Of a stretch of 64,000 nucleotides of DNA, positions 1-64,000 are shown piece after piece. This stretch comes from a virus (Duplodnaviria; Caudoviricetes). The stretch covers positions 884 through 64,883 of the IMG/VR virus record IMGVR_UViG_3300048123_000029; one strand, written 5' to 3'. The notes below the pieces were generated by a model. The model had not been told where the DNA came from. It made no database searches and saw nothing but the letters and a program-made list of their open reading frames with translations. The position numbers were made by a program, and so were the translations under genes. Numbering within the stretch: the stretch's first letter is position 1; the number at the start of each line of letters is the position of its first letter.

Positions 1-1
1 T

Positions 2-1621
2 GCGCCTGTTACTGCAGACAAAGCTATTGGTTTAAATACAACTAAACTTGGTAGTGTTTACGGTGAATATCCAGATTTAAGAGTTGCATCTAGATCTTTA
101 AATGATCCAGGTGTATTAGATTTATTTAGACCAGATGGAGATGTTCAAGCTGGCGACAGGGTTGGTATTTTGCAGTATAGTCTTGACGATCAATCTGCAT
201 ACGCTGTAGCGCAAATAGAAGTAAAAACAATTGGTAATTCTGGATCTGGCAACTCAGGAGGTGGTAAATTTTGTATTAAAACATCTACAAATGTTTCAGG
301 CGCTCAACCAACAGAAAGACTTTGTATAGACAATACTGGAGCAGATTTTTCAGTACCTATAAATGTAACAGACTTAAACCAATCAAGTTTTGCAGGTCAA
401 GTGACAATACCAACTACCCCCGTAGCAGCAACTGATGCAGCTTCTAAAGCTTATGTTGATTCACAATTTAGCGGCGGAAGTGTAACAGGAACTGGCACAA
501 CTAACGCGCTACCCATATGGTCAGACGGACCAAACGGAGTTTTAGGGGATTCGCCTATAACTCAAATATTAGATTTTGGGGGTAATGTTAAAGAAATAAA
601 TATAGCGACCACATCAGGTAATGCAGCTCATTTTGACATAAATGGGGCAGGCGGCAAAGTAATTTTTGGTCTTCCATCCTCTACTCCGGCATTCGAACTA
701 AAAATTGACAATACTGGTTATTATAGCCGTAACTTTCAGATGCGTGGAACTTTAGCTGTAGGAAGATCGCAACAATCCACAGCCGCTACTTTAGACGTAG
801 GTAACGCAGGGGATCTTTACCCGGCTGCATTGTTTAGACACGGTGTTGTAATATCAAACAACCCATCAGGCGTTCAAGTTGACAACACGTCAATGGTTAT
901 TGGTGCTGGTAACAACGACGTTGTATATGGGTCTGACAATTGTTTAGTTGTAGGTAACAATAATAGAATACTAGAAGACTCAGACAACTCATTAGCAGTA
1001 GGGCAGGGCAACACCATCACAAACAATTCTGATAACTCTTTTGCTATAGGGCAAGGCAATACAATAGATGGATCCAATACCGGAACAAATTCTGTTAGAT
1101 CTCAAGTATTAGGATATCAAAACTCGCTAACTGGTTCCTTTTCATCTCTTATAGCAGGTGGTCAAAACACAGTTACAACAAGTCAAAACGCGGTTGCTTT
1201 AGGATTTAGCCACACATTATCTGGTGCTGATTCTATGTTTGCTTTTGGCGAAAACAATACTGGGCCATCAGGGGCTAATGACAACAACTCATTTATGATT
1301 GGGGGTAACCTGACGGGAACCGATGGCACCATGGCGTTAGGCTTTAGAAATGACACATCATCTTACCCTGCTACAGATTATTCTAATGGATTAGGTAACA
1401 CTAAATTCGCGGTATCAGTAGGAACAGTTACTAATTCCAATGCAATTATTATAACTGAAGGCGGTGTTAATAGAGGTGGCGGCGTTGCTCAAGTGCCACG
1501 TGTAGTGCTTCCGACAGTTGTAGAATTTAATTTTGCCAATGATGCAGACGCTGCTTCTAATGGTATACCTGTTGGTGGAATATATCATCATAACGGTAAT
1601 TTAAAAATAAGAATAATATAA
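2..1621 (+). CDS. Tail fibre/adhesin-like protein, 5'-partial; YadA-head-like beta-roll repeats
   Basis: Frame is open from position 2, so the track's TTG at 170 is internal. G/N/S/T-rich, with repeats such as NSLAVGQGNTI / NSFAIGQGNTI. Confidence 0.7.
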   Translation, partial: APVTADKAIGLNTTKLGSVYGEYPDLRVASRSLNDPGVLDLFRPDGDVQAGDRVGILQYSLDDQSAYAVAQIEVKTIGNSGSGNSGGGKFCIKTSTNVSGAQPTERLCIDNTGADFSVPINVTDLNQSSFAGQVTIPTTPVAATDAASKAYVDSQFSGGSVTGTGTTNALPIWSDGPNGVLGDSPITQILDFGGNVKEINIATTSGNAAHFDINGAGGKVIFGLPSSTPAFELKIDNTGYYSRNFQMRGTLAVGRSQQSTAATLDVGNAGDLYPAALFRHGVVISNNPSGVQVDNTSMVIGAGNNDVVYGSDNCLVVGNNNRILEDSDNSLAVGQGNTITNNSDNSFAIGQGNTIDGSNTGTNSVRSQVLGYQNSLTGSFSSLIAGGQNTVTTSQNAVALGFSHTLSGADSMFAFGENNTGPSGANDNNSFMIGGNLTGTDGTMALGFRNDTSSYPATDYSNGLGNTKFAVSVGTVTNSNAIIITEGGVNRGGGVAQVPRVVLPTVVEFNFANDADAASNGIPVGGIYHHNGNLKIRII

Positions 1622-1622
1622 T

Positions 1623-2339
1623 ATGGCTAGAATAAGCACATACGCTTTAGACGCTAAACCGGATTTAGCAGATAAAGTATTAGGAACAAATACATCCGCA
1701 GGGGCAGCCAATCAAACAAAGAATTACTCTTTGAACGATATGGTAAAAATGTTTAATAAAGAAAATGCTATTGCCATCGCGGGGCAAGCTATATTTGAAT
1801 TTCAATCAGACAAATTATTAGATGGCAGAGATAGCGGTACTATTAGTTTTAGAGCGGGAGAAGGTATTGATACCCCTTTTCAAAATATAGGCGAATTATT
1901 TATAAGTATTAAAAATAGCGGCAATAAAAGAATAATTGAGCTATTACAGACAATGGTCAAATCCAGAATTATATTGTGTCAAACAGACGATATAAATAAC
2001 TTTGGCGCTTATTATTTAGACAACTTATTACAAGATTCAATAGAGACAGATTTTTATGTTGCTACGTTAGCGCCCGATCCTGATATGGTAAATGGCGTTA
2101 TAAAAGAGAATAAATATTATGCAATAGCGGAATACTTTAAGCAAGATGCGTTTGAAGTGTGGGACCAATCATCAGCATCTAACGTTTGGGCTATAACACA
2201 TACACTTGACAAAAAACCGTCAATTACAGTTGTAGATTCTGGAGACAATAAAGTATATGGAAAAATAGACTATATAGATAACAATAACTTAACAATAACA
2301 TTTAACGCCGCATTTTCCGGCAAGGCTTATTTAAACTAA
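1623..2339 (+). CDS. Tail/tail-fibre-associated structural protein
   Basis: N-terminus MARISTY...DKVLGT resembles that of the 60490 fibre. C-terminal small beta domain WAITHTLDKKPSITVVD...FSGKAYLN. Confidence 0.55.
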   Translation: MARISTYALDAKPDLADKVLGTNTSAGAANQTKNYSLNDMVKMFNKENAIAIAGQAIFEFQSDKLLDGRDSGTISFRAGEGIDTPFQNIGELFISIKNSGNKRIIELLQTMVKSRIILCQTDDINNFGAYYLDNLLQDSIETDFYVATLAPDPDMVNGVIKENKYYAIAEYFKQDAFEVWDQSSASNVWAITHTLDKKPSITVVDSGDNKVYGKIDYIDNNNLTITFNAAFSGKAYLN

Positions 2340-2345
2340 CAAATC

Positions 2346-3905
2346 ATGGCAGACATTAAATTTTTAGCCGGTCTCGATATAGACGGCAATATTAACTTAA
2401 ACAAAGGGCAGCTACAATCACCGGTAATTCACCCTTTATCAGCAAACCCCGCATCTCCCGAGGTAGGACAGTTGTATTATAATACTGGCGACTCTGAGCT
2501 AAGAATATACACTAGCGGCGGTTGGATCCCAGTAGGGGCAGACACGGATAACTATGTAGATGACGGTTCTTATAGCGGTGGTACTTTAACATTAGAGAGA
2601 ACTGGTACACTTGGGGATATTGATATTAGTGGTTTTCTTGAAATAGGTACAGGCGCAACGCAAGCTTTGGCAGGTAACACAACTACAATAACAACCACTC
2701 AGGCTGCTGCGATAATTACTAATAGCGGTAAAACATCCTTTCCTGGATTTGGCACTACAGCTGGTACAGCTTTAGAAGGAAATACAATAATACCCGCAGA
2801 CAGTTTATCAGATGTTCTTAGTAGAGGCAATACAACAGGTGGTACTGATATTGAAGTAGAAGCGGGAGACGACATCACACTAACCGATTCGTCTAAAATT
2901 ATAATGGATTCAGATTTCCAAATATATAAAACTCTTGGGAACAATGCTATTATATCAGAAACTGGCTCAGGCGATTTATTGCTATTGTCAAACAATGAGG
3001 TTGAGATTAAGTCAGGGGAACTTGGAGAAACATATGCTAAGTTTACAAAAGATGCGGGTATAGAGCTTTATACTAATGATAGTAAAAAATTCGAAACCAC
3101 CTCAACTGGTATTACTATAACCGGTAAAGGTTTATCTACAGCTACAGCGGTAAATGACGCTAGCACAACATTAACCACAAAGGGTTATGTTGATGGGGAG
3201 ATTAGCTCAGCTATTGCGGGCCAACTTGTTTTCCAAGGTGGGTATGACGCAAGTACAGACCCTCCAACTGGAACAGGAATATTAAAAGGTTATACATATG
3301 TTGTTACCACTGCTGGTAGCGGTACAGGCGGCTCTTTTTGGTCTGTTCCATTAGAAGTTGGTGATCTTATTATAGCCGAAAGCGATCAACCTACAACTGA
3401 AAGCGACTGGACAGAAGTTAACAAAAATATTGATATAGCAACTACCTCAACAGTTGGTGTTGTTCAGCCTAGCTCAGATAACTTTGCTATTAGTGGTACA
3501 GGATTGCTTACTATTAAAAATAACGGCGTTGCTCTTGGCACAGAAACAACTGGTAATTATGTGGCCTCTTTAACGGGCAGTACAAACGTAACTGTCTCAG
3601 GCGGTACAGGCGAAGGGTCAACACCTTCTGTTAGTGTCCCTAATTCAAATATTGATGCCAGAATAACCAATAGACAATATGCAGGTTTGATTGGTAATGG
3701 CTCATTAACAGATGTACCCGTAACTTCCTCAACGCACGGGCTAGGAACTGATTCATCTCAGTTTATGGTTCAGCTTGTACAAGTGTCTAATGGCGAAACA
3801 GTTCATGCAGAAGTAACTAGAGGTGCAAGTGGTTTAGTAACAGTTGGATTTACTACAGCACCAGCAACAAACGCTATTAGAATTTTAATTAATAAAATAG
3901 GATAA
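2346..3905 (+). CDS. Tail fibre protein
   Basis: 519 aa, G/T-rich, PEVGQLYYNT motif, C-terminal THGLGT...V.V.F domain; lies in the fibre cluster. Confidence 0.65.
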   Translation: MADIKFLAGLDIDGNINLNKGQLQSPVIHPLSANPASPEVGQLYYNTGDSELRIYTSGGWIPVGADTDNYVDDGSYSGGTLTLERTGTLGDIDISGFLEIGTGATQALAGNTTTITTTQAAAIITNSGKTSFPGFGTTAGTALEGNTIIPADSLSDVLSRGNTTGGTDIEVEAGDDITLTDSSKIIMDSDFQIYKTLGNNAIISETGSGDLLLLSNNEVEIKSGELGETYAKFTKDAGIELYTNDSKKFETTSTGITITGKGLSTATAVNDASTTLTTKGYVDGEISSAIAGQLVFQGGYDASTDPPTGTGILKGYTYVVTTAGSGTGGSFWSVPLEVGDLIIAESDQPTTESDWTEVNKNIDIATTSTVGVVQPSSDNFAISGTGLLTIKNNGVALGTETTGNYVASLTGSTNVTVSGGTGEGSTPSVSVPNSNIDARITNRQYAGLIGNGSLTDVPVTSSTHGLGTDSSQFMVQLVQVSNGETVHAEVTRGASGLVTVGFTTAPATNAIRILINKIG

Positions 3906-3917
3906 TAAAATTAAATT

Positions 3918-4910
3918 ATGTCGGTAAAACATTTATCAGATATTTTAGTAGATGGGAAGATCGGTGTTGGCACCGACTCTCCCACTGCTCAAATAGAAAT
4001 AGCAGATAGTAGTGATAATACATCTGGCCTTAGGTTCAAAACTGTAGGCTCAGGAAATCAAGATAATGTAAACTTCCACTTCCAGGGTACAGCTGGTAGT
4101 GCTCCTTTTTATATATCAAGAGCACAAACAGGCGGAGCGGAGATACAGCTGCAGAGAGATGGCGATATAATACTTAACGGTAACAACGGTGATAATACCG
4201 GAATTGGGACAACCCAGCCATCAGCAAAGTTAGATGTTAATGGTACAACTAGATTCAGAAGCAATTCAACTTTTAACGCTGCTTTATATGTGGGCAATTT
4301 GAGCATGAGTATAGAAGCTCAGCCTATATCAATAGGTGGGTTTGGTGATATTAACGCAGCAAGCTGGGCGCAAAATACATCTATAAGTGGATTAACATTA
4401 AAAAGCTCAGGCGTAACATCAGGATCCTATACTAACGCTAATATAACAGTAGACTCTAAAGGTAGAGTAACATCTGCTTCAAACGGTAGTAGCTCTGGCG
4501 TTGGTGGATCGGGCACAACTAATTACGTGCCTAAATTTAGTAACAGCTCAACATTAACTAATAGTATAATAAGAGATAACGGATCTAGCGTCGCTATAGG
4601 AGCAACACCGGAGTTAGCTAATAAGCTTTTAGTAAATGGCAGTATGAGAGTTGTAGATGATATATATCTAAACACTGGAACGTCAAACTCGATAAAAGGT
4701 ACTAGCGGTGGTGTTGAGATTTATACTAATCATGTCAAAAAGCTTGCCGTTAAATTCGGAGGAGCAACAGAAGTGTATGATGATTTAAAAGTAGATGAAG
4801 ATGTGCTTTGTGAAACTATAGGTAAAGGCTTAGTATTAAGATCGCCAAACGGAACAAGATACAGAATAAAAGTAGACAATAGTGGTAATTTATCAACAGA
4901 AACCTATTAA
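3918..4910 (+). CDS. Tail fibre protein
   Basis: KIGVGTDSP / IGTTQPSAKLDVNG repeats typical of Bacteroidota phage fibres; GSYTNANITVDSKGRVTSASNG; C-terminal LRSPNGTRYRIKVDNSG. Confidence 0.7.
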   Translation: MSVKHLSDILVDGKIGVGTDSPTAQIEIADSSDNTSGLRFKTVGSGNQDNVNFHFQGTAGSAPFYISRAQTGGAEIQLQRDGDIILNGNNGDNTGIGTTQPSAKLDVNGTTRFRSNSTFNAALYVGNLSMSIEAQPISIGGFGDINAASWAQNTSISGLTLKSSGVTSGSYTNANITVDSKGRVTSASNGSSSGVGGSGTTNYVPKFSNSSTLTNSIIRDNGSSVAIGATPELANKLLVNGSMRVVDDIYLNTGTSNSIKGTSGGVEIYTNHVKKLAVKFGGATEVYDDLKVDEDVLCETIGKGLVLRSPNGTRYRIKVDNSGNLSTETY

Positions 4911-4937
4911 TAAGAAATTAGATTACTTAAGAATTAG

Positions 4938-4947
4938 GTAATTATAT
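4938..4947 (+). promoter_or_regulatory. Putative middle/late promoter element GTAATHATA
   Basis: GTAATTATAT in an intergenic gap. Related copies at 16121, 29005, 60230 (+) and 50541-50550 (-), each ahead of a gene block. Confidence 0.5.
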
Positions 4948-4977
4948 AACCAATAGTAATAATTAAAACCAAAACCA

Positions 4978-5271
4978 ATGACACTATATTACCAGACTAA
5001 TACGTGGACTAGTCAACCACAACCAACAGAAAAAGCCGTAGAAACCTGGAAACACGCATCCACTAAGGCTAACTGGCGTATTGTTCAGTTACCAAATGGA
5101 TTCTACCAAACAGAAATAAAAGTACCAGACGAAGATTCTTGGAAAGATATTACAAGGAGAGAAACTATCGAGGGTGCAGAAGCGGCAATTGACGGATCAA
5201 TTCAATATTATCAGAAAAAACTTGATTTTATAAAAGGCCCTAAAGTTGTAAAGACTTTTGAAAAAGAGTAA
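4978..5271 (+). CDS. Hypothetical protein preceding GroEL
   Basis: 97-aa ORF with an A-rich leader. Confidence 0.6.
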   Translation: MTLYYQTNTWTSQPQPTEKAVETWKHASTKANWRIVQLPNGFYQTEIKVPDEDSWKDITRRETIEGAEAAIDGSIQYYQKKLDFIKGPKVVKTFEKE

Positions 5272-5291
5272 ATAATTTAAAATTTAATTTA

Positions 5292-6845
5292 ATGGAATTT
5301 AATAACCCTAGTGAGATAGTTAAAACTCTCACATTTGGCAATGAAGCCAAAGAGCAAATTATGCAAGGCGTCGAAAAATTGTCAAACGCAGTAAAGAGCA
5401 CGTTAGGTGCTTCTGGAAAATGCGTTATATATGAAGACGCTCTTGGAAAACCGGTAATAACAAAAGATGGTGTAACCGTTGCGGAAAGCGTAGTCTTATT
5501 ACATCCGGTTGAGAACATTGGCGCAACACTCATAAAAGAGGCGGCAAGCAATACGGTAAAAGAAGCCGGGGACGGTACAACAACATCAACTGTCCTCGCG
5601 CATTCTTTACTAAAAACAGTTAATGAAAATTTAGATGAAGAAAAAGTTAGAGAGCTTAAAAGCGGCATTGCTACTGGTGCTGAAAAAGTTATGGTTTATC
5701 TTGATAAAACCAGTATTGAAATTAAAGGTGATATGCTTAAGCAAGTTGCTGGTATTTCATGCAACAACGACTCAGAGCTTGGAGATAAAATTGGACAAGC
5801 TTATGAAAAAGTTGGAAAAAATGGAGTTGTTCTAATGGAAGAATCCGATACAAATGAAACTTATGTTGAGTTTGTTGATGGAGTTCAATTTGATAGCGGT
5901 TTAAAATCACCGCATTTAGCTACAGATAAAAATAAGGGCTCAGCTACATTAGAAGACCCATATATACTTATAGTTTCTTCACCTATACCCAATATACGAA
6001 GAATACAAAATGTATTAGAGTTTGTAATTAAAAATAAGAAAAGTTTATTAATAGTTGCAGACGTAGAGCAGCAGCCGTATCAAACGTTATTAGCTAATAA
6101 AGTAAAAGGCAATATAAAAGTAAATATTGTTGACATACCAGGCTTTGGCCCAACTAAACAGCAGACGCTTGAAGACCTTGCTATATTAACTGGCGCTAAC
6201 ATAATAAACGAGGAGTTAGGGGACGATTTAGACCTCATAGACCCTGATGTATTAGGCAAAGCGTTTAAAGCTGTTACAGACGACAAAAACACTGTTCTGC
6301 AAGTAGCCGAAGCAAATGAAGAGGTTGCATTAAGAATAATGGATGTTGAAAAGCAAATAAGCGAAGAGACTAATCCGTTTTTTAAGAAACAATTAGAGCA
6401 AAGGCTATCAATGCTTACCGGTCAAGTTGGTATAGTTTATGTTGGAGCAGACTCTAAAGTTGAATTAAAAGAAAAGAAAGATCGTGTTGAAGATGCGATT
6501 TATGCGACGAAAGCCGCTTATAAAGAAGGTATAGTCCCGGGCGGGGGTGTAGCTTTGCTAAATGCTTCTACACTGATTAAGCCGAAAAATAAAGGTGAAG
6601 AGATATTGCTTGCTGCAATAAGATCACCGTATGAGACTATATTAGAAAACGCTAATATGCAAGTAGTTTATCCTCAAATCAAAAACAGGGGTATAGACGT
6701 TAAAACAGGTAAAGATGTTAATATGATTAAAGCCGGTATTATAGATCCGGTGTTAGTTACTAAAACAGCTTTAAAGAACGCAGTAAGTGTTGTCAATACA
6801 ATTATATCTGCCGATTGTATAATCAGTAATAAAAGATTAGCATGA
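5292..6845 (+). CDS. groEL: Phage chaperonin GroEL (Cpn60)
   Basis: ITKDGVTVA, AGDGTTT (ATP binding), PGFG, EKKDRVEDA, GIVPGGG, GIIDP; no GGM tail. Confidence 0.97.
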   Translation: MEFNNPSEIVKTLTFGNEAKEQIMQGVEKLSNAVKSTLGASGKCVIYEDALGKPVITKDGVTVAESVVLLHPVENIGATLIKEAASNTVKEAGDGTTTSTVLAHSLLKTVNENLDEEKVRELKSGIATGAEKVMVYLDKTSIEIKGDMLKQVAGISCNNDSELGDKIGQAYEKVGKNGVVLMEESDTNETYVEFVDGVQFDSGLKSPHLATDKNKGSATLEDPYILIVSSPIPNIRRIQNVLEFVIKNKKSLLIVADVEQQPYQTLLANKVKGNIKVNIVDIPGFGPTKQQTLEDLAILTGANIINEELGDDLDLIDPDVLGKAFKAVTDDKNTVLQVAEANEEVALRIMDVEKQISEETNPFFKKQLEQRLSMLTGQVGIVYVGADSKVELKEKKDRVEDAIYATKAAYKEGIVPGGGVALLNASTLIKPKNKGEEILLAAIRSPYETILENANMQVVYPQIKNRGIDVKTGKDVNMIKAGIIDPVLVTKTALKNAVSVVNTIISADCIISNKRLA

Positions 6846-7099
6846 AAGCAATAAATCATTTTGTAATTGTAGATAAAATTAAAGAGCAGCCAACAAAAGT
6901 TGGTGGGCTAGAGCTTACTGAAAAACAAAATAAAGACGTTCGTTACGTTAAAGGTAGAGTAATAAGTATAGGCGACCAAATAGATATACTGCAAGACGGT
7001 GATTTTGTTAGATATGACAAACACGCTGGGCATGGAATAGAATGGAACGATCATTTGTATTATGTGCTAAAAATTTCAGATATAGTACTTATAGAATGA
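6842..7099 (+). CDS. groES: Co-chaperonin GroES (Cpn10)
   Basis: 85 aa; mobile-loop-like TKVGGLEL, GRVISIG, GDFVRYDKHAG; ATGA overlap with groEL. Confidence 0.85.
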   Translation: MKAINHFVIVDKIKEQPTKVGGLELTEKQNKDVRYVKGRVISIGDQIDILQDGDFVRYDKHAGHGIEWNDHLYYVLKISDIVLIE

Positions 7100-7536
7100 G
7101 GCTAACTGGAACAGATCTGCAGGATATGAATTTGTTAAAGTATTACAGGCTTATCAGAAGGTGGGCCTGTAAGACTTATGACTTAAAAGATGCAGATTTA
7201 GAGCTACTTATTTACTTAGATTGCAAAATGCTTTTTACACGTAATGATTTTATTAATGGTGTGTACACCTATAGCTGGGATAAAAACCGGTGGGAACGCT
7301 TAAGGCGGAATGGTTGGATTGATGTATTTAAAGAAAGAAATAGGACTACTTCAAAGTATGCTGTTTATAAAACATCAAACAAATGCAAGCTTTTAATTAA
7401 AAGAATATACAGAATAATGTTAGCAGAGGAAGATTTGCCAACATCTGAACGAAGTACATTTTATAAAAACAAAACATATACGGATAAAGTTTATAACAAA
7501 GCTATTGACGATATGATTAACGATAAAGAACGATGA
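7096..7536 (+). CDS. Hypothetical protein, possibly winged-helix DNA-binding
   Basis: Start moved to ATG 7096 (ATGA overlap with the groES stop). DLELLIYL...WERLRRNGWI pattern. Confidence 0.5.
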   Translation: MRLTGTDLQDMNLLKYYRLIRRWACKTYDLKDADLELLIYLDCKMLFTRNDFINGVYTYSWDKNRWERLRRNGWIDVFKERNRTTSKYAVYKTSNKCKLLIKRIYRIMLAEEDLPTSERSTFYKNKTYTDKVYNKAIDDMINDKER

Positions 7537-7904
7537 GTTTCAAATTAAAGTCTAAAGGTGAAATATTCGGTATCAACGAAGAACTATCTGAGTTTGGTAG
7601 ACCAGTTTTTGAAAAAGATTTAGGCGATGGTATTATAGCAGAAGCTAATCGTGATGGTACTACTTTTGTAAATAAAAATGTAAGCGAAAAAGAAAAGCGT
7701 GATTCTATTCCCGAAGAAAATAATCACCACGACCAAATGATAACAGGCCGTTTGCAATATACAAACGAAGAAGTTACTTGGAAAAAAGATACAAAGTCAC
7801 CAGCTAGAGTATATCAGCGTGTTGGCGGAAGAATAGTAAATAAAACAACAAATGAGCCAGAAGGCGGTAACCTTGAATGGGAAGCTGAGGCTAAAAAAGC
7901 ATAA
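7533..7904 (+). CDS. Hypothetical protein, zincin-like with atypical EExxH
   Basis: IIAEANRDGTTFVN...PEENNHHDQM...LEWEAEA. Confidence 0.45.
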   Translation: MSFKLKSKGEIFGINEELSEFGRPVFEKDLGDGIIAEANRDGTTFVNKNVSEKEKRDSIPEENNHHDQMITGRLQYTNEEVTWKKDTKSPARVYQRVGGRIVNKTTNEPEGGNLEWEAEAKKA

Positions 7905-7906
7905 TT

Positions 7907-8890
7907 ATGGCAAACCCAATTACAGCAATAGCATCTCGCTCATGCGCGAAGAACTCTTTACTTAAACAAACCGAAGATGATTTGTCTAAAGGATCATCTA
8001 CTAGAGAGGTGTCAACAGCAGATGTCCAACAAAATATTGGCGGTGGGCGAGCTATATCGGGTGATCAAACCGATACTACAATAACCACGCCAGGCTCAGG
8101 GGGAACTCCTGCGGACCCGGGATCGAGTGGTAGAGTTGTTAAGGCTGCAGAAAATCAAATGTCGGATGAGGCATGGAAAGAATATTTAGCCAAAGAAACA
8201 GCGGAACAAAAACAAAAAAGATACGCTAGAGAACAGGCTGAGGGCCTTAGAGAAGGCTATAAGCCCCCAACACCAGCAACCCCAGGCACCCCTCCAACAT
8301 CTGATACCACTCAAGATTTTGAAATGGATCAAACACAGGTTAAAGGCCAAGAAAACCTAGACTTGCGAGCGGACATACGCCAAGAAAAAATATTAAACAG
8401 ATTAGACAGGCAAGCTGAGCGCAGACAAGATCGTTTTGAAAGAAAAGGTTTAAGTGGCAAAGACAAACGAGCTATGCGCAAACAACAAAGAAAAGATCGC
8501 GCAGCAAGCAATATAGAAAGACAGCAAAATGTTCAAAACTTAATTGCTGATCGTAGAGCTTTAAGAGACTTGCAAAGAGATCAAGGTAGTTTTGGAGGCG
8601 AAAGCTACGGAGTTGGAAATGTTACAGAAACTAAAGAAGGTGTTGTTGATAGAGTTGCAAAAGAATCTTTTACACCTACACAAGTAACTTCAACGCCTAG
8701 CGGTAAAACAAAAGTAGGCGAGGTTATAGAGGGTATTGGTGATGTATTTGCAAAGAAACCAGAAGGCACTGCTGTGGGCAATGCTCTTAGAGGTGTTTTT
8801 GGAAAAAAAGAAGAAGGTAGTTTTGTCGGCAACTTATTACGTGGAGGCAAAAAACCCGCACCACTTCAAAAAAACTATTTTAATAAATAA
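7907..8890 (+). CDS. Hypothetical low-complexity protein, possibly virion-associated
   Basis: 327 aa with P/T/G-rich and R/Q-rich segments. Confidence 0.55.
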   Translation: MANPITAIASRSCAKNSLLKQTEDDLSKGSSTREVSTADVQQNIGGGRAISGDQTDTTITTPGSGGTPADPGSSGRVVKAAENQMSDEAWKEYLAKETAEQKQKRYAREQAEGLREGYKPPTPATPGTPPTSDTTQDFEMDQTQVKGQENLDLRADIRQEKILNRLDRQAERRQDRFERKGLSGKDKRAMRKQQRKDRAASNIERQQNVQNLIADRRALRDLQRDQGSFGGESYGVGNVTETKEGVVDRVAKESFTPTQVTSTPSGKTKVGEVIEGIGDVFAKKPEGTAVGNALRGVFGKKEEGSFVGNLLRGGKKPAPLQKNYFNK

Positions 8891-8893
8891 GAT

Positions 8894-9184
8894 ATGTACG
8901 ATCAACAACCAGCAAGTTCTATGGTGCAAAAGCTCCGTAAGACAACAAAAGGCAAAGGGCGTCATTTTTTAACAGCCGAAGAAGGTGCTGGTATGACAGC
9001 CGCTGGCCGAAAAGCTTACAATAAAAAGACAGGCGGTAATCTTAAAGCACCTCAACCAGGAGGTGGCAAAAGACGAACGTCTTATTGTGCTAGATCAAAG
9101 GGCCAAATGAAACAACACGGTATTAACTGCTCAAAAACGCCAAAGAAAAGAATTTGCGCGGCACGTAGAAGATGGAAGTGTTAA
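8894..9184 (+). CDS. Small basic Cys-containing phage protein
   Basis: RRTSYCARSKG...ARRRWKC. Confidence 0.55.
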   Translation: MYDQQPASSMVQKLRKTTKGKGRHFLTAEEGAGMTAAGRKAYNKKTGGNLKAPQPGGGKRRTSYCARSKGQMKQHGINCSKTPKKRICAARRRWKC

Positions 9185-9294
9185 AACATATATTAGGAAC
9201 CTGCGGGGAAGCTCACGTGAATCTATCACATGTGCTTTTCATTGCATTAATAATTTTAGCTTATGGAGTCAAGAGGTCTAGGCGATACAGTTGA
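9172..9294 (+). CDS. Small membrane protein (40 aa, not in ORF track)
   Basis: MEVLKHILGTCGEAHVNLSHVLFIALIILAYGVKRSRRYS; fills the gap; one hydrophobic helix. Confidence 0.45.
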   Translation: MEVLKHILGTCGEAHVNLSHVLFIALIILAYGVKRSRRYS

Positions 9295-9418
9295 AAAAAT
9301 TACTAAAGCTACAGGTATTAAAACTGTAGTCGATAAAGTGTCCCAGGGTTTGAACATTCCCTGTGGATGTGGGCATCGTAAAGAAAAGTTAAACAAAATG
9401 TTTCCTTATAAAAAATAA
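9263..9418 (+). CDS. Small protein with CGC motif (51 aa, not in ORF track)
   Basis: MESRGLGDTVEKITKATGIK...PCGCGHRKEKLNKMFPYKK. Confidence 0.65.
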   Translation: MESRGLGDTVEKITKATGIKTVVDKVSQGLNIPCGCGHRKEKLNKMFPYKK

Positions 9419-9422
9419 TACA

Positions 9423-9818
9423 ATGGGATATAATAAACCAATTACAGCAAGAATTCAACATTCCACAAATAAGGGAATGAAAGTACAAGAGCCTTTACTA
9501 GATATGGGATCTCCAGCAACGAAAAAAGAATTAAATTACGGTGCAGACACAAGTTTAACAAGCGGCGTTGAAAACAGTAAGTTTGTAGACATAAATAAAT
9601 CCATGGCGGATGGCTTAGATTCTTCTAAAGCACCAACATCGCCAGAAAAGCAAACAAAAGGTCAAACAGATACATTTGGCCCAGGGGGTACTGATCCAAA
9701 TCCTAAGCTTTATGCTGGCATTGTGGCTGACGCAAAAAAACAACCAAAAGCAATGGTGAAAAGTCTTGGCCCAAAAGGTGTGGGTAAAAACTATAAAAAC
9801 GGATATTACGGTAAATAA
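9423..9818 (+). CDS. Hypothetical protein
   Basis: 131-aa ORF; N-terminal KPITARI resembles NPITAIA of the 7907 ORF. Confidence 0.55.
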   Translation: MGYNKPITARIQHSTNKGMKVQEPLLDMGSPATKKELNYGADTSLTSGVENSKFVDINKSMADGLDSSKAPTSPEKQTKGQTDTFGPGGTDPNPKLYAGIVADAKKQPKAMVKSLGPKGVGKNYKNGYYGK

Positions 9819-10216
9819 TGAAAAAAATATGGGAATGGCTTACCGGCGGAGTAATTAAAGAAGTCGGTGATGTCATTGATAAATTAACTACAACTAAAGA
9901 AGAAAAATTAGAAGCTCAGCGATTAATAACTGAGATACTAGAAAAAGCAGATAAAGAAGCGCAAGAGCAAGTAACAGCAAGATGGGAAGCGGATATGAAT
10001 TCAGATTCGTTTTTATCTAAAAACATAAGGCCTATGGTTCTTATATATTTAACTGTTATATTTACAGCACTATGTTTTTTTGATGGTAATATAGGAGAGT
10101 TTAAAATAGCTGAAGACTATATACCAATTTTTCAATCTTTATTAATAACAGTCTACGGGGCGTATTTTGTTGGGCGTACCTGGGAAAAAGCAAAGAAATC
10201 CAGCAATAACAATTAA
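9818..10216 (+). CDS. Holin-like protein (GTA 3TM holin type)
   Basis: RWEADM.SDS.LSKNIRP, two hydrophobic helices, YGAYFVGRTWEK. Confidence 0.7.
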   Translation: MKKIWEWLTGGVIKEVGDVIDKLTTTKEEKLEAQRLITEILEKADKEAQEQVTARWEADMNSDSFLSKNIRPMVLIYLTVIFTALCFFDGNIGEFKIAEDYIPIFQSLLITVYGAYFVGRTWEKAKKSSNNN

Positions 10217-10226
10217 ATTAAATTAA

Positions 10227-10469
10227 ATGGCAAAAAAAGAAAAGCTAACAGCAGAAGAACTAGAAGTTCTAACAAACATTATTAAGCAATTAAATAGCGT
10301 TCAATCACAGATCGGTGGATTAGAGTTACAGAAGCATGAGTTATTACATACATTTGCTCAGGTTAAAACAAAGCTTGATGAGCAGCAAAAAGAGTTGCAA
10401 GATAAGTATGGTGACAAAGTGATTGATATTAACACCGGTGAACTACGTGAGCCTGCTAAGGAAGATTAG
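10227..10469 (+). CDS. Small coiled-coil protein
   Basis: Heptad-rich; C-terminal KYGDKVIDINTG. Confidence 0.6.
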   Translation: MAKKEKLTAEELEVLTNIIKQLNSVQSQIGGLELQKHELLHTFAQVKTKLDEQQKELQDKYGDKVIDINTGELREPAKED

Positions 10470-10665
10470 TATAGGGAAAGACTATAAAAATGACGCCATG
10501 CACTACTCTGTTGGACAGGAAGTGTATGGTGGTCATACTATAGTTAATATTATAGAAGAAGAAGAAAAGTACTCTATCTATATTCAAAAAGGTAAAGATA
10601 TAATACCCTGGAAAGACTTTAATAAAAATATGGCAATAGCCATTGAATACAATATTGATTACTAA
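10447..10665 (+). CDS. Hypothetical protein
   Basis: Probable GTG start at 10447; RKISIGKDYKNDAMHYSVGQ. Confidence 0.55.
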   Translation: MSLLRKISIGKDYKNDAMHYSVGQEVYGGHTIVNIIEEEEKYSIYIQKGKDIIPWKDFNKNMAIAIEYNIDY

Positions 10666-11264
10666 TGAAAGGTATTTTTGATTTTGTTGTAACTCCTAAA
10701 GACGATAGATACAATAATACTAAAACAATAGGCGACAAAAAATTAATATTAAATACAGAATTACAAAACCATAATTTTGTTTCAAGAGTTGGTGTGGTAA
10801 TGGCTGTACCTAGTCATAATCCAACAGGCGTACAAAAAGGAGACGAAGTAATATTACACCACAATGTTTTTAGAAGGTTCAGAGATATTAAAGGTGAAGA
10901 AAAAAATAGCAGGAGTTATTACAAAAATAATTTGTATTTTGTTTCTCCTGATCAGATATTCGCATATAAGCGTATAATAAAGTGGATTCCACTTGAGGGG
11001 TTTAATTTCGTTAAACCAATAAAAGAAGACAAGATGTTTTCTATAAACTTTGAAAAGCCATTAATTGGTATACTTAAGTATAAAGACCCAAGTCTAAAAG
11101 AAGCTAAAGAAGGTGATTTAGTGGGTTTTAAGCCAGGTGCTGAATATGAGTTTTTAATTAACAAAGAAAAATTATATCGTGTTCCAACAAATCTAATTAC
11201 AATTAAATATGAATATCAAGGAAACGAAAAAGAATATAATCCAAGCTGGGCAGCGAGCAGTTGA
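10665..11264 (+). CDS. Tandem GroES-like protein
   Basis: Two GroES-like repeats: FVVTP...GVVMAVP...VQKGDEVIL and FVKP...GILKY...KEGDLVGF. Confidence 0.55.
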   Translation: MKGIFDFVVTPKDDRYNNTKTIGDKKLILNTELQNHNFVSRVGVVMAVPSHNPTGVQKGDEVILHHNVFRRFRDIKGEEKNSRSYYKNNLYFVSPDQIFAYKRIIKWIPLEGFNFVKPIKEDKMFSINFEKPLIGILKYKDPSLKEAKEGDLVGFKPGAEYEFLINKEKLYRVPTNLITIKYEYQGNEKEYNPSWAASS

Positions 11265-11484
11265 GGAATTAATAAAAGTAGCTAAAGAACCTATAGTTGA
11301 TTCAGATGATGATATATCTGCTGATAGGCTTAAGAATGCGGCTGCCACAAAAAAGTTAGCTATATTTGACGCTTTCGAGATATTGTCTCGTATACAAGAT
11401 GAAGAAGCTATATTAGAAAATAAACCTAAAGAAGAAGAGAAAGCAAAAACTTTTTCAGGGTTTGCAGAAAGAAGATCTAAATAA
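11209..11484 (+). CDS. Putative terminase small subunit
   Basis: 91-aa helical protein directly upstream of and coupled to TerL; assignment is by position. Confidence 0.45.
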   Translation: MNIKETKKNIIQAGQRAVEELIKVAKEPIVDSDDDISADRLKNAAATKKLAIFDAFEILSRIQDEEAILENKPKEEEKAKTFSGFAERRSK

Positions 11485-13694
11485 TGTACGAGCAAAATTT
11501 ATACAGAGTAGAGACTCCTATAAAAGCTAATACAATAGCTAGATTAAATAAATCAAAAAAGTGGAAGTACGGTTATAACAAAGAGCATGACATCGTAGTT
11601 ATAAGCAAGACCGGACAAATTGGTGAAATATATAATATTCAAAATTTAAAAATTGCATTACCAAAAACTCCCACTAAAATAGACAAGTCACAGGATAAAT
11701 GGGCTGCAGATGAGTACCCTAAGGAATTAAAACGAATACAAAGCGTTTTTGATTGGCGGGAATATCCAGATGACTTTAAAGAAAAATGGGAACCATATAT
11801 AGATGAACAATTTAAACGCAGAGAAGAAGGCCATTGGTTCAATAATAAAGGTGTGGCTACTTACATTACTGGCACTCACTTTATGTACTTGCAGTGGAGC
11901 AAGATTGACGTTGGGAAGCCAGACTTTAGGGAAGCAAACAGACTATTCTTTATATTCTGGGAAGCTAGTAAAGCCGACTCACGATCTTATGGAATGTGCT
12001 ATCTTAAAAACCGTCGTTCAGGATTTTCATTTATGTCTTCAGCAGAAACCGTTAATTTGGCAACAATTACATCAGATGCACGGTATGGTATCTTGTCAAA
12101 GTCTGGAGCCGATGCTAAGAAGATGTTCACAGATAAGGTTGTACCAATATCCGTTAACTACCCCTTCTTTTTCAAGCCCATCCAAGACGGTATGGATCGC
12201 CCCAAGACCGAGCTTGCCTATAGAATACCAGCCAGTAGACTCACTAGAAAATCCATACAAAATAAACAAGACCAGGAGTTACTTGAAGGATTGGACACAA
12301 CGATCGACTGGAAGAACACGGGTGATAACTCCTACGATGGAGAGAAGCTTAAACTCCTCGTCCACGATGAATCGGGCAAATGGGAAAGGCCTGACAACAT
12401 CCTCAACAACTGGAGGGTTACAAAAACAACATTAAGGCTAGGTAGTAGAGTCATAGGTAAATGTATGATGGGTTCAACCTCAAACGCGTTAGACAAAGGC
12501 GGTGAGAACTTTAAAAAACTTTATAATGACTCAGATGTTACAAAAAGAAACCGCAATGGACAAACTAAGTCAGGATTATATTCTTTGTTCATACCTATGG
12601 AATGGAATTACGAAGGATTCATTGACGATTATGGAATGCCTGTATTCGAAAACCCACCAGAAGATTGCGTTGGACCACACGGAGACGCTATCGAAGTCGG
12701 GGTTATTGAACACTGGGATAATGAGGTCGAAGGATTAAAAGGCGACCAGGATGCTTTAAATGAGTTTTACAGACAGTTCCCGCGTACAGAGGAGCACGCG
12801 TTTCGAGATGAAACTAAAAATAGTATATTTAACTTAGTAAAAATATACGAACAAATAGATTACAACGAAGATTTAAAAAGCACAGGTGTTATTACAACTG
12901 GTAGTTTTAATTGGGAGCATGGTGTTAAAGATTCAAAAGTAATGTTTAGCCCAAACCCTAATGGAAGATTTAAAGTTTCGTGGGTTCCTAAAATTGGATT
13001 GCAAAATAAACAGGTAATTAAAAATGGTATAAAGCATCCAGGCAACGAACACATTGGTGCTTTTGGATGTGATAGTTACGATATATCAGGTACCACAGAC
13101 GGCAGAGGATCAAAAGGAGCGCTACATGGGTTAACGTCTTTTAGTATGGAAGATGCTCCACCTAATTCATTCTTTTTGGAATATGTAGCAAGGCCTCAAA
13201 CCGCTGAAATGTTTTTTGAAGACGTATTAATGGCTTTAGTGTTTTACGGTATGCCATTGCTTTGTGAGAATAATAAACCACGATTGCTTTATTATTTAAA
13301 ACGGAGAGGCTATAGGGGTTACTCTATGAATAGACCTGATAAGTTATATACAAAGCTTTCAGTTGCGGAAAGAGAAATAGGCGGGATACCTAACTCGTCT
13401 GAAGATATTAAGCAAGCGCACGCTGCTGCTATTGAAACTTATATTCAAACACACGTAGGGCTTAAAGCTGATGGCCAATATGGAACAATGTACTTTAATA
13501 ATACATTGAACGATTGGGCTAAGTTTGATATAAATAAAAGAACAAAATTTGATGCGGCTATTAGCTCAGGGTTAGCAATAATGGCATGTAACAGACATCT
13601 GTATAGACCTAACCCAAATGTGCAAAAACCAAAGTTAAACTTAAATATTGCAAAATATAAAAACGCCGGTTCAATATCGGAAATAATAAAATAA
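11484..13694 (+). CDS. terL: Terminase large subunit
   Basis: Walker A-like KNRRSGFS, Walker B LLVHDE, coupling motif GST, nuclease FGCDSYD and C-terminal KFDAAIS. Confidence 0.92.
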   Translation: MYEQNLYRVETPIKANTIARLNKSKKWKYGYNKEHDIVVISKTGQIGEIYNIQNLKIALPKTPTKIDKSQDKWAADEYPKELKRIQSVFDWREYPDDFKEKWEPYIDEQFKRREEGHWFNNKGVATYITGTHFMYLQWSKIDVGKPDFREANRLFFIFWEASKADSRSYGMCYLKNRRSGFSFMSSAETVNLATITSDARYGILSKSGADAKKMFTDKVVPISVNYPFFFKPIQDGMDRPKTELAYRIPASRLTRKSIQNKQDQELLEGLDTTIDWKNTGDNSYDGEKLKLLVHDESGKWERPDNILNNWRVTKTTLRLGSRVIGKCMMGSTSNALDKGGENFKKLYNDSDVTKRNRNGQTKSGLYSLFIPMEWNYEGFIDDYGMPVFENPPEDCVGPHGDAIEVGVIEHWDNEVEGLKGDQDALNEFYRQFPRTEEHAFRDETKNSIFNLVKIYEQIDYNEDLKSTGVITTGSFNWEHGVKDSKVMFSPNPNGRFKVSWVPKIGLQNKQVIKNGIKHPGNEHIGAFGCDSYDISGTTDGRGSKGALHGLTSFSMEDAPPNSFFLEYVARPQTAEMFFEDVLMALVFYGMPLLCENNKPRLLYYLKRRGYRGYSMNRPDKLYTKLSVAEREIGGIPNSSEDIKQAHAAAIETYIQTHVGLKADGQYGTMYFNNTLNDWAKFDINKRTKFDAAISSGLAIMACNRHLYRPNPNVQKPKLNLNIAKYKNAGSISEIIK

Positions 13695-13697
13695 AGT

Positions 13698-16124
13698 ATG
13701 GCTGAGTCAGTTATAAATAGTTTTTTTCCAAGCCAAGTTGCTAGCGACCAAGAAAAAATGTCGGTTAAATATGGCTTAAGAGTTGGTAGGGCGATTCAAG
13801 ACGAATGGTTCAAATCAGATTCTGGTACTAATAGATATAAAAGTAATCAAAATACATTTCATCAATTAAGACTATATTCTAGGGGCGAACAATCAATACA
13901 AAAATATAAAGATGAATTGTCTATTAACGGCGATTTATCATATTTAAATATAGACTGGAAGCCGGTTCCGATTATACCTAAGTTTGTTGACATAGTTGTA
14001 AATGGTATATCTGAAAGAACATTTGATATAAAAGCGTTTTCACAAGATCCTTATGGTGTTTCAAAACGTACAGATTACTTAAACAGTATAGTTAGAGATT
14101 TGCAAACAAAAGAAATAAATGATTTTGCAAAAGAAAACTTTGGTGTTAACTTATATGAAAATCCTCCGGAAATGCTACCGGATTCGCAAGAAGAGTTAGA
14201 CGTACATATGCAGCTTAATTATAAGCAAGCTGTGGAGATAGCGGAGGAGCAAGCTATAAACGTTTTATTAGAAGGAAATAATTACGATTTAACTAAGAAG
14301 CGCGTTGTATATGATTTAACAACAATAGGTATTGGCGCTGTGAAAAACAGATTTTCAAAATCAGAAGGCGTTGTTATTGATTATGTTGACCCTGCTAATT
14401 TAGTATGGTCATATACAGAATCACCTTATTTTGATGATATATATTATTGTGGCGAGGTTAGAAACGTACCTATTAATGAAATTAAAAAGCAATTTCCTGA
14501 TTTAACTGACGAAGATTTAAAAAGAATATCTGAGACAGGTTATCAAAACAATGGCTTTTACGATAGAACAATATCTAATTATAACGAATCGGATTCAAAC
14601 ACAGTTCAAGTATTGTATTTTAATTATAAAACATACATGAATGAGGTTTACAAAATTAAAGAAAGCGCAACTGGCGCTTCTAAAGTTTTGTTACGCGACG
14701 ACACATTTGACCCGCCTGTTGAAGTATTAGAACAACAGTTTGGCAAATTATCTAGGTCTATTGAAGTATTATACGAAGGGGTGTTAGTATTAGGCACTGA
14801 TTATTTATTACAATGGGAACTAGCAAAAAATATGATGCGTCCTAAAAGTGATAGTTCTAAAGTACTTTTAAATTATAGTATTAACGCGCCTAGAATGTAT
14901 AAAGGTAAGATTGAATCTTTAGTAAGCCGTATTACTGGTTTTGCTGATATGATTCAATTAACGCATTTAAAGTTACAGCAAGTAATGTCTCGTATGGTAC
15001 CAGATGGTGTTTATCTTGATGCCGACGGGTTAGCCGAAATAGATTTGGGTAATGGAACAAATTACAATCCGCAGGAAGCATTAAATATGTTTTTCCAAAC
15101 AGGTTCTGTAATTGGTAGATCGTTTACGCAAGACGGCGACATGAATCCAGGTAAAATACCTATTCAAGAAATCACAAGTGGTAGTGGTGGTAATAAGCTA
15201 GGCGCTTTAATAAATACCTACAACTATTACTTGCAAATGATACGTGACGTAACCGGGTTAAACGAAGCAAGAGACGGCAGTATGCCTGATAGCAAAGCTT
15301 TAGTGGGTATACAAAAAATAGCAGCAGCTAATAGCAACACAGCAACAAGACATATAATGCAAGCTGGGTTATATATAACAGCTCATTTAGCTGAATGCTT
15401 ATCATTAAGAGTATCCGATATAATAGAATATTCTCCAGCTAGAGAAGCGTTTATACAAAAAATAGGGGCTCACAATGTAGCTACCCTCTCGGAAATGAGC
15501 AATTTGCATCTATACGATTTTGGTATATTTTTAACACTTATGCCAGATGAAGAAGAAAAACAAATGCTTGAGAATAATATACAAACCGCGTTATCAGCGG
15601 GGTTAATTGATTTAGACGATGCAATCGATATTAGAGAAGTGCAAAATTTAAAACTAGCAAATCAGCTTCTTAAAATAAAACGTAAGAAAAAGCAAGAGCG
15701 TGACCAAGCGATGCAACAACAAAATATACAAGCACAGGCACAAGCAAACGCTCAAGCACAACAAGTTGCTGCGCAAGCTGAGGTTCAAAAGAATCAAGCT
15801 TTAACTGCTCAGAAAGCAGAACTAGAACAACTTAAAGGTCAATTAGACATACAAAAGCTACAAGCTGAGGTAACAGCCAAAAAAGAATTAATGGCGCAAG
15901 AGTTTGAGTATAACCTACAGCTAAAAGGTATGGAAACCGATATATTAAAACAAAGAGAATCTCAAAAAGAAGATCGAAAAGATGATCGTTCAAAAATGGA
16001 AGCTTCTCAACAAAGTGAATTAATTGAGCAAAGAAAAAACAATACACCACCAAAAAACTTCGAATCCGGCGGAAACGATATAATTGGCGGAGGGTTTGAC
16101 TTAGGAACCTTCGAACCTAAGTAA
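13698..16124 (+). CDS. Portal protein
   Basis: 808 aa after TerL; IIPKFVDIVVNG, DVTGLNEARDG; Q-rich coiled-coil barrel at the C-terminus. Confidence 0.88.
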   Translation: MAESVINSFFPSQVASDQEKMSVKYGLRVGRAIQDEWFKSDSGTNRYKSNQNTFHQLRLYSRGEQSIQKYKDELSINGDLSYLNIDWKPVPIIPKFVDIVVNGISERTFDIKAFSQDPYGVSKRTDYLNSIVRDLQTKEINDFAKENFGVNLYENPPEMLPDSQEELDVHMQLNYKQAVEIAEEQAINVLLEGNNYDLTKKRVVYDLTTIGIGAVKNRFSKSEGVVIDYVDPANLVWSYTESPYFDDIYYCGEVRNVPINEIKKQFPDLTDEDLKRISETGYQNNGFYDRTISNYNESDSNTVQVLYFNYKTYMNEVYKIKESATGASKVLLRDDTFDPPVEVLEQQFGKLSRSIEVLYEGVLVLGTDYLLQWELAKNMMRPKSDSSKVLLNYSINAPRMYKGKIESLVSRITGFADMIQLTHLKLQQVMSRMVPDGVYLDADGLAEIDLGNGTNYNPQEALNMFFQTGSVIGRSFTQDGDMNPGKIPIQEITSGSGGNKLGALINTYNYYLQMIRDVTGLNEARDGSMPDSKALVGIQKIAAANSNTATRHIMQAGLYITAHLAECLSLRVSDIIEYSPAREAFIQKIGAHNVATLSEMSNLHLYDFGIFLTLMPDEEEKQMLENNIQTALSAGLIDLDDAIDIREVQNLKLANQLLKIKRKKKQERDQAMQQQNIQAQAQANAQAQQVAAQAEVQKNQALTAQKAELEQLKGQLDIQKLQAEVTAKKELMAQEFEYNLQLKGMETDILKQRESQKEDRKDDRSKMEASQQSELIEQRKNNTPPKNFESGGNDIIGGGFDLGTFEPK

Positions 16125-16157
16125 TAATAGTAATGTATAATTATATAATATTTTATC

Positions 16158-17369
16158 ATGTCAGAAAACCAAGAAGAAGTTCTTGAGGTACAAGAAGATA
16201 CCCAAGATCAAACAACAGCTGAAAAAGAAGTTGTTGAGGAAAAACCTACAGGCCCTGTAACGCAGGACGAAGAAGGTACAATAAAAGTTAACTTATCAGA
16301 TTTAAATAAACCACAAGAAGATGCCGTTCAAGAGCAAAGCTCAGATGACAGCGATGCTGCTGTCGGACAACCCGAAGACGCGACAGACAGCGAAGAAGTG
16401 GTTGAAGAAATACAAGACGCCGAAGAAGAAGTAAGTGTACTTGAAGAAGTAACAGAAGAAGACGAACCTGCACCTACAGTTAAAGAAGCGAAAGAAATTG
16501 TTGAAGAAGCTGTAGCTGAGTCAAATGAAACCGGCATTGAGTTACCGGAAAATATTCAAAAAGTTGTAGACTTTATGAATGAAACAGGGGGTAGCCTTGA
16601 TGATTACGTAAAATTAAATACTGATTATTCTAAATTAAATCAAGGGCAATTAATTCGTGAATTTTATGAAACGACAAAGCCTCATTTAGATAAAGAAGAT
16701 ATTGATATCCTTATGGAAGACTTTTCATATGACGAAGAGTTAGATGAACCCAAGGATATTAGAAAAGCTAAAATAGCCTTTAAAGAAGAAGCTGCTAAAG
16801 CTAAAAAGCATCTTGAAGGTTTAAAATCTAAGTATTACGAAAATATTAAAGCTGGATCTAATTTAACACAGGACCAGCAAAAAGCAGTTGAATTTTTCAA
16901 TCGCTATAATAAAGAAAACGAAGAGGTTACTAAAGTAGCTGAATCGCAAAAGAAAATATTTTTAACTGAAACCGAAAACGTTTTTAATCAGAATTTCAAA
17001 GGTTTTGACTATTCTGTAGGAGACAAGAAGTATAGGTTTAAAATTAAAAATACTGAAGACGTAAAGACAACCCAAAGCGACATTAATAATTTCGTCAAAA
17101 AGTTTTTGAACGATAAAAATGAAATGTCAGACGCTAAGGGTTATCATAAGTCGCTATTTACAGCTATGAATGCTGATGCAATCGCAAACCACTTTTACGA
17201 GCAAGGCAAAGCCGATGCAGTAAAGGATAGCATGTCGAGAACTAAGAATGTTGATATGGACCCGAGACGGGGACACGAAAAAGTAACAACACAAAATGGT
17301 TGGACGATACGCGCGGTCAATAATGATGCAGTAAGCACGAGTAGTTTTAAAGTTAAAAAACGAAAATAA
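16158..17369 (+). CDS. Capsid scaffolding protein
   Basis: Very acidic N-half, located between portal and MCP. Confidence 0.7.
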   Translation: MSENQEEVLEVQEDTQDQTTAEKEVVEEKPTGPVTQDEEGTIKVNLSDLNKPQEDAVQEQSSDDSDAAVGQPEDATDSEEVVEEIQDAEEEVSVLEEVTEEDEPAPTVKEAKEIVEEAVAESNETGIELPENIQKVVDFMNETGGSLDDYVKLNTDYSKLNQGQLIREFYETTKPHLDKEDIDILMEDFSYDEELDEPKDIRKAKIAFKEEAAKAKKHLEGLKSKYYENIKAGSNLTQDQQKAVEFFNRYNKENEEVTKVAESQKKIFLTETENVFNQNFKGFDYSVGDKKYRFKIKNTEDVKTTQSDINNFVKKFLNDKNEMSDAKGYHKSLFTAMNADAIANHFYEQGKADAVKDSMSRTKNVDMDPRRGHEKVTTQNGWTIRAVNNDAVSTSSFKVKKRK

Positions 17370-17392
17370 TTAACCATTAAAAAATTAATAAA

Positions 17393-18805
17393 ATGGCTGG
17401 ATCTTTTACTGGGAGCCCAACGGCTCTCGCACATTTAACCCCACGACCTATTAAGGGATTGTTTGGAGACAACTACCTTTCTGTCGCGGACTTAGACTTC
17501 ACGCAACAATTTTTGCCTGAGGTATATGAGAAGGAAGTAGAACGATATGGAAATCGTACTATTGCTGGATTTTTACGTATGGTAGGCGCTGAAATGCCTA
17601 TGGCTTCTGACGTAATTACTTGGTCAGAACAAGGACGTTTACACATTGCTTATGATGACGTTGAAGTAGCTTCTACTACAACTTTAACATTCCCTGCTGG
17701 TCACTTGATTGGAAAAGGAATGACACTTGTTGTATCTAAAGGCTTCATTACTCAAAAAGCATATGTACAAGACGTAGTTGGACAAACTGTAACTGTTGAC
17801 ACTTACGGCGAGGTTGCTGGTCTTACAATGACTGGTGCTGACGTTAAGGTGTTTGTTTATGGTTCTGAGTACGCTAAAGGAACTGAAAATGCTGGTAACT
17901 CAATTGACGCTTCTTTCACAACCTTCAACAACAAACCAATTATTCTTAGAGATAAGTATAATGTAAATGGTTCTGATGTTGCTCAAATTGGTTGGGTAGA
18001 AGTAACTACTGAGGCTGGAACTTCTGGTTACCTTTGGTACTTAAAGTCTGAGCACGAAGCTCGTATCCGTTTCGAAGATCAACTTGAAATGGCTATGGTC
18101 GAAGCTGAAAAATCTTTAAACATCGATGGCACAGTAAGAAACATTACTGCTGCTGCTGGTTTTGGAGGTGGTACTAACGTAACAGGATCTGAAGGTCTAT
18201 TTGCTGCTCTTGAAGATAGAGGATTAGTTTATACTGATGCTGACTTCAACGCTGCTGGTGGCGCAGGTCTTGCGGACTTTGATACTATTTTAGCTGAGCT
18301 AGATAAGCAAGGATCAATCGAAGAAAACATGCTTTTCTTAGATCGTGGTACTTCACTAGCGATTGACAATATGTTGGCTGCTCAAAATTCTTACGGAGCT
18401 GGCGGTACATCTTACGGTGTATTCGACAATTCAGAAGACATGGCGCTAAACCTTGGATTCTCAGGATTCCGAAGAGGTTCTTACGATTTCTACAAAACTG
18501 ACTGGAAATATCTAAACGATTCTACAACTCGTGGATTAGTTGCAGATGTTGAAGGTGTACTAGTTCCTGCTGGAACTTCTACAGTTTACGATCAGCAACT
18601 CGGAAAGAACATCTCTCGACCATTCCTACACATCCGCTACAGAGCTTCTGAAGCTGATGACCGTAGAATGAAGTCTTGGGTGACTGGATCAGTAGGAGGT
18701 AACTATACTTCTGACGCTGACGAAATGAACGTACACTTCTTATCTGAAAGAGCGTTGTGTGTTCAAGCTGCCAACAACTTCGTATTGTTGAAAGCAACAA
18801 GTTAG
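17393..18805 (+). CDS. Major capsid protein
   Basis: 470 aa, strongly biased codons, follows the scaffold and is followed by a strong hairpin. Confidence 0.85.
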   Translation: MAGSFTGSPTALAHLTPRPIKGLFGDNYLSVADLDFTQQFLPEVYEKEVERYGNRTIAGFLRMVGAEMPMASDVITWSEQGRLHIAYDDVEVASTTTLTFPAGHLIGKGMTLVVSKGFITQKAYVQDVVGQTVTVDTYGEVAGLTMTGADVKVFVYGSEYAKGTENAGNSIDASFTTFNNKPIILRDKYNVNGSDVAQIGWVEVTTEAGTSGYLWYLKSEHEARIRFEDQLEMAMVEAEKSLNIDGTVRNITAAAGFGGGTNVTGSEGLFAALEDRGLVYTDADFNAAGGAGLADFDTILAELDKQGSIEENMLFLDRGTSLAIDNMLAAQNSYGAGGTSYGVFDNSEDMALNLGFSGFRRGSYDFYKTDWKYLNDSTTRGLVADVEGVLVPAGTSTVYDQQLGKNISRPFLHIRYRASEADDRRMKSWVTGSVGGNYTSDADEMNVHFLSERALCVQAANNFVLLKATS

Positions 18806-18812
18806 AAAACCT

Positions 18813-18853
18813 GTAGTAATTACCCTCGTTGAACTGACGGGGGTAGTTATTAC
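18813..18853 (+). terminator. Stem-loop after MCP (terminator or processing site)
   Basis: GTAGTAATTACCCTCGTT-gaact-GACGGGGGTAGTTATTAC. Confidence 0.7.
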
Positions 18854-18882
18854 TCTTATTAACATTTTTATTATATTATATC

Positions 18883-19653
18883 ATGTCAAAAAAGAAAGAA
18901 GCCGAGGTTGTAATTCAATCTTGGGAAGTTAAAGATAGATTATATACGCTTAAAAATAATAAGCGTCCATTAGTATTCACAATACCATCCAAACACAGCG
19001 CAAGAAAACCATTACTTTGGTTTGATGCTGATAAAGGATATCAACGTGAATTAAAATACGCTACAAACCAACCCACTCCGTTTGTTGATGAACAAAAAGG
19101 AACGGCAACGTTAGGGCGTATTGTTTTCAGAAATGGGGCATTAAATGTTCCAAAAGAAAATCAAGTTTTACAAAAGCTATTATCATTGTACCACCCCATG
19201 AAAGACGAAGTGTGGGAAGAGTATAAGCCTCAACAGCAAGCAGCAAGTCAACTAGATTGGATTGAAGCAGAAATTGCAGCGCTTAACTTAGCTAAGACAC
19301 TAGACGTTGAACAAATGGAAGCTATATTAAGAGTACAGTTTGGTACATCAGTTAATCAGTTATCAAGCAGCGAATTAAAAAGAGATGGATTAATATTTGC
19401 AAAAAGAAATCCATTGCTATTTGTTGAGTTAGCTAATGATGATAACGTACAATTAAGAAACTTTGGTATTAAATCTGTAGAAGCAGGTTTGATTAAACTA
19501 TCAGCTGATCAAAGAACATTTACATATGGAGACGGCGATAGAAAGCTTATGACTGTTCCTTTTGATGAAAATCCATACTCTGCATTAGCAGCGTGGTTTA
19601 AAACAGACGAAGGTGTAGAAGTCTATAAGACAATTCAAAAAAGACTTAAATAG
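18883..19653 (+). CDS. Conserved head-region protein of unknown function
   Basis: 256-aa ORF following MCP. Confidence 0.6.
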   Translation: MSKKKEAEVVIQSWEVKDRLYTLKNNKRPLVFTIPSKHSARKPLLWFDADKGYQRELKYATNQPTPFVDEQKGTATLGRIVFRNGALNVPKENQVLQKLLSLYHPMKDEVWEEYKPQQQAASQLDWIEAEIAALNLAKTLDVEQMEAILRVQFGTSVNQLSSSELKRDGLIFAKRNPLLFVELANDDNVQLRNFGIKSVEAGLIKLSADQRTFTYGDGDRKLMTVPFDENPYSALAAWFKTDEGVEVYKTIQKRLK

Positions 19654-19660
19654 TCACTCA

Positions 19661-19697
19661 TAGTGGTCAGGCCATCTTATGGGTGGCCTAATTACTA
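19661..19697 (+). terminator. Intergenic stem-loop
   Basis: TAGTGGTCAGGCCATC-ttatg-GGTGGCCTAATTACTA. Confidence 0.6.
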
Positions 19698-19710
19698 TAA
19701 ATAAAAAAAT

Positions 19711-20496
19711 ATGAGCGTAAGTATAGATACTGTTTATCAAAGAGTATTAGGCATACTCAATAAAGAACAACGAGGGTATGTTACGCCTCAGGAGTTTAAC
19801 CTGTTTGCAAATCAAGCACAATTAGATTTATTTGAACAATATTTTTACGATATAAATCAGTTTGGCAGAACGCCAGGGAATGACACAGAGTATTCCGACA
19901 TGCTCGATATATTAAATAAAAAAATAGCTATATTCGAAACGCAAGATAGCTTAACATACGACGAAACAAATAGCTACTTTCCGTTTCCTACGGATATGTA
20001 CAGACTTGGCACTGTTATATTTACTAATACAACAACTAGGGATCTTTACCCGTCGCCAACTCAGGAAGCAAACTTTCCGGAAAACAACCCTACTATATAC
20101 AGGCAAACTCTTAATGAAGACATTGAAGCGGAGCGTATAAATGGTAATGAATTTTTATATATTAATTCCTCTCCATTAACTAAGCCTAAAAATATTCGAC
20201 CTATATATGTTTCTAAAAACAATACTATTAATGTATACGGCGATACCGAATTAACTTCTGCTGTAAAGTGTAATTATATACGTAAGCCAGCTAAGGTAGA
20301 ATGGAGATATCAAATGGTGTACGGTGAAGCGCTGTATGACGCAACATACTCACAAGACTTTGAGCTGGATCCGTCAGAAGAGACTGAGCTTGTAATAAAA
20401 GTATTAGAGATGGCTGGGTTAGTTGTTAAAGATATTCAAATGTATCAAATAGCAGCAGGTGAAGAAATTAAGAATACACAACAAGAAAAAGCATAA
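19711..20496 (+). CDS. Tail ring/adaptor protein
   Basis: NKEQRGYVTPQEFN, YIRKP; crAss-like position after the head genes. Confidence 0.6.
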   Translation: MSVSIDTVYQRVLGILNKEQRGYVTPQEFNLFANQAQLDLFEQYFYDINQFGRTPGNDTEYSDMLDILNKKIAIFETQDSLTYDETNSYFPFPTDMYRLGTVIFTNTTTRDLYPSPTQEANFPENNPTIYRQTLNEDIEAERINGNEFLYINSSPLTKPKNIRPIYVSKNNTINVYGDTELTSAVKCNYIRKPAKVEWRYQMVYGEALYDATYSQDFELDPSEETELVIKVLEMAGLVVKDIQMYQIAAGEEIKNTQQEKA

Positions 20497-20499
20497 TAG

Positions 20500-21420
20500 A
20501 TGGGTTTACTATATCAAAATAATGAGCAGTACTATTTAGGGCCAGATGGCATATGGAATAGTTACGATGAGAATTACGGTGATTACCAGGCTGTTTCTTT
20601 AAAAGACATTATAAATAACTTTATAATATCTTATGTTGGCGAAGGTAAACTAGTTAGTAAAATTAAAAGAACTGATGTAGCTTTCCACGCACAACGCGGA
20701 TTAGCTGAAATGAGTTTTGATATATTACCATCTTCTAAATGGATTGAAGTAGAGGTTGGACCCACATTATATGTGCCGTTACCTCAAGACTTTGTTGGCT
20801 ATGTAAAAGTTGCAATGACAGATGAATCTGGTATAGAAAGAATATTATACCCCGCAAGAAAAACAGGCGATCCTTTGCCTTATGTTCAAGATAACGAATA
20901 TGAGTATATATTTGACGAGCAGACTCGTGAAATAGTAACAGCAACACCATCAGAAACTTTTAAAAGATTTAGAAGATCAGAAGGACAGGGCAGTACACCT
21001 GACACAGATTTTCAAAATATAAACAATGCCGACCTTATGCGCGGAACATCTGCGGGCCGCAGATACGGTTTAGATCCAGAATATTCGCAAAGTAACGGGG
21101 TATTCTTTATAGACCCTATAAGAGGTGTTATGCACTTTAGTTCAAATTGTGTAAGTCAAATAGTTTCAATAAAATATATATCAGATGGGTTAGCCACTGA
21201 CGAAGAAAGCAAAATACATAAGTTTGCAGAAGAAGCTTTATATAAATATATAGCCTACGCTATAGTTTCAACGCGCCCTGCAATACCAGAGTATATTGTA
21301 CAAAGATATAAAAAAGAGGCAAGAGCATCAAAGCGTAATGCTAAATTAAGGTTATCAAATATTAAGCTAGAAGAACTAACGCAGGTTATGCGAGGTAAGT
21401 CTAAGCAAATAAAACACTAG
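20500..21420 (+). CDS. Tail tubular/ring protein
   Basis: VPLPQDFVGYVKV, a motif typical of ring/adaptor proteins. Confidence 0.6.
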   Translation: MGLLYQNNEQYYLGPDGIWNSYDENYGDYQAVSLKDIINNFIISYVGEGKLVSKIKRTDVAFHAQRGLAEMSFDILPSSKWIEVEVGPTLYVPLPQDFVGYVKVAMTDESGIERILYPARKTGDPLPYVQDNEYEYIFDEQTREIVTATPSETFKRFRRSEGQGSTPDTDFQNINNADLMRGTSAGRRYGLDPEYSQSNGVFFIDPIRGVMHFSSNCVSQIVSIKYISDGLATDEESKIHKFAEEALYKYIAYAIVSTRPAIPEYIVQRYKKEARASKRNAKLRLSNIKLEELTQVMRGKSKQIKH

Positions 21421-21423
21421 AAT

Positions 21424-24400
21424 ATGCCAGAATTGATTCATACGTTTCTCAAGGGTAAAATGAATAAAGACCTTGATGAGCGTTTAGTTCCAAATGGCGA
21501 GTATAGGGATGCGTTAAACCTAGAGGTAGCTACATCCGAAGGCTCAGACGTCGGTGCATTACAGACATTAGTTGGTAATGTTCAGATGGTCAATCGTACT
21601 TTAAACGATATAACTACGCTGCATACCACATGGGCAGCCTCTGGACTGGCTTATATACCTGCTGACGCTAAATGTATAGGTACCGTAAAAGATGCAACCA
21701 CAGAAAAGATATATTGGTTTATTACATCACAGAGCGTAGATGCTATTGTTGAATATGACCAAATAAGAGATGTTGTATTCCCTATTTTAGTTGATAAAAA
21801 CGGTATACTTGGGTTTAATGAAAACTTTTTAATTACGGGTGTAAACATACTCGAAGGGTTTTTATTTTTTACAGATAACCAAACTGAGCCTAAAAAAATT
21901 GAAATAAAGAAATTTAAAGAGGGTTCATCTGATTTTGCTACACACACACAAATATTCGGCAGAAACTTCATAGAAGCTGATATTACTGTTATAAAAAAAT
22001 CACCTCTTTTACGACCAACTATATATAAAAAGAATACTGTTAGGGATGGTGAGATAGAAACAACTACTACATTTGAGTTTAACACACTGTCTACCGACCC
22101 AGAAGATGATCCTGATGAAACGATCTCTATGGACTTCGGTACTGTTATAACTTTAAACTGGACAAACGCAGTAGACTATATAGCAGGTGACTTTTTATTA
22201 TTAACAATACAAGATCCCGACGATAATTTCTTAAGAGAATTCCAAGCTAGAGTAAAAGTTACACAAGTTGTTTCAGAAGCGCAGGCTATATGTGAATTAC
22301 AAAGCGTAGGTGAGGATCTACCCGCGGGGCCACAAGGGTTTGATGTAGAACTGGAACAAGACGATCCATTATTTGAGTTTAAATTTCCTCGCTTCGCATA
22401 TCGTTATAAGTACGATGATAACCAATTTTCCACATTTTCTCCTTTTACAGAGATAGCATTTATACCAGGTGATGAGTTTGAGTATACAGGTGTTGATGGT
22501 TATAACTTGGCAATGACTAATAACATACGAGTCTTAGAAGTAAGGGATTTTATTACGCCTAACATTCCTGATGATGTAATAGCTATAGATATACTTTACA
22601 AAGAATCAAACAGTACCAATGTGTATCGTGTTGACACTATAGAAAAAACTGCGCCAAATTTACCTGGCCAATCATATAATCAATGGAATGATACAAGCTA
22701 TCAAGAAGGCGGGGCAACAGGTTATAGCGGTAGAATTAAAATAGAGACAGAGCTTATATCTTCTTTATTGCCGTCTAACCAATTACTAAGACCTTATGAT
22801 AACGTTCCTAAAAAAGCGTTGGCTCAAGAAATTACTGGAAATAGAATTATATACGGTAACTACACACAAAACTTTGACATGGTTGACTTCGCTGACAGTG
22901 AGGTTATACCAAACTTTGAGTTTAGTATTGTGCATGATCCTACAAAAAATGAAGATATCATTGAAGACCCGGATAACCCAGGGCAATTTATAAATATATC
23001 ATCAGATCCCGACGGCTCTACGCCGGTGCCATCTTTAAAGTCTATGCGCACATATCAAATGGGTGTGGTATATTTAGACCAATACGGTAGGCAAACGCCG
23101 GTATTTACAAATGATAGCGGTGGTAGATCATTAGCGAAAGAATTTGCAGACCTATACAATACTATAGAGATAGGTATGCTTTCAAACCCGCCAAAGTGGG
23201 CAACACATTACAAGTTTTATGTAAAAGAAACATCTAACGAGTATTATAACTTAGCATTAGATAGATTTTATCTGCCAGAAGATGGTAGTGTATGGTTGTC
23301 TTTTCCGTCTGCCGACAGGAATAAAGTCGACGAAGAAACGTTTTTGGAGCTTAAAAAAGAGCATGACAACAATTCGTTTATTGAAGAAACCGCTAGATAT
23401 AAGATATTAGCTATATCAAACGAAGCGCCAGATGCTGTTAAAATAAGAAGACACCAAGCTGGTAGGCAAACTACAGAGTTTACGGGATCGGGATACCCTC
23501 AAGTTAACAAAGGGTTTTTTGAAATACCCGAAGATGATTTTGACGGTAAAGAAGACGGTACGGGATCCGGTGGTGGATTAGCTGATTTAAACAAAGAGAA
23601 CAATCTTTCTTGTAGAATACTTTCTGGTTCAAATATATCTGATTATTTTGAAATAGAATGGATAAAAAAACAAGGTAATATATATAGAATTCAACTTAGA
23701 TTCCCTACTGATGAAAGCTTAGACTTTATACCAGAAGGACAAACAGGTATACCCTTAGACATAGCAATATATCAATCTAGATCTGAAAATAAACCTGAAT
23801 ATCAAGGTAGATTTTTTGTAAAAATATACAAAGACAACGCTTTAGAACAACGTATAATTAAAAAAGCTGAAGACGCGCAGTTAACTATAGAATACCAAAA
23901 AGAAGTAGCCTATATACAAAAAGGCGGTAAGAGTAGTTTCTGGAGAGATACAGCCCCGGATAATAGTAAAGGATGGTTTTGGGATAAATCATCTCCATTA
24001 GATGTAAGAAGAAGAGCGTCTCCTGATGTTAAATATCAGCGTGGTAATCAAGACGATCGACCATATCAAGGATTAGGTATAGATGTAGGATCTAGAAATT
24101 TAACCATATCATTTCACGGATTTGGTAATCCCTGGAAACAATCTAAAGCTTTCTACAATAGAAAAGGTATTTGGTGGAATTGGCCAACTAATCAACCAAG
24201 CGCTGGCCATCATATAGGTTTTGCTAAAGCGTTAGACACAGCAGGTAGTATATTTAGAATTACAGACGATCCAGATAAAGAGCTTGATTCTCATACTTAC
24301 AATATAACAATGAGCTATCGCTCGGCGTACTGTGTTGCTAGTAGAAGAACTGGTAGACATGGTTCTGGTAAATATGGTAGCCGACGAGTTGTAAGATGGA

Positions 24401-27144
24401 ATATAAAAATAGATAAGCCTATAGCTACGTCTGTAGGTTTACCACCTATTAATACTGGACAGGCAAACCCGACAAGAACAGGTGTAGAATTTTTAAGACT
24501 ATATGCGGTAGATGCGGATACATACACATCTAATAATCCTGCTATATTTGAAACTTACCCAAAGGAAGCTGTTGATTTAGACTTATATTATTCAGCTAGC
24601 GATATATATGAAATACAAAATGCCGGTAGCACTATGGCTGCTCACCAACCATTACAAAAACTAGATTGGTTTAATTGCTATTCTTTTGGGCAAGGCGTAG
24701 AATCTGATCGTATACGTGATGATTTCAATGCAACCCGTATAGACAAGGGTCCTGTTGTTTCAACTGTTTTAGACGAGGCGTATGGCGAAGAAACAAAAGC
24801 CACAGGTTTAATATTCTCACAAATATTTAATTCTACTTCTGGTATTAATAGGTTAAACCAGTTTATAGCTGCAGAACCAATAACTAAAGATTTAAACCCG
24901 TATTATACAAGTGTTCAAAAGCTGCACTCAAGAGATACTGACTTAATTGCTTTCTGTGAAGATAAAGTTCTTAAGGTATTAGCAAATAAAGATGCGCTAT
25001 TTAATGCTGATGGTAACACAAACATTGTAGGTAATACAGCCGTGTTGGGGCAATCAATACCTTTCCTTGGTGAATATGGTATATCTAAAAACCCAGAGAG
25101 CTTTGCTACTTATGGTTTTAGAGCATACTTTACTGATAAAAACAGAGGTGTTATTTTAAGATTATCACGAAATGGGTTAGAAGAAATTTCATCCGCTAAT
25201 ATGCGTGATTTCTTTGCTGATAACTTACACTCATCAAGCGTGTTATTAGGCTCATACGACGACGATAAGGACGTTTATAACCTTACGCTTAATAATCTTA
25301 CAGATGAATGGAAAGATAAGCTTAAACTTAATTATTTTAACCCGTCATTAACTCAAACTGGAACTACTGTTTCCTTTAAAGAAGACGTTAAAGGCTGGAC
25401 TTCTCGTAAAGATTTTATACCTGAAGGTGCTATATCCTTAAATAACAAATATTACAGTATTAAAAATGGTAAGATTTGGGAGCACGGGGCAACAAGCGCT
25501 ACAAGAAATAATTTTTATGGTGTTCAATATGACAGCTCGATTAGATTTCTAATAAATGACCAGCCAAATATTGTTAAAAAATATAAAACATTAAATTATT
25601 CAGGTACAGAATCTAGGGAGTATAGATACCAGGTAGAAGGAAAGCCAGAGGAGCAAACATTTAATTTAGCTGAATTACAAGCTAATCCAAATTATAATCC
25701 AACAAACGAGGTGTTTACGCCTGGTTGGTATACAAGTTTAATACAAACAAATCTTCAAGAAGGTAGCGTTAAAGAGTTTTTGGATAAAGAAGGCAAATAC
25801 TTTAATTACATAAAAGGTATTGGCACGCAATTTAGTACTAATTTAGATAACAATTTAGATGCCGCAGAGTTTTCAATGCAAGGTATTGGACGTGCGGAAA
25901 TATCAGGGGATACTCAAAGTTCATTTGTTTTACATGTGGAAGTTGACCCGTCTTGTTTTGTGGCAAGAGTTGCGCCTTATGTTATGAATGGAAGTTTAAC
26001 CTCTATAGAAGATTGTACTACTTGTCCGACAATTGACCTTGCTAATTTAACTACAGACAATAATATACCAGCAGGGGTTATTACATATGATATTACATCG
26101 GATAACACAAATAATGGGGCATTAACTATAAATGGCAGCATTGTTACTTTTACTCCAAACGCAAACTTTAACGGTGACGCTGGGGCATTTAACTTTACGG
26201 CAACTGATACCTTTAATGGATCACAACTTGTAAGCAATGTTGGTACAGTTACAATTGCGGTTGATCCAGTCGCAGATATTCCTTACTTTACAACAACTCC
26301 ACCAACTACAGCGTATGCTATAGGTGATACGTATATTTATAATGTCGGAGTAGCTGACGCAGATCATACTGGGGCGGAGTTAACTATAACTTCAAGTAAT
26401 ATACCAAGCTGGTTGACACTTACTGATAACGGAGACGGGACCGCCGTTGTAACAGGCACAGTCCCAGATGCCCAACCATACTCTTTTGATTTGGTTGTAA
26501 GCGATCCGGATAATCCGCCTAATACAGCTACACAAAATGTAACCGTAGAAGGTTTAGCTAATTTACTAACTAACTTAGACATAATAGGTAGGTATGTTTC
26601 TACTAACGAACCACAAGGGGTATGGGTTGACCCTAGCACTGGGGTACAAACAACGGTATGCGCATCTCCAGCTTCAGGTGGTCATAGTTGCAGCAGGGGT
26701 ACATTTAATATATTTGCAGCAGCGGATTCTGGTAACGCTGTAGAAATTGGTAGAGTTCATATTTCTAACACAGGCGGCGGTGGCTCAAACTATGTTGATA
26801 GTGATGGCAACCCAACACCCGATTTAGGTGCGCCAAGTGGAAATGAAAAATACTATACGCCACAAGGGCAGGTTAGAAGCACGAGCGATAGATATAGTGC
26901 TTTCAAAATAAGTGAAGCGGATGCCCAGACATTAGCGCAAAACTCAAGCAATGGTCAGATTACGTTTTTTATGGAATGTGGTACATTTAATACTGGTACT
27001 ACAACCGCTAATTGCCACAGCACCGCTCTTTGGTTTAATGTATTTGACGGCAACGCACAACAAATACTTTGTACGGCATTTACAACCGGAACTTTAATAA
27101 CAATTGACATATATACAGGTCAACCCGTAAATCCAATACCATAA
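21424..27144 (+). CDS. Tail stabilisation/nozzle protein with C-terminal Ig/cadherin-like domains
   Basis: GKMNKDLDERL.P.GEYRDALN start; YGISKNPESFA..GFRAYFTD; C-terminal VTFTPNANFNG and PSWLTLTDNGDGTA motifs. Confidence 0.7.
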   Translation: MPELIHTFLKGKMNKDLDERLVPNGEYRDALNLEVATSEGSDVGALQTLVGNVQMVNRTLNDITTLHTTWAASGLAYIPADAKCIGTVKDATTEKIYWFITSQSVDAIVEYDQIRDVVFPILVDKNGILGFNENFLITGVNILEGFLFFTDNQTEPKKIEIKKFKEGSSDFATHTQIFGRNFIEADITVIKKSPLLRPTIYKKNTVRDGEIETTTTFEFNTLSTDPEDDPDETISMDFGTVITLNWTNAVDYIAGDFLLLTIQDPDDNFLREFQARVKVTQVVSEAQAICELQSVGEDLPAGPQGFDVELEQDDPLFEFKFPRFAYRYKYDDNQFSTFSPFTEIAFIPGDEFEYTGVDGYNLAMTNNIRVLEVRDFITPNIPDDVIAIDILYKESNSTNVYRVDTIEKTAPNLPGQSYNQWNDTSYQEGGATGYSGRIKIETELISSLLPSNQLLRPYDNVPKKALAQEITGNRIIYGNYTQNFDMVDFADSEVIPNFEFSIVHDPTKNEDIIEDPDNPGQFINISSDPDGSTPVPSLKSMRTYQMGVVYLDQYGRQTPVFTNDSGGRSLAKEFADLYNTIEIGMLSNPPKWATHYKFYVKETSNEYYNLALDRFYLPEDGSVWLSFPSADRNKVDEETFLELKKEHDNNSFIEETARYKILAISNEAPDAVKIRRHQAGRQTTEFTGSGYPQVNKGFFEIPEDDFDGKEDGTGSGGGLADLNKENNLSCRILSGSNISDYFEIEWIKKQGNIYRIQLRFPTDESLDFIPEGQTGIPLDIAIYQSRSENKPEYQGRFFVKIYKDNALEQRIIKKAEDAQLTIEYQKEVAYIQKGGKSSFWRDTAPDNSKGWFWDKSSPLDVRRRASPDVKYQRGNQDDRPYQGLGIDVGSRNLTISFHGFGNPWKQSKAFYNRKGIWWNWPTNQPSAGHHIGFAKALDTAGSIFRITDDPDKELDSHTYNITMSYRSAYCVASRRTGRHGSGKYGSRRVVRWNIKIDKPIATSVGLPPINTGQANPTRTGVEFLRLYAVDADTYTSNNPAIFETYPKEAVDLDLYYSASDIYEIQNAGSTMAAHQPLQKLDWFNCYSFGQGVESDRIRDDFNATRIDKGPVVSTVLDEAYGEETKATGLIFSQIFNSTSGINRLNQFIAAEPITKDLNPYYTSVQKLHSRDTDLIAFCEDKVLKVLANKDALFNADGNTNIVGNTAVLGQSIPFLGEYGISKNPESFATYGFRAYFTDKNRGVILRLSRNGLEEISSANMRDFFADNLHSSSVLLGSYDDDKDVYNLTLNNLTDEWKDKLKLNYFNPSLTQTGTTVSFKEDVKGWTSRKDFIPEGAISLNNKYYSIKNGKIWEHGATSATRNNFYGVQYDSSIRFLINDQPNIVKKYKTLNYSGTESREYRYQVEGKPEEQTFNLAELQANPNYNPTNEVFTPGWYTSLIQTNLQEGSVKEFLDKEGKYFNYIKGIGTQFSTNLDNNLDAAEFSMQGIGRAEISGDTQSSFVLHVEVDPSCFVARVAPYVMNGSLTSIEDCTTCPTIDLANLTTDNNIPAGVITYDITSDNTNNGALTINGSIVTFTPNANFNGDAGAFNFTATDTFNGSQLVSNVGTVTIAVDPVADIPYFTTTPPTTAYAIGDTYIYNVGVADADHTGAELTITSSNIPSWLTLTDNGDGTAVVTGTVPDAQPYSFDLVVSDPDNPPNTATQNVTVEGLANLLTNLDIIGRYVSTNEPQGVWVDPSTGVQTTVCASPASGGHSCSRGTFNIFAAADSGNAVEIGRVHISNTGGGGSNYVDSDGNPTPDLGAPSGNEKYYTPQGQVRSTSDRYSAFKISEADAQTLAQNSSNGQITFFMECGTFNTGTTTANCHSTALWFNVFDGNAQQILCTAFTTGTLITIDIYTGQPVNPIP

Positions 27145-28667
27145 TGAGTAATATAGTAGCAATAGATAATTTTACGGTAACATCAGAAGAATTCATAATA
27201 CCAGGCGGCGATTTGATAAGCAGTGTTGCTCCTCAAGCTGTATTAACAATAACACCTAATCAGGGTTACGAGATTGAGGCAAGTAATTTTACGGTTGTTT
27301 CGTCAAACCCAGAGGTAGATGTACCTAGCTCTTATTTTACACAAGACGGTGAAAACGTTATGCTGACAGTTGTTTTTGTATCGACAGCAACTATGCCTAG
27401 TAATAATCTTGATATAAAAGTATGTATGCGTGGAGCAGCTCAAGAGCTTGGTGTAACTATTGCAGGTACTGTATTTTATGATACAGCAAACGCTACGCCA
27501 TTGCCCCAAAACTTACCTTATACAAATTCAGGGCCGGCGGAAAGTACGGAAGAAATATTATCACAGCTTATACAAGCCGATACGGGTTACTATTTTCAAT
27601 CTACGCCAACCATATCTCTTAGAACTGGCGATCCAACTGACTACAACTTATATACAACAGGCTCTGTACTTGATTCGGATAACAGGTTAACCGCTATAAG
27701 AGTTAATGCAGACTACACATATCCTTTTGTAAATCATAGCGGCGATGAAATAGACGTATATGCACACGCAATAGAAATACCCGTTATTTTAGAATATGTA
27801 ACTGGATATTCAATAAATACAACAGTTCCAGCCGCACAGACGGTTAGAAATCTAGCTATAACAGGTGTTCAAGGGGCAGACTATTCTTTAACAATAGATA
27901 ACGGCGCTACTTTTTCTAACGGCACAAATGCCATTACAGGTGTATTGCCTTCTGGCCAAGAGCTTGTACCTATAACATTCCCAACGGTAACATCAACCAC
28001 AACACACAATTTAACATTTGTTGTTCCTGGGACGGATTTAAGTCCTGATTTTAGTCAGCCTAATCCAATAGTTTTCCAAAGAAGAGTTATTACTTCTATT
28101 CAATTAAGTGGAACAATAACCTCTGGTGATACTGATCTTTCAGTTACTAATCCTACACCATTGGCTTTAGACGCTAGTTATAGCTTTACACAAAGCGGCA
28201 GTCTGACCCATGATATTACTATTTCACCTTTAGCGGACTTCACTATAGCATGGACAGATACTAATTCTTTAGTTGATTCTGATTTTACAAAAACAGAAGC
28301 CGATGGTAATTTTACAATAACTCAAGGAGCAAAGCTACTAAATTTAGGAAGTTCTGATTTAACACTTAGGGTTGATATTACTTCGCCATTTACAGGCGTA
28401 CAGAATATGAGTTACGCACTTACAAATGATATTGATACTTACATTACTAAAACGTACGTATGTGCTGCGCTTGATTTTGACAATTCACAGGGAACTGTAG
28501 ACTCCGTATATGAATATGCTGATTGTGACACTGGCGCAATTACACAAGAAACAGTGCCCGCGGGAGGGGTTGTTACAGGGCAATGTGCTCGACTAATGCC
28601 ACCAGCTTCATTAATATCAGGTGATGGAAATCCACCTGCCCTTAACCCAACGATAACATGCCCATAA
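27144..28667 (+). CDS. Virion/tail accessory beta-rich protein
   Basis: 507 aa, T/S/D-rich, Cys-containing C-terminus. Confidence 0.5.
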   Translation: MSNIVAIDNFTVTSEEFIIPGGDLISSVAPQAVLTITPNQGYEIEASNFTVVSSNPEVDVPSSYFTQDGENVMLTVVFVSTATMPSNNLDIKVCMRGAAQELGVTIAGTVFYDTANATPLPQNLPYTNSGPAESTEEILSQLIQADTGYYFQSTPTISLRTGDPTDYNLYTTGSVLDSDNRLTAIRVNADYTYPFVNHSGDEIDVYAHAIEIPVILEYVTGYSINTTVPAAQTVRNLAITGVQGADYSLTIDNGATFSNGTNAITGVLPSGQELVPITFPTVTSTTTHNLTFVVPGTDLSPDFSQPNPIVFQRRVITSIQLSGTITSGDTDLSVTNPTPLALDASYSFTQSGSLTHDITISPLADFTIAWTDTNSLVDSDFTKTEADGNFTITQGAKLLNLGSSDLTLRVDITSPFTGVQNMSYALTNDIDTYITKTYVCAALDFDNSQGTVDSVYEYADCDTGAITQETVPAGGVVTGQCARLMPPASLISGDGNPPALNPTITCP

Positions 28668-28668
28668 T

Positions 28669-29001
28669 ATGGATCAAATAACATTAGCATTTAGCAGTCC
28701 CATACAAGTATCTGTACAAATTGGAGATATACTATATTACACGAACGATCCAATGGGTGTAACCGTTGTAAAAATAGGTGATGTTGTGTCAATAGACTAC
28801 GGCACAAATACAATTGTATGTAACATAGCTTCACAAACAGTTAGACCAACGTCTACGTCGTTTATATTATTTACTAAAGATAATAAAGTTAATACAAGCG
28901 GCATATTAGGATATTTCGCGGAGGTTGAACTTAGAAACGATTCATTAAACAAATCAGAGTTGTTTTCTGTGGGCTCAGAGATATTTGAGAGCAGTAAATA
29001 A
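28669..29001 (+). CDS. Conserved tail-region protein
   Basis: SVQIGDILYY...SGILGYFAEV...ELFSVGSE. Confidence 0.55.
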   Translation: MDQITLAFSSPIQVSVQIGDILYYTNDPMGVTVVKIGDVVSIDYGTNTIVCNIASQTVRPTSTSFILFTKDNKVNTSGILGYFAEVELRNDSLNKSELFSVGSEIFESSK

Positions 29002-29033
29002 CACGTAATAATAAATTATAAAACAATAAAATT

Positions 29034-29672
29034 ATGATACCAGTAGCAGCAGCAATGGGCGCCGTAAAGGGCTTAACCGGAATAGCGGGTGGTATTATAG
29101 GTAGTGGAAAAAGAAAAAGAGAAGAAGCAGCGGCTCAAGAAGAGTACGATATGTTCAAAACTCAATACCAAGAACTTGACACATCTAACCTATACGCTAA
29201 CTTAGAAAATACTATGGAAGACTTAACTGTCGACCAAAGAGCAGCGGAGTTCCAGTTGCAAGCGCAGCAACAGGGGCAAGCTAATATTATGGATCAGATG
29301 TCCGGAGCAGCTGGTGGGTCTGGTATAGCCGCGTTGGCGCAAGCGATGGCTAACCAACAAACGCAAGGAGCGGCACAAGCAGCGGCAAGTATAGGGCAGC
29401 AAGAAAGATCTAACCAAATGGCTAAGGCACAAATGGCGGGGCAATTACAATCTCAAGAAGCGCAAGGAGCTGAACAAGCAAGATCATTAGAATATAGTAA
29501 AACTAGCACACAACTTGGAATGGCACAACAAAGATTAGGTGCCGCTAAACAAGCAAGAGCAGCCGCTACTCAATCTATTATGGGCGGTGTTGGTGGTTTG
29601 CTCGGAGCTGGTGTAGAAGCTGGAGCGGCCGGAGCTTTTGGAGAAGGAGTCGCGGGAATCTTAGGCGGATAA
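29034..29672 (+). CDS. Putative ejection/internal virion protein 1
   Basis: G/A-rich hydrophobic termini with a Q/A coiled coil, typical of podophage pilot proteins. Confidence 0.6.
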   Translation: MIPVAAAMGAVKGLTGIAGGIIGSGKRKREEAAAQEEYDMFKTQYQELDTSNLYANLENTMEDLTVDQRAAEFQLQAQQQGQANIMDQMSGAAGGSGIAALAQAMANQQTQGAAQAAASIGQQERSNQMAKAQMAGQLQSQEAQGAEQARSLEYSKTSTQLGMAQQRLGAAKQARAAATQSIMGGVGGLLGAGVEAGAAGAFGEGVAGILGG

Positions 29673-29682
29673 ATAAAATATT

Positions 29683-30897
29683 ATGGCAAAAAAAGCACAA
29701 AGAAATTACGGCGCTGACTTAAGTTTAGTTAGAGGCGAGGGAGCAATGAGGCAGGCTGGCGGGTTTCAACCGCTTATGCAAGCTTTTGACGCACCTATGC
29801 AACGCCTACAACAAGCCGCTAAAGAAAGACAAGCGAGAGAGCAACAAAGAAATAATAAAGTAGAGAGTTATATTTCTGCTTTAAACTCTAATATTGATGT
29901 TACAGCGTTAACTGAAACTGATCAAAAAGCGGTTAATCAATATTTAATGGGTGTTAAAGACGAATATGCACAAGCAGCAAGCGCTATAGTAAACTTTAAA
30001 CCCGGCACGCCTGAGTACATGGAGCAGCTTGATATTATGAATGGCGTTAAAAACAGCCTCGGTAATTTGAAGGGGCAGCTTGATGGCTATCAAGAGTCTA
30101 AAGGAAATTACATGGACTCCTTTAAAGATCAGTCTGCTGGTAATAATAGTTTACAGTCAGACAATGCGGCAAACATATTTACAGGTGAAACACCTTTTAC
30201 AATAGGCACAGGTGGGAATTTGTTCTTTCAAGGGCAAGATGGTACTAATATGGCTTATAAAGATATTAAGATGCCGTTTAAAAAAGACTACAAAACAGCA
30301 ATGCAATATAATGATTTGTTTACACCTATTTATAACTCTGGTACATACGATTCAACTAAACAAAAGGTTTTTGAAGATAGAATTAGAGCAATGATGTCTT
30401 CTAATCCAGACGGAATGAAGTCTATTATTGCTGATGAATTAAGTAGCTTTGGCGAATACCAAGATCTTATGCCATTGCTGGATGATCCAGCTAAGCTTGA
30501 AGAAGTTACAGAGGCGTTTGTCCAAAGATCTAGTGAGGCAGCGCGTAGTGCGGCGGCGGAAGGTAAAGCTAAAAAACAAACAACAGATGGCGGTTATCAA
30601 CCTAGAATTGCAAGAGTTAAAGAAAATGCCTACAAAGGCCCAAATGGTACCGTATATAAGATAACCACATTATCTAATAATCAAAAAATAATTGAAGATG
30701 ATTTTGGTAATGTTTATGAAGGTGATGTAAGCAAGTTAACCCCAGCAGGAGGCGGTGACGAAACTACTACAACTACCACCACTCCGCCTAAAGAGGAAAT
30801 AAACATGCAACTTGTTCAGGGGATGATGGCCCAATGCAAAATTGATGAAACTACCGCAATAGCACGTGTTAAAAACAAACAATACGATTGTCCATAA
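29683..30897 (+). CDS. Putative ejection/internal virion protein 2
   Basis: 404 aa, helical; lies between the pilot-like and giant ORFs. Confidence 0.5.
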   Translation: MAKKAQRNYGADLSLVRGEGAMRQAGGFQPLMQAFDAPMQRLQQAAKERQAREQQRNNKVESYISALNSNIDVTALTETDQKAVNQYLMGVKDEYAQAASAIVNFKPGTPEYMEQLDIMNGVKNSLGNLKGQLDGYQESKGNYMDSFKDQSAGNNSLQSDNAANIFTGETPFTIGTGGNLFFQGQDGTNMAYKDIKMPFKKDYKTAMQYNDLFTPIYNSGTYDSTKQKVFEDRIRAMMSSNPDGMKSIIADELSSFGEYQDLMPLLDDPAKLEEVTEAFVQRSSEAARSAAAEGKAKKQTTDGGYQPRIARVKENAYKGPNGTVYKITTLSNNQKIIEDDFGNVYEGDVSKLTPAGGGDETTTTTTTPPKEEINMQLVQGMMAQCKIDETTAIARVKNKQYDCP

Positions 30898-30912
30898 TAA
30901 AATTAAATAAAT

Positions 30913-33900
30913 ATGTTCAAAATAAAAATAGACGGCGTTGAGTATGAAATTAATGATTCTAACATCGGTGTTTTTCAAAACGCTTATGGCGATTTAGAAC
31001 AATACAAAATAGAAGAAAATACTTTTCAACAAGACCCTGCAAGTGCGGAGACAAATGTAGGGTCGAAAAACAATACGGTCTCCAATTCGGAAAATGGTTT
31101 ATTGGAATCAAATCAACCACCTGAAAGATATATTAATTATAAACGTAACGGTAAAGACGCTTCAATGTCTGAATCCGAATATAATAATTTCTATGCAGAC
31201 TTAGAGGACAAAGGTAGATACCCTGCGGAATTTGATGTTTATGTTGCAAAAACTTTTCCAAATACTAAAATCCAAACGACAAACTTTGACGAGGGCGCGA
31301 TGCTTGACGAGGTTGTTGTTAAAGCAGAGTTATCAGACGAAGTAAAACAAGCTAAAAAAGACAGCACAGAGCTTACTGCAGTTATTGAAGCTGAAACACC
31401 TGAAGCAAATTATGAAGAGATCGCAGGGGATTATTTTACTGGATTAAACGACGATGGTCAAATAACTGGTATGAATAGACCTCAATTTTTTCCTACATTA
31501 AGAAACTCCGACGGATCGCCCCAAATGTGGCAAGGTAAGGAAAGAAAAAGTGGATTTTCAGAATATAAAAATGATTATGATACTGATTTAAAAAACCATT
31601 TAGGCCCTGTAAAATACAAACAGTATATAACCGCCAAAGAATTAGCTGAAGCAAACGGTGAAAATCTTACAAAAGAAAACGTAAACCAGTATATTAGTTT
31701 AGAATTAATTCAAGATAACAAAAACGACAAGACTATAGACTCTGTTGTAGCTAGTAAAAGAAGTAAGGCTGCTGAAAATTACACAAGAGACATAGGCGGA
31801 TTTTATGTTACTGATGAAGAACAAAAAAGACAGGATTTATTAGAGCAATTTACTGGAACTGATGAAGTTGTTACAAAGAAAAATACTGCTTTATTAAATG
31901 AAAAAGAAAGAGCGCTTAGAGATGCTAGAGATTTTGAAGCTAAATTCGGAAGGCCATTAGTTAGAACTGAAAAACTTCAGGGTAGAACATATACCCCATT
32001 TAACAGAGAGCTTACCCTTAATAAAGTACAAGAGGGAGAAGAAAAAAGAATAGCAAAAGAAGCGGGTGAGATTGAAAGTGCAGTAAAAATATTTGATACT
32101 CAAGCAACAGAGTTAAATAATGTACAGGATGAAATTAGAAACTACAATGTAGAACAAGATAATTTTAACAATCCTGAGGAGGTTGCTTTTAGAGATAGCT
32201 TATTTGATCGCCAAAGGGTATTAATGAACGAATTACAAGCTGATCAATTAATACTTCAAGCCCGAGCTGATAAACTTACCAATGATTTAAATGTGTATAG
32301 CACGACAAATGTGGCTGACGCCGCTTTAGTTAAGTCTTACCAAACATCGGATTTGCTAGCGAACACATGGGAAAGCGCTTTTTTAGGTTCAGCAGCCCAA
32401 TTAGGGGGTGCTATAATTTCTCCTTTTGATGGTGGTATAACTTATGAAGCTGCAACTAATTATAATCAAAGACTGCAAAGTGAGGCTCAAAAATATTTAC
32501 CACAAGCTTTAACAAGCGATGATGACTCAAGTGCAGCGCAGTATTTTGGGGACATGCTCATCAGGAACTCCCCTTCAATAGCTGTGGCTGCTGCAACAAT
32601 GGGTGCAGGTGCGGGGCTAACCGGCGCTGCTAGGCTTGCCGCTATAAGACAAGCATCCAATGCTTCAATGGGTATATTCTTTACTATGGAAGCTGGTGGG
32701 CAGTTATCTAATTTAGAGATTCAGCAAAGAGAAGCGCCAAAAATGATCGCTGCTTTAAATAAACAAATAGAAGAAGCAAAAGCTAACGGTACACCCCTAA
32801 ACGAAATAAATAAATTAGAGGCAGATAAAGAATATCAAGAAAACATATTAAGCTTAAACGCTTTTCAAAAAGGGTTTAACAGTACAATTTATGGTGGAAC
32901 TGCCGCTTTAGCTGAAAGACTAGGATCTTTAGGTTTTGTTAAAAACTTTCAAAAATATTCAAGAGCCATAGGCGGTAACACGTTAAGAAAACAATTCGGT
33001 GAAACCTTAGGCACTAATATAAGTAAAGGCTTAGGTAACGTTACTGCTGTTGGGGCTATAGGCCCAGGTATAGAATTTATTGAAGAAGGTGCGACATTAA
33101 TTGCGCAAAATTTAAGTGATAACTTAATTTTTCAACCGGAAAATCCTAAAAGTTTAATTGATGGTTTAGATGGCGAATTTTTTAGAAATACGTATGTAAC
33201 ATCTTTAGCTATTGGTGGAGCGGGTGCAAGCCAAAACGTTATGACTGCATTAAACAATGAAGTTAAAACTAGAAAGCAAGCTAGACAAGAAAATGAAATA
33301 CGCGATAAATTAATAGATGTATCAAATAAGCTAAACACATTAGACGGCAGAACAAAGGAAGCTAGAAATTTAAAACAAGAAAGAGACAATCTAATAAGTG
33401 ATGCTGCAGATTTAAATACAGCAATACCTTTAAATTTAAAAGGTCTTACTGGCAGTGAAATAAATAGAGTCTTTGAGAATGCTGCAAGCATTAGAAAATT
33501 AAAATACCAAGCTTCCCAATTAGATTTAGCTAGTTTTGATGCAAGAGATCGTAGAGAATTCGAGCGATTAAAAAATGCGTCTCAAGTTTTATATAATGAA
33601 AGCCAATCAATATTAGGTAGATCAGAAGCTGAAATAGAAAAGTTAGCAAAAAACACACCAAACCCACTTGTCACGGAGGTTAACTTTCGCAGGTTTAACA
33701 TGTTTAAAGAAATCGCTAAAGAAACTAAAGGTGTTAATGTCATAGATATAAATAACGAGGAGCAGTTTAACGCTTACTTAAAAGAAAACAAACTTGATGG
33801 CAAAAAATATAGCTATACGGCTATGAACGAAGGTAATAACAGCGCAGCTCAGGTTAACAATGATATATTAATTTTTAATGAAATCGCCGCAAGAAATATG

Positions 33901-36900
33901 CAACAACCGGGTATTGACGGTGAGGTTGCTTCGGCTTCTCCTTTGCATGAGTTGGGCCACTGGCAAGTTAAACAGCAGGGTATAATAAAAGACAACAAAA
34001 TTGTTAGCGCTTCTAACGATATGGTTAGTAGTATTATAAATGATGTTAGGTCTAGGTTTAATAAAGGAAGCATATCTAAAGAAGCTTTTGATAATTTTAA
34101 TGCTAGAATTGCCCTATACAAAGATGTAGATGTTAAAGGAATAGACGCTGACGAGTTATTGCAATTAGTTTCAGACTTTACAGCAATAGGCGTTTTGCCT
34201 AAAAGTAGTTTTGGTAATATATATGGGGCAAAAACATTTGTAAACAGTATACTTAAAAAAGTAAATGGCGACTATTCTCATTTCTTTAAAATTAATTCAC
34301 CGAGCGATGTGTATGCGTTTGTTGCTAACTGGCAAAATAGAGCATTAGTATACCAATTACCTGAAGGGGAAGAAAAAGAGGGTGATAAAATTAAATCATC
34401 AAAGGCTGTAGAGAAGGTAAGACAAAGACTTGAATCAATACCATTAGAACAATTACCCTCACGCGCCAGTCAAAACATTATAGCTAATGAATTATTTGGC
34501 ATGGTAGATGCACAAATACGTAATAGACTTAATTTAGATCCAAACGTAAGAGAAGAGCTACAAGCTGACGTAATTGCAAGAGTATATGAAGCACAAGAAA
34601 ATACTAAATGGGACGGTAGGGGCAGCTTATATGGCTTTATAAACGGCCGTATCGCTAAGCGTATACTAGATGCTTTAAGAGCAAATCCAGATTATCTTGA
34701 TGTTGTAACAAAACAAGAGCTTACTGGTTTAGAAAAAGCTTCTGAAGTTGTAGTCGATGATGTACAAACAGCAAAAAAAGAAAAGCCTAAATTTAGAAAC
34801 TTATTACAAAGCAAAGTATTACCCGCTGACGCTTTAGAATCAGTACAAAAAAAATTGCTTAGTACAATAAGAGTGCTAAAATCAAAACTAGGCGCCGACA
34901 TTTCTATAAACAAAACAGTTACTCCTTTGGTAGCTGAGATTAAAAAAGAAATGGGTAAGCAGGCTGATATTGAATTTAAGAAAAGGTTAGGCTCAAAGAA
35001 AGATGGCATACTAAGAAAAAATTATCTTAGATTTAAAAAACCTATATTAGAAAACATGACAACCACTTGGTTGATGGGCGCTATGCCATTTGCTGTTCAA
35101 AAACAAGTTAATGGTAAGTTTACATCTGACTGGCAGGGCAAAAAGATTGACAGAGAAACGGTTGATACAGATAAAGCGGGTAGAACATCAGGCGCTGATA
35201 TAGTTAGAAGATTACCTAATATTGCAGATAAAGTTACTGACGAGCAATTTTTGTCTTACATGTTTAAAGACGGAGCTGTTATTCGTGGTCGTAAAGAATC
35301 TTTATCGAAGGCATTAGCCGAAGAGCTTGCGTTTGATTTATTTAATAGTGAATTACAAAAGCCAGACAGTGAATTAAGAAAAGCATTTGTAAATAATCAA
35401 GCAGCATTAGGCGCTGAACTTGCAGATAACTTTGTTCAAGAAGTACAAAAAGATACAGAACGAGGTAATATAAAATTTAGTAAAGGATTAGCTACATTAA
35501 CACCTGCAGAAAATGAAACTTTTAGAGATGGATTGCCAAAACTAAAAGAACTTATAGTAGGCATGGACAATGATTTTGGTAAAACGCCAACTGCAATTAA
35601 AAAAGTTCTGCAAAACACATATGGCGATAAATTTACTAAAAAACAATATGACGGTATATCTAAGCAATTTTTTAACTTATTAAAACCGTTAAATAAATCA
35701 TTCCCTAAAAAGTATGTTAATGTAAGTGAACAAGAACTAACAGATTATGTAGAGCAAGTTGCGCAAGATGTAGATGGCAATGCTTCTATACAATTATATA
35801 CAGGTGCTAGCGATTCTATTAAAAATTTATGGAACACAGGCACGAACGTTTATATAGCCCAGGAGGCTATTGAAAATGCGTTAAGCGAGTTACCTATAGA
35901 GACTGTTGTGGCTTTCTTTAGCGGTACTTTTGCTAACTCTGGCAAAGTTGGAATGCGTAACTTTAAAGACGCTAATGAAAGTTTTAGAGCTGATTTTTAC
36001 GGAGGTGAGGCTCAATGGCTTCCGGCTTTAAAAAGGATGTTCCCGCAGCTTGAAAGTATACAGAAAAACGGTGACATTGTTTTAAAAAACGGTAAAGTTA
36101 TAAAGAAAAAGTTTACAGCAACAGGCAGCGTTACTAAAGGCATGCTTGAAGCAAACTTTAATACAGATAAAGATATTAAAAATGCAACAGCTGCTTGGGA
36201 ATTTACTACAGCTGTCGTTAGGGGTATTAAAAATGAAAACCCCGACATACAAGCTATGGTTTTAGCGGCAATGAATAGCGGAACTAATACAGCTTTAAGA
36301 GTAGCTGCTCCTGTATTATATAGAACAGCGGGTTTTAATTCATTAGATAAAGATGATTATAGATACGAGCATGCTTTACCTGCTAGACGGGTTCTTTTTG
36401 ACATGTACAAGTCTATCGTGAAGGATGATAAGTCTATAAGCCTACAAGCGCTTAAAAACGATTATAAGGTCGCACTAATACCTAAGACAATGGATAAGGT
36501 TATTGGTGATCAAGGTTTAGGACCTATAGCAGTTGCAGGTTATGTTGCTGGGCAAACGCCATGGTACAGTCGCTATTATAATATACTAACGAGAGGAAAA
36601 GTACAATATGCTTTGGAATCTTTAGAGAATGGAGAAATTATTGGTCAAAATTATGCAGACTATTTTAATTCCACGTCTGATCCATTAACGGTTAAAACAG
36701 ACGCGCCAGCTGTAGTAGAAGCGAGTATAGCATATGAAAACGCTTTCAAGCTTTCAAAAGGCTTAAACTACGGTATAAATCCTAAAGGTATAACTGTGTT
36801 AGACTTTGACGATACCGTGGCGATATCTAAAAGCATGGTAATAGTTAAAATGCCAGTTCAAGACAAAGAGATATTGGACATAGCTGCTAGAAGAAAATTT

Positions 36901-39669
36901 AATAGCACTGTATTTAAAGACCTTCCTAGCTTTAAAAGATCATTTGATAATCTTTCAGAAGAACAAAAGCAAGAAGTTTTAAAAGAAGTTCCTGGCCCAA
37001 CTAAAAAAATTACACCAGCTGAGTTTGCAGCTGAATCGGTTAACTTAGAAAACCAAGGTGCTACCTTTGACTTTAGCGAGTTTAACAAAGTGGTTAAAGG
37101 CAGAAAAGGTCCATTGTTTGATTTAGCATTAAAAAGACAGGAAAAGTTTGGTAATGACAATATATTTATACTTACCGCAAGGCCGCAGGAATCAGCTTTA
37201 GCGATACAAAAATTTGCTAAAGGTTTAGGTTTAGATTTAAAGCTAGAGAATATAACAGGGCTCGCAGACGGAAGGCCAGAAGCAAAAGCCGAGTGGATGG
37301 TTGGGAAAGTTAACGAAGGATTTAATGATTTTTATTTTGCAGACGATCATTTTAAAAATGTTAAAGCAGTACAAGACACTTTAAGTTTATTTGATGTAAA
37401 ATCTGATGTTCAACAAGCTAAAATTAAATTTAGCAAAGGTCTAAATAAAAGTCTTAATAAAATGATTGAGCGCAACAAAAATGTAAAAGCCGAGGCTAAT
37501 TACTCAAAAGCGGTTGCGCGAAGAAAAGGAGCTAATAAAGGTAGATTTAAATTCTTTTTACCATATGGAGCAGAAGACTTTAGAGGTTTAACATCTTATG
37601 TTTTAGCCGGCAAAGGAAAGCAAGGAGATGCAGATCAAAAGTTTTTTGAAGATAATTTAGTTAATCCTTATGTAACAGGTGTAGCAGCAATGGAAAGAGC
37701 CAAGAGAGCATTAAAAAATGATTACGCGGCACTTAGAAAAATGTTCCCCACAGTTAGAAAAAAATTAGGTAAGAAAGTGCCAGGATTAGAATATACTTAT
37801 GACCAAGCTATAAGAATTTATTTGTATAATAAATCCGGGTTTGAAGTGTCTGGTTTATCTAAGCGTGATTTAAAAGCTATAAACAAATTTGTCGAAGGTG
37901 ATGCTGATGTAAAAGCTTTTGCCGATGGATTACAATTAATAACTAAAAAAGACGAATGGGTTAAGCCTAATGAGTATTGGGATGTGAGTAGCATATTACA
38001 AGATATAAACGAAATATCCGAAAAAGTTAGCAGAAAAGAATATCTTGCTGAGTTTATTGAAAATGTTGACGCTGTATTTGACGAGGCTATGCTAAATAAA
38101 CTTGAAGCGGTATATGGGACTGGTTACGTTGAAGCTTTAAATAATATTATAAGCAGAATGAAGTCTGGTGTAAACCGACCTAGCCAGCCTGGTAAATACG
38201 AAAGACAATGGTTAAACTGGGTTAACAATTCTGTTGGTACTATAATGTTTTTTAACAGAAGATCCGCTGTGTTACAGATGTTATCATTTGCTAACTTTGT
38301 AAACTGGAGCGACAACAATCCGTTAAAAGCGGGCATTGCTTTTGCTAATCAGCCGGCTTATTGGGAGGCATGGTCTAAAATATTCAATTCAGATAAACTA
38401 AAAGAAAGACGTGGAGGTTTAAAGTCCGACGTGCAAGAACAGGAAATTGCGAATCAAGCTAGGAATAGTAAAAACAAAGCAGGTGCTATAGTTTCTTATT
38501 TATTGAAAATAGGTTTTACCCCTACACAAATAGCAGATAGTATGGCTATTGCGACCGGAGGTGCTACGTTTTTAATAAACAGGACTAAAACATATACAAA
38601 ACAAGGCATGTCAAAAGCGGATGCCGAAGCTGCAGCGTTCGAAGATTTTAGTAAAATATCAGATGAGACACAGCAGTCAGGTGACCCTATGTTAATATCC
38701 GCTCAGCAGTCCAGCCATTTAGGGCGCCTTGTATTGGCTTTCCAAAATACGCCGATGCAATACACTAGATTAATGAAAAAAGCCGGCCAGGATCTTATAA
38801 ACGGCCGTGGCGACTTTAAAACTAATGTTAGTAAGATTGCTTATTATGGTTTTATACAAAACTTAATATTTAACTCATTGCAACAAGCTTTATTCGCTAT
38901 GATACCCGGTTTTAGTGATGAAGAAGATGAAGAAGATGTTGATAAAAAGCTAGATAAAAAAGAGTTAAAAATACTGAATGGAATGCTTGATTCTATATTG
39001 CGAGGCTCTGGTTTGTATGGTGCAATAGCATCTACGATTAAAAACGCATACATGCGCTACGAAAAAGAAGAAGAGAGAGGGTTTACCGCTGATCATACTT
39101 ATACATTGTTGGAGCTTGCAAACATATCGCCACCTATAGGTTCTAAGCTTAGAAAAGTGTATGGGGCAATACAAACAAATAAATTTGACAGGGGTATTAT
39201 AGAAAAAAGAGGTTTAGAAGTTTTAGACAAGCAAGGTAACTTAAATTTAAGCCCATCATATCAAATAATAGGCGGTCTATCTTCAGCATTTCTTAACCTA
39301 CCATTAGACAGGGTTGTATCTGAAATTAATGCTTTAGCGGAGGCGGTTGATGATAGAAACACTGCATATCAAAGAATAGCTTTGTCCTTAGGCTGGAGGA
39401 CATGGGATGTTAGCGCTAAGAATGAATATCACGATTTTCTTAAACTAGCTATACAGGAAGAGAAAAAAGATGCTTCAAAGAAAAAAAGAGAATATAATAA
39501 ACTTGTTGCAACGCAAAAGAAGTTTGATAAACTAGCTGCGATGACTCCTGATGAAAAACGAGAGTACTTATTAAAAGAAAAAGCAAAGCGATCTGCTGCA
39601 GCAAAAAAAGCAGCGGCTACAAGAAAGCGAAACAAAAGAGTAAGAGATTCAATACTAAGATCAAATTAA
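30913..39669 (+). CDS. Giant internal virion polyvalent protein (zincin, sigma-region-2-like, HNH-like and HAD modules)
   Basis: 2918 aa. HELGH aa1012-1016; sigma2-like aa~1187-1256; YEHALP aa1818-1823; HAD DFDDT aa1964-1968, LTAR, FADD; four K[FLS]SK linkers. Confidence 0.7.
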   Translation: MFKIKIDGVEYEINDSNIGVFQNAYGDLEQYKIEENTFQQDPASAETNVGSKNNTVSNSENGLLESNQPPERYINYKRNGKDASMSESEYNNFYADLEDKGRYPAEFDVYVAKTFPNTKIQTTNFDEGAMLDEVVVKAELSDEVKQAKKDSTELTAVIEAETPEANYEEIAGDYFTGLNDDGQITGMNRPQFFPTLRNSDGSPQMWQGKERKSGFSEYKNDYDTDLKNHLGPVKYKQYITAKELAEANGENLTKENVNQYISLELIQDNKNDKTIDSVVASKRSKAAENYTRDIGGFYVTDEEQKRQDLLEQFTGTDEVVTKKNTALLNEKERALRDARDFEAKFGRPLVRTEKLQGRTYTPFNRELTLNKVQEGEEKRIAKEAGEIESAVKIFDTQATELNNVQDEIRNYNVEQDNFNNPEEVAFRDSLFDRQRVLMNELQADQLILQARADKLTNDLNVYSTTNVADAALVKSYQTSDLLANTWESAFLGSAAQLGGAIISPFDGGITYEAATNYNQRLQSEAQKYLPQALTSDDDSSAAQYFGDMLIRNSPSIAVAAATMGAGAGLTGAARLAAIRQASNASMGIFFTMEAGGQLSNLEIQQREAPKMIAALNKQIEEAKANGTPLNEINKLEADKEYQENILSLNAFQKGFNSTIYGGTAALAERLGSLGFVKNFQKYSRAIGGNTLRKQFGETLGTNISKGLGNVTAVGAIGPGIEFIEEGATLIAQNLSDNLIFQPENPKSLIDGLDGEFFRNTYVTSLAIGGAGASQNVMTALNNEVKTRKQARQENEIRDKLIDVSNKLNTLDGRTKEARNLKQERDNLISDAADLNTAIPLNLKGLTGSEINRVFENAASIRKLKYQASQLDLASFDARDRREFERLKNASQVLYNESQSILGRSEAEIEKLAKNTPNPLVTEVNFRRFNMFKEIAKETKGVNVIDINNEEQFNAYLKENKLDGKKYSYTAMNEGNNSAAQVNNDILIFNEIAARNMQQPGIDGEVASASPLHELGHWQVKQQGIIKDNKIVSASNDMVSSIINDVRSRFNKGSISKEAFDNFNARIALYKDVDVKGIDADELLQLVSDFTAIGVLPKSSFGNIYGAKTFVNSILKKVNGDYSHFFKINSPSDVYAFVANWQNRALVYQLPEGEEKEGDKIKSSKAVEKVRQRLESIPLEQLPSRASQNIIANELFGMVDAQIRNRLNLDPNVREELQADVIARVYEAQENTKWDGRGSLYGFINGRIAKRILDALRANPDYLDVVTKQELTGLEKASEVVVDDVQTAKKEKPKFRNLLQSKVLPADALESVQKKLLSTIRVLKSKLGADISINKTVTPLVAEIKKEMGKQADIEFKKRLGSKKDGILRKNYLRFKKPILENMTTTWLMGAMPFAVQKQVNGKFTSDWQGKKIDRETVDTDKAGRTSGADIVRRLPNIADKVTDEQFLSYMFKDGAVIRGRKESLSKALAEELAFDLFNSELQKPDSELRKAFVNNQAALGAELADNFVQEVQKDTERGNIKFSKGLATLTPAENETFRDGLPKLKELIVGMDNDFGKTPTAIKKVLQNTYGDKFTKKQYDGISKQFFNLLKPLNKSFPKKYVNVSEQELTDYVEQVAQDVDGNASIQLYTGASDSIKNLWNTGTNVYIAQEAIENALSELPIETVVAFFSGTFANSGKVGMRNFKDANESFRADFYGGEAQWLPALKRMFPQLESIQKNGDIVLKNGKVIKKKFTATGSVTKGMLEANFNTDKDIKNATAAWEFTTAVVRGIKNENPDIQAMVLAAMNSGTNTALRVAAPVLYRTAGFNSLDKDDYRYEHALPARRVLFDMYKSIVKDDKSISLQALKNDYKVALIPKTMDKVIGDQGLGPIAVAGYVAGQTPWYSRYYNILTRGKVQYALESLENGEIIGQNYADYFNSTSDPLTVKTDAPAVVEASIAYENAFKLSKGLNYGINPKGITVLDFDDTVAISKSMVIVKMPVQDKEILDIAARRKFNSTVFKDLPSFKRSFDNLSEEQKQEVLKEVPGPTKKITPAEFAAESVNLENQGATFDFSEFNKVVKGRKGPLFDLALKRQEKFGNDNIFILTARPQESALAIQKFAKGLGLDLKLENITGLADGRPEAKAEWMVGKVNEGFNDFYFADDHFKNVKAVQDTLSLFDVKSDVQQAKIKFSKGLNKSLNKMIERNKNVKAEANYSKAVARRKGANKGRFKFFLPYGAEDFRGLTSYVLAGKGKQGDADQKFFEDNLVNPYVTGVAAMERAKRALKNDYAALRKMFPTVRKKLGKKVPGLEYTYDQAIRIYLYNKSGFEVSGLSKRDLKAINKFVEGDADVKAFADGLQLITKKDEWVKPNEYWDVSSILQDINEISEKVSRKEYLAEFIENVDAVFDEAMLNKLEAVYGTGYVEALNNIISRMKSGVNRPSQPGKYERQWLNWVNNSVGTIMFFNRRSAVLQMLSFANFVNWSDNNPLKAGIAFANQPAYWEAWSKIFNSDKLKERRGGLKSDVQEQEIANQARNSKNKAGAIVSYLLKIGFTPTQIADSMAIATGGATFLINRTKTYTKQGMSKADAEAAAFEDFSKISDETQQSGDPMLISAQQSSHLGRLVLAFQNTPMQYTRLMKKAGQDLINGRGDFKTNVSKIAYYGFIQNLIFNSLQQALFAMIPGFSDEEDEEDVDKKLDKKELKILNGMLDSILRGSGLYGAIASTIKNAYMRYEKEEERGFTADHTYTLLELANISPPIGSKLRKVYGAIQTNKFDRGIIEKRGLEVLDKQGNLNLSPSYQIIGGLSSAFLNLPLDRVVSEINALAEAVDDRNTAYQRIALSLGWRTWDVSAKNEYHDFLKLAIQEEKKDASKKKREYNKLVATQKKFDKLAAMTPDEKREYLLKEKAKRSAAAKKAAATRKRNKRVRDSILRSN

Positions 39670-39670
39670 T

Positions 39671-40255
39671 ATGGAACCATTTAACATTAGAATACAAAAC
39701 ATAACGCAAGGCACAAAAAAACCTGTTAACCAAGAGGTAACGCAAAATGCTGATGGTAGCGGTGGGCCTATTGCTATTGCTAAGCAGGTGTATACACCTC
39801 AACAGGACCCAAAAAATAAAAAACAAGCTAAAGAAAGATTAAGACAGTATGAACAAGACCCTTACCAAAGATCAGTTGATAAGTTTCCGCAGTTTAATCA
39901 AACTAATGACACCATCATAAGCAGCACAAGTGGGAACCGCAATCTTAATAAACACATGAATTCTCTTAAAGCAAAAAACGCTGCTACTCATTTACACGAT
40001 GGCAACGAATCCAATAGTTATATAATAAATAATATGAAAGGGCCTAAAGACTCTGCTTCATATCGTGAACCAAACGGCAATATAACTACTTATGAGTTGC
40101 ATGATAAAGAAGGTTTAAGAAGTAGTGTTAAAGCTGTGGCAAAGAAAAAAGACGCATGCTACCGCAAAGCAAAAGCAAAGTATGATGTATTCCCGTCCGC
40201 TTACGCTTCTGGTTATATAGCTAAATGTAGAAAACGAGGAGGTAAATTAGGATAA
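39671..40255 (+). CDS. Hypothetical protein with basic Cys-containing C-terminal domain
   Basis: KKDACYRKAKAKYDVFPSAYASGYIAKCRK. Confidence 0.55.
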   Translation: MEPFNIRIQNITQGTKKPVNQEVTQNADGSGGPIAIAKQVYTPQQDPKNKKQAKERLRQYEQDPYQRSVDKFPQFNQTNDTIISSTSGNRNLNKHMNSLKAKNAATHLHDGNESNSYIINNMKGPKDSASYREPNGNITTYELHDKEGLRSSVKAVAKKKDACYRKAKAKYDVFPSAYASGYIAKCRKRGGKLG

Positions 40256-40560
40256 TGGCATACGAGCAAAGCAAGTCCGCGTTCCCCAAAGTACGTAAGA
40301 CTAAAAAAGGAGCATCACTTAAACGTTGGTTTAAAGAAGAATGGATTGATGTAAGAACCGGTAAGCCATGCGGCCGAAGCGAGGGCGAAAGCCGTGGTAC
40401 GCCATATTGCAGGCCAAAGAAAAGAATATCAAGTAAAACCCCAAAGACCGCAAGCGAGATGTCAGCTAAAGAAAAAGCTGCAAAGATCGCTGAAAAGAAA
40501 AGACTAGGACAACCAAAAGGCAAACCCAGAAGAGTTAAACCTGTTAAAAGAAGAAAATGA
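40255..40560 (+). CDS. Small highly basic phage protein
   Basis: SLKRWFKEEWIDV...PCGR...PYCRP. Confidence 0.6.
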   Translation: MAYEQSKSAFPKVRKTKKGASLKRWFKEEWIDVRTGKPCGRSEGESRGTPYCRPKKRISSKTPKTASEMSAKEKAAKIAEKKRLGQPKGKPRRVKPVKRRK

Positions 40561-40712
40561 GTTTACAAGAACTAAAATTATACGCTATAAACGGCAGTAC
40601 ACTTGGCCTCACCACTTTTACACAAATAGAAGATGGTTTAAAAATAATGCTGCTCTTAGTGACTATTGGATATACCATAGCGAAATGGAAAGACATTAAA
40701 AAGAAAAAGTAA
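40557..40712 (+). CDS. Putative holin (51 aa, not in ORF track)
   Basis: MSLQELKLYAING...LKIMLLLVTIGYTIAKWKDIKKKK; TM helix plus basic tail; coupled to the endolysin. Confidence 0.6.
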   Translation: MSLQELKLYAINGSTLGLTTFTQIEDGLKIMLLLVTIGYTIAKWKDIKKKK

Positions 40713-41068
40713 TGATGAAGTATTTTAATTATTCAGAATTTGATAGCCCCGATGTGCAGGGCTCTGGGCAGATGATGGATAGGGATTTTTTACAAATACT
40801 AGATCAAGCGAGAGATCGCTTTGATAAACCTATTAATATAAATTCTGGGTATCGTACGCCGCAGCATAATGATTCTGTTGGTGGGACCGAGAAGTCTTCT
40901 CACCTAAAAGGTTTAGCTGCTGATATTGATTGTCGCAAATCAAAAGATAGATTTGAGCTTATTGATATATTCTTAGACTTAGGCATAAACAGGATCGGCA
41001 TTGCAGATACTTTTATCCACATTGATGTCGACCCTGATAAATCACCTAACGTTATTTGGACGTACTAA
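40712..41068 (+). CDS. Endolysin, peptidase M15A-like
   Basis: INSGYR..HN..VGG...SSHLKGLAAD...FIHID. Confidence 0.88.
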   Translation: MMKYFNYSEFDSPDVQGSGQMMDRDFLQILDQARDRFDKPININSGYRTPQHNDSVGGTEKSSHLKGLAADIDCRKSKDRFELIDIFLDLGINRIGIADTFIHIDVDPDKSPNVIWTY

Positions 41069-42783
41069 CCATCACAGGCAGCACATTCAGGATCCATAGC
41101 TTGTTGTGCTATATCTCCGCGTAGAACACTCTCTGTTCTAGTATAATACAAAGTCTTTATTCCGTTCTTCCATGCTTGCATATGCACCTGGTTAATCCAT
41201 TTTGGCGTAGCAACACTTGGGAAAGCGAGATTCAAACTAACCGACTGATCTATGTACTGCTGGCGAATGCCTGCTTGATTCACTAGCTCTAGTTGGTTTA
41301 TTTCTTTAAAGGTTTTAAATACTTCTTTAGCTGGTATATCATGCGCTAGCATTACCTCATCTAGCTCTTTAATATCTTGTACACTCCCGCCATCAGCAAG
41401 TATCTTATCCCATATTTCATTTGTATTTAACTTATGTTTTCTAAGAAGCTTTACAAGCGTGGGGTTCTTCCTAATGAACGTACCCTTCGCACTTTGTTCC
41501 GTGAAAACATTAGCGGCCCAAGGCTCAATGCCAGGACTAACGTTACCGCTAAGCTTACTATTAGACACAGTAGGAGCAACAGCCCTAAGATGGGTGTTAC
41601 GATAACCAGTGCCAGCACACCAAAGAGGTTCGCCGTAAATTTCCGCAAGGTCCATAGATGCTCGTTCGCTTTCGATTTTGATTTGCGAAAATATTTTCCT
41701 AGTTTCAAATTGAGCAAGTAAACCTTCAAAAGGAATTCCCTTTTCTTGGAGATACGTGTGCCATCCGAGTACACCCAATCCAAGCGCTCGTCCCTTTGAA
41801 GCAGAACGAACGGCATTTTCAAAACCTCTAAGTCCTTTGGCTCTTTGAATAAATTCCTCCATAACGCCGTCAAGAAACCACGTGGCGTCGTATATAAGGT
41901 TAGTACCTTTCCATTCTTCATATTTAGCTAAATTTAATGATGATAAGCAACAAACAAAACTATGACTCTCATCTGTGTGTAATGTAATCTCACTACAGAT
42001 ATTTGTCATATGCACTTTTAATCCGTTTTCTTTATATGCTTTTGGATTTGCCTTGTTAGTGTTTCCTTTAAACATGATATACGGCTCTCCAGTTGCTTTT
42101 CGCTTTCTAAGTAGTTTACTCCATCTATTTCTAGCGCTCGCATCTCCTTGTTCAAGCTTACGCATAAACTTATCACCAACAATTGCGCACTGATGTAGGT
42201 TAAGCGACTGTCTGTTAACATCTCCTTTAGGTTCTCTGATTTCCAACCATTCCTCGAAGTCGTCGTGGTCAATGTTAATATTAACTGAGGCAGCTCCTCT
42301 TCTGACTGATCCTTGATTAGTTGCAAGAATTGTTGAGTCGTATATTTTGCAAAAGGGGACAACCCCGTCTGATGTTCCATTACCTGTAATTGTTGCGCCG
42401 GCGGGTCTGATTTGATTTACACCGATACCAACTCCACCGCCGTGCTTAGCGAGTAGCATCATCTCTAAATTCTTTTGCCCTATATCTTGTATCGAGTCAG
42501 CAACATCAATACCAAAGCAACTAATAGGCAGACCACGATCGGTGCCAGTGTTACTAAGAACTGGCGAAGCCAAGCATAACCAACCGTTCCAGATATATTC
42601 AAAAAAAGTTTCCGCCATTTCTGGCTTATATAATCTGCGAGCAACTGTCTTAGCAACCCGCATGTAAGCGTCTCTCGGTGATTCGTCGTACAATAAATAT
42701 CCCCCGGATATAGTTTTCTTGTATACGTCGTTATTACCCCACGCAGGGTAATCCTCACCTTTTTTCCAGTTTTCATTCCACAT
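41065..42783 (-). CDS. nrdA: Ribonucleotide reductase class I alpha subunit (no ATP cone)
   Basis: PISCF, GGGVG, TNICSEI, VCCLSS, APT, IDQSVSLN, KTLYY, C-terminal CAACDG. Confidence 0.95.
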   Translation of the reverse strand: MWNENWKKGEDYPAWGNNDVYKKTISGGYLLYDESPRDAYMRVAKTVARRLYKPEMAETFFEYIWNGWLCLASPVLSNTGTDRGLPISCFGIDVADSIQDIGQKNLEMMLLAKHGGGVGIGVNQIRPAGATITGNGTSDGVVPFCKIYDSTILATNQGSVRRGAASVNINIDHDDFEEWLEIREPKGDVNRQSLNLHQCAIVGDKFMRKLEQGDASARNRWSKLLRKRKATGEPYIMFKGNTNKANPKAYKENGLKVHMTNICSEITLHTDESHSFVCCLSSLNLAKYEEWKGTNLIYDATWFLDGVMEEFIQRAKGLRGFENAVRSASKGRALGLGVLGWHTYLQEKGIPFEGLLAQFETRKIFSQIKIESERASMDLAEIYGEPLWCAGTGYRNTHLRAVAPTVSNSKLSGNVSPGIEPWAANVFTEQSAKGTFIRKNPTLVKLLRKHKLNTNEIWDKILADGGSVQDIKELDEVMLAHDIPAKEVFKTFKEINQLELVNQAGIRQQYIDQSVSLNLAFPSVATPKWINQVHMQAWKNGIKTLYYTRTESVLRGDIAQQAMDPECAACDG

Positions 42784-43055
42784 TATGTAAAGTATAGTAT
42801 TGTGTAGGCTATTGCTACGTTTAAATTAACCGCTACTAAGTTCCATTGCTTTGCAACAAACACCTGCGGTATTGATATTACACCAGCAATAATGTATATT
42901 ACTATGCCGGTCGGATCTGGCAGGAGGTGGGGGGCTGTCATCATAAATCCAGTCCCCATATATCCTAACCTATTTGCTATCCTCTCATGAGGCTTTAATC
43001 TTCTTTGTCTTACAAGCGCTTTTAATAAACTACGCTTTGTCGTAGAGGTCTTCAT
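42783..43055 (-). CDS. Small membrane protein between nrdB and nrdA
   Basis: 90 aa with up to three hydrophobic segments. Confidence 0.55.
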   Translation of the reverse strand: MKTSTTKRSLLKALVRQRRLKPHERIANRLGYMGTGFMMTAPHLLPDPTGIVIYIIAGVISIPQVFVAKQWNLVAVNLNVAIAYTILYFT

Positions 43056-43078
43056 ATATTTCTTCTTCGGTTATTAAA

Positions 43079-44047
43079 TTACCAAATGTCCTCGAAGTCT
43101 TCGCCTTCACCAGCTTTCGAATAGTCCGTCGGCCGAACCGCGAAAAAATCAGTATGAGTGACCCCGCCGGTAAGATGATAGAACCAATCAAGATTAGCCG
43201 CTGCATCTTTGTCATACGGGAAGTACGAGCCAAGGTCAACATAACCAAGTTCCACCAGTTTTTCATTTGTTCTTTTCTTTATAAAGTGTTTTAAATCATT
43301 TGACTTGATGCCTTCAATGTCGCCCATCTCAAACATCTTATCTATATACTTACTCTCAAGTTTTACCATCGTTTCAGCAGCTTTAATTATATCTTCTCGA
43401 CATAATTCTAATAATTGATTATTTTCACTGCACATATCGCGAAACAACTTACAGCCCATTTTACTGTGTAAAGATTCGTCTCGCACACTCCACTTCATTT
43501 GTTGCCCTATACCTTTTAATAAGTTTCTTAATTGAAAAGAATAGAGAACAGCAAAAGCAGAATATAAACTAACCCCCTCAGCAAAAGCGCTAAAAACAGC
43601 AAGAGACTTGCCAATACCAACAGAGCTTGTCCCGCCATAAGCAACCAGGTTATCAAACCTTTCAGCAGTTGCAGGCTCATGGAGAAAGGCTTCATAATTT
43701 TCAAGACCAAGTGTTTCATTTAAATAACTATAAGCTACAGCATGTATTGTTTCTTGTGATCCGAACATCATGGCCATTTGCTGTATTTCGTGTTTAGGAA
43801 ACCATGATACCACTTTCTGTGTCCAGTAATCTGAAACAGCACATTCGGTTTGTGCAAAACCTAATAGTATATTACCTACTAGATTCTTTTCTTCTGGTGT
43901 TAATTTTTCTTTCCAATCTTTTATATCGCCTTGCATTGGTATCTCAGTGTGTAACCAAAATGCTTGTGCTTGTTTGAGCCAGCCTTCAGTGTAATACTCA
44001 GGATACTCAAACGGCTTATATGCTATACGCGTATCAAATAACCCCAT
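43079..44047 (-). CDS. nrdB: Ribonucleotide reductase class I beta subunit
   Basis: AFWLHTE, ETIHAVAY (radical Tyr), EGVSLYSAF, RDESLH, TDFF. Confidence 0.95.
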   Translation of the reverse strand: MGLFDTRIAYKPFEYPEYYTEGWLKQAQAFWLHTEIPMQGDIKDWKEKLTPEEKNLVGNILLGFAQTECAVSDYWTQKVVSWFPKHEIQQMAMMFGSQETIHAVAYSYLNETLGLENYEAFLHEPATAERFDNLVAYGGTSSVGIGKSLAVFSAFAEGVSLYSAFAVLYSFQLRNLLKGIGQQMKWSVRDESLHSKMGCKLFRDMCSENNQLLELCREDIIKAAETMVKLESKYIDKMFEMGDIEGIKSNDLKHFIKKRTNEKLVELGYVDLGSYFPYDKDAAANLDWFYHLTGGVTHTDFFAVRPTDYSKAGEGEDFEDIW

Positions 44048-44196
44048 TACTTATATATTTCTATTGCTACATCTACAAACGGTATATAAAAAACAAATGC
44101 TGTTTGCTTCTCTTCTTCGTAAGTTCTCATTCCAAATAATATACCTGGGTAAAACCCAAGTGATACCGCCCAAGTAGGGTTGTTTTGTTTATCCAT
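44047..44196 (-). CDS. Small hypothetical protein (49 aa, not in ORF track)
   Basis: MDKQNNPTWAVSLGFYPGILFGMRTY...YIPFVDVAIEIYK; stop overlaps the nrdB start. Confidence 0.55.
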   Translation of the reverse strand: MDKQNNPTWAVSLGFYPGILFGMRTYEEEKQTAFVFYIPFVDVAIEIYK

Positions 44197-44316
44197 AAAC
44201 TTTTATATTATATTTATCCATTATTTCTACTAGTTCTTTGTATTTTACTTTGCCTCGTACGTCCCAACTCCATTTGACAAACTTATCAATTTGACGCTCA
44301 GCGTACTTTTGCCTTG

Positions 44317-44778
44317 CTATCCTTTTCGCTTCGATAGGATTAGGCGAATTGTTTCGTCGCATTCTTTTTGATTTTGTGGTTTGTATAATGTTACGTTTGG
44401 AAACTGTGTCATTACTAATCTTTTAAACAACTTCCAACGCATAGGGAATGATTCATTAGCTCTGCCTTTGGTCTCAATAATAAAGTCTTCGCCAATAAAA
44501 TCTGGTGTGTACTTAATAGGTAATATGCGTTTGCAACCTCTATTCTTGTAATCACCTTTACCATTAGCTTGTCTTTCGTAAACTTCATTTTCAAAATGAA
44601 AGCCAGCAAGTAAAACAAATGTTTCGCCTTCGTATTTAGCTTTAACCTTTGCTTTTTTCAAAGCCATATACATATAGCGCTCAAGGCCTGAAGCAAAGTT
44701 GATGCCATCATATGACACCTTCTTCGCTTGTACTGGCCCTCGCTTTTTGCTTTTTCTTTTATATGGTTGTCTCCTCAT
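44317..44778 (-). CDS. T7 endonuclease I-like Holliday junction resolvase
   Basis: FASGLE...YE...YTPDF...IIETKG PD-(D/E)xK signature. Confidence 0.8.
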   Translation of the reverse strand: MRRQPYKRKSKKRGPVQAKKVSYDGINFASGLERYMYMALKKAKVKAKYEGETFVLLAGFHFENEVYERQANGKGDYKNRGCKRILPIKYTPDFIGEDFIIETKGRANESFPMRWKLFKRLVMTQFPNVTLYKPQNQKECDETIRLILSKRKG

Positions 44779-45022
44779 GGACTTCGATATTTCTTAGCAA
44801 TGCTTCTTGCATTTCTTCCGTGCTTGATTCTTTTAGCTTTTGCATGTATAACACAGCATCCATTAATTCTTCTTGCAAATGATTAATCCAAGCAAACAAA
44901 TTTGATTTGTCATCGTTAAGGGTTACGCCGTACTTTGCAAAGCCTACATCTGATCTTGATACAAACTTATCAACAACGCGTTCAACAACTGGGTCTCTAA
45001 ACTCTATTTGTTTTTTATTCAT
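44759..45022 (-). CDS. Small all-alpha NTP-pyrophosphatase-like protein
   Basis: KYGVTL...WINHLQEELMDAVLY (EExxD). Confidence 0.5.
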   Translation of the reverse strand: MNKKQIEFRDPVVERVVDKFVSRSDVGFAKYGVTLNDDKSNLFAWINHLQEELMDAVLYMQKLKESSTEEMQEALLRNIEVHEETTI

Positions 45023-45795
45023 AATGTTGTTCCTGTTTTAACAAACGTACCATTGTGCATTACGCCGGTTCTATTAGCTATTTCTTTGTAAGCATCGTCA
45101 ATGCAGTCTTCAATATTGTAACCTCTTTGAAATGCTAAGTTAGTTAGTACAACAACCATATCACCTATCGCATCTTTTATTTCATGCTCATCGTCCACAA
45201 GAAGTGCCGCTGCTAATTCCCCAGCTTCTTCTATTAGCTTCACATATTGTGTATGAGCATTGCCATTTTCATATATACCTCTTTCAGCAGCCCACGATCG
45301 TATTAGATCAAATCTAGCGCCGTCTAATGCTGTTGTCTTTGGATTATGCTCTAGATTAAAAAAGGCCTCATAGAAAGCCTTATTGTAAATATAGCTTCGA
45401 TCATCATTAAACATCGAGGTTTTAGCGTTCTGCATTATCCAAGGTATATGTTCTTTTTTTAATTTAAACTTATATTCTGGTGTCTCCCATTCTAATCCTA
45501 TGTTATCCATAAGATTGCCTTTAAGTTTATTTAAAGGAATAGGAAATGTACTTGTTTGTTCTGTTGGGTTTATTCTCATATTTGATTTAAATAAATTTTT
45601 ATATAGTGTTCTGTCTTTTCTGTAGCCATAAGACTGTTGAAGTTCTATCTCTTTGTTAGATATTAAATTAATATCATCACTCGTAAATAAAACTTCGTAT
45701 TCGCCTGGTGCATATCCTTGCTGCTCCGTAACCCTCTTATTAAGATTACGCGTAACTCCGATCTTTTTACCAGGAATATGATAAATATTATACAT
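45019..45795 (-). CDS. MazG-like pyrophosphohydrolase with N-terminal GIY-YIG-like domain
   Basis: C-terminal WAAERG...KLIEEAGEL...DAIGD...AYKEI..R.G...NGTFVK; N-terminal YNIY...KIGVT.NL.KR. Confidence 0.75.
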   Translation of the reverse strand: MYNIYHIPGKKIGVTRNLNKRVTEQQGYAPGEYEVLFTSDDINLISNKEIELQQSYGYRKDRTLYKNLFKSNMRINPTEQTSTFPIPLNKLKGNLMDNIGLEWETPEYKFKLKKEHIPWIMQNAKTSMFNDDRSYIYNKAFYEAFFNLEHNPKTTALDGARFDLIRSWAAERGIYENGNAHTQYVKLIEEAGELAAALLVDDEHEIKDAIGDMVVVLTNLAFQRGYNIEDCIDDAYKEIANRTGVMHNGTFVKTGTTL

Positions 45796-45799
45796 AGTT

Positions 45800-46609
45800 T
45801 TAAACAGCTACTGGCGCAGTAATTACTTTGCCTGGCTGATAGTTATTTAAGGTTAGTAATCCATTGTGAAAAGCATATGTAGGAGCGCCATTAAAATCTT
45901 CATCTAAGTACTGCTCAACTGCTTCCTGTTGATTCTTATATATGTGAGCGTCAATAAATTTAACGTTTACACGCTTTGCATTATAACCCGTTTTCTCGGC
46001 TATGTATAGCAAAATTTGAGAGTACAAAGCCATATCGTACGGCACACCAAGAAATATATCTGCACTTCTTTGCAGAGCAAACATATGCAAGTTGTTCTTT
46101 TCAACAAAAAACTGAAAGTACAAATAGCAAGGGGGCAAAGCCATTTCTTCAAGCTGTGCTGGATTCCATAAGCTTACTACATGACGTCTACTGTCAGGCT
46201 TCTCGTTTATATTCTTTATTACAGCCTCTAATTGATCATATCCTTGGCTGTTAAAGTTTCTAAGCTGATGACCATAAACAGGACCTAAGTCTCCATTCTC
46301 ATCTGCCCATTCATTCCATATTTTATTACCAGCTTCCTGTAGCGTTTTAATATTTGTTTCGCCGTTGATAAACCATTTAAACTCTGATTTAAATATATGC
46401 GGAAACATTTTGCGCCCGCTTAATATAGGAAAATGCTTAGATATATCAATATCAATATCTAAAGAAAATGTAGATGCGCAACCAACTCCAGTTCTTTCGT
46501 TGTCACGTATTACATGATTTTCCATTACGTCTAGTAATAAATCCCTGTATTGTAATTCATAATCCGCTTCCGCGTATTTGGGATCGTTATTTATTATTGT
46601 ATTTCTCAT
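45800..46609 (-). CDS. thyA: Thymidylate synthase
   Basis: NERTG, IWNEWAD, GDLGPVYG, PDSRR, MALPPC, QRSAD.FLGVPY, DAHIY.N. Confidence 0.95.
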   Translation of the reverse strand: MRNTIINNDPKYAEADYELQYRDLLLDVMENHVIRDNERTGVGCASTFSLDIDIDISKHFPILSGRKMFPHIFKSEFKWFINGETNIKTLQEAGNKIWNEWADENGDLGPVYGHQLRNFNSQGYDQLEAVIKNINEKPDSRRHVVSLWNPAQLEEMALPPCYLYFQFFVEKNNLHMFALQRSADIFLGVPYDMALYSQILLYIAEKTGYNAKRVNVKFIDAHIYKNQQEAVEQYLDEDFNGAPTYAFHNGLLTLNNYQPGKVITAPVAV

Positions 46610-46865
46610 AATAGTATTTACACATTTTATAGTATTCTGGCCAAATTGTTTTTCTACAATACTTGCTGGGTGACAAGTGTGGCTTTTCCCATTTTTTGTA
46701 AGGGCCTAAGCTAATTGCTATATGCCAATGCTCTGTATCGCCTTGTATGCCGTAAGGTGATATTCTTATATTGTTTTTAACACAAAAGCTATACCACTTA
46801 AACTCCTCTTCATTATACGTATAACTTGGCATTGGTTTCACCCGTTTGCCATATAAACTTGGCAT
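46587..46865 (-). CDS. Hypothetical protein
   Basis: 92-aa aromatic-rich ORF coupled to its neighbours. Confidence 0.55.
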   Translation of the reverse strand: MPSLYGKRVKPMPSYTYNEEEFKWYSFCVKNNIRISPYGIQGDTEHWHIAISLGPYKKWEKPHLSPSKYCRKTIWPEYYKMCKYYYEKYNNK

Positions 46866-48586
46866 TATTCCCAGGGCATTTTCTCGCCAGCAAGATTAAC
46901 TTGCTCGTGAGGAATAAAACAACCAGACTTTGGTTCCCATTTAAAATGAGCTTCAGCTCCATTCTCGCCTAAGTTTTGAAACTTAACTTTAAGTACTTTA
47001 GCCTTAACAGTTTTAGCTTCATAATCTCTGTGAACTAATAACCCATGATAACTAGCATCGTACCATTCACCACCACCTTTAATATTATACATTGACGGCT
47101 CTTCAATTTTACCATTGCCATCTTTGTACATCTTAGTTGGGTGTGCTACAATAAAAACTAGCACATCATACTTCTTAGCAAAGATTTCAATCTTAGTTAA
47201 GTATTCCATAGTATAACGATTAACGTCTTCTGTTTTACAATCAACGTCTCTAACCTTATTATATGGATCTATAACTAAACATTTAATACCTTTACGTTTA
47301 ACAAGCTCAGCTCCTTTCTTTAATACAGATTCTAACGTGTAGCGTTCCATATCTATATGAAAGTAATTAGTGTTACAATGATCCGCTACTTGATTCCATC
47401 GATCAGTACCAATATCATCTCTACTCGGCATGCCTTGCCAAGTTTTACGCATTAGCTTATGAGCGTGTAAATATGTTGGAACATTTTCTGGCGAAGCGAA
47501 TGCCGTTTTCCAACCGTAATTAGCGTTATACCCAACAACCATTTGGTCGACAAAGTCACTCTTCCCGGAACTAGGGATACCAGTGACAGTAATAAATTGA
47601 CCAGTGTAAGTTGAGAATATGTCGTCAAAATTTTGTAAGCCAATTTGGAATCCTGGTTTAAAGCCATTACGAACAAAGTCGGTAACTTCGTCTTCAATAT
47701 CCCTGAACGTTGTAACATTCTCCAGCGGTACTGGCTTGCTTCGCGAAATACGCTCTGCCAATTTTTCTTTTCCATGCTTTATTAAATATTCGTTAGCGTC
47801 TTTGCAATCATCAAATGTCGCTATATAACATACCTCAGAGCCTAATCTACGTATTAACTCTGTTTGCAAGGCTTGACCAGCTTCGTCTGAATCTACGGCC
47901 AATATAACCTTCTCTTTGTCTTCGAAATAATCTATACAATTGTCTAAGTAATCTAAGTTGTTAGTATTAAGTGTTGCACCATTAGGAACAGATATTGCAT
48001 TTGTTATACCAGCTTCATGCAACGCCAAGACGTCCATTTCACCTTCAACAATAATACAATATTCCCACCCTACAATGCTATCTATATTGTAGAATACTTT
48101 TTCAGCACCCTTATATAATTTAAAGTTCTTTCTTCCATCACGGTATTTAACATTAGTTAATTCGCCGCCCATAAAATAATTGAACTTTATTACATTCTCG
48201 GATTTACCGGTCTGAGGCATATATTCAGGACCCTCCTCAATCTTTAGATCGAAGAGAGTTTCCTGAGATATACCACGAGTTTTAAACCATTCAATTACTT
48301 TATCACTTACAAATTCAGGCTTATCTGGATCTGTTTTAACTTCAGGCTTTACATATATTTTTTCAGCTTTGCCTTTACGTTGATAAGTATGCAGTTGAAA
48401 TGATTTATTACAATTATGACAAGTACCGAGACCCCGTTCCCAATCGTAAGAAGCGCATTTTGCTTTTTGATTCTTGGGTTTTCTATCGTGGGAACACACA
48501 GGGCATATACCCTGTGCTTTACCCTCTTCAAGCTTATGTATATTGAACTCGTCAATAACAAATCCATTGATCTCTGTTGTCTGCAT
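46865..48586 (-). CDS. Primase-helicase (T7 gp4/Twinkle-like)
   Basis: Zn finger CPVC...CHNC; TOPRIM VEGEMD and DSD; Walker A GIPSSGKS; LVIDP; VAHP. Confidence 0.92.
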   Translation of the reverse strand: MQTTEINGFVIDEFNIHKLEEGKAQGICPVCSHDRKPKNQKAKCASYDWERGLGTCHNCNKSFQLHTYQRKGKAEKIYVKPEVKTDPDKPEFVSDKVIEWFKTRGISQETLFDLKIEEGPEYMPQTGKSENVIKFNYFMGGELTNVKYRDGRKNFKLYKGAEKVFYNIDSIVGWEYCIIVEGEMDVLALHEAGITNAISVPNGATLNTNNLDYLDNCIDYFEDKEKVILAVDSDEAGQALQTELIRRLGSEVCYIATFDDCKDANEYLIKHGKEKLAERISRSKPVPLENVTTFRDIEDEVTDFVRNGFKPGFQIGLQNFDDIFSTYTGQFITVTGIPSSGKSDFVDQMVVGYNANYGWKTAFASPENVPTYLHAHKLMRKTWQGMPSRDDIGTDRWNQVADHCNTNYFHIDMERYTLESVLKKGAELVKRKGIKCLVIDPYNKVRDVDCKTEDVNRYTMEYLTKIEIFAKKYDVLVFIVAHPTKMYKDGNGKIEEPSMYNIKGGGEWYDASYHGLLVHRDYEAKTVKAKVLKVKFQNLGENGAEAHFKWEPKSGCFIPHEQVNLAGEKMPWE

Positions 48587-48660
48587 TTAATTTAATTAAT
48601 CTTCTATTAGTGTTACATTACCATCGCTGTCTGTAGTTATGCTAATGTAATCGTTTTCAT

Positions 48661-48753
48661 CTACCATTCTTCTAAGCATTTAGGACATATGTCGCAGTAG
48701 TCGTGATCCTCTTCGGACATTTCTTCCTTGCATATTTCACATGTGTATAGCAC
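48661..48753 (-). CDS. Tiny Zn-ribbon protein (30 aa, not in ORF track)
   Basis: GTG start; LYTCEICKEEMSEEDHDYCDICPKCLEEW. Confidence 0.45.
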   Translation of the reverse strand: MLYTCEICKEEMSEEDHDYCDICPKCLEEW

Positions 48754-49067
48754 TAGAAAGGCAGATCAACTTCAGGCGCAGCTTGCCCCACTGGAGCAGC
48801 TTGCATTGGTTGGTCTTGTCTTGGTGCAGCAGCAACATTGTCGCCGTTAGTCCAAACAACTTGAACATTACCTAAGTAAACTTTCTTTTGTTTAGCTTCA
48901 CGCTCTTCTTTTGATTGCGCTACAACCACCGGACCTTGATTCCCAAACTGATCTGTTTCGTCATTTATAGTAATTGTAATAGGTAAATACTTACCTTTCT
49001 TACCAGTAATGATTTTATCTGCTGGGATTTCCGATAAATTGATACTCGTTTTAATTATACTTGCCAT
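48753..49067 (-). CDS. Putative single-stranded DNA-binding protein
   Basis: GKKGKYL...DQFGN...VYLGN, flexible tail ending DLPF. Confidence 0.65.
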   Translation of the reverse strand: MASIIKTSINLSEIPADKIITGKKGKYLPITITINDETDQFGNQGPVVVAQSKEEREAKQKKVYLGNVQVVWTNGDNVAAAPRQDQPMQAAPVGQAAPEVDLPF

Positions 49068-49246
49068 TATGTATATTGATTTAACTGATTAAACATCCTT
49101 TGCAACTGATCTTTAGTTGCGCCGCTATTCCGCCTTAAGTTGTCTACGGCTTTTACATGGTTTTGGTTGGTATAGAAATTATCTACACTTGTTTCCATTC
49201 CTGTTACTGTACATACTTTTGTTTGGTTTTTTCTGGTTCTTGCCAT
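49067..49246 (-). CDS. Small hypothetical protein (59 aa, not in ORF track)
   Basis: MARTRKNQTKVCTVTG...; fills the gap and is coupled to the SSB gene. Confidence 0.55.
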   Translation of the reverse strand: MARTRKNQTKVCTVTGMETSVDNFYTNQNHVKAVDNLRRNSGATKDQLQRMFNQLNQYT

Positions 49247-49248
49247 TT

Positions 49249-49980
49249 TTAAAGGGTTTTGTTAATAAAATAATTGTTTGGATCGAAATCCGGATTTTGG
49301 TAAAACAATTTATATTGTTCCGCCGCTTGTTGAACTTTGTCTGCACCACGTTGATAAAATTCAGGTGAGCAATCAAATATTCCTATTTGATGTGTTGTTT
49401 TGTCTATAACTATAAACAACATTTCATAACCAAATAGTTTACTATAAATGTAAGCTTGCGAGTCGTAGTTGTATCGCCATGCTGAGCTACGAAATTTTGT
49501 TATATCACCTGTGGTTTTCAAATCAATTATTAAACCTTCTTCATGATTAACAATATCCGCTTTGCCTTTCCATTGCAAACCTTCTAACTCTGTAATCGCA
49601 GGCTGTTCGTAATCTACTTTAGTACCTCGTATTAAACCACGACAAATATCGTTCTCTAACATTTTGTCTGTCATTAGTTCAATTTGATCTACTTCTTTTT
49701 GTAGAAGACACAGCTCACCGCCTGAGATCTCTTTATACGCTTTAGTATTCCGCGTAGAACTTTCAACTATCTTATACTTCTTAAGCTTATCGGGCTCAAG
49801 TATTGCAGTGTGAAAGTAACCGCCAACTAAAAATGCAGCTGACGGTTTTAGTGGTGTACCAAGCGCTAAAGGATTTGTAAGCAAAGTTCCAATATCACTA
49901 TTAGACAAGTATTGTTTACCAAACTTGCCGTAGTAGTTTTCATCGTCCCTCAGCTTTTCAATAGCTGCTTTGTTTTTCAT
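49249..49980 (-). CDS. RecE/exonuclease VIII-like PD-(D/E)xK nuclease
   Basis: LSNSDI, G..FHTAILEP, KGKAD, IIDLKTT, Y..QAYIY. Confidence 0.82.
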   Translation of the reverse strand: MKNKAAIEKLRDDENYYGKFGKQYLSNSDIGTLLTNPLALGTPLKPSAAFLVGGYFHTAILEPDKLKKYKIVESSTRNTKAYKEISGGELCLLQKEVDQIELMTDKMLENDICRGLIRGTKVDYEQPAITELEGLQWKGKADIVNHEEGLIIDLKTTGDITKFRSSAWRYNYDSQAYIYSKLFGYEMLFIVIDKTTHQIGIFDCSPEFYQRGADKVQQAAEQYKLFYQNPDFDPNNYFINKTL

Positions 49981-50516
49981 TATAGTGTTGTTAACGCTTT
50001 TTCAACTTCAGCGCTTAATTTGTACTTCTTTTTAATTGCATCAAGCTTTCCGCCTTTTTGCACATAATCCTTTGCTTTAGCAAATGCTGGATCTTTTGTT
50101 GAGGTTAATGTTGCACTCGCACCTTTGCCATGGTTATTAGTAGCATCGCTATCTTGAGTGTCATCTATTAGGAATAAATTACCTAACGCATACTTCTTTC
50201 CATAACTCGACGCACTACCAAACTGCTGAGGTGTTTGCATACCTTTTTGATTAACGTCGACACCGACTAAAGCTGTAGCGTGTATAGCATTTTCGCCATC
50301 AGATACAGTTGCCGTTGTTTGCATTATAGGCATATTGTGGTTATCGATTAGTTCTTCATTAATCGTTACTGATACTCCTAACTCCAATAGAAAGGGTTTT
50401 GTTGCTTCGAGAATGTCTTCGGCTGATCTGAAGTAGTATTTGCCGAAAGAATTAAACCTAGATTTTTTAGATTTAAATTTTGTCTGGATCGTTGCCAGTT
50501 TTTCATTTATGGTCAT
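49980..50516 (-). CDS. ERF-family single-strand annealing protein
   Basis: N.FGKY.FRSAEDILEA.KP; QQFGSASSYGKKYAL..LF.IDD..D.D. Confidence 0.85.
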   Translation of the reverse strand: MTINEKLATIQTKFKSKKSRFNSFGKYYFRSAEDILEATKPFLLELGVSVTINEELIDNHNMPIMQTTATVSDGENAIHATALVGVDVNQKGMQTPQQFGSASSYGKKYALGNLFLIDDTQDSDATNNHGKGASATLTSTKDPAFAKAKDYVQKGGKLDAIKKKYKLSAEVEKALTTL

Positions 50517-50540
50517 ATGGTTTTCTTATTTGGTATATTA

Positions 50541-50550
50541 ATATAATTAC
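50541..50550 (-). promoter_or_regulatory. Putative middle promoter GTAATTATAT heading the recombination/replication block
   Basis: Identical to the 4938 element; 24 nt upstream of the ERF start. Confidence 0.5.
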
Positions 50551-50579
50551 ACATTTTTAATTGCATTTAAGTTCATAAC

Positions 50580-51332
50580 TTACAGATAATCAATCACTTG
50601 GTTTGCGTCAGTGTTAGCGATAAGTTTATTTATAGCTTCTCTTTTTATCTGTGAAACACGTACATTTGCAGTGTTTACATTTATATTTAATTTGCCTGCT
50701 ATATAATTAGCAGAGTGCTTGTCACAATCCAAACCGTATGATAATCTCAATACTTCATATTCAATACCTGTTAAGTGTTGTTTCATTAAACTTAACAAAT
50801 AAGCATTGAGTAAATTTATATTGTATGGTTCAGAATTATCTGGTATTTGAAACAATGGATTTTCCTCTTCTGTATTATAATTTACATCTATACTAGAAAA
50901 TATAGAATTAAAAAACATTGTAACAATTTTTTCATCTTTAGGATTCTTACGTATTTCAGTTAGCTTATGTTCTGGTATGCGTATGTCACCCCGGTTAATA
51001 TCAATCGCACGTCTTATAGCTCCTTTAATTCTTTTACTAAAGAAACTTTTTAAAGTTTTTTCAATATCTTCAGAGTCAATAAGCTTATCCCATTCTAACT
51101 TATCTACCGCAAGAGTTAAACCTTTGCTACCTTCTTGTATTAAATCGTTAATACTTAGTACTCCGGATGCTTGTTCTGATGTAGCGAACTTGCGCGCTAG
51201 ATTCTCAACAAGCGGTAAAAATTTTACAATTAACTCATCTCTTGTGTAGTAATCATAAAACTTATCTTCAGGCATAGACCGTTTAAGATCTTCCTTATAC
51301 CTTATATAGTTTTGTACATTGTACTTTTTCAT
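50580..51332 (-). CDS. Sigma-70-family RNA polymerase sigma factor
   Basis: Region 2 LPLVENLARKF...DLIQEG..GL..AVDK; region 3 IRIPEH; region 4 VLRLSYGL...IA..L...RVSQIKREAINKL. Confidence 0.9.
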   Translation of the reverse strand: MKKYNVQNYIRYKEDLKRSMPEDKFYDYYTRDELIVKFLPLVENLARKFATSEQASGVLSINDLIQEGSKGLTLAVDKLEWDKLIDSEDIEKTLKSFFSKRIKGAIRRAIDINRGDIRIPEHKLTEIRKNPKDEKIVTMFFNSIFSSIDVNYNTEEENPLFQIPDNSEPYNINLLNAYLLSLMKQHLTGIEYEVLRLSYGLDCDKHSANYIAGKLNINVNTANVRVSQIKREAINKLIANTDANQVIDYL

Positions 51333-51949
51333 AGTTGTTGATTAAGTAATTCTTTTTCTTTTTTAAGTTCGTTACTCATATTACGATATATAGTTCTTGT
51401 TGAACATTTAAGTGCGTCAGCAAGCCTTGCAACCGTTATTTTAATTTGGCTATCATTTATAAGTAGCATCGCATCGTATATTTCGCTTTCAGATATTTTA
51501 GATCTACCGACTAGCTTACCTACTATAGATAGCTTTTGTCGCATATCTAAACCCGTGAAGTCTTTGAATATAACTTTACGTAATTTATTAGGTGGAGGTG
51601 TATCTAATTCCATCAAAGAAACATCATATATCATGCTTTCCCTAAGTTGATCTGAAACATTAAATGTTACAAACCCTGTACGCTTATTACATATGTATTT
51701 AACAAGCCCTGCAAAAGCTTCTTGATCCAGTTGAGGATTAAGATACCATAACACATACAAATGCCATTTGAGGCTCTTATATGTGTTTATTTTAGCCCGT
51801 GAGTTAAAGAGTGTATAGCATTGATGTGTACCACTTTCGTAATACCAGCCCCACTCGAACGTTTCTGTAGGTTCGTCTGACCACGGAAAACATCTATATA
51901 TAATACGATGCTGGTTTAGGTATTTGGTATTTCGGTCGTAGTATGACAT
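51329..51949 (-). CDS. DNA-binding protein with C-terminal HTH (possible replication initiator or regulator)
   Basis: C-terminal KITVARLADALKCSTRTIYRNM. Confidence 0.65.
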   Translation of the reverse strand: MSYYDRNTKYLNQHRIIYRCFPWSDEPTETFEWGWYYESGTHQCYTLFNSRAKINTYKSLKWHLYVLWYLNPQLDQEAFAGLVKYICNKRTGFVTFNVSDQLRESMIYDVSLMELDTPPPNKLRKVIFKDFTGLDMRQKLSIVGKLVGRSKISESEIYDAMLLINDSQIKITVARLADALKCSTRTIYRNMSNELKKEKELLNQQL

Positions 51950-51988
51950 TAGGTTCTTACTATTAATTATATATTAGCTATCGTCGCG
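51942..51988. repeat. 47-bp dyad element, copy 1
   Basis: TATGACATTAG-N25-CTATCGTCGCG; overlaps the start codon of the HTH gene. Confidence 0.7.
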
Positions 51989-52210
51989 CTAGTAGATTAA
52001 AATCTTTAATCTTCTGTTGTACTTCTTTAAAAGCTTTGCTTTATTTTCTATGTTGCCGCCAAAAATAGTTATGTTTTTATTAAAACTATATTCGCTTTGA
52101 AAAGCTGCTTTTACTATCTCGTTATGCAAGATCGATATTCTATTTTCTAGAAACCTTACGTGTTCCGCTTTTCTTCGTTGCCTTTTTAATTTTTGTATTA
52201 ATGTTCGCAT
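51989..52210 (-). CDS. Hypothetical basic protein
   Basis: 73-aa ORF. Confidence 0.5.
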   Translation of the reverse strand: MRTLIQKLKRQRRKAEHVRFLENRISILHNEIVKAAFQSEYSFNKNITIFGGNIENKAKLLKKYNRRLKILIY

Positions 52211-52689
52211 AATTCGTTGATATAATGTGGTCGTATAATTTTTTGCTCATTCTTATTTTTTACTTTATGTTTATCTTGTTCATAATAATTCCAGTACGCA
52301 GCTAAGCTACTAGGCTCTTTGTATTCGTCAGGCATACATTGAGGCGGTTGGATAAATCCATTATCGGGCATACCTGAAGGCGGGTACATTAAAGCTTCAC
52401 GACACTTAGCAATACTAAGGTGATGCTTATTGTATCTAGCTGTATACTCTTTACCTAATGCAAGCATGTGATCGTACAACCAATTGTAGTGGTGTATACT
52501 ATCACGTACCCATATAGTACTTGGATGATTAAGGTGTGCTTTTTTGTATGGCACATTGTCACCGTTGTTATATACATGATGTGCAGTACATAACATTTGC
52601 GCCGACTCCAGAATCATTTTAACCTTATGCTTGTCGTAAAAGAAACTAGCCGCTTTAGCTGGGTCTGGGTGTAAATAAAATATATTCAT
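52198..52689 (-). CDS. Pyrimidine-dimer DNA glycosylase (DenV)-like protein
   Basis: MNIFYL...DKH.VKMILESAQMLCTAH...HLNHPS..W...EY..RY.K.H...PQCMPD.YK. Confidence 0.7.
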   Translation of the reverse strand: MNIFYLHPDPAKAASFFYDKHKVKMILESAQMLCTAHHVYNNGDNVPYKKAHLNHPSTIWVRDSIHHYNWLYDHMLALGKEYTARYNKHHLSIAKCREALMYPPSGMPDNGFIQPPQCMPDEYKEPSSLAAYWNYYEQDKHKVKNKNEQKIIRPHYINELCEH

Positions 52690-52788
52690 TAAAACCTTTT
52701 GTTGTTAACTCTATTATAATGTTTGTCTAATAATAGGTGAGCGACTTCTTCGCTTATCATATTTTCGTTGTATAGTTCCCATATTAAT

Positions 52789-53631
52789 TTACTCATAGTT
52801 ACGTAGTGTTTTATACAGAGGATGACGATAGCTACCAGCTTTTGTACGTTCAAAATATGTAAACGTAGCACGCTTGCCAATATAGTCATGCACATTGTTT
52901 AGAATGTAGCGACGATCATCAAAGTTGTAGCCTTTGCCGATAGGGCAGCCGAACTCAACGCCATCGTCATCTTGCATAAGAAACTTACCGATTAGACCGG
53001 TAAATTTACCTTTGCCCGCTTCGTAGCCAACAATAGTAGCTTCGGTGTCGTGAAAGTCTTTAAACTTTTGAAGGTTGTAAGAACGTTTACATTCGTACGG
53101 TTTGTCAAGACGCAGTATAGAACCTTCGTAGCCATTAGCTAAGAAAGCGTCGTTGTGCATGTTTAAAGCCTCTTCGTATTTATCAACTAGGTATGTGTTA
53201 GTAAATTTAACACAATAGCTTTCCGGCAGTTCATTTTTAAGCCATGTAATTCGGCTAGAAAATTTAGCACGGCGAAGTGCAGGACCCGGGATATAGTCGT
53301 AGCAATGAAACTGTACATATCCAGCGGACTCAACTCGATCACCTTCTGTTGGCTTTGTTTTACGAACAAGTGAGATAATTTTTTCGAAGTCATCTTTTAG
53401 TTCGTGGTTGTACAATTCGCCATCGAGTACCACATCAGGATACGTTTCGAAGAACGGTTCGAGGTTTGCGGTAATGTGATGGATATTAAGCCACTCTTTA
53501 CCGGTGCGTGAGTAAGCGCCGTCTTTAGATATTACACAGCGTACGCCGTCAAGCTTAGGTTGTATAAATACTTTCTCGGACCAGTCGACTTCTTTCTTGC
53601 CTACTTTGTATGCGAGCATTGGTTTTATCAT
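52789..53631 (-). CDS. ATP-dependent DNA ligase
   Basis: QPKLDGVR, LDGELY, EGSILR, KRS..LQKFK, C-terminal OB fold. Confidence 0.93.
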   Translation of the reverse strand: MIKPMLAYKVGKKEVDWSEKVFIQPKLDGVRCVISKDGAYSRTGKEWLNIHHITANLEPFFETYPDVVLDGELYNHELKDDFEKIISLVRKTKPTEGDRVESAGYVQFHCYDYIPGPALRRAKFSSRITWLKNELPESYCVKFTNTYLVDKYEEALNMHNDAFLANGYEGSILRLDKPYECKRSYNLQKFKDFHDTEATIVGYEAGKGKFTGLIGKFLMQDDDGVEFGCPIGKGYNFDDRRYILNNVHDYIGKRATFTYFERTKAGSYRHPLYKTLRNYE

Positions 53632-53912
53632 AATCTATTTATTTTGTTTTCTATATATTTAATTTTATTGTGTATAATCGCAGCTTTTTCGAACTGCTCT
53701 TTTTCTTCGTATCCAGATAGCAATGTCATTAATCTAGCTAACTCAGCGAGTAATAACTCTTCTTCATTAACAAGTTCAGCGTTAGTACCTGTGAACATTT
53801 GATTTACGTCAGTGGTGAATTGCTGATCCCATTCTTTCTGCTTTTCAATTAAGCCGATCATAACAAGGTCAGCAACTCTTACCGCTAACTGTTCAATTTC
53901 ATCTTCAGTCAT
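53628..53912 (-). CDS. UVR-motif coiled-coil protein
   Basis: C-terminal EQFEKAAIIHNKI. Confidence 0.55.
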   Translation of the reverse strand: MTEDEIEQLAVRVADLVMIGLIEKQKEWDQQFTTDVNQMFTGTNAELVNEEELLLAELARLMTLLSGYEEKEQFEKAAIIHNKIKYIENKINRL

Positions 53913-54136
53913 TAACCTACTTTATTATATTCCCACTGGCCAATGATGTGGCTATTAATAAATTTACCTTTAGATGAAGCATTAAATAAGCCGTGCCAGT
54001 AAAAAGATGGTACACGCTCATAGTCGTAAACAACGCCGCTTTTATAAAATAACGTTAGTCTTTTAGTTACGTTGTTGTACTTTGCATCATGGATGCACTC
54101 GGAGTCCACTAGGACTTTTTCAATTATATTACTCAT
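53912..54136 (-). CDS. KTSC-domain protein
   Basis: DSECIHDAKY...L.L.YKSG..YDY..VP...L.NASSKGKF.N..I. Confidence 0.85.
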   Translation of the reverse strand: MSNIIEKVLVDSECIHDAKYNNVTKRLTLFYKSGVVYDYERVPSFYWHGLFNASSKGKFINSHIIGQWEYNKVG

Positions 54137-54149
54137 AGTTTTAATTTAT

Positions 54150-54184
54150 TATATTATCGATTATACTTCGTGTTAAGTTTGTAA
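54150..54184 (-). promoter_or_regulatory. Early promoter-like motif, copy 1
   Basis: Minus-strand consensus TTACAAA-N3-AAYACGA-N8-CGATAATATA; 13 nt upstream of the KTSC ATG. Confidence 0.8.
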
Positions 54185-54185
54185 A

Positions 54186-54800
54186 TTAGTGAAACACTAA
54201 ACCTACCTTGTGATTTTTACTAAACCACTTTGTTGCCATCAGATCAATACTAGAAGCATCCACATAACCGTTAGATACAAGATCGCTATTAGTAGAAAAG
54301 ATTTTTGTGTGTCTGTGTTTTCTTTCATTTATCATATGTTTTTGCTTGCCTGAATCACTGAATATTATATCGTAATTACTTGGCAATGAAGTCTTTAGCA
54401 TCATATCTACCATATTGGTATAACTGTAAAACCGTACGCTTGGGTTGTGTATAGCAACTTCAATCCACTTTTTTAGATATGCGGGTGAGTAGTAATCTCC
54501 GCTATCATGGACTCTGACGTAATCAGGTTTCTTCTTACGTATTTCAGCGTTCATAGCCTCAACAAAGTTGTCAGTCTTTGTTAGCTGATAACGCTTCTCA
54601 AACGCCGGTTTTACATTAGACCAGATGTAGGCTCCTTTCTTGGCATAACAAAATTTAACGCATTCGTCAGCCATCGGGCATGTCAACTTACCACTTGCAG
54701 ATTTATATGCAGGTATACCGAAGTTAAACACGCGAAGCCCGAGTTCTTTACTTGTCTTTTTTAGTTTACTGTTCTGTGTCAGGAGATTCATAGTACTCAA
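54186..54800 (-). CDS. GP88-like protein (Cys-cluster, radical-SAM-related)
   Basis: TCPMADECVKFCYA, RVHDSGD, FYSYT. Confidence 0.7.
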   Translation of the reverse strand: MSTMNLLTQNSKLKKTSKELGLRVFNFGIPAYKSASGKLTCPMADECVKFCYAKKGAYIWSNVKPAFEKRYQLTKTDNFVEAMNAEIRKKKPDYVRVHDSGDYYSPAYLKKWIEVAIHNPSVRFYSYTNMVDMMLKTSLPSNYDIIFSDSGKQKHMINERKHRHTKIFSTNSDLVSNGYVDASSIDLMATKWFSKNHKVGLVFH

Positions 54801-54978
54801 TTATTTTTTCAATATCGTCTTCCATGTTTATAATGTCCCGCGCATATTCTAGCAAATCTTTAAATCCAGATAGTTCATAACTACTGAATTCATACACATC
54901 ACGCTCTTCGATCGCGTAGATGCAGTCTCTCATATCTTTTGCCGTGTTTTCGAAGCGGCAATAACTCATATTTGGCAT
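54766..54978 (-). CDS. Hypothetical early protein
   Basis: MPNMSYCRFENT..D..DC. Confidence 0.6.
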   Translation of the reverse strand: MPNMSYCRFENTAKDMRDCIYAIEERDVYEFSSYELSGFKDLLEYARDIINMEDDIEKIIEYYESPDTEQ

Positions 54979-54988
54979 AATTTTAGTA

Positions 54989-55273
54989 TTAGTCTAGCAA
55001 TACCATATAGGCTTCAATATTGTTTTTTTGAAACCAACGTAGTGCTTTGTGAAATTCATTTATTTGTTTACTTGTTACTGTTTTAGGTGCAACTTCCATT
55101 ACATACTGGCTACCCATAATAAAATCGTACATCGATAGCTCAACACCGTTTAGATCGTATGTTTCGCCGCTGAACGGGTTTGTTACTGTTTCACCATTTT
55201 CGTATATCATACCAGTAAACCATTTAGGCACCGACTGTTTCGTCTTCTCTTTCGTACTCATAACCTTCTTCAA
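54989..55273 (-). CDS. Hypothetical early protein
   Basis: VTNPFSGE...YDFIMG...AYMVLLD; start uncertain. Confidence 0.6.
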   Translation of the reverse strand: MKKVMSTKEKTKQSVPKWFTGMIYENGETVTNPFSGETYDLNGVELSMYDFIMGSQYVMEVAPKTVTSKQINEFHKALRWFQKNNIEAYMVLLD

Positions 55274-55685
55274 TTAGTTCGTTTTCAATTTCTTTTTTCT
55301 TATCATTGTAATAGTCGTCATATACTTCTTCAACAACTTCTTGAAAAGCATAGTCTTCATCATCAAGCTGGTCGTAGTATATGCTAGCGCCATCAATCAT
55401 AGCGTCAGGCATTTTTTCTAACCAGTCGTTATCGTAATAGTATACGTCTTCATTAACATTAGGGTTGCGATCATTGTCGGTTGCAATCCATACTTCATAG
55501 CCATCGGCAGTTGTTTCAGTATAAAACATCATGTCAGGTCTATTAGGCCAGTCGCTAGTTATCTTAAAATCAAAGTGATTAGCTATAGTTTTAAGCATGT
55601 AGTCATGGTCTAAATCTTCTCTTTCAAGTACGTTAATTTTACGTAACCTAGCGGCTATCAATTCGTCAGTTAGTATTTTACTCAT
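55224..55685 (-). CDS. Acidic hypothetical early protein
   Basis: 153 aa, very D/E/Y-rich. Confidence 0.6.
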   Translation of the reverse strand: MSKILTDELIAARLRKINVLEREDLDHDYMLKTIANHFDFKITSDWPNRPDMMFYTETTADGYEVWIATDNDRNPNVNEDVYYYDNDWLEKMPDAMIDGASIYYDQLDDEDYAFQEVVEEVYDDYYNDKKKEIENELIEEGYEYEREDETVGA

Positions 55686-55929
55686 AGTCTTTAGATATTA
55701 AAATGTTATCGCCGTATTTAAAATCCCACGCTGAAACTCTCATAAGCTCAAGGTTAGAAAATGTATATAACGAGCTAACGTCGCTAATTTTTAAGTCACT
55801 ATAAAATGTAGTGCTTGAAAAAGCCTCGACTATAGAGTCAATAGAAGCTTTGTATTTGTCGTTTTCAGAGGAATGTAACGCCTCTTTGATTTCAGGCTTT
55901 AGCCTTTCATAAATTGTTAGTCTACTCAT
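55678..55929 (-). CDS. Hypothetical early protein
   Basis: 83 aa, directly after promoter copy 2. Confidence 0.6.
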   Translation of the reverse strand: MSRLTIYERLKPEIKEALHSSENDKYKASIDSIVEAFSSTTFYSDLKISDVSSLYTFSNLELMRVSAWDFKYGDNILISKDYE

Positions 55930-55943
55930 GTTTGTTTGATTTA

Positions 55944-56150
55944 TTATATTATCGATTCTTGTTCGTATTCAATTTGTAAATTTTCTAACGCTATTTTATA
56001 ACCAAAGTTAATCGCCATTTGCATTAGTATTAAAGAGCCTTGACCGCATCCGCCAGCAAAGTTCTCTAGTTGTTCTCTGTCTTCAGGCGTTGCTACAATA
56101 CCTCGATCGAGCTTCGCCATTTCTGTTTTTATGTATTTATTTATTTCCAT
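55944..56150 (-). CDS. Hypothetical early protein
   Basis: Start moved to MEINKY (56150) because the longer track ORF runs through the tRNA-like element. Confidence 0.55.
   Translation of the reverse strand: MEINKYIKTEMAKLDRGIVATPEDREQLENFAGGCGQGSLILMQMAINFGYKIALENLQIEYEQESII
55945..55979 (-). promoter_or_regulatory. Early promoter-like motif, copy 2
   Basis: + strand TATATTATCG-attcttgt-TCGTATT-caa-TTTGTAA. Confidence 0.8.
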
Positions 56151-56152
56151 AG

Positions 56153-56221
56153 TGGACGTGGCAGGAATCGAACCTGCGTTTAGGTAATGCACAAAGCAGA
56201 ACCCCTATCCATTTCACGCCC
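56153..56221 (-). ncRNA. tRNA-like RNA (tmRNA tRNA-like domain or D-armless tRNA-Ala mimic)
   Basis: Acceptor GGGCGTG/CACGTCC with G3-U70 and A73; T-arm GCAGG-TTCGATT-CCTGC; no D stem; no encoded CCA. Confidence 0.7.
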
Positions 56222-56225
56222 AATT

Positions 56226-56462
56226 GAGAGGTGGACGGGACTGGAATGTTAGGAATGCACGTCATTTACTAGTATGCCCTGACTTATATCCTTTTATCTG
56301 TTTTATCCCGTCTTTCGCCTGCATACGTATCTCATCTCCGAGTTTCTATATGCGACAGCTTCCAACCTTAAACCTCTCTGTAGTGTGTCAAACATCCTTT
56401 CTGCTGCTTGCCGATTAGCAAGTTTCAACCATTCGTCATGGTCTTAGTGGGAAACACGCTAC
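56226..56462 (-). ncRNA. Candidate structured RNA leader of the tRNA-like element
   Basis: About 235 nt without a convincing ORF, containing several nested helices (see findings). Confidence 0.4.
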
Positions 56463-56647
56463 TTACGTCGCCAAGATCGGTGCACTGATGCGCTTACCTC
56501 TTGACTGACAATTTGTATTGTATTGCCCGTTTTATGCTCAATGATTGGGACATACGAGTATGTTTTAGTTGTTGAGCACTTCACACACGTGTTATATCCT
56601 AAGTCTAAACGGACAGGGTGTACTTTATTTCCACATCTACAATACAT
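56459..56647 (-). CDS. Small Zn-finger protein
   Basis: YCRCG...HPVRLDLGYNTCVKCS. Confidence 0.65.
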   Translation of the reverse strand: MYCRCGNKVHPVRLDLGYNTCVKCSTTKTYSYVPIIEHKTGNTIQIVSQEVSASVHRSWRRK

Positions 56648-56672
56648 AGTTTAATTTTTTATTTGTTACATT

Positions 56673-56707
56673 TATATTATCGATTTGCGTTCGTATTACA
56701 TTTGTAA
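56673..56707 (-). promoter_or_regulatory. Early promoter-like motif, copy 3
   Basis: TATATTATCG-atttgcgt-TCGTATT-aca-TTTGTAA. Confidence 0.8.
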
Positions 56708-56709
56708 AT

Positions 56710-56841
56710 TTAATACATATCCGCCTGCCACTGAGGTATACCTGCGTTGTATCTCTCCCAATACTGACGCTCGATCGCCTCTATTTGCACTCTTGTGAGT
56801 GGTTTGTGGCTAAATTTTCGTTGTTTTCTTTGTTTCTTCAT
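56710..56841 (-). CDS. Small hypothetical protein (43 aa, not in ORF track)
   Basis: MKKQRKQRKFSHKPLTRVQIEAIERQYWERYNAGIPQWQADMY. Confidence 0.45.
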   Translation of the reverse strand: MKKQRKQRKFSHKPLTRVQIEAIERQYWERYNAGIPQWQADMY

Positions 56842-57007
56842 ACATTTTAGCTATTGCGAGGTGCATAACGTGGCTGTGTATAGCATTAAAGTCATCACCG
56901 TCTTGTTCAAAATCCGATAGTTGCCATTCAACACTATCATACATTAGTTCCATTGTGACGTCAGCGACACCTTGTGCGATTTCGTCAAGTTCTTTCATTT
57001 TACTCAT
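56810..57007 (-). CDS. Hypothetical early protein
   Basis: 65-aa ORF. Confidence 0.55.
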   Translation of the reverse strand: MSKMKELDEIAQGVADVTMELMYDSVEWQLSDFEQDGDDFNAIHSHVMHLAIAKMYEETKKTTKI

Positions 57008-57116
57008 AGATATATTCTTCCATTGCGTTAATAAAATCGTTTTTATCGATTATTTTAGAGTCATAGCAGTTTAAATTGTATATAAACGCTTCGTATAATT
57101 CTTTATTAGTTGCCAT
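57000..57116 (-). CDS. Small hypothetical protein (38 aa, not in ORF track)
   Basis: MATNKELYEAFIYNLNCYD...; overlaps both neighbours. Confidence 0.45.
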   Translation of the reverse strand: MATNKELYEAFIYNLNCYDSKIIDKNDFINAMEEYIYE

Positions 57117-57348
57117 TTACAAAATCTTTATGTTTAGTTACCATCCATTCGCAATTGGAAAGCTTATGACCTGCACCGTGTAGGAATGCTTCGATTACTT
57201 CACTGTCGTCAGTTAAATCACTTACATCATATCTATATGCTTTGCCATCGGTATAGTCCATAATGAATACCCATTGTGCTTTTTGATGGTACGGTTTTTC
57301 GTTATTTTCTTCTTGCATCTCGTGCCATTTAGTTATTGTATCACTCAT
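57106..57348 (-). CDS. Hypothetical early protein
   Basis: 80-aa ORF. Confidence 0.6.
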   Translation of the reverse strand: MSDTITKWHEMQEENNEKPYHQKAQWVFIMDYTDGKAYRYDVSDLTDDSEVIEAFLHGAGHKLSNCEWMVTKHKDFVNGN

Positions 57349-57350
57349 AA

Positions 57351-57647
57351 TTAGTCTCCTGTATAGTTATCCCACCGGGTTTTACTCGCGTAGTACTCTG
57401 CACATCCGGCGTCATGCAGTCTACGTAATTCAGTATATCGATCGATATTATCTATTTTATCGTCAATTCTAGCTTTCATTTCAGCTTCTGTTTGGGCTGG
57501 TAAGTAGCTAACATTATAAGGCGCGAAGTTAAAGTGTTCACAGCCGTAACCGCTAGCTTGCTTACCGTTCCAAGTAGTCCACTCTTTGTAGTGGTAGGGA
57601 ATACCCCTATGCAAAAGCATCCCAGATAGTTTTTTTGTCTTCGACAT
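57351..57647 (-). CDS. Hypothetical early protein
   Basis: 98-aa ORF ending YTGD. Confidence 0.6.
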   Translation of the reverse strand: MSKTKKLSGMLLHRGIPYHYKEWTTWNGKQASGYGCEHFNFAPYNVSYLPAQTEAEMKARIDDKIDNIDRYTELRRLHDAGCAEYYASKTRWDNYTGD

Positions 57648-57810
57648 AAGTTAAGCCTTTGTAGTTAAACCATTGATAAATTCCGTCTTTATCTTTATCT
57701 TCATTATATTTGAAACCGAATGAAGGTGGCAGATTGCCTACTGTGTATGGTTTGAATTTAATACCATTAAGTTTAATAGATTTGTCGGTTGAAATTTTAA
57801 ATGTTTGCAT
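57607..57810 (-). CDS. Hypothetical early protein
   Basis: FKPYTVGNLP..F...WFNYKGLTY. Confidence 0.6.
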   Translation of the reverse strand: MQTFKISTDKSIKLNGIKFKPYTVGNLPPSFGFKYNEDKDKDGIYQWFNYKGLTYVEDKKTIWDAFA

Positions 57811-57834
57811 AGTATATTATTTATTTTATTCAAT

Positions 57835-57869
57835 TATATTATCGATTTGTGGTCGTGTTTATTTTGTAA
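57835..57869 (-). promoter_or_regulatory. Early promoter-like motif, copy 4
   Basis: TATATTATCG-atttgtgg-TCGTGTT-tat-TTTGTAA. Confidence 0.8.
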
Positions 57870-58110
57870 AAGTGCCATCGTGGTACATAGTGTGTATGTT
57901 ATTAGAGAACCTTTGTGTTTCCCACAGTTTAGTGTGTGAATGAGTTCTACCTTTGTTACCAGCACCTTTAGCTCGTACTTGTACACGTTTGTATTCTCGA
58001 TCGGTTAAGCCAGAGCAATAGTCACCTCTAGTTACTTCGATTCTATGTTTGCGATTCTTCGCTAGTCTTGAGTTTTTAACGTACTCACACGCTTCTTTCA
58101 TTGTCATCAT
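57859..58110 (-). CDS. Hypothetical basic early protein
   Basis: 83-aa ORF. Confidence 0.55.
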   Translation of the reverse strand: MMTMKEACEYVKNSRLAKNRKHRIEVTRGDYCSGLTDREYKRVQVRAKGAGNKGRTHSHTKLWETQRFSNNIHTMYHDGTFTK

Positions 58111-58394
58111 TGTACATTTCGTTTTACCCAGTTAATAATATATTCAAGTCGATCGAGTTCGTTAGGTATTAGTACTCGTTTGTGGTTATAGATAGTTACA
58201 TCCATTCTACCCCTGCCGTGCCATACGCCCGTCCAATACTCGTCTTTAATTTTTACCACTTTGTTTATTTGGTATAACCTGTCGAGTCGGTTGCTATCAA
58301 TTCTTATATAACCTGATTGATAAGATTTTATTTTACGTCCGTCGTTTAGTAGGAACGTGGTAGTTCCGTTATTATTTATTTCTATTAGTTTCAT
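58107..58394 (-). CDS. Hypothetical early protein
   Basis: SYQSGYIR...YQINK. Confidence 0.6.
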   Translation of the reverse strand: MKLIEINNNGTTTFLLNDGRKIKSYQSGYIRIDSNRLDRLYQINKVVKIKDEYWTGVWHGRGRMDVTIYNHKRVLIPNELDRLEYIINWVKRNVQ

Positions 58395-58399
58395 ACTTA

Positions 58400-58434
58400 T
58401 ATATTATCGTTAGGTAATCGTATTAGTTTTGTAT
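58400..58434 (-). promoter_or_regulatory. Early promoter-like motif, copy 5
   Basis: TATATTATCG-ttaggtaa-TCGTATT-agt-TTTGTAT. Confidence 0.78.
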
Positions 58435-58593
58435 TTTGTTTATTAAATCGTTTGCTAACATTTCATATGTTTCGCCATCTTCTAGGTCACATTCGTATTT
58501 AACGAAGTTCCATAGTTCTCGGTAATTGTTTTCGTCTTTAGAGTATAATTCCTTGAAGTACTCTATAGTATCGTCATTCCAGTGAAATTCCAT
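58423..58593 (-). CDS. Small acidic protein (56 aa, not in ORF track)
   Basis: MEFHWNDDTIEYFKELYSKD... Confidence 0.55.
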   Translation of the reverse strand: MEFHWNDDTIEYFKELYSKDENNYRELWNFVKYECDLEDGETYEMLANDLINKIQN

Positions 58594-58594
58594 A

Positions 58595-58729
58595 TTATTT
58601 AAATTTAGCCGCTACTTCGTAGATTTCTTGTTTGTCGTCGTAATCTAAACCTTCAGTTTGATTAGCGTACATTCTTAATACATAGTGTACAAAGACACAA
58701 TCGTTTTCGGTGAGTTTAATATTTTTCAT
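58595..58729 (-). CDS. Small protein (44 aa, not in ORF track)
   Basis: MKNIKLTENDCVFVHYVLRMYA... Confidence 0.55.
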   Translation of the reverse strand: MKNIKLTENDCVFVHYVLRMYANQTEGLDYDDKQEIYEVAAKFK

Positions 58730-58860
58730 TTGTTAGTTGATTTATAGTAGTTAATTCTTTCTAAGACTTCTTGTCTTTCTATAAGACCCTCCATTTGCTG
58801 TAAAACATCGGTAGACATATCTATTTGTTTTCCGTTTTCACAAGTAAGTATAAATTGCAT
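58726..58860 (-). CDS. Small protein (44 aa, not in ORF track)
   Basis: MQFILTCENGKQIDMS...; ATGA overlap with the next gene. Confidence 0.55.
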   Translation of the reverse strand: MQFILTCENGKQIDMSTDVLQQMEGLIERQEVLERINYYKSTNK

Positions 58861-58883
58861 AGTAGTTATTTTTTAAATTCATA

Positions 58884-58918
58884 TATATTATCGAATACAC
58901 CTCGTATTGACTTTGTAA
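58884..58918 (-). promoter_or_regulatory. Early promoter-like motif, copy 6
   Basis: TATATTATCG-aatacacc-TCGTATT-gac-TTTGTAA. Confidence 0.8.
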
Positions 58919-59006
58919 AAAGTATATAATTTGTTTATTAGTTAAAATAGTATTACAGGTATTGTACTCTACCTCTAAGTACCTAGAAAATTATTTACCC
59001 AAATAG

Positions 59007-59053
59007 TGTGACAATAGGGTGTTAAGTATATATAATAAGAAGCTATCGTCGCA
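59007..59053. repeat. 47-bp dyad element, copy 2
   Basis: TGTGACAATAG-N25-CTATCGTCGCA. Confidence 0.7.
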
Positions 59054-59188
59054 TACCGATCGATTGAATAAGTTATAGGTGGTTGCTATACACATCAGTT
59101 ACGATGCATACCTGCGATCTGTTCAACGTTATTTATACTGGTGATGCACACATCTCAACGCGCCAGTCCCGTTAGGGTTTGAACTAGA

Positions 59189-59503
59189 TTACTTTACTTC
59201 GTCTAGTTCAATTCTTTCGATTACATTAGTTCGAACATTCGAAGGCATATCGGTACTTTGAGACCAGTAACCTCTTTTAATCCAGCAAGGCATAATGTTT
59301 AGTTTAGGTAACATTACTTTAAGAACCTCATCGTGATTGTAAGTAATCTTTTGATTTTTGTTATTTACAAAGGTAATGATTTGGTTTCTACCGTACCAAG
59401 ATTTACGGACTACGAAGTTTTTACGTTCGATCGGTGGGAAGATTTCATTTAGTTCTTCTTTAGATAGTTTTGAAATTACTTCAGTTAATTTAGAATTTGA
59501 CAT
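59189..59503 (-). CDS. Hypothetical early protein
   Basis: 104-aa ORF after promoter copy 7. Confidence 0.65.
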   Translation of the reverse strand: MSNSKLTEVISKLSKEELNEIFPPIERKNFVVRKSWYGRNQIITFVNNKNQKITYNHDEVLKVMLPKLNIMPCWIKRGYWSQSTDMPSNVRTNVIERIELDEVK

Positions 59504-59536
59504 ATTTATTAATTTTAATTATTATTTATTTACATT

Positions 59537-59571
59537 TATATTATCGAATACCGTTCGTATTCAGTTTGTAA
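59537..59571 (-). promoter_or_regulatory. Early promoter-like motif, copy 7
   Basis: TATATTATCG-aataccgt-TCGTATT-cag-TTTGTAA. Confidence 0.8.
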
Positions 59572-59573
59572 GT

Positions 59574-59693
59574 TTAGTAGAAATCATAGTAGATATCTAA
59601 TACTTCAGACTTTTGTTCGTCTGTCAGCTGAGTGTAATGCTTATCGAATACTCTCCAGCTTATTTTCAATAGTGTGTAAGAAAAGTTTGACAT
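59574..59693 (-). CDS. Small protein (39 aa, not in ORF track)
   Basis: MSNFSYTLLKISWRVFDKHYTQLTDEQKSEVLDIYYDFY. Confidence 0.55.
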   Translation of the reverse strand: MSNFSYTLLKISWRVFDKHYTQLTDEQKSEVLDIYYDFY

Positions 59694-59723
59694 AGTTTAA
59701 GATTTTAAAGGTTATTAATTATT

Positions 59724-59876
59724 TTAGTAGCAGATATCGCAAGGGATATGACCTGCTCCGTTGACAGCAACATCGTAGCTTATTGCAATTAATGCTGCGA
59801 TAATGAATGCTGTAGTTCCGATGACCAGTGCTTGGCCCGCATACTTTAGGATGACTTTGTGATTGAATTTGTACAT
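59724..59876 (-). CDS. Small single-pass membrane protein (50 aa, not in ORF track)
   Basis: MYKFNHKVILKYAGQALVIGTTAFIIAALIAISYDVAVNGAGHIPCDICY. Confidence 0.6.
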   Translation of the reverse strand: MYKFNHKVILKYAGQALVIGTTAFIIAALIAISYDVAVNGAGHIPCDICY

Positions 59877-59899
59877 AGTTATTATTTTTTGTATTCATA

Positions 59900-59934
59900 T
59901 ATATTATCGTTAACCGATCGTGCTAAGTCTGTAA
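59900..59934 (-). promoter_or_regulatory. Early promoter-like motif, copy 8 (first in the transcription direction)
   Basis: TATATTATCG-ttaaccga-TCGTGCT-aag-TCTGTAA. Confidence 0.75.
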
Positions 59935-59945
59935 ATGCTATACAT

Positions 59946-60056
59946 GGATCCTGTATCCTGTGCCTGGGAAAGCCCGAACCCTGGTCGAGATCCCGCGAGC
60001 TGTGGCGCCTGGGACCTGGCAGCTGATCCTGGGAACGTGATCCTGAAACCTGGAAA
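59946..60056 (+). repeat. GC-rich cluster of short co-oriented CCTG(G)/GATCC repeats
   Basis: Six CCTGG and four GATCC in about 110 bp of an AT-rich genome. Confidence 0.65.
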
Positions 60057-60163
60057 CGATATGGGGGCTGGCAAAAAGAAACGGGTTTTACTTACGCTGG
60101 TGTACAGTGTATATGTAGTAGCAACCCATTACTTCCCTATATCTAACTATTTTTTAAATATAA

Positions 60164-60209
60164 TGTGACACTAGGTAGTTATATATAATAGTAGCAGGCA
60201 ACTGTCGCA
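60164..60209. repeat. 46-bp dyad element, copy 3
   Basis: TGTGACACTAG-N24-CAACTGTCGCA. Confidence 0.6.
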
Positions 60210-60244
60210 TTAAGTACTCCGAAAACAGCGTAATCATACACAGT

Positions 60245-60487
60245 ATGACACAAAAACTATCTCCGGCAGCAAGAAGAGCTAAGCGTGCACGGGACAAAGC
60301 ATACGCTATGACACCTGATCGGAGAAGGAAAAAAGCACATTCCCAGCGAGAGCGCAGGAAAAAGCCCTGCCCTGACGGTTATGACTACGATCACAAGAGA
60401 CAAAAGTGCGTATCAATAGCATCCAATAGAGGAAACGAGGGTGAGGGAACTAAAAAAGAAAGTGGTAACGACTACAACACAAACTAA
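60245..60487 (+). CDS. Small basic protein with truncated HNH-like motif
   Basis: GYDYDH.....VS...NRG. Confidence 0.55.
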   Translation: MTQKLSPAARRAKRARDKAYAMTPDRRRKKAHSQRERRKKPCPDGYDYDHKRQKCVSIASNRGNEGEGTKKESGNDYNTN

Positions 60488-60489
60488 AC

Positions 60490-63400
60490 ATGGCTAGAAT
60501 ACATAGATACAAGCAGGGTAATGTTTCATTACTCGACACATTGGTAGGAACCGATGTAGAAAACCAAAAAGCAACTGTAAATATACCAATCGCAGCTGTT
60601 GTTGACCTAGCTATTGACTTTTTTAGCACAAACGGCAACGGCGATGGTATAAACCAGAGTCTTTTGGACATCACGACAAGCATAGATGGGAACACGCAAT
60701 CTATTGCTACTTACCAAAACATAGTAAACACTCTTACAAACGAGTTTACCTCTATTGTAACTCGTACAGAAACACTAGAATCCTCATTTACAACAAACGT
60801 TGATGGCGATATAACCATATCTACAGCAAATATCACTAATTTTGCGGAAACAATCGCCGCAGAGGGGTTTGCGTCGGCCACTACGCTTGATTCTTTATCT
60901 TCACAAGTCCAGCAAATCATAGATGGACAGCTTACAATAGACACATACGCTACAATTGACCAATTAGCTAATACAACCTCTACTTTAACTGGTTCAATTG
61001 CTACATTAGAAGACACTTTAACTGCGGGTTACCAAGCTTACACTGATGGCATACTCACAACAGACGCTTTTGCTTCCGCCGTACAAGGCGTTGAGGTCTC
61101 AGCTACAGATACTTTTGCTTCTTCAACGCAATATACTAACCTTAAAGCTAATTTTGGTACATTTGACGCAAATGGCAACCTATTAACGCTGGCAAGTTCT
61201 TTTGCAAACAGTGTTTTAACAGCATATACTGACGATACACTAGCTACAGCTTCAGATATAACTACTTTGCAAGCTTCTTTTGGCACTTACGTGCAAGGTG
61301 AGCTAGCGACCTACTCAAATACCTCAGCTACAAACTCTTTAATTGCAACCGCTACAGCAGATATGGCAACTGTCCAGGATTTGACAACACTGGAGGCTAC
61401 ATTAGAGACATATGTAGATGGTGCAATAACTGGATCATCGAACGCTGGTATTACCGCTAGCTATTTAACAACTGTTTTAGCGGATTACGCAGAGGCAACG
61501 GATTTAACAGAATTACAAGCATCGATAGGAACGTTTGACGCTAATGGCAATATCACTGCATTGTCGAATGCTTTCTCAACACAAGTTACTAGTGCGGTCG
61601 CGGGAGAAGGTTACGCGACTACTTCCTCATTAAATACACTTGAGGCATCATTAACAAGTTACATAGACGGTGAAATAGCATCGTCCTCGACTGCAGGTAT
61701 TACTGGATCTCAATTAACAACAGTCTTAGAAGATTATGCAGAAGCTACTGACTTAACAGCTCTAGAAGCCTCTATAGGTACTTTCGATGCGAATGGTAAC
61801 TTAACCGCTCTATCTACTGCTTTTGCCAATCAAGTGACTTCGGCAGTAGCGACTGATACATTTGCGGAAGTAACAGATTTAAATGAACTAAAGGCTGAGA
61901 TTGGTACTTTCGATGCAAACGGAAACCTAACAGGTTTATCGACCGCGTTTTCAACTGAATTAACAGATATTATTGCCACTGAAAACTTGGCGAGCGCTCA
62001 AAGCGTTACAGATCTTACAGCCACAGTAACACAAAACAATACTACACTATCTGCTGGTGTTTCCTCTAATCAATCGGCTATTGCTTCAGTCGATGGACAA
62101 CTAGCAGCTTCCTATGGTTTAAATGTAACAGCGGGGAATGCAATTTCAGGTATGACTTTGTTAGCGGATGGGACTACTAATCTTTCTGAAATTAAATTTG
62201 TAGCCGACAAGTTTTCAATAGAACAGCCTAACGGTAATTCTATTGCTCCTTTCGTTCTTAACAATGACGGCTCTATATCATTAAACGGGGCGGTGACATT
62301 TTCAAATTCGTCGTCTGGCTCAGGAATTAGCCAAACCGATTTACAAAACTATTTAACAAATAACAATTACACTACAACAAGTGACTTACCTACTGAGTTC
62401 ACCACTACAGACCTGCAAAATTATTTAGATGATGAGGGTTATGAATCAGGCGGTATTGATTCAGCGCAGCTGGCGACTTATCTTTCTAATGGCGGTTATA
62501 TAACTGATCAAACCACAATCAGCGGAGGAAAAATTACAACAGGTATTATAGCTAGTCAAAATTTTGCGATGCCCACGAATTCTTTAACATCGGGTTATTC
62601 AATTAATGGCATGGGTATAAACCTAGACAATAATTCCATACACGCTAAGGAGTTCTACATTAATGCAGACGGGTCCGCAAACTTTGGGGGTATTCATTCA
62701 GCTGGATCAATTGGTAGCTGGACGGTAGACAGTAGTGGGGCGTTAAAAGACAGCTCATCAGAAATTGTTCTAGACCCAAGCGGATCGTACACAGAAGTCG
62801 GCACGGAAAAACTTGTGCTATCTTCAGAAGATTTACCAGCGATTGCGCCAAGCGCGGCCACAAGCGCGCAATTTTCTTTAGGAGTAATAGGTCTAGGTAG
62901 CGGCTTGTCTACTAGCGCTTATCAATTAAGTAGTAGAACTGGTTCAACAACAACCTCTGGCTCAAACCCTAAAACGAATAAGTATTTCTTTTCAGACATA
63001 ACCGGCACTATAGCTGGTTCTAACACCCAGGGCAATATAGCTTACGACGCTTATGGCGGTGGGGATTTTACATATACAATACCCTATGGAGCGGGGCCTA
63101 CTTTTGGCGAAACTAGCGCAGTAGCAACATTACTTGGAGCAGCGGGTATAACTTTTGGTTTTCAATCCGAATTTGGTAAAGATTACGGCTGGGGATCAAT
63201 ATCCTCATCAAGCGGCAACACCACCTCGGGGCCAAGCGAAGGAGGACTTGATGATGCTAATGGCGGCAACAGCGTTGATGAGCCAACTGACGGCTCTGGC
63301 GGATTAGATTATGATAGCATCCCTAACATAACTGATATTGCAGGTTTTGATTACACGCTAAATGTTGTATTCAAATTTTATTTTGTTCCAGACAATGGTG

Positions 63401-64000
63401 GCGCTAGTGTTTTATTAAAAACTGAAACAAAAGCAGTAGCTTCTGGATCTATATCCAAAGATTTAAGAGACGCAACTTCGGTTATTTTGAGCCCTAATAA
63501 CGATAATGAGTATTTCGGCGTTATTGCTAATGTGCCAGGCAATTGGGCGTCTGGTCAAATTGAGGGAACTTATCAAGCCCCGACATCATCAAACATAGGT
63601 ACCGCTACAAATCCAGGTGATATACGTGTGGACTCTTTCTATGAATATGATTTTAGTAATATATACGTATGGTCAGCTGGTACTTCAACTTCAGGGTATG
63701 ATATGACAACGCCTTGGTCATACATACACCCCACGGTCCGACAATATCTTTCTTCCGGTGAAGACTTAACTAATTCTTTTAGTAATGTATTATTTACAGG
63801 CGCAACAGCAAAAACAAATATTGGATTAAACGGTATACAGGTTAGGGGTAATAAAGGTTTTGTTGCCCTCGGGGATGTTGTTCCCGGGTCCGCTAACGCG
63901 GTTGCTCAGGTATGGGGTAACACACAAGTATTCGGTACTTTAACAAGTAACGCTGCTCGTACTTTTTCAGATAAAAATCTAAAAGAAAATATTATACCAA
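60490..64000 (+). CDS. Long tail fibre/spike, 3'-partial (>1170 aa, not in ORF track)
   Basis: ATG at 60490 and in frame at the window end. GTFDANGN repeats; lambda-J-like segment (AISGMTL...IKFVADKFSI); ends at SDKNLKENI, the start motif of a peptidase S74 chaperone. Confidence 0.8.
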   Translation, partial: MARIHRYKQGNVSLLDTLVGTDVENQKATVNIPIAAVVDLAIDFFSTNGNGDGINQSLLDITTSIDGNTQSIATYQNIVNTLTNEFTSIVTRTETLESSFTTNVDGDITISTANITNFAETIAAEGFASATTLDSLSSQVQQIIDGQLTIDTYATIDQLANTTSTLTGSIATLEDTLTAGYQAYTDGILTTDAFASAVQGVEVSATDTFASSTQYTNLKANFGTFDANGNLLTLASSFANSVLTAYTDDTLATASDITTLQASFGTYVQGELATYSNTSATNSLIATATADMATVQDLTTLEATLETYVDGAITGSSNAGITASYLTTVLADYAEATDLTELQASIGTFDANGNITALSNAFSTQVTSAVAGEGYATTSSLNTLEASLTSYIDGEIASSSTAGITGSQLTTVLEDYAEATDLTALEASIGTFDANGNLTALSTAFANQVTSAVATDTFAEVTDLNELKAEIGTFDANGNLTGLSTAFSTELTDIIATENLASAQSVTDLTATVTQNNTTLSAGVSSNQSAIASVDGQLAASYGLNVTAGNAISGMTLLADGTTNLSEIKFVADKFSIEQPNGNSIAPFVLNNDGSISLNGAVTFSNSSSGSGISQTDLQNYLTNNNYTTTSDLPTEFTTTDLQNYLDDEGYESGGIDSAQLATYLSNGGYITDQTTISGGKITTGIIASQNFAMPTNSLTSGYSINGMGINLDNNSIHAKEFYINADGSANFGGIHSAGSIGSWTVDSSGALKDSSSEIVLDPSGSYTEVGTEKLVLSSEDLPAIAPSAATSAQFSLGVIGLGSGLSTSAYQLSSRTGSTTTSGSNPKTNKYFFSDITGTIAGSNTQGNIAYDAYGGGDFTYTIPYGAGPTFGETSAVATLLGAAGITFGFQSEFGKDYGWGSISSSSGNTTSGPSEGGLDDANGGNSVDEPTDGSGGLDYDSIPNITDIAGFDYTLNVVFKFYFVPDNGGASVLLKTETKAVASGSISKDLRDATSVILSPNNDNEYFGVIANVPGNWASGQIEGTYQAPTSSNIGTATNPGDIRVDSFYEYDFSNIYVWSAGTSTSGYDMTTPWSYIHPTVRQYLSSGEDLTNSFSNVLFTGATAKTNIGLNGIQVRGNKGFVALGDVVPGSANAVAQVWGNTQVFGTLTSNAARTFSDKNLKENIIP

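Follow-up and report, generated by a model that had tools for sequence, protein, structure and literature searches.

We analyzed a window of 64,000 nucleotides that covers nearly all of the length of a 64.6-kb phage genome, and found that a giant cargo protein encoded in it very probably contains a sigma region-2 domain at aa1160-1262 (34390..34698 on the plus strand; delineated by an AF2 model, VIA-align, family profiles and co-folding). We further consider it fairly probable that a sigma-type factor injected in this form starts early transcription with the host core RNA polymerase (RNAP). Two ways of starting phage transcription are established, namely use of the host holoenzyme, in some cases chemically modified by injected enzymes, and injection of a polymerase; delivery of a specificity subunit alone would be an intermediate between the two.

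The first 100 bases of the genome are found again at 64647 in a record classed as linear, and the genome is therefore circular or terminally redundant, with a length of about 64.6 kb. Its plus strand encodes the terminase, portal, capsid and a crassvirus-type muzzle gene (PF25729), followed by genes for proteins of 212, 404 and 2918 aa, the third of which (30913..39669, +) codes for the giant cargo or ejection protein. A capsid search among isolates recovered 85 Flavobacteriia phage records, mostly elemo and Cellulophaga phages, the best matches listed (Panino, elemo) being 44-49% identical; given these relatives, we infer that the host is a flavobacterium. A search of 185,579 genomes found no host record with the block described below. 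The same three-gene order is seen in phi18:3 (gp120, gp121 and gp123, annotated from MS/MS), and gp123, the third gene in that run, is an MS-detected virion protein. The N-terminal ejection module of the giant protein (~aa452-892; 32266..33588, +) is Gly/Ala-rich with one hydrophobic stretch, and its family HMM matched 15 isolate proteins, among them phi18:3 gp123 (E=2.5e-34), phi38:1 gp101 (E=7.5e-47), elemo gp1 (E=1.4e-52) and Panino gp69 (E=6.8e-14). The sequence-only reading had placed the giant gene at the position of virion cargo, and both its location after the muzzle/tail genes and the homology of its N-terminus to an MS-detected protein bear this out. The corresponding genes of crAss001 encode ejected cargo, including its RNAP (PMC10172136). 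While the Pachyviridae, Pervagoviridae and Elemovirus isolates (phi18:3, phi38:1, elemo, Panino) share the gene order and the homologous N-terminal module, their giant proteins lack both the sigma-like domain and the C-domain that follows it in the window.

Upstream of the sigma-like domain lies a zincin-like metallopeptidase domain (33760..34272, +; borders approximate) with its HExxH motif at aa1012-1016. An HExxH motif was found 120-600 aa upstream of the C-domain in 240/240 homologues (median 298 aa). This architecture recalls the phage polyvalent proteins, which are likewise large, virion-associated and multidomain, with an HExxH metallopeptidase (MPTase) and swappable domains, and whose MPTase has been proposed to free effector domains (PMC5512222). 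Besides the invariant HExxH, the present family shows a variable domain content (as seen in the coverage profile, a HAD-like motif in 70/205 members and kinase Pfam domains) and a late-gene context. By analogy with the proposal made for polyvalent proteins, the peptidase of the window protein is a candidate self-processing protease.

The sequence-only reading had noted the absence of an RNAP motif, and this proved correct on every search made: a PF00623 search was negative (0 of 1 genome, with 14/14 controls positive), the D-x-D-x-D strings in a six-frame motif scan of the genome, four in number, all differ from the catalytic form of RNAP, and no RNAP motif was found in the ORFs of at least 1200 aa of 17 relatives. 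An RNAP look-alike string occurs in 3/258 homologues, at unshared places.

The sigma-like domain belongs to a block of ~360 aa that the sequence-only reading had placed between two linker motifs, and its borders were confirmed: IKSSK lies at aa1160 (nt 34390) and IKFSK at aa1520 (nt 35470), while the peptide on which the sigma assignment was originally based begins at aa1187 (nt 34471), with its final motif at aa1249 (nt 34657). Similar linker motifs occur again at aa1945 and aa2171. Within the block, the region-2-like domain is followed by a low-confidence linker (34699..34782, +; model residues 101-130, pLDDT about 50-74) and by a basic, confidently modeled C-domain (~aa1291-1519; 34783..35469, +). 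The block is widespread, with 919 homologues and, in a separate count, about 160 loci, and its C-domain falls into 295 clusters at 50% identity; it was not found in any isolate phage. Among the long matches, the sigma module always sits inside the cargo protein.

An AF2 model of the block, built from an 85-row alignment, has a pLDDT of 87 and shows two domains joined by a loose linker. When residues 1-103 of this model were compared with 48,161 chains by VIA-align, sigma factors made up 13 of the top 15 entries, prenyltransferases appearing at ranks 7 and 10, and in a second look the first 17 of 50 were sigma entries. The best match, 7d7d chain F, which we take to be T4 gp55, aligned over 91 residues with an rmsd of 2.6 and a Z of 8.5, a value in the range that VIA-align labels as a common helical arrangement; SigB gave Z 8.0, rmsd 2.8 and 87 aligned residues. 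The region-2 helical fold of the sigma-70 family, as expected in the sequence-only reading, is present in the AF2 model as judged by VIA-align, but Foldseek against pdb and viral databases returned nothing at E<=0.001 for the block model. Independent evidence from sequence is weak but agrees with the fold. Among the profiles, one of 32 rows made from divergent members (A7) recovered SigB first (E=0.0013) and SigE second (E=0.032) among 13 hits to PDB sequences, and Sigma70_r2 was the Pfam family matched most often by individual members of the block family (5/85, best E=0.0018). ESM features placed two clusters named sigma-70 region 2 at the top, with scores of 0.94 and 0.93, at a recognition score of 2269, slightly below the 2300 mark. 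The window block as a single sequence gave 0 matches in Pfam and PHROG; PDB sequence searches with A1, with the 85-row profile A4 and with one divergent segment gave no sigma match; and when A4 was compared by HHalign with one sequence, that of the free sigma factor discussed below, the probability was 0.4%. Segments of two genomes (G102, G107) that by eye gave the impression of a textbook region 2 were not backed by Pfam, which yielded sigma matches for 0/9 divergent sigma-like segments. The sigma likeness of the block exceeds chance, yet it escapes single-sequence searches. The original pattern-based assignment to sigma-70 region 2 gains support from fold and profiles, with the addition that group-3 factors (SigB, SigE/SigK, sigma28) and phage sigmas are among the closest matches as much as ECF factors. 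Membership of the sigma-70 family is suggested by the predicted fold together with weak profile matches; region 4 was not found in the block.

A predicted interaction with the core enzyme points in the same direction. Co-folding with residues 200-370 of the F. johnsoniae beta-prime subunit, used as a stand-in host partner, gave a score of 0.65, against 0.00 for the best of 3 controls; the mark used is attained by 58/80 solved pairs and 2/110 mismatched pairs, and the score may reflect likeness to solved sigma-beta-prime complexes. The runs share at least 86% of their contacts, with a partner pLDDT of at least 77, and dock aa1187-1195 and aa1214-1228 onto a helical hairpin at beta-prime 292-319, which we take to be the clamp coiled coil. 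These two stretches, the predicted core-binding helices, would correspond to regions 2.1 and 2.2, and docking on a Flavobacteriia beta-prime, as had been anticipated, is what the models predict. The recognition helix follows, with F1242, R1246, R1250 and D1253.

The C-domain, of about 230 aa, is highly conserved in the close family and contains 42 K+R versus 31 D+E. Folded alone it gives a pLDDT of 90 and a pTM of 0.87, and this model matched no fold (best VIA-align Z 4.6 of 48,161 chains; Foldseek pdb nothing at E<=0.001), with ESM atlas scores of only 0.79 or less. A sigma-4 domain was sought in it, and neither a VIA-align entry nor a Pfam region 4 match was obtained. Two SigI entries that had suggested a sigma-4 or SigI C-domain (residues 8-328, rmsd 17) were lost when the domain was folded alone, and this identification was rejected.

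Turning to the promoters, the 35-bp motif singled out in the sequence-only reading is real. It takes the form TACA-N8-ACGA-N8-CGATAAT, with the TACA and ACGA boxes 12 bp apart and 21 bp from TACA to the -10 box, and occurs in eight copies, all on the minus strand from 54153 to 59933 and directly before small early genes (59903..59933, 59540..59570, 58887..58917, 58403..58433, 57838..57868, 56676..56706, 55948..55978 and 54153..54183, as located by a motif scan); with up to 2 mismatches allowed, the remainder of the genome contained no further copy. The last of these, site 8, precedes a gene run that includes a free sigma factor. A generic sigma-70 promoter scan was uninformative (50 sites observed versus 43.8 expected), and in the RNA runs no contig had a share above 0.18, while the 4 of 24 runs aligned yielded no start sites.

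The motif and the sigma module travel together. In records picked by the block, the motif was found in 26/43 and 15/50, the misses being mostly fragments, and in 13/13 and 2/2 of the near-complete ones. In the converse test, on records chosen for the motif, 18/19 near-complete ones have at least four sites, and all 18 encode the giant protein. A sigma-like segment follows the peptidase in each of these 18, by profile match in 13, as a borderline match in one and by eye only in four, so that 5/18 give no significant profile match for it. The block profile itself matched only 6 of the near-complete motif-picked records; twelve complete motif genomes that it missed carry divergent versions of the block in their giant genes. 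In six isolates that lack the block, the motif had 0 matches over all of phi18:3 and roughly 50-80% of the rest. The upstream boxes are also kept in the 12 complete relatives, in which the C-domain profile has no significant match; the domain that follows the sigma-like segment in these relatives goes unrecognized by the profile, which makes the part played by the C-domain the least certain. As a candidate reader of the upstream boxes, it is the weakest element of the reconstruction.

Across 433 sites the conserved positions are constant apart from -13, which is fixed within a genome and differs between genomes; -12G is present in 97% of them. In the window the recognition helix has an aromatic residue, R at +4 and D at +11 from it, spaced like Y76, R80 and D87 of P. 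aeruginosa sigma28, which reads the box GCCGATAA, with R80 meeting -12G and D87 making a van der Waals contact with -13C (PMC12784957). We compared the residue at the position of D1253 with the -13 base in 44 genomes, having set aside five genomes with insertions, one first-set insertion genome and genomes with fewer than 3 sites; near-duplicate genomes remain in this set, the anchors of 19 genomes were placed by eye, and the residue classes were chosen once part of the data had been seen. E goes with G in 6/6 genomes (42/43 sites) and A, G or T with T in 10/10 (98/106 sites), while D goes with C in 11/19 (the other 8 not being C) and N with C in 2/3; six other genomes have A, G or a mixture. 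The rule for E came from one genome at first and then held in 5/5 of the motif-picked set, and within one sigma subtype E accompanies G in 4/4 and A or T accompanies T in 4/4. R+4 of the embedded helix is not conserved, unlike -12G. Uncorrected Fisher values are small, but the motif state is clustered on all five trees examined, each of which requires 6-7 changes. Mantel correlations with the -13/-12 state are 0.35 for the free sigma, 0.34 for the C-domain, 0.21 for the sigma-2 domain and 0.06 for the embedded helix, and so speak more for general kinship than for helix distance. The independent-pair tests could draw on no more than 2-3 pairs (p 0.5-1), too few to reach significance, and no pair ran counter to the rule. 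The covariation is not significant once corrected for kinship. In one comparison, that of genomes G002/G004 with G006 (loci L009, L012, L015; L183, L184, L202), ERF and nrdA are 100% identical, the block is swapped (17-22% identity in sigma-2), the -12 base is changed at all 7 matching early sites and the free sigma is 83-84% identical; promoters and reader appear to have been exchanged or retuned together.

The free sigma factor, which the sequence-only reading missed, is a 250-aa protein of the sigma-70 family with regions 2 and 4 (50580..51332, -; SigA matches at E=8e-7, PF04542 at E=3.6e-5, below the cut-off). A second, short promoter-like motif of the YGTAATWAT class lies at 50542..50551 (-), before the replication genes, and sites of this class at 16120, 29004, 60229 and 4938 (+) precede structural genes; the pattern has six matches in the window, two of them inside or antisense to genes. 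This motif is alike in all groups and occupies matching places in many relatives. It suits the free sigma, which is probably a middle/late factor. One RNA contig ends at 50541, adjoining the second motif, a signal too weak to use. One genome (G014, L204-L206) has a frameshift in its free sigma gene, which may be an assembly error. The free-sigma matches in the genome search were six short contigs in MAGs of mixed labels and were set aside.

Taken together, we propose the following scheme. By homology and position, the 2918-aa protein would be made late, packed into the head and ejected with the DNA into a Flavobacteriia cell, where the HExxH peptidase may release the ~360-aa module by cutting at the K-F-S-K-like linkers, action of a tethered module also being possible. 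As the structure predictions indicate, the sigma-2 domain would then bind the host beta-prime clamp helices. At the eight early promoters it would read and melt the -10 box, NGATAAT, with the residue at the D1253 position setting the -13 base, as the covariation suggests. In the weakest step, the C-domain would replace sigma-4 and bind the TACA and ACGA boxes. Early transcription would yield the free sigma, which could then serve the YGTAATWAT promoters of the replication and structural genes. Sigma cascades of the SPO1 type are a known phage sigma system; here the outcome would be a cascade with its first member delivered in the particle. The most specific form of this proposal, in which a self-cutting polyprotein releases a two-domain sigma whose new-fold DNA-binding domain replaces region 4, in which this factor and host core RNAP alone start all early transcription at the three-box promoters, independently of host sigma and of phage protein synthesis, and in which one residue sets -13, is plausible, if somewhat short of probable.

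The main rival reader of the tripartite motif is the free sigma itself. The embedded domain could be a core-binding decoy that displaces the host sigma, for shut-off or core capture, with the free sigma reading the tripartite promoters; this we regard as unlikely. Co-folding cannot separate the two, as docking alone fits a decoy as well as a sigma. Moreover, the free sigma is present in 17/19 near-complete motif records, has a region 4 for the upstream boxes, and its distances track the -13/-12 state best in the Mantel tests. Against this, its region 2.4 helix is almost invariant across the genomes with C, T, G and A (88% identical between genomes, versus 28% for the embedded helix; Mantel r -0.08), and it has the constant second motif available to it. 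Further, its gene lies downstream of tripartite site 8, and there is no host-type promoter pattern on its strand between 46108 and 60000; it would therefore need itself to be made.

A second possibility, which we consider decidedly unlikely, would leave the -10 box to a host sigma (primary or ECF), make the block an activator or unrelated, and ascribe the -13 differences to differing hosts. GATAAT does resemble the sigma-70 -10 box, flavobacteria have several ECF sigmas (PMC9723704), and the middle promoters of phi14:2, which are tripartite, are read by the cellular holoenzyme according to a preprint. However, the TAnnTTTG box of the flavobacterial primary sigma (PMC9723704) is missing from the tripartite sites on the coding strand, while it is present in the two phi14:2 promoters inspected, and the 21-bp spacing from TACA to the -10 box likewise speaks against this reading. 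So do the near-identical genomes G002/G004 and G006, which differ at -12 in 7/7 sites along with a swapped block, although their free sigma differs too. The two phi14:2 middle promoters (L180, upstream of g070 and g075) combine the TAnnTTTG box with a TTGACA-like box.

It is very improbable that the block is a true sigma module that acts only as a newly made late protein, being removed before packaging or never reaching the cytoplasm. Some polyvalent proteins, such as P1 DdrB, are cleaved before packaging (PMC5512222), and the MS-detected homologues cover the N-terminal region only; but the motif marks small early genes and the operon of the free sigma, which are needed before any late gene, and the module is always inside the cargo protein among the long matches. 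That the block belongs to a structural ejection protein and resembles a sigma just as any helical bundle might is hardly credible: the middling Z scores, the interspersed prenyltransferases and the empty single-sequence searches would fit, but the structural matches, the family profile, the ESM features and the docking agree on a sigma, and a promoter base goes with one residue of the helix.

The proposed delivery of an early sigma-type factor as virion cargo can be compared with several known systems. The virion RNAPs (phi14:2 gp66, crAss001 gp47/49/50, N4 vRNAP) likewise carry early transcription machinery as virion cargo, and those of crAss-like phages share the gene position after the muzzle, with an MPTase alongside. 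In P23-45, another virion RNAP is reportedly fused to the tape measure. These proteins are catalytic, whereas the giant protein studied here lacks the DFDxD catalytic motif and is hence not a virion RNAP. Early transcription should be sensitive to rifampicin if, as proposed, the particle delivers no more than a specificity subunit. The tripartite middle promoter of phi14:2 differs in sequence from the eight early sites, and its early transcripts are described in the preprint as having no common motif, whereas the family of phages with the giant protein has a strict early motif.

Minimal phage sigmas of the T4 gp55 type are also sigma-2-only and borrow the host core RNAP, with a separate module taking the sigma-4 role (PMC7824862). 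They are free proteins made after infection and serve middle/late genes, while the block lies inside a 2918-aa cargo protein and is tied to early genes. With the group-3 sigmas (SigB, sigma28/FliA, SigE/SigK) it shares the predicted fold, the profile match, the aromatic/R/D spacing and the CGATAA box; unlike them, it has no region 4 match and no recognizable region 3, and goes with a three-box promoter with a 21-bp gap. An ECF (group 4) sigma is a small free protein with regions 2 and 4, whereas here region 2 is embedded in a 2918-aa ORF and followed by an unrelated domain of 230 aa. By these comparisons, the block would work like a minimal phage sigma and be delivered like a virion RNAP. Injected cargo directed at RNAP has been described as modifying enzymes such as ART and GNAT (PMC7824862), the word sigma does not occur in the main text of the study of polyvalent proteins (Iyer et al. 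2017; PMC5512222), and no report of a virion-packaged sigma factor was found in the literature searched, in which the nearest papers deal with virion RNAPs, sigmas made after infection and injected modifying enzymes.

If the proposal is correct, it would free the phage from the state of the host sigma and explain a private early promoter in a crAss-related lineage that has no virion polymerase, and, beside host holoenzyme and virion RNAP, hundreds of marine phage lineages would use a third means of starting up their genomes. The large family would also offer a natural series tying one residue to one promoter base, together with a domain of no known fold, and an orthogonal expression system for Bacteroidota would be possible.

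Several minor observations concern the promoters and the remainder of the genome. In three genomes (G008:59561-59631, G050:54492-54560 and G095:10930-11016) one copy of the tripartite motif is reversed, back to back with the first early site, and is a possible divergent promoter at the boundary between early and structural genes. GroES- and GroEL-like genes, named from sequence and annotated isolate neighbours, lie within the structural module (4978-6845, +). A Pfam/PHROG search of the whole giant protein gave nothing relevant. Its C-terminal ~680 aa (37438-39462, +) are conserved in every family member examined and have no Pfam, PHROG or isolate match. The giant protein further contains a DFDDT motif (36784-37407, +), presumably of the HAD-phosphatase-like fold, which it shares with 70/205 full-length homologues. 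Kinase-type Pfam domains (PF06414/PF13671), which the window protein lacks, are found in some homologues (P0025, P0029, P0059 and others).

Follow-up and report, generated by a model that had tools for sequence, protein, structure and literature searches.

In MARTX toxins, the swappable effector domains are separated by linkers that an internal cysteine protease domain cuts, and head-maturation proteases of tailed phages cleave numerous head and internal proteins at a single consensus, L/I-x-E for T4 gp21 and S/A/G-x-E for phiKZ gp175. Closest to the protein described here are the polyvalent proteins of phages and plasmids, giant chains that join unrelated enzymatic domains and an HExxH...E metallopeptidase, zincins being their commonest domain (PMC5512222). 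Iyer, Burroughs, Anand, de Souza and Aravind (2017) proposed autoprocessing by these zincins, with P1 DdrB as a processed example; in the main text of that article self-processing is conjectural and no cleavage site is defined, and N4 vRNAP, ArdC and TraC1, which have such domains, are delivered uncut (PMC5512222). N4 gp50 (3500 aa; C1 domain with HExxH; PMC13434306) is required in the virion and ejected (PMC13434306; PMC5512222). The 2811-aa gp47 of Stx phage phi24B, which combines LPD5, LPD1, LPD38 and a MuF-C metallopeptidase, is present in virions by proteomics, is absent from the cryo-EM map, and was proposed to be an ejection protein (bioRxiv 10.64898/2026.04.10.717836); no processing is reported for it.

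The window analysed here, a 64,000-nucleotide stretch of viral DNA, contains an open reading frame (30913..39669, on the plus strand like all features below) whose translation gives a single 2918-aa protein, P0001. The gene lies in the structural block, between a muzzle-like 1906-aa gene with crAss_MUZ_C upstream and an endolysin gene downstream. The best explanation is that an uncultured marine podophage of ~65 kb makes P0001 as a giant, multi-enzyme (“polyvalent”) chain that combines several unrelated domains: zincin and HAD in P0001 itself, AAA_33/Zeta kinase or Tgi2PP in relatives. Gene position and analogy make it most likely that virions carry P0001 and eject it into the host along with their DNA. 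The same phage encodes GroEL and a GroES-like protein. The family comprises 1308 representatives at 50% identity, for which Pfam and PHROG offer no name, and a tblastn search of P0001 against 50,697 phage records returned zero matches. In Maribacter phage Panino, the protein in the syntenic position (1829 aa) is unrelated to P0001 and, as a positional analogue, lacks both the junction motif described below and HExxH. Profile searches of whole-family alignments against PDB sequences gave coiled-coil-type matches only.

Similar to N4 gp50, P0001 is a giant podovirus protein with an internal HExxH, but no RNA polymerase is recognised in it, and gp50 is packaged unprocessed (PMC5512222). A profile comparison of the P0001 zincin with the HExxH domain of N4 vRNAP aligned in register at HExxH without reaching significance (probability 3.4%, E 0.013). 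By description, phi24B gp47 resembles P0001 in size and in its metallopeptidase. None of the curated polyvalent-family domains (MPTase-PolyVal, LPDs) has a Pfam match in P0001. ESM-Atlas features of the zincin region led to clusters with LPD23, LPD1 and LPD5 (scores 0.90-0.93), which we treat as a lead only, and the best BFVD rows for a model of aa 900-1530 were weak hits to ART-PolyVal/LPD proteins (E 0.017-0.2, none reaching E 0.001).

P0001 begins with a coiled-coil-like N-terminal region (aa 1 to ~914; 30913..33654) that differs among homologues. It holds hydrophobic Gly/Ala-rich segments at aa ~480-800, few BLAST homology starts lie upstream of aa 1000, and comparison with the PDB produced coiled-coil-type noise only. 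A zincin-like (gluzincin-type) domain follows (aa ~915-1150; 33655..34362), with HELGH (aa 1012-1016; 33946-33960) inside a predicted helix (aa 1009-1022). Across 53 zincin-region segments with a mean identity of 17%, the only invariant columns are H1012, E1013, H1016 and E1081. Glu1081 (34153-34155) lies 65 residues downstream of HExxH at the start of a predicted helix (aa 1079-1091). Since the H, E and H of HExxH and a downstream Glu are all invariant, the domain carries the gluzincin signature, in which E1081 would be the third metal ligand. HExxH is present in 119 of 120 first matches, the remaining one having HEAGSH (HExxxH), and either form occurs 400-780 aa upstream of site B, the second of the junctions described below, in all 190 judgeable proteins.

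In the AF2 model, the order of elements is three strands, the HExxH helix, and a helix starting at E1081; the DSSP strands preceding the active-site helix are predicted at aa 942-946, 978-981 and 984-988 (pLDDT 82-93). The zincin call of an earlier note on this DNA is supported by the sole invariant columns of the domain, whereas no curated zincin family matches it above threshold (best Pfam match Tox-MPTase3, E 0.094). Among 52 related segments, sub-threshold Pfam matches (E 0.009-0.1) were to Peptidase_M78 (five), M90 (three), Zincin_1, DUF3267 and DUF6782. Foldseek of the aa 900-1530 model against the PDB returned helical-repeat noise only, this 631-residue multi-domain model barely probing the zincin. 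The zincin may well be an active peptidase.

Downstream of the zincin, four copies of a short motif lie between the modules. Site A (IKSSK, aa 1160-1164; 34390..34404) is a weak copy at the end of a disordered linker and opens module 2 (aa 1162-1519; 34396..35469), which consists of a helical sub-domain (aa 1161-1284) and a stretch (aa ~1300-1516) that is among the better conserved of the protein. Site B (IKFSKGL, aa 1520-1526; 35470..35490), a core copy of the form ERGN-[IV]-K-x-S, is followed by module 3 (aa 1527-1944; 35491..36744), with an invariant His1820 within RYEH. Site C (FKLSKGL, aa 1945-1951; 36745..36765) immediately precedes the core of a HAD-fold phosphatase (aa ~1953-2161; 36769..37395; DFDDT at 36802-36816). 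Site D (IKFSKGL, aa 2171-2177; 37423..37443), the second core copy, precedes the conserved C-terminal module (aa 2178-2918 and stop codon; 37444..39669), which contains hydrophobic segments and, in long runs, the most near-invariant columns in the family, more than the conserved part of module 2. Translation confirms HELGH and all four repeats where the earlier note had placed them.

The repeats are not expected by chance. K[FLS]SK occurs four times in P0001 against a mean of 0.28, a count reached in 4 of 20,000 composition-preserving shuffles; K[FL]SKGL occurs three times, which none of 20,000 shuffles reaches and only 14 of which hold even one copy. An unbiased scan of P0001 for 7-mers with at least six shared residues recovered, apart from the junction motif, a single pair, ALKNDY (aa 1846 and aa 2266). 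The consensus is [IV]-K-x-S-x, or more widely hydrophobic-Lys-x-Ser-x-(Gly/Ser)-(Leu). In the 38 other ORFs of the window, no site scores 10 or more against the motif model (PWM), the best reaching 9.3 and 8.9.

Across the family, the motif is near-universal at B and D and facultative at A and C; on the family PWM, the P0001 copies score 18.5 at B and D, 9.5 at A and 7.5 at C. At site B, at least 90% of sequences keep R1517, G1518, K1521 and S1523 (R-G-x-x-K-x-S), and K-x-S is present at both B and D in 91 distinct motif pairs. With a PWM score of at least 8, the motif occupies the position of site A in 15/87 homologues (17%) and that of site C in 26/70 homologues with a C-D module (37%), compared with 1/352 control windows. 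In the B-D cargo region, additional copies have a density of 0.585 per 1000 aa, versus 0.11 in the N-terminal part, 0.046 in the C-terminal part, and ~0.06 in shuffles. Burial of the linkers, which would speak against cleavage, is not predicted at A (aa 1151-1161) and B (in both models), which lie in stretches with pLDDT <50, and the motif is well conserved at B and D; at C and D, by contrast, the first half of the motif overlaps the ends of predicted helices (pLDDT 59-71; D 59-68).

The joints are also the seams along which homologues differ. BLAST homology to P0001 ends at aa 1520-1529 in 92 of 255 homologues, and starts at aa 1940-1959 in 45 and at aa 2160-2179 in 42 of them. Homologues without the HAD module have one motif in place of sites C and D, and the C-D slot may be empty or contain a T4-Pnkp-like HAD phosphatase, a P-loop kinase, or the two together; among 25 IMG/VR cargo stretches, 6 have an AAA_33 kinase there. 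In the homologue P0113, a kinase replaces the HAD domain with a motif on either side. The expectation that modules are gained or lost exactly at the motifs is therefore borne out by the breakpoint pile-up, the single motif of HAD-less homologues, and the kinase swap. This alignment of homologues favours reading the motifs as cleavage sites; against that, no split genes or stand-alone modules bounded by the motif were found in IMG/VR loci or among database proteins. The giant ORF is whole in all complete IMG/VR loci, the two ORF breaks seen (L021 and L024) both fall inside the HAD domain, and 29 shorter database proteins begin and end at scattered positions.

Of the cargo identities proposed earlier, the phosphatase is the one that stands. 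Sites C and D flank a Rossmann-like HAD fold match (aa 1956-2158), closest in fold, as modelled, to the 3'-phosphatase of T4 Pnkp. HAD motifs I-IV (DxDxT; T/S; K; DD) are all present, with D1964, F1965, D1966, D1967, T1968, T2088, A2089, R2090 and P2091 invariant and K2125 and D2144-D2145 near-invariant; the module has no Pfam HAD match at E up to 10 and no PDB sequence match, Pnkp included. Unlike T4 Pnkp or the bacterial Pnkp1/Rnl/Hen1 RNA repair complex, the P0001 module sits within a 2918-aa chain, and no ligase is recognised. The other two modules do lie between motifs, but their identities are not established. For the “sigma-like” module, the helical sub-domain of module 2 bears a weak fold resemblance to sigma region 2, without sequence or profile relation to sigma factors: a 56-sequence module-2 alignment compared with the phage's own sigma-like ORF by hhalign gave a probability of 0.2%, and module 2 has no Pfam match and no sigma factor among its PDB profile matches. 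The “nuclease-like” label of module 3 found no support in Pfam or in the ESM Atlas, which yielded no usable match.

The best reading of this arrangement, which we hold tentatively and just short of an even chance, is that P0001 is processed at joints A-D by its own zincin. The layout would then consist of a variable N-terminal part, a gluzincin-type metallopeptidase (HELGH ... Glu1081), and a chain of modules linked by one short motif that serves as recognition and cleavage site for that metallopeptidase. Cutting would set free (I) module 2, (II) module 3, (III) the end-healing phosphatase, or a kinase in relatives, and (IV) the C-terminal module. Some zincins cut before Lys or Arg, and by analogy the invariant Lys of the motif may be P1', which would place the scissile bond just before it. 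The logic would be that of MARTX toxins (one chain, an internal protease, short linker sites, effectors shuffled at linkers), an analogy only, since protease class, organisms and delivery route all differ.

Further evidence comes from the way in which motif copies vary together. In 68 of 91 pairs, B and D have the same residue at x, where shuffles give 37 +/- 3.6, and flanking positions agree too; within single proteins we find VKESKGL three times, VKSSIAP twice, and SIG in all three copies of P0113. Once phylogeny is controlled, there are 6-8 independent changes of x, of which site D follows in the same direction in ~3-4 (median p 0.125-0.25) and in the opposite direction in ~0 (at most 1 in a few of 200 pairings); the position following Ser gives a median p of 0.039. 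This co-variation is only suggestive. In 28 loci, the B and D copies share 113 identical residues but the same codon in only 66, with Ser alternating between AGY and TCN, and this use of different codons indicates a constraint on the protein rather than on the DNA. In their linked variation, the motif copies look as if they were read by one reader.

Such a reader need not be a protease. A possible, though on the whole unlikely, alternative is that the motif is a conserved joint element (a hinge, cap or docking peptide) that is never cut, the protein working as one chain. A common binding partner would explain the linked variation of copies as well as a protease does; it could be the portal/tail channel, engaged while the protein is packaged or ejected, a chaperone, or the zincin-like domain in a binding role only. 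The phage's GroEL and GroES-like protein fit a chaperone. The invariably whole ORF, the overlap of the motif with helix ends at C and D, and the precedent of N4 vRNAP, which bears HExxH and is packaged unprocessed (PMC5512222), point the same way. However, a non-catalytic zincin need not keep four catalytic and metal residues as its sole invariants at 17% identity, sites A and B are predicted to be disordered rather than structural, and the motif sits exactly at the borders of module swaps.

We consider it quite unlikely that the motifs are cut by a protease other than the zincin, whether a phage maturation enzyme or one of the host, with the zincin acting on host targets such as proteins or the cell wall. 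Iyer et al. do leave room for metallopeptidases as effectors on host proteins (PMC5512222), and a peptidoglycan role was proposed by the authors for the phi24B gp47 metallopeptidase (bioRxiv 10.64898/2026.04.10.717836). In addition, when zincin columns were compared by mutual information with motif class (x being F, R or E), none stood out as clean or charge-complementary, so that the zincin shows no co-variation with motif class. A complex prediction of the zincin (aa 900-1154, with alignment), a 51-aa site-B peptide and Zn returned “no answer” (score 0.00) and weighs neither way. P0001 does resemble the T4 gp21 and phiKZ gp175 systems in reusing a short consensus in what would be a packaged protein. 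In contrast to those systems, its motif is limited to one of 39 window ORFs, being absent from the portal, capsid-like, muzzle-like and remaining ones. A general head-maturation protease ought to act on several head proteins, and the absence of the site from other window ORFs at PWM >=10 counts against one. No protease gene of this kind is recognised between the portal and capsid genes, and site B and HExxH occur together in 190/190 proteins, both of which speak against this alternative.

Finally, it is very unlikely that the repeats lack a common function, are parts of adjoining folds and owe their likeness to an old duplication, to scars of recombination or to phylogenetic inertia: few events carry the co-variation once phylogeny is controlled, and A and C are found in just 17% and 37% of homologues (PWM >=8), but the adjoining folds differ (helical module, HAD, kinase) while the motif stays the same, synonymous codons differ and so leave no DNA-level scar or recent conversion, and the enrichment at the joints (15/87 and 26/70 versus 1/352) and the 0/20,000 shuffles with three copies speak for a shared role. 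Two further mechanisms were considered. An origin of the copies in DNA-level events, as recombination linkers or by gene conversion, was rejected on account of those synonymous differences. Nup98-like self-cleavage, an N-to-O acyl shift at Ser, was set aside for the invariant Ser of the motif, because the upstream folds differ between sites and no common autoproteolytic fold precedes it.

Returning to self-processing by the zincin, a wider reading can be drawn, which taken as a whole we judge unlikely: a dsDNA phage would eject a true polyprotein, whose own zincin would cut the [IV]-K-x-S joints after entry and free an early toolkit, the joints serving also as exchange seams. The Pnkp-like RNA-end-healing phosphatase or kinase would then undo a host defence of the anticodon-nuclease type before phage gene expression, the sigma-region-2-like module would redirect host RNA polymerase, and cargo modules would be exchanged along the joints across more than 1000 related phage lineages.

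The main text of PMC5512222 contains no “linker”, no “polynucleotide kinase”, no HAD domain and no cleavage motif, and both the junction motif and the Pnkp-like phosphatase/kinase slot of the P0001 family are absent from it. The family thereby supplies a concrete, conserved candidate cleavage site at four mapped joints together with a minimal invariant catalytic set, and because both occur in a large family, a single construct with two or three point mutants would be enough to test the conjecture of zincin self-processing. The C-D slot alternates between the halves of a Pnkp-type end-healing enzyme, a pattern suggesting that virions may bring in a capacity for repairing RNA or DNA ends. If cleavage proves true, the motif could be used on metagenomes to predict which mature products such giant proteins yield.

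The earlier note had reported a HELGH signature and four repeated strings in P0001, the 2918-aa protein encoded by a single ORF of the window (30913-39669, +). All five are present: HELGH at 33946-33960 (aa 1012-1016), followed by IKSSK at 34390 (site A, aa 1160), IKFSKGL at 35470 (site B, aa 1520), FKLSKGL at 36745 (site C, aa 1945) and IKFSKGL at 37423 (site D, aa 2171). The zincin-like domain precedes A, modules 2 and 3 meet at B, and C and D flank a HAD-fold phosphatase module, beyond which lies the C-terminal module. K[FLS]SK occurs four times in P0001 against 0.28 expected, with at least four copies in 4 of 20,000 shuffles, and the three copies of K[FL]SKGL were matched in 0 of 20,000. 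An unbiased search of P0001 for near-identical 7-mers returned only the junction motif and one further pair, the hexapeptide ALKNDY, found at 36448-36465 (aa 1846-1851, module 3) and 37708-37725 (aa 2266-2271, C-terminal module). None of the 38 other ORFs of the window reached a score of 10 with the motif model (PWM), which was built from 91 distinct B/D pairs.

P0001 lies in a structural block with a terminase (11484-13694), a portal (13698-16124) and a capsid-like "virion structural protein" (17393-18805), between the gene for a protein of 1906 aa carrying the muzzle C-terminal domain of crAss viruses (21424-27144, +; Pfam PF25729, E 6e-8) and a small endolysin-like gene (40712-41068). The window spans nearly all of a 64,883-bp IMG/VR virus record rated complete by CheckV, and the nearest named phages by portal similarity are podophages of Flavobacterium, Maribacter, Cellulophaga and Tenacibaculum; the muzzle domain links a crAss-like tail architecture to a Flavobacteriia-type podophage. 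The same 1906-aa protein matches the Ig/cadherin-like families Cadherin_5 and Big_9 at 23.0 bits each, under the curated Pfam cut-offs. Maribacter phage Panino shares a GroEL (5292-6845, +; PHROG 5725, E 6e-139) and GroES-like co-chaperonin (10665-11264, +; PHROG 13932) pair, and carries at the syntenic position a giant gene (L001:35423-40912; PANI_CDS0069, 1829 aa, annotated "tRNA methyltransferase") that has no sequence similarity to P0001 and neither HExxH nor the motif, so that one genome position holds unrelated giant proteins. We note also a sigma-factor-like gene separate from P0001 in the replication/early arm (50580-51332, -; PHROG 351, E 3e-19), and a second giant ORF (60490-63999, +; at least 1170 aa, open at the window end) with no family match except a weak RHS-repeat (E 0.0017).

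P0001 has no match in Pfam, PHROGs or 50,697 phage records. It does have more than 1381 near-length relatives among 8000 candidates scored, and an exhaustive search with aa 985-2184 gave 1308 representatives at 50% identity (813 with E up to 1e-30), none of them informatively named. Scanning viral contigs confirmed 182 loci, of which 80 were kept, and in all complete loci the giant gene is a single ORF, about 2500-3400 aa long, except in L021 and L024, where it is interrupted within the HAD domain, away from the motif. In L024 reading resumes in another frame; both breaks are likely sequencing errors or decaying copies. Shorter relatives number only 84; in the 29 examined, the ends fall at scattered points of P0001, the pattern expected of fragments.

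When 34 non-redundant relatives are aligned with MAFFT, site B takes the form ERG-N-[IV]-K-x-S followed by unalignable sequence, and site D reads QQA-[KR]-[IV]-K-x-S-x followed by a conserved LNxMIER; R1517, G1518, K1521 and S1523 of site B are kept in at least 90% of 51 sequences. Further copies occur at 0.585 per 1000 aa in the B-D cargo region, compared with 0.11 in the N-terminal part, 0.046 in the C-terminal part and about 0.06 in shuffled sequence. A copy scoring at least 8 is found at the position of A (335-425 aa before B) in 15 of 87 relatives and at that of C (175-265 aa before D) in 26 of 70, against 1 of 352 control windows, so B and D are the core sites and A and C facultative ones. 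P0061, a relative at 37-49% identity, has all four (scores 16.6-21.5). In the predicted models, site A closes a stretch with pLDDT below 50 (aa 1151-1161), and both models put site B below 50. Site C ends a predicted helix (aa 1931-1948, pLDDT about 71), with clear disorder nearby at aa 1922-1928, and site D ends another (aa 2165-2174, pLDDT 59-68).

Copies within one protein have their variable residues in common: VKESKGL occurs three times in P0040 and in L041, VKSSIAP twice in P0049 and in L064, KYSLGL/AYSLGL in P0100, and each of the three copies in P0113 has SIG. Sites B and D carry the same residue x in 68 of 91 distinct pairs versus 37 +/- 3.6 in shuffles, and at positions -1, +1 and +2 agreement exceeds every shuffle, shuffles that in both cases ignore relatedness. 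When kinship is taken into account with a FastTree built on 89 rows of the C-terminal module, only 6-8 independent x-class changes remain; site D follows in the same direction in about 3-4 and in the reverse direction in about 0 (never more than 1, reached in a few of the 200 pairings; median p 0.125-0.25). For a basic residue after Ser, 14 pairs gave 6.9 changes in the same direction and 0.6 in the reverse (median p 0.039). The sequence co-variation that survives this control is consistent in direction and modest in size. We rejected a DNA-level origin of the similarity because synonymous codons differ between copies: the window's three copies differ in their codons for Ile, Ser, Gly and Leu, and across 28 loci the codon is identical for only 66 of 113 shared residues, with Ser alternating between AGY and TCN.

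The earlier note's test of whether modules are gained or lost exactly at the motif gave a positive result in the homologues, with breakpoints at B, C and D. In BLAST comparisons with 255 relatives, homology to P0001 stops within aa 1520-1529 in 92 and begins within aa 1940-1959 in 45 and within aa 2160-2179 in 42. Where the HAD domain is missing (P0031, P0038, P0040, P0076 and P0084), one motif alone separates the end of module 3 from LNxMIxR, and 8 of 28 distinct B-D stretches are only about 410-440 aa long, leaving space for module 3 alone. In P0113 a P-loop kinase replaces the HAD domain, and FKLSIG adjoins its first strand just as FKLSKGL adjoins the first HAD strand in P0001. AAA_33/Zeta-type kinases occur in 6 of 25 B-D stretches from viral loci. 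In P0019, P0024 and P0061 the P-loop follows the HAD motif DFDDT by 37 aa (aa 1999/2036, 2089/2126 and 2205/2242) with no motif between the two, which places the kinase inside the HAD cap position, a nested kinase-in-phosphatase layout that differs from the tandem order of T4 Pnkp. In module 3 itself His1820 is invariant, and the module matched nothing. In some relatives a Tgi2PP domain (T6SS immunity protein, PF21576, E 5.5e-6) closely follows site D, as at aa 2105-2198 of P0007 (relatives P0022, P0025 and P0032), hinting at another variable slot where the C-terminal module starts.

The protease-like domain was aligned over 53 segments, the window's plus 52 of 71 extracted from loci. The columns average 17% identity, and just four of them never vary: H1012, E1013, H1016 and E1081. 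An AF2 model of aa 900-1530 (mean pLDDT 82) has three strands before the HExxH helix and E1081 beginning a later helix, a pattern shared with the zincin-like metallopeptidases of polyvalent proteins as described by Iyer et al. (PMC5512222). From this conservation pattern we take the domain to be a putative gluzincin. Curated matches are sub-threshold: Tox-MPTase3 for the window domain (E 0.094), and Peptidase_M78 (five), M90 (three), Zincin_1, DUF3267 and DUF6782 for the 52 related segments (E 0.009-0.1, amid unrelated noise). Alignment with the N4 vRNAP HExxH domain is in register but falls short of significance (probability 3.4%).

The junction motif is a candidate cleavage site, and cutting of P0001 there by its own zincin would be the simplest account, a tentative one that we put slightly short of even, of four facts: the internal protease signature is held under the tightest constraint, a single short motif recurs at each independent module border, its copies vary in concert with selection acting on the protein, and modules are exchanged exactly at the motif. 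Several observations count against it. We found no direct sign of cleavage at the motif, sites C and D are partly helical in the model, and the giant HExxH protein of N4 is, according to PMC5512222, left uncut. Nor was co-variation seen between the zincin domain and motif class. In the main rival, rather unlikely in our judgment, the motif would be a joint or docking element that stays uncut and is recognised by a shared partner. Cutting by another protease we consider improbable, and repeats without common function slightly more improbable still.

PMC5512222 already describes the class of zincin-bearing polyvalent proteins and puts forward self-processing; its main text contains neither "linker" nor "polynucleotide kinase" nor a HAD domain. 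What appear to be new are a junction motif that can be defined, the concerted variation of its copies, and a slot that holds one or the other half of a Pnkp-type enzyme, all of which are readily testable.

Follow-up and report, generated by a model that had tools for sequence, protein, structure and literature searches.

The window, the whole stretch of DNA that was analysed (64,000 nucleotides, positions 884-64883 of a virus record of 64,883 b), was searched for the pattern TTACAAA-N3-AAYACGA-N8-CGATAATATA with up to three mismatches allowed. Eight matches were obtained, each of them on the minus strand: six without any mismatch, one with a single mismatch and one with two. Dinucleotide shuffles (n = 100) yielded a mean of 0.00 and a maximum of 0 matches. 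All eight copies named in the original prediction were thereby recovered, and the whole record holds these eight alone, in line with the claim that none lies outside the small-gene region; the reversed pattern gave 0 matches in the same record. A weight matrix derived from relatives scored the eight copies at 41-54 bits, and no further site in the window reached 15 bits. The distances from the 3' end of the motif to the likely start codon are 5, 13, 15, 23, 23, 24, 25 and 33 nt, the range predicted from the ATG codons. The copies and the genes discussed below are the following.

59900..59934, minus strand: motif copy 8; two mismatches, 44 bits; first putative promoter of the leftward arm; ATG at 59876, 23 nt on
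59537..59571, minus strand: motif copy 7; exact, 54 bits; 33 nt to the ATG of gene 59189-59503; holds the palindrome GAATAC-N5-GTATTC
58884..58918, minus strand: motif copy 6; exact; 23 nt to the ATG at 58860
58400..58434, minus strand: motif copy 5; one mismatch; 5 nt to the ATG at 58394, so that the leader would be almost nil
57835..57869, minus strand: motif copy 4; exact; 24 nt to the ATG at 57810
56673..56707, minus strand: motif copy 3; exact; 25 nt to the ATG of a 62-aa zinc-ribbon-like gene, 56459-56647
55945..55979, minus strand: motif copy 2; exact; overlaps the 3' end of the upstream ORF; 15 nt to the ATG at 55929
54150..54184, minus strand: motif copy 1; exact; 13 nt to the ATG of a KTSC-domain gene, 53912-54136
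51329..51949, minus strand: 206-aa protein with a C-terminal helix-turn-helix (HTH); always directly upstream of sigma
50580..51332, minus strand: stand-alone phage sigma-70-family factor of 250 aa with regions 2 and 4; matches SigA chains (E 8e-7); proposed reader of the motif
30913..39669, plus strand: 2918-aa multi-domain protein of the structural arm; HExxH and DFDDT motifs, without the DFDxD RNA-polymerase motif
34450..35502, plus strand: residues 1180-1530 of the 2918-aa protein, a conserved block at its centre; the 'embedded sigma module' of the original prediction

Copy 1 is the final copy ahead of the replication genes, the HTH gene and sigma.

The motif is present in at least 190 IMG/VR stretches. 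Each of five complete relatives carries 8-9 co-oriented copies and 0 control matches, and 80 sigma-bearing loci gave 303 matches on the same strand as sigma versus 1 on the opposite strand; every one of the 56 sigma loci whose upstream DNA exceeds 3 kb carries at least one match. These comparisons mark the motif as a clade-wide class of putative promoters, and it is the sole multi-copy two-part signal found in these genomes. The stand-alone sigma was found in 16 of 16 motif-bearing genomes checked, its own genome included, and its homologues in the five complete relatives are 62-91% identical. Five cultured or deposited relatives (MW202828, elemoA, phi38:1, phi18:3 and Gundel_1) lack the motif, and sigma was found in none of them; this co-occurrence is phylogenetically non-independent, one clade having both and distant relatives neither. 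In several relatives the sigma gene lies directly behind a motif copy, which in some is positioned at its start codon.

The 35-bp motif as originally defined was found in all eight copies, but conservation runs past its end, the wwTGwAw just downstream being also kept among 226 unique instances from other phages. In these instances the ACA of the upstream TTACAAA block is 95-99% conserved, though it was absent from the search pattern. The predicted 11-bp distance between two CGA triplets holds in 8/8 copies of the window, but the C of the second triplet varies (C, G, A, T) in relatives. At loci L206-L285, 16 unique conserved genes have their ATG at motif position 28, compared with one start codon at position 27 and two at position 29; they include sigma itself, a primase-helicase, a Pyr_excise-like gene and others. 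Because 16 conserved genes with leaderless start codons begin exactly there, we placed the putative +1 at the fourth base after CGATAATATA. RNA runs yielded contigs of relatives only, and no 5' ends. In this register GATAAT would occupy -12..-7 as a canonical -10 hexamer whose A-11 and T-7 are invariant, AAYACGA would sit in the spacer at -28..-22, and TTACAAA, with its invariant core ACAAA, would form an upstream, -35-like element at -38..-32; an A-rich leader without a Shine-Dalgarno sequence would follow the putative start. GATAAT agrees with what is expected of a sigma-70 -10 element (A-11 and T-7 invariant, end 6-8 nt before the start), the inferred start lying 7 nt past the final T, and the GATTAT variant of relative G002 retains A-11 and T-7. 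The usual -35/-10 spacing is 17, and TTACAA and GATAAT are farther apart: TTACAA ends 20 bp and ACAAA 19 bp before GATAAT, compared with the 16-19 bp expected of a sigma-70 -35 element.

Bacteroidota sigmaA promoters are composed of a -33 TTTG and a -7 TAnnTTTG. Since sigmaA needs TTG-N20-TAnnTTTG, the motif promoters should be invisible to the host primary sigma. TAnnTTTG is in register in none of the eight copies, and no TTG-N18-21-TAnnTTTG was found within 120 nt upstream of the gene starts of the window. The same search returned six TTG/TAnnTTTG sites in the positive control phi14:2, whose promoters stated in the preprint to be read by the host polymerase have the form TTG-N19-21-TAnnTTTG. 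Within 60 nt upstream of starts, TAnnTTTG boxes number 1, 0, 1 and 4 in four motif-bearing genomes, and 17 in MW202828, 15 in elemoA, 9 in phi38:1, 11 in phi18:3 and 7 in phi14:2. The motif shares with the Bacteroidota sigmaA promoters (phi14:2 middle/late) the host group, an A-rich leader without a Shine-Dalgarno sequence and a T-rich/TTG-like block ∼35 bp before the start; unlike them, it is without TAnnTTTG and its GATAAT -10 lies 3 bp farther from the upstream block. As judged from sequence, and for the host group inferred here, the motif is not a Bacteroidota sigmaA promoter. These results support the description of the copies as co-oriented, promoter-like elements that precede genes and differ from the -33/-7 consensus of Bacteroidota.

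The stand-alone sigma belongs to a family with at least 8000 database relatives. Twelve Bacteroidota genomes provided no host counterpart, only weak region-4 matches, the best of which (E 3e-8) lies within sigmaA-sized frames. NCBIfam assigns the protein to no specific subgroup: the FliA/WhiG model matches 19 of 26 family members, and scores are similar for the RpoD, ECF-superfamily and SigBFG models. Because regions 2 and 4 are both conserved, the factor is expected to need a two-part promoter. No clean co-variation of sigma residues with motif variants was found; over the sigma tree, at least 7 changes occur at the base that precedes GATAAT.

We tentatively propose, with slightly less than even confidence, that the eight copies are phage-specific promoters read by host core RNA polymerase together with the 250-aa sigma of the phage (50580-51332). 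This reading is favoured because the motif is specific (8 copies versus 0 expected, and nothing weaker at 15 bits or above), because it is clade-wide and co-occurs with sigma, because the start placement puts GATAAT at -12..-7, because the motif is not host-type and no host counterpart was found for sigma, and because a two-part sigma is here matched by one multi-copy two-part signal. The idea that a phage factor reads the motif is likewise favoured by the comparison of genomes, those with the motif carrying a conserved sigma and few host-type -7 boxes (0-4). As the motif promoters would escape the host primary sigma, the phage would transcribe its small genes, presumably early in infection, under an orthogonal programme based on the 8-10 strong promoters that precede them. 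Against the proposal stands the position of the sigma gene inside the arm driven by these same promoters. The long TTACAA-GATAAT spacing and the extra conserved central box also speak against it. Candidate sources of the first sigma molecules are self-activation from leaky transcription, sigma or the sigma-like module entering with the DNA, and weak recognition by the host holoenzyme.

In classical cascades the host holoenzyme transcribes an early gene such as that of this sigma, and later promoters then fall to the phage sigma. By this logic the copies could be ordinary early promoters that the host holoenzyme (sigmaA or another host sigma) reads without any phage protein, with the phage sigma serving later promoters, a possibility that we consider rather improbable. 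It would accommodate the location of the copies before small genes heading the leftward arm and of the sigma gene downstream of the copies or directly behind one; in addition, the upstream block is TTTGCAAAC in one lineage, with the host -33 TTTG inside it, and the phage sigma is most host-like in region 4 of sigmaA-sized ORFs. Single conserved AT-rich sites before Erf and gene 19711 are possible sigma targets, and AT-rich sites resembling TATAAT or TATAAATA ahead of Erf and the structural operons could be later targets. The 0/8 copies with TAnnTTTG in register and the 3-bp excess over the host-type distance between TTG/TTA and GATAAT argue against such reading by the host. Furthermore, host-type promoters are in free use among sigma-less relatives but occur upstream of genes in 0/4 motif-bearing genomes. 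Among 300 Flavobacteriaceae genomes, 9 contain a motif match (at most one mismatch) versus 7 matches of the reversed-pattern control; the motif is thus not enriched in these chromosomes, and for this reason no regulon bearing it is visible in the putative host group.

Because the clade has no host-type promoters, something must start transcription, which is an argument for a factor delivered with the DNA that reads the promoters first, either the module in the 2918-aa protein or packaged stand-alone sigma. We regard this alternative as quite improbable. The 2918-aa protein is likely a virion cargo or 'polyvalent' protein, as far as its sequence tells; its gene comes after that of a muzzle-like protein, the place of the crAss-like virion polymerase. 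The muzzle domain of this genome is crAss-like (6e-8), and there is also a capsid match, weak and below threshold. The N-terminal part of its central block (34546-34683) bears a weak likeness to sigma-70 region 2 (Sigma70_r2, E 0.01), a signal that recurs in 4 of 26 homologous segments (best E 3.7e-6), one homologue reaching 23.8 bits against a cut-off of 24; the protein-atlas neighbours bear the name of sigma-70 region 2 proteins (score 0.94, which is a lead only). However, profile searches of the module against solved sigmas in the PDB detected no similarity, hhalign against the phage's own sigma family gave a probability of 0.2 and no similarity, and no region 4 was detected in the module. 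The original prediction had tied the motif to this module, a link that the distribution does not support: only 6 of 16 genomes that retain motif and sigma have the module, hmmsearch --max found no trace of it in G002 and G003, and G002-G004 share with the 2918-aa protein only its C-terminal ∼850 residues. The argument that a sigma gene downstream of copy 1 calls for a virion-delivered first factor is weakened too, because a motif copy on sigma's start codon, as in relatives, fits self-activation equally.

Virion proteins that 'jump-start transcription' are a theme described for polyvalent proteins (Iyer et al. 2017, PMC5512222). The 2918-aa protein resembles those described there in being a giant multi-domain protein of the structural arm with a zincin-like HExxH, and in combining variable cargo domains (some homologues carry Zeta_toxin/AAA_33) with a conserved C-terminal part; the word 'sigma' has 0 occurrences in the main text of that article, and the sigma-like domain of the 2918-aa protein is weakly supported. 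A broader scenario, unlikely as we see it, is that the clade, made up of marine Bacteroidota phages, has abandoned host-type promoters entirely and starts infection with DNA-delivered sigma activity, from packaged stand-alone sigma or, in some lineages, from the module in a polyvalent cargo protein, which would load host core on 8-10 phage-only promoters, one of them driving the sigma gene. If true, what is injected would be a sigma factor and not a polymerase.

Ranked last, and also improbable, is the view that the conserved blocks are mainly an operator, on which a phage DNA-binding protein such as the 206-aa HTH protein binds AAYACGA...CGA along one helix face and jointly turns on or off a set of AT-rich promoters that are weak by themselves. 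The position of the central box is in the spacer, a region with few base contacts by sigma factors, the conserved blocks follow one another at intervals of about 11 bp, and the palindrome GAATAC-N5-GTATTC is present in 2/8 copies. The HTH gene is conserved (54-94% identity in G002, G003 and G005) with sigma always its neighbour, and, judging from sequence, its product may act at the AAYACGA box as a partner or regulator. On the other side, the parts that are invariant across lineages, ACAAA and GATAATA, occupy promoter-element positions, relatives do not conserve the second CGA, and an operator would complement a sigma-read promoter, not replace one.

Sequence signs of promoters for phage-encoded polymerases were sought and not found. 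The virion RNA polymerases of coliphage N4 and of the crAss-like phi14:2 (gp66) serve early transcription that is independent of host sigma, in podophages whose structural arms encode giant proteins, and it is here that the likeness lies. Unlike the hairpin promoters of N4, the motif copies form no stable short hairpin: minimum free energies range from -0.4 to -3.7 kcal/mol over the eight copies, six of which fold no better than shuffles (z -0.6 to +1.0). A crAss-like virion polymerase is not supported, as the DFDxD catalytic motif of the double-psi barrel is missing from the 2918-aa protein, which has neither a PDB nor a Pfam match and resembles no solved chain; its sole D.D.D string is DYDTD at residue 221, and [DN][FYLIVM]D[GIVA]D has no fit. 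The phi14:2 preprint describes no common motif upstream of gp66 transcripts. A promoter for a T7-like single-subunit polymerase was dismissed on finding no RNA polymerase family among 73 ORFs (Pfam) or 20 (PHROGs).

The middle promoters of Bacillus phage SPO1 (gp28) and those of phiEco32 (gp36) serve phage-encoded sigma factors. In both, as we propose here, a sigma-70-family protein of the phage redirects host core to near-identical, phage-only, two-part promoters. SPO1 and phiEco32 make their sigma first from host-type early promoters, of which none were seen here; unlike in these phages, the putative promoters stand before small, 'early-looking' genes, and the sigma gene lies behind a member of what would be its own promoter class. 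Phage sigma factors with private promoters are already known; what is new is a whole, very abundant marine clade without host-type promoters and with its sigma gene behind its own putative promoter class, which raises the question of how transcription begins when the host primary sigma cannot read the incoming genome. E. coli-type genetic parts fail in Bacteroidota, and the phage offers a candidate orthogonal sigma/promoter pair for Bacteroidota genetics. The 42-bp signature also marks the clade and its early genes in metagenomes.

The sigma-28 (FliA/SigD) promoter has the consensus TAAA-N15-GCCGATAA. An assignment to this class was rejected because the C of CGATAA varies among lineages, the phage sigma is not specifically FliA-like and the motif has an extra central box. 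Still, the motif of the window's lineage, CAAA-N16-wTCGATAA, is a near match to it in sequence and spacing, and the likeness of the phage sigma to group-3 sigmas is about as good as to any others.

The window is laid out in two arms, with the following features:

1–41068, plus strand: structural genes, including terminase, portal and a weak crAss-like capsid match
within 1–41068, plus strand: structural-arm giants, a 1906-aa protein with a crAss muzzle domain and a 2918-aa protein (30913–39669) without family match
5292–6845: GroEL-type chaperonin
59934 down to 41065, minus strand: small-gene/replication arm, opening with ∼20 small ORFs
after the small ORFs, minus strand: ligase, 206-aa HTH protein, 250-aa sigma-70-family protein, Erf, exonuclease, primase-helicase, ThyA, MazG and RNR

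A Pfam search of the 73 ORFs found no DNA polymerase or RNA polymerase family. The deposited phages nearest by terminase infect Flavobacterium, Cellulophaga, Tenacibaculum and Maribacter; 86 of 87 terminase-matched records have these four host genera, the exception being an environmental Caudoviricetes record that names no host. Because of these hosts and because the leaders in the window are A-rich and lack Shine-Dalgarno sequences, the host is likely a member of the Bacteroidota, probably of the Flavobacteriia.

Searching the window for TTACAAA-N3-AAYACGA-N8-CGATAATATA with up to three mismatches yielded exactly the eight minus-strand copies of the original prediction, from 54150 to 59900, and 100 shuffles of the window gave no match. 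The predicted confinement to this region held for the complete virus record (64,883 b, of which the window spans 884–64883), which contains the same eight copies and none more, as did the proximity to start codons, one of which lies 5–33 nt downstream of each copy. Scored with a weight matrix derived from relatives, the eight copies reached 41–54 bits, and the rest of the window stayed below 15 bits throughout. No hairpin folding was found in the motif copies, which are therefore not N4-like. Two of the eight (59537–59571 and 58884–58918) contain an inverted repeat of 5–6 bp, (G)AATAC-N5-GTATT(C), which covers the central box and the spacer and recurs at the orthologous copies of relatives; on this subset of promoters it may represent an extra operator. 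Literature searches with the motif string, for phage sigma factors in Bacteroidetes and for virion-delivered sigma found no account of the motif, the clade or the mechanism.

The motif is widespread among related phages. A search of IMG/VR with AAYACGA-N8-CGATAATATA alone found matches in at least 190 stretches. Over 226 unique instances, the upstream block was conserved although it was absent from the query (T 88%, A 95%, C 99%, A 98%, A 87%, A 85%), as was wwTGwAw directly downstream, which is followed by an A-rich tract. Five complete relatives carry 8–9 co-oriented copies per genome, and a reversed-pattern control gave no matches. Among 80 IMG/VR loci encoding a homologue of the phage sigma (65–99% identity), we counted 303 same-strand motif matches versus a single one on the opposite strand; at least one match lies upstream of sigma in all 56 loci having more than 3 kb of upstream DNA. 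Across lineages, ACAAA, AAATAC and GATAATA are invariant, the base preceding GATAAT varies (C, G, A or T), and one lineage has TTTGCAAAC in place of TTTACAAA.

Many conserved genes have their start right at the motif in these 80 loci, among them those for sigma, the primase-helicase, a Pyr_excise-like protein, a zinc-ribbon protein and an MTDxQ family. In 16 unique cases their ATG falls on motif position 28, which is the fourth base following ...ATATA, compared with one case at position 27, two at 29 and seven at 30 (the overall histogram comprises 460 instances). As such a sharp one-base pile-up is what leaderless mRNAs would give, we infer that position 28 is +1. This would place GATAAT at −12 to −7, AAYACGA at −28 to −22 and TTACAAA at −38 to −32; A-11 and T-7 are invariant, and both are kept in GATTAT, a variant seen in the motif-bearing relative G002. 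The registers TAATAT and TATAww would set +1 downstream of many of the start codons concerned. The four RNA runs consist of contigs of 90–99%-alike relatives, without read starts.

We compared these signals with the promoters of cultured and deposited phages. The phi14:2 preprint describes a host polymerase that reads middle and late genes from a tripartite motif, and virion-polymerase transcripts without a common motif. Taken from the genome sequence, the phi14:2 host-polymerase promoters read TTG-N19-21-TAnnTTTG. No such site was found upstream of any window gene.

Table. Host-type promoter elements in the window, its motif-bearing relatives and comparison phages. TAnnTTTG was counted up to 60 nt upstream of a same-strand start, and full −33/−7 sites up to 120 nt upstream; the chance expectation for the −7 box is roughly estimated at ∼3–4 per genome.
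Genome; motif and sigma; TAnnTTTG; full −33/−7 sites
Window (G000); yes; 1; 0
G005; yes; 0; 0
G003; yes; 1; 0
G002; yes; 4; 0
MW202828; no; 17; 2
elemoA; no; 15; 2
phi38:1; no; 9; 2
phi18:3; no; 11; 1
phi14:2; no; 7; 6

In MW202828 and elemoA, −7 boxes (TATCTTTG) are found, for example, directly behind the terminator hairpins of the structural arm, and the motif-bearing clade has TTACTATAAATA at the orthologous place. From this exchange and the genome-by-genome counts, host-type promoters therefore appear to have been replaced throughout the motif-bearing clade. A search for a second multi-copy promoter class revealed only single conserved sites, and GTARTTATATAWW was not enriched (53 observed versus 44 expected). 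Two single AT-rich sites, both conserved in all four genomes compared, resemble −10-only promoters: TTACTATAAATA at 19680–19710 of the window, behind a terminator hairpin and ahead of gene 19711, and GTAATTATATTAATA at 50536–50550, ahead of Erf.

For the original prediction that a phage factor reads the motif, the comparison favours the stand-alone sigma, which all 16 of the motif-bearing genomes checked encode, the window's own included; it does not support the sigma-like module embedded in the 2918-aa protein, which was found in only six of the 16. The stand-alone protein shows similarity to solved SigA chains (E 8e-7) and conservation of regions 2 and 4, and could be assigned to no sigma subgroup. 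It is absent from all five relatives without the motif, and the same search was positive in motif-bearing relatives. Based on the architecture of the motif, its invariable co-occurrence with sigma and the disappearance of host-type promoters, we tentatively read the motif as the cognate promoter for host core polymerase carrying the phage sigma, and would put the likelihood of this at slightly below even. Within the 65–99% identity range, sigma residues did not cleanly track motif variants, and distant sigma queries and a distant sub-alignment gave no usable loci, one full-length relative having only 167 nt of upstream sequence. The 206-aa HTH protein, conserved at 54–94% identity and always encoded directly upstream of sigma, could bind the central box.

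The main weakness of the sigma reading is its circularity: the sigma gene, which is placed in the same arm as the motif, would be expressed from that motif-driven arm; several relatives, G003 and G005 included, have a copy on the sigma gene's own start codon. The first sigma must therefore be made or brought by something. It could arise by leaky transcription followed by self-activation; sigma activity could be delivered with the DNA, provided by packaged sigma or, in certain lineages, by the embedded module; or a host holoenzyme might use the motif weakly.

The embedded module belongs to a conserved block (residues 1180–1530 of the 2918-aa protein) that more than 900 giant proteins share; the first ∼100 residues of this block resemble sigma region 2. 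Four of 26 homologue segments are matched by Pfam Sigma70_r2 (best E 3.7e-6), one homologue reaches 23.8 bits where the cut-off is 24, and the window's own match has an E of 0.01; protein-atlas neighbours carrying the name sigma-70 region 2 provide a lead only. Searches against solved structures by phmmer and by profile matched no sigma, and no similarity was detected to the phage sigma by BLASTP or to the phage sigma family by hhalign. The proposed co-variation with the motif is not supported by the same six-of-16 distribution: G002–G004 share only the C-terminal ∼850 residues with the window's protein, the sole part common to the whole clade, and even maximally sensitive local searches found no module in G002 and G003. 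The 2918-aa protein has a zincin-like HExxH motif (HELGH) and a DFDDT motif resembling that of haloacid dehalogenases, and some homologues swap in Zeta_toxin/AAA_33 kinase domains; for these reasons it agrees with the variable-cargo class of "polyvalent proteins" (PMC5512222), a source whose main text does not mention "sigma".

A host factor reading the motif seems unlikely, because twelve Bacteroidota genomes contain no orthologue of the phage sigma (best E 3e-8, region 4 only) and the motif is no commoner than its reversed control in 300 unselected Flavobacteriaceae genomes (nine genomes matched versus seven control matches). The latter result also led us to reject a host regulon. Exact matches in bacterial assemblies comprised 96 stretches, mostly short phage-like MAG contigs; 46 of the 80 matches listed are labelled Bacteroidota. 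Large chromosomal contigs showed single matches, and in G019, G023 and G025 pairs precede operons for trypsin-like peptidases. A few chromosomes of Flavobacteriaceae and other Bacteroidota (L399–L404) carry one or two near-exact copies each, in the right orientation ahead of operons that encode secreted proteins and MORN-repeat trypsin-like peptidases; local pairs have near-identical spacers, and the overall frequency is at chance level. Since the unselected sample was not enriched, we treat the chromosomal matches as chance or local duplications.

Further elements were seen around the small-gene region. Between two small genes, a non-coding stretch of higher GC content (56150–56460, minus strand) ends in a tRNA-like T-arm (GGTTCGATTCC). 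Rfam tmRNA matches 56150–56221 below threshold (36.4 bits versus a gathering score of 47; E 3.7e-12), and ARAGORN found nothing in the stretch. One metatranscriptome contig of a relative skips 56180–56380 (201 nt), and a tRNA-like sequence is present at the equivalent position in G002. The element GTGACA-(AT-rich, TATATAATA)-GTCGC occurs twice on the plus strand, at 59005–59060, in a non-coding gap of the small-gene region and antisense to it, and at 60162–60215, heading the rightward structural operon. Of the two, the former was flagged as a sigma-70-like pair, GTGACA-N17-TATAAT. Kept in G005, G003 and G002, and inverted in G003, the element may function as a late promoter, operator or origin. 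The two arms are separated by a divergent intergenic region (59935–60245) that is GC-rich and has many short repeats (CCCAGG, CAGGAT); this region may be an origin or a packaging/regulatory site.
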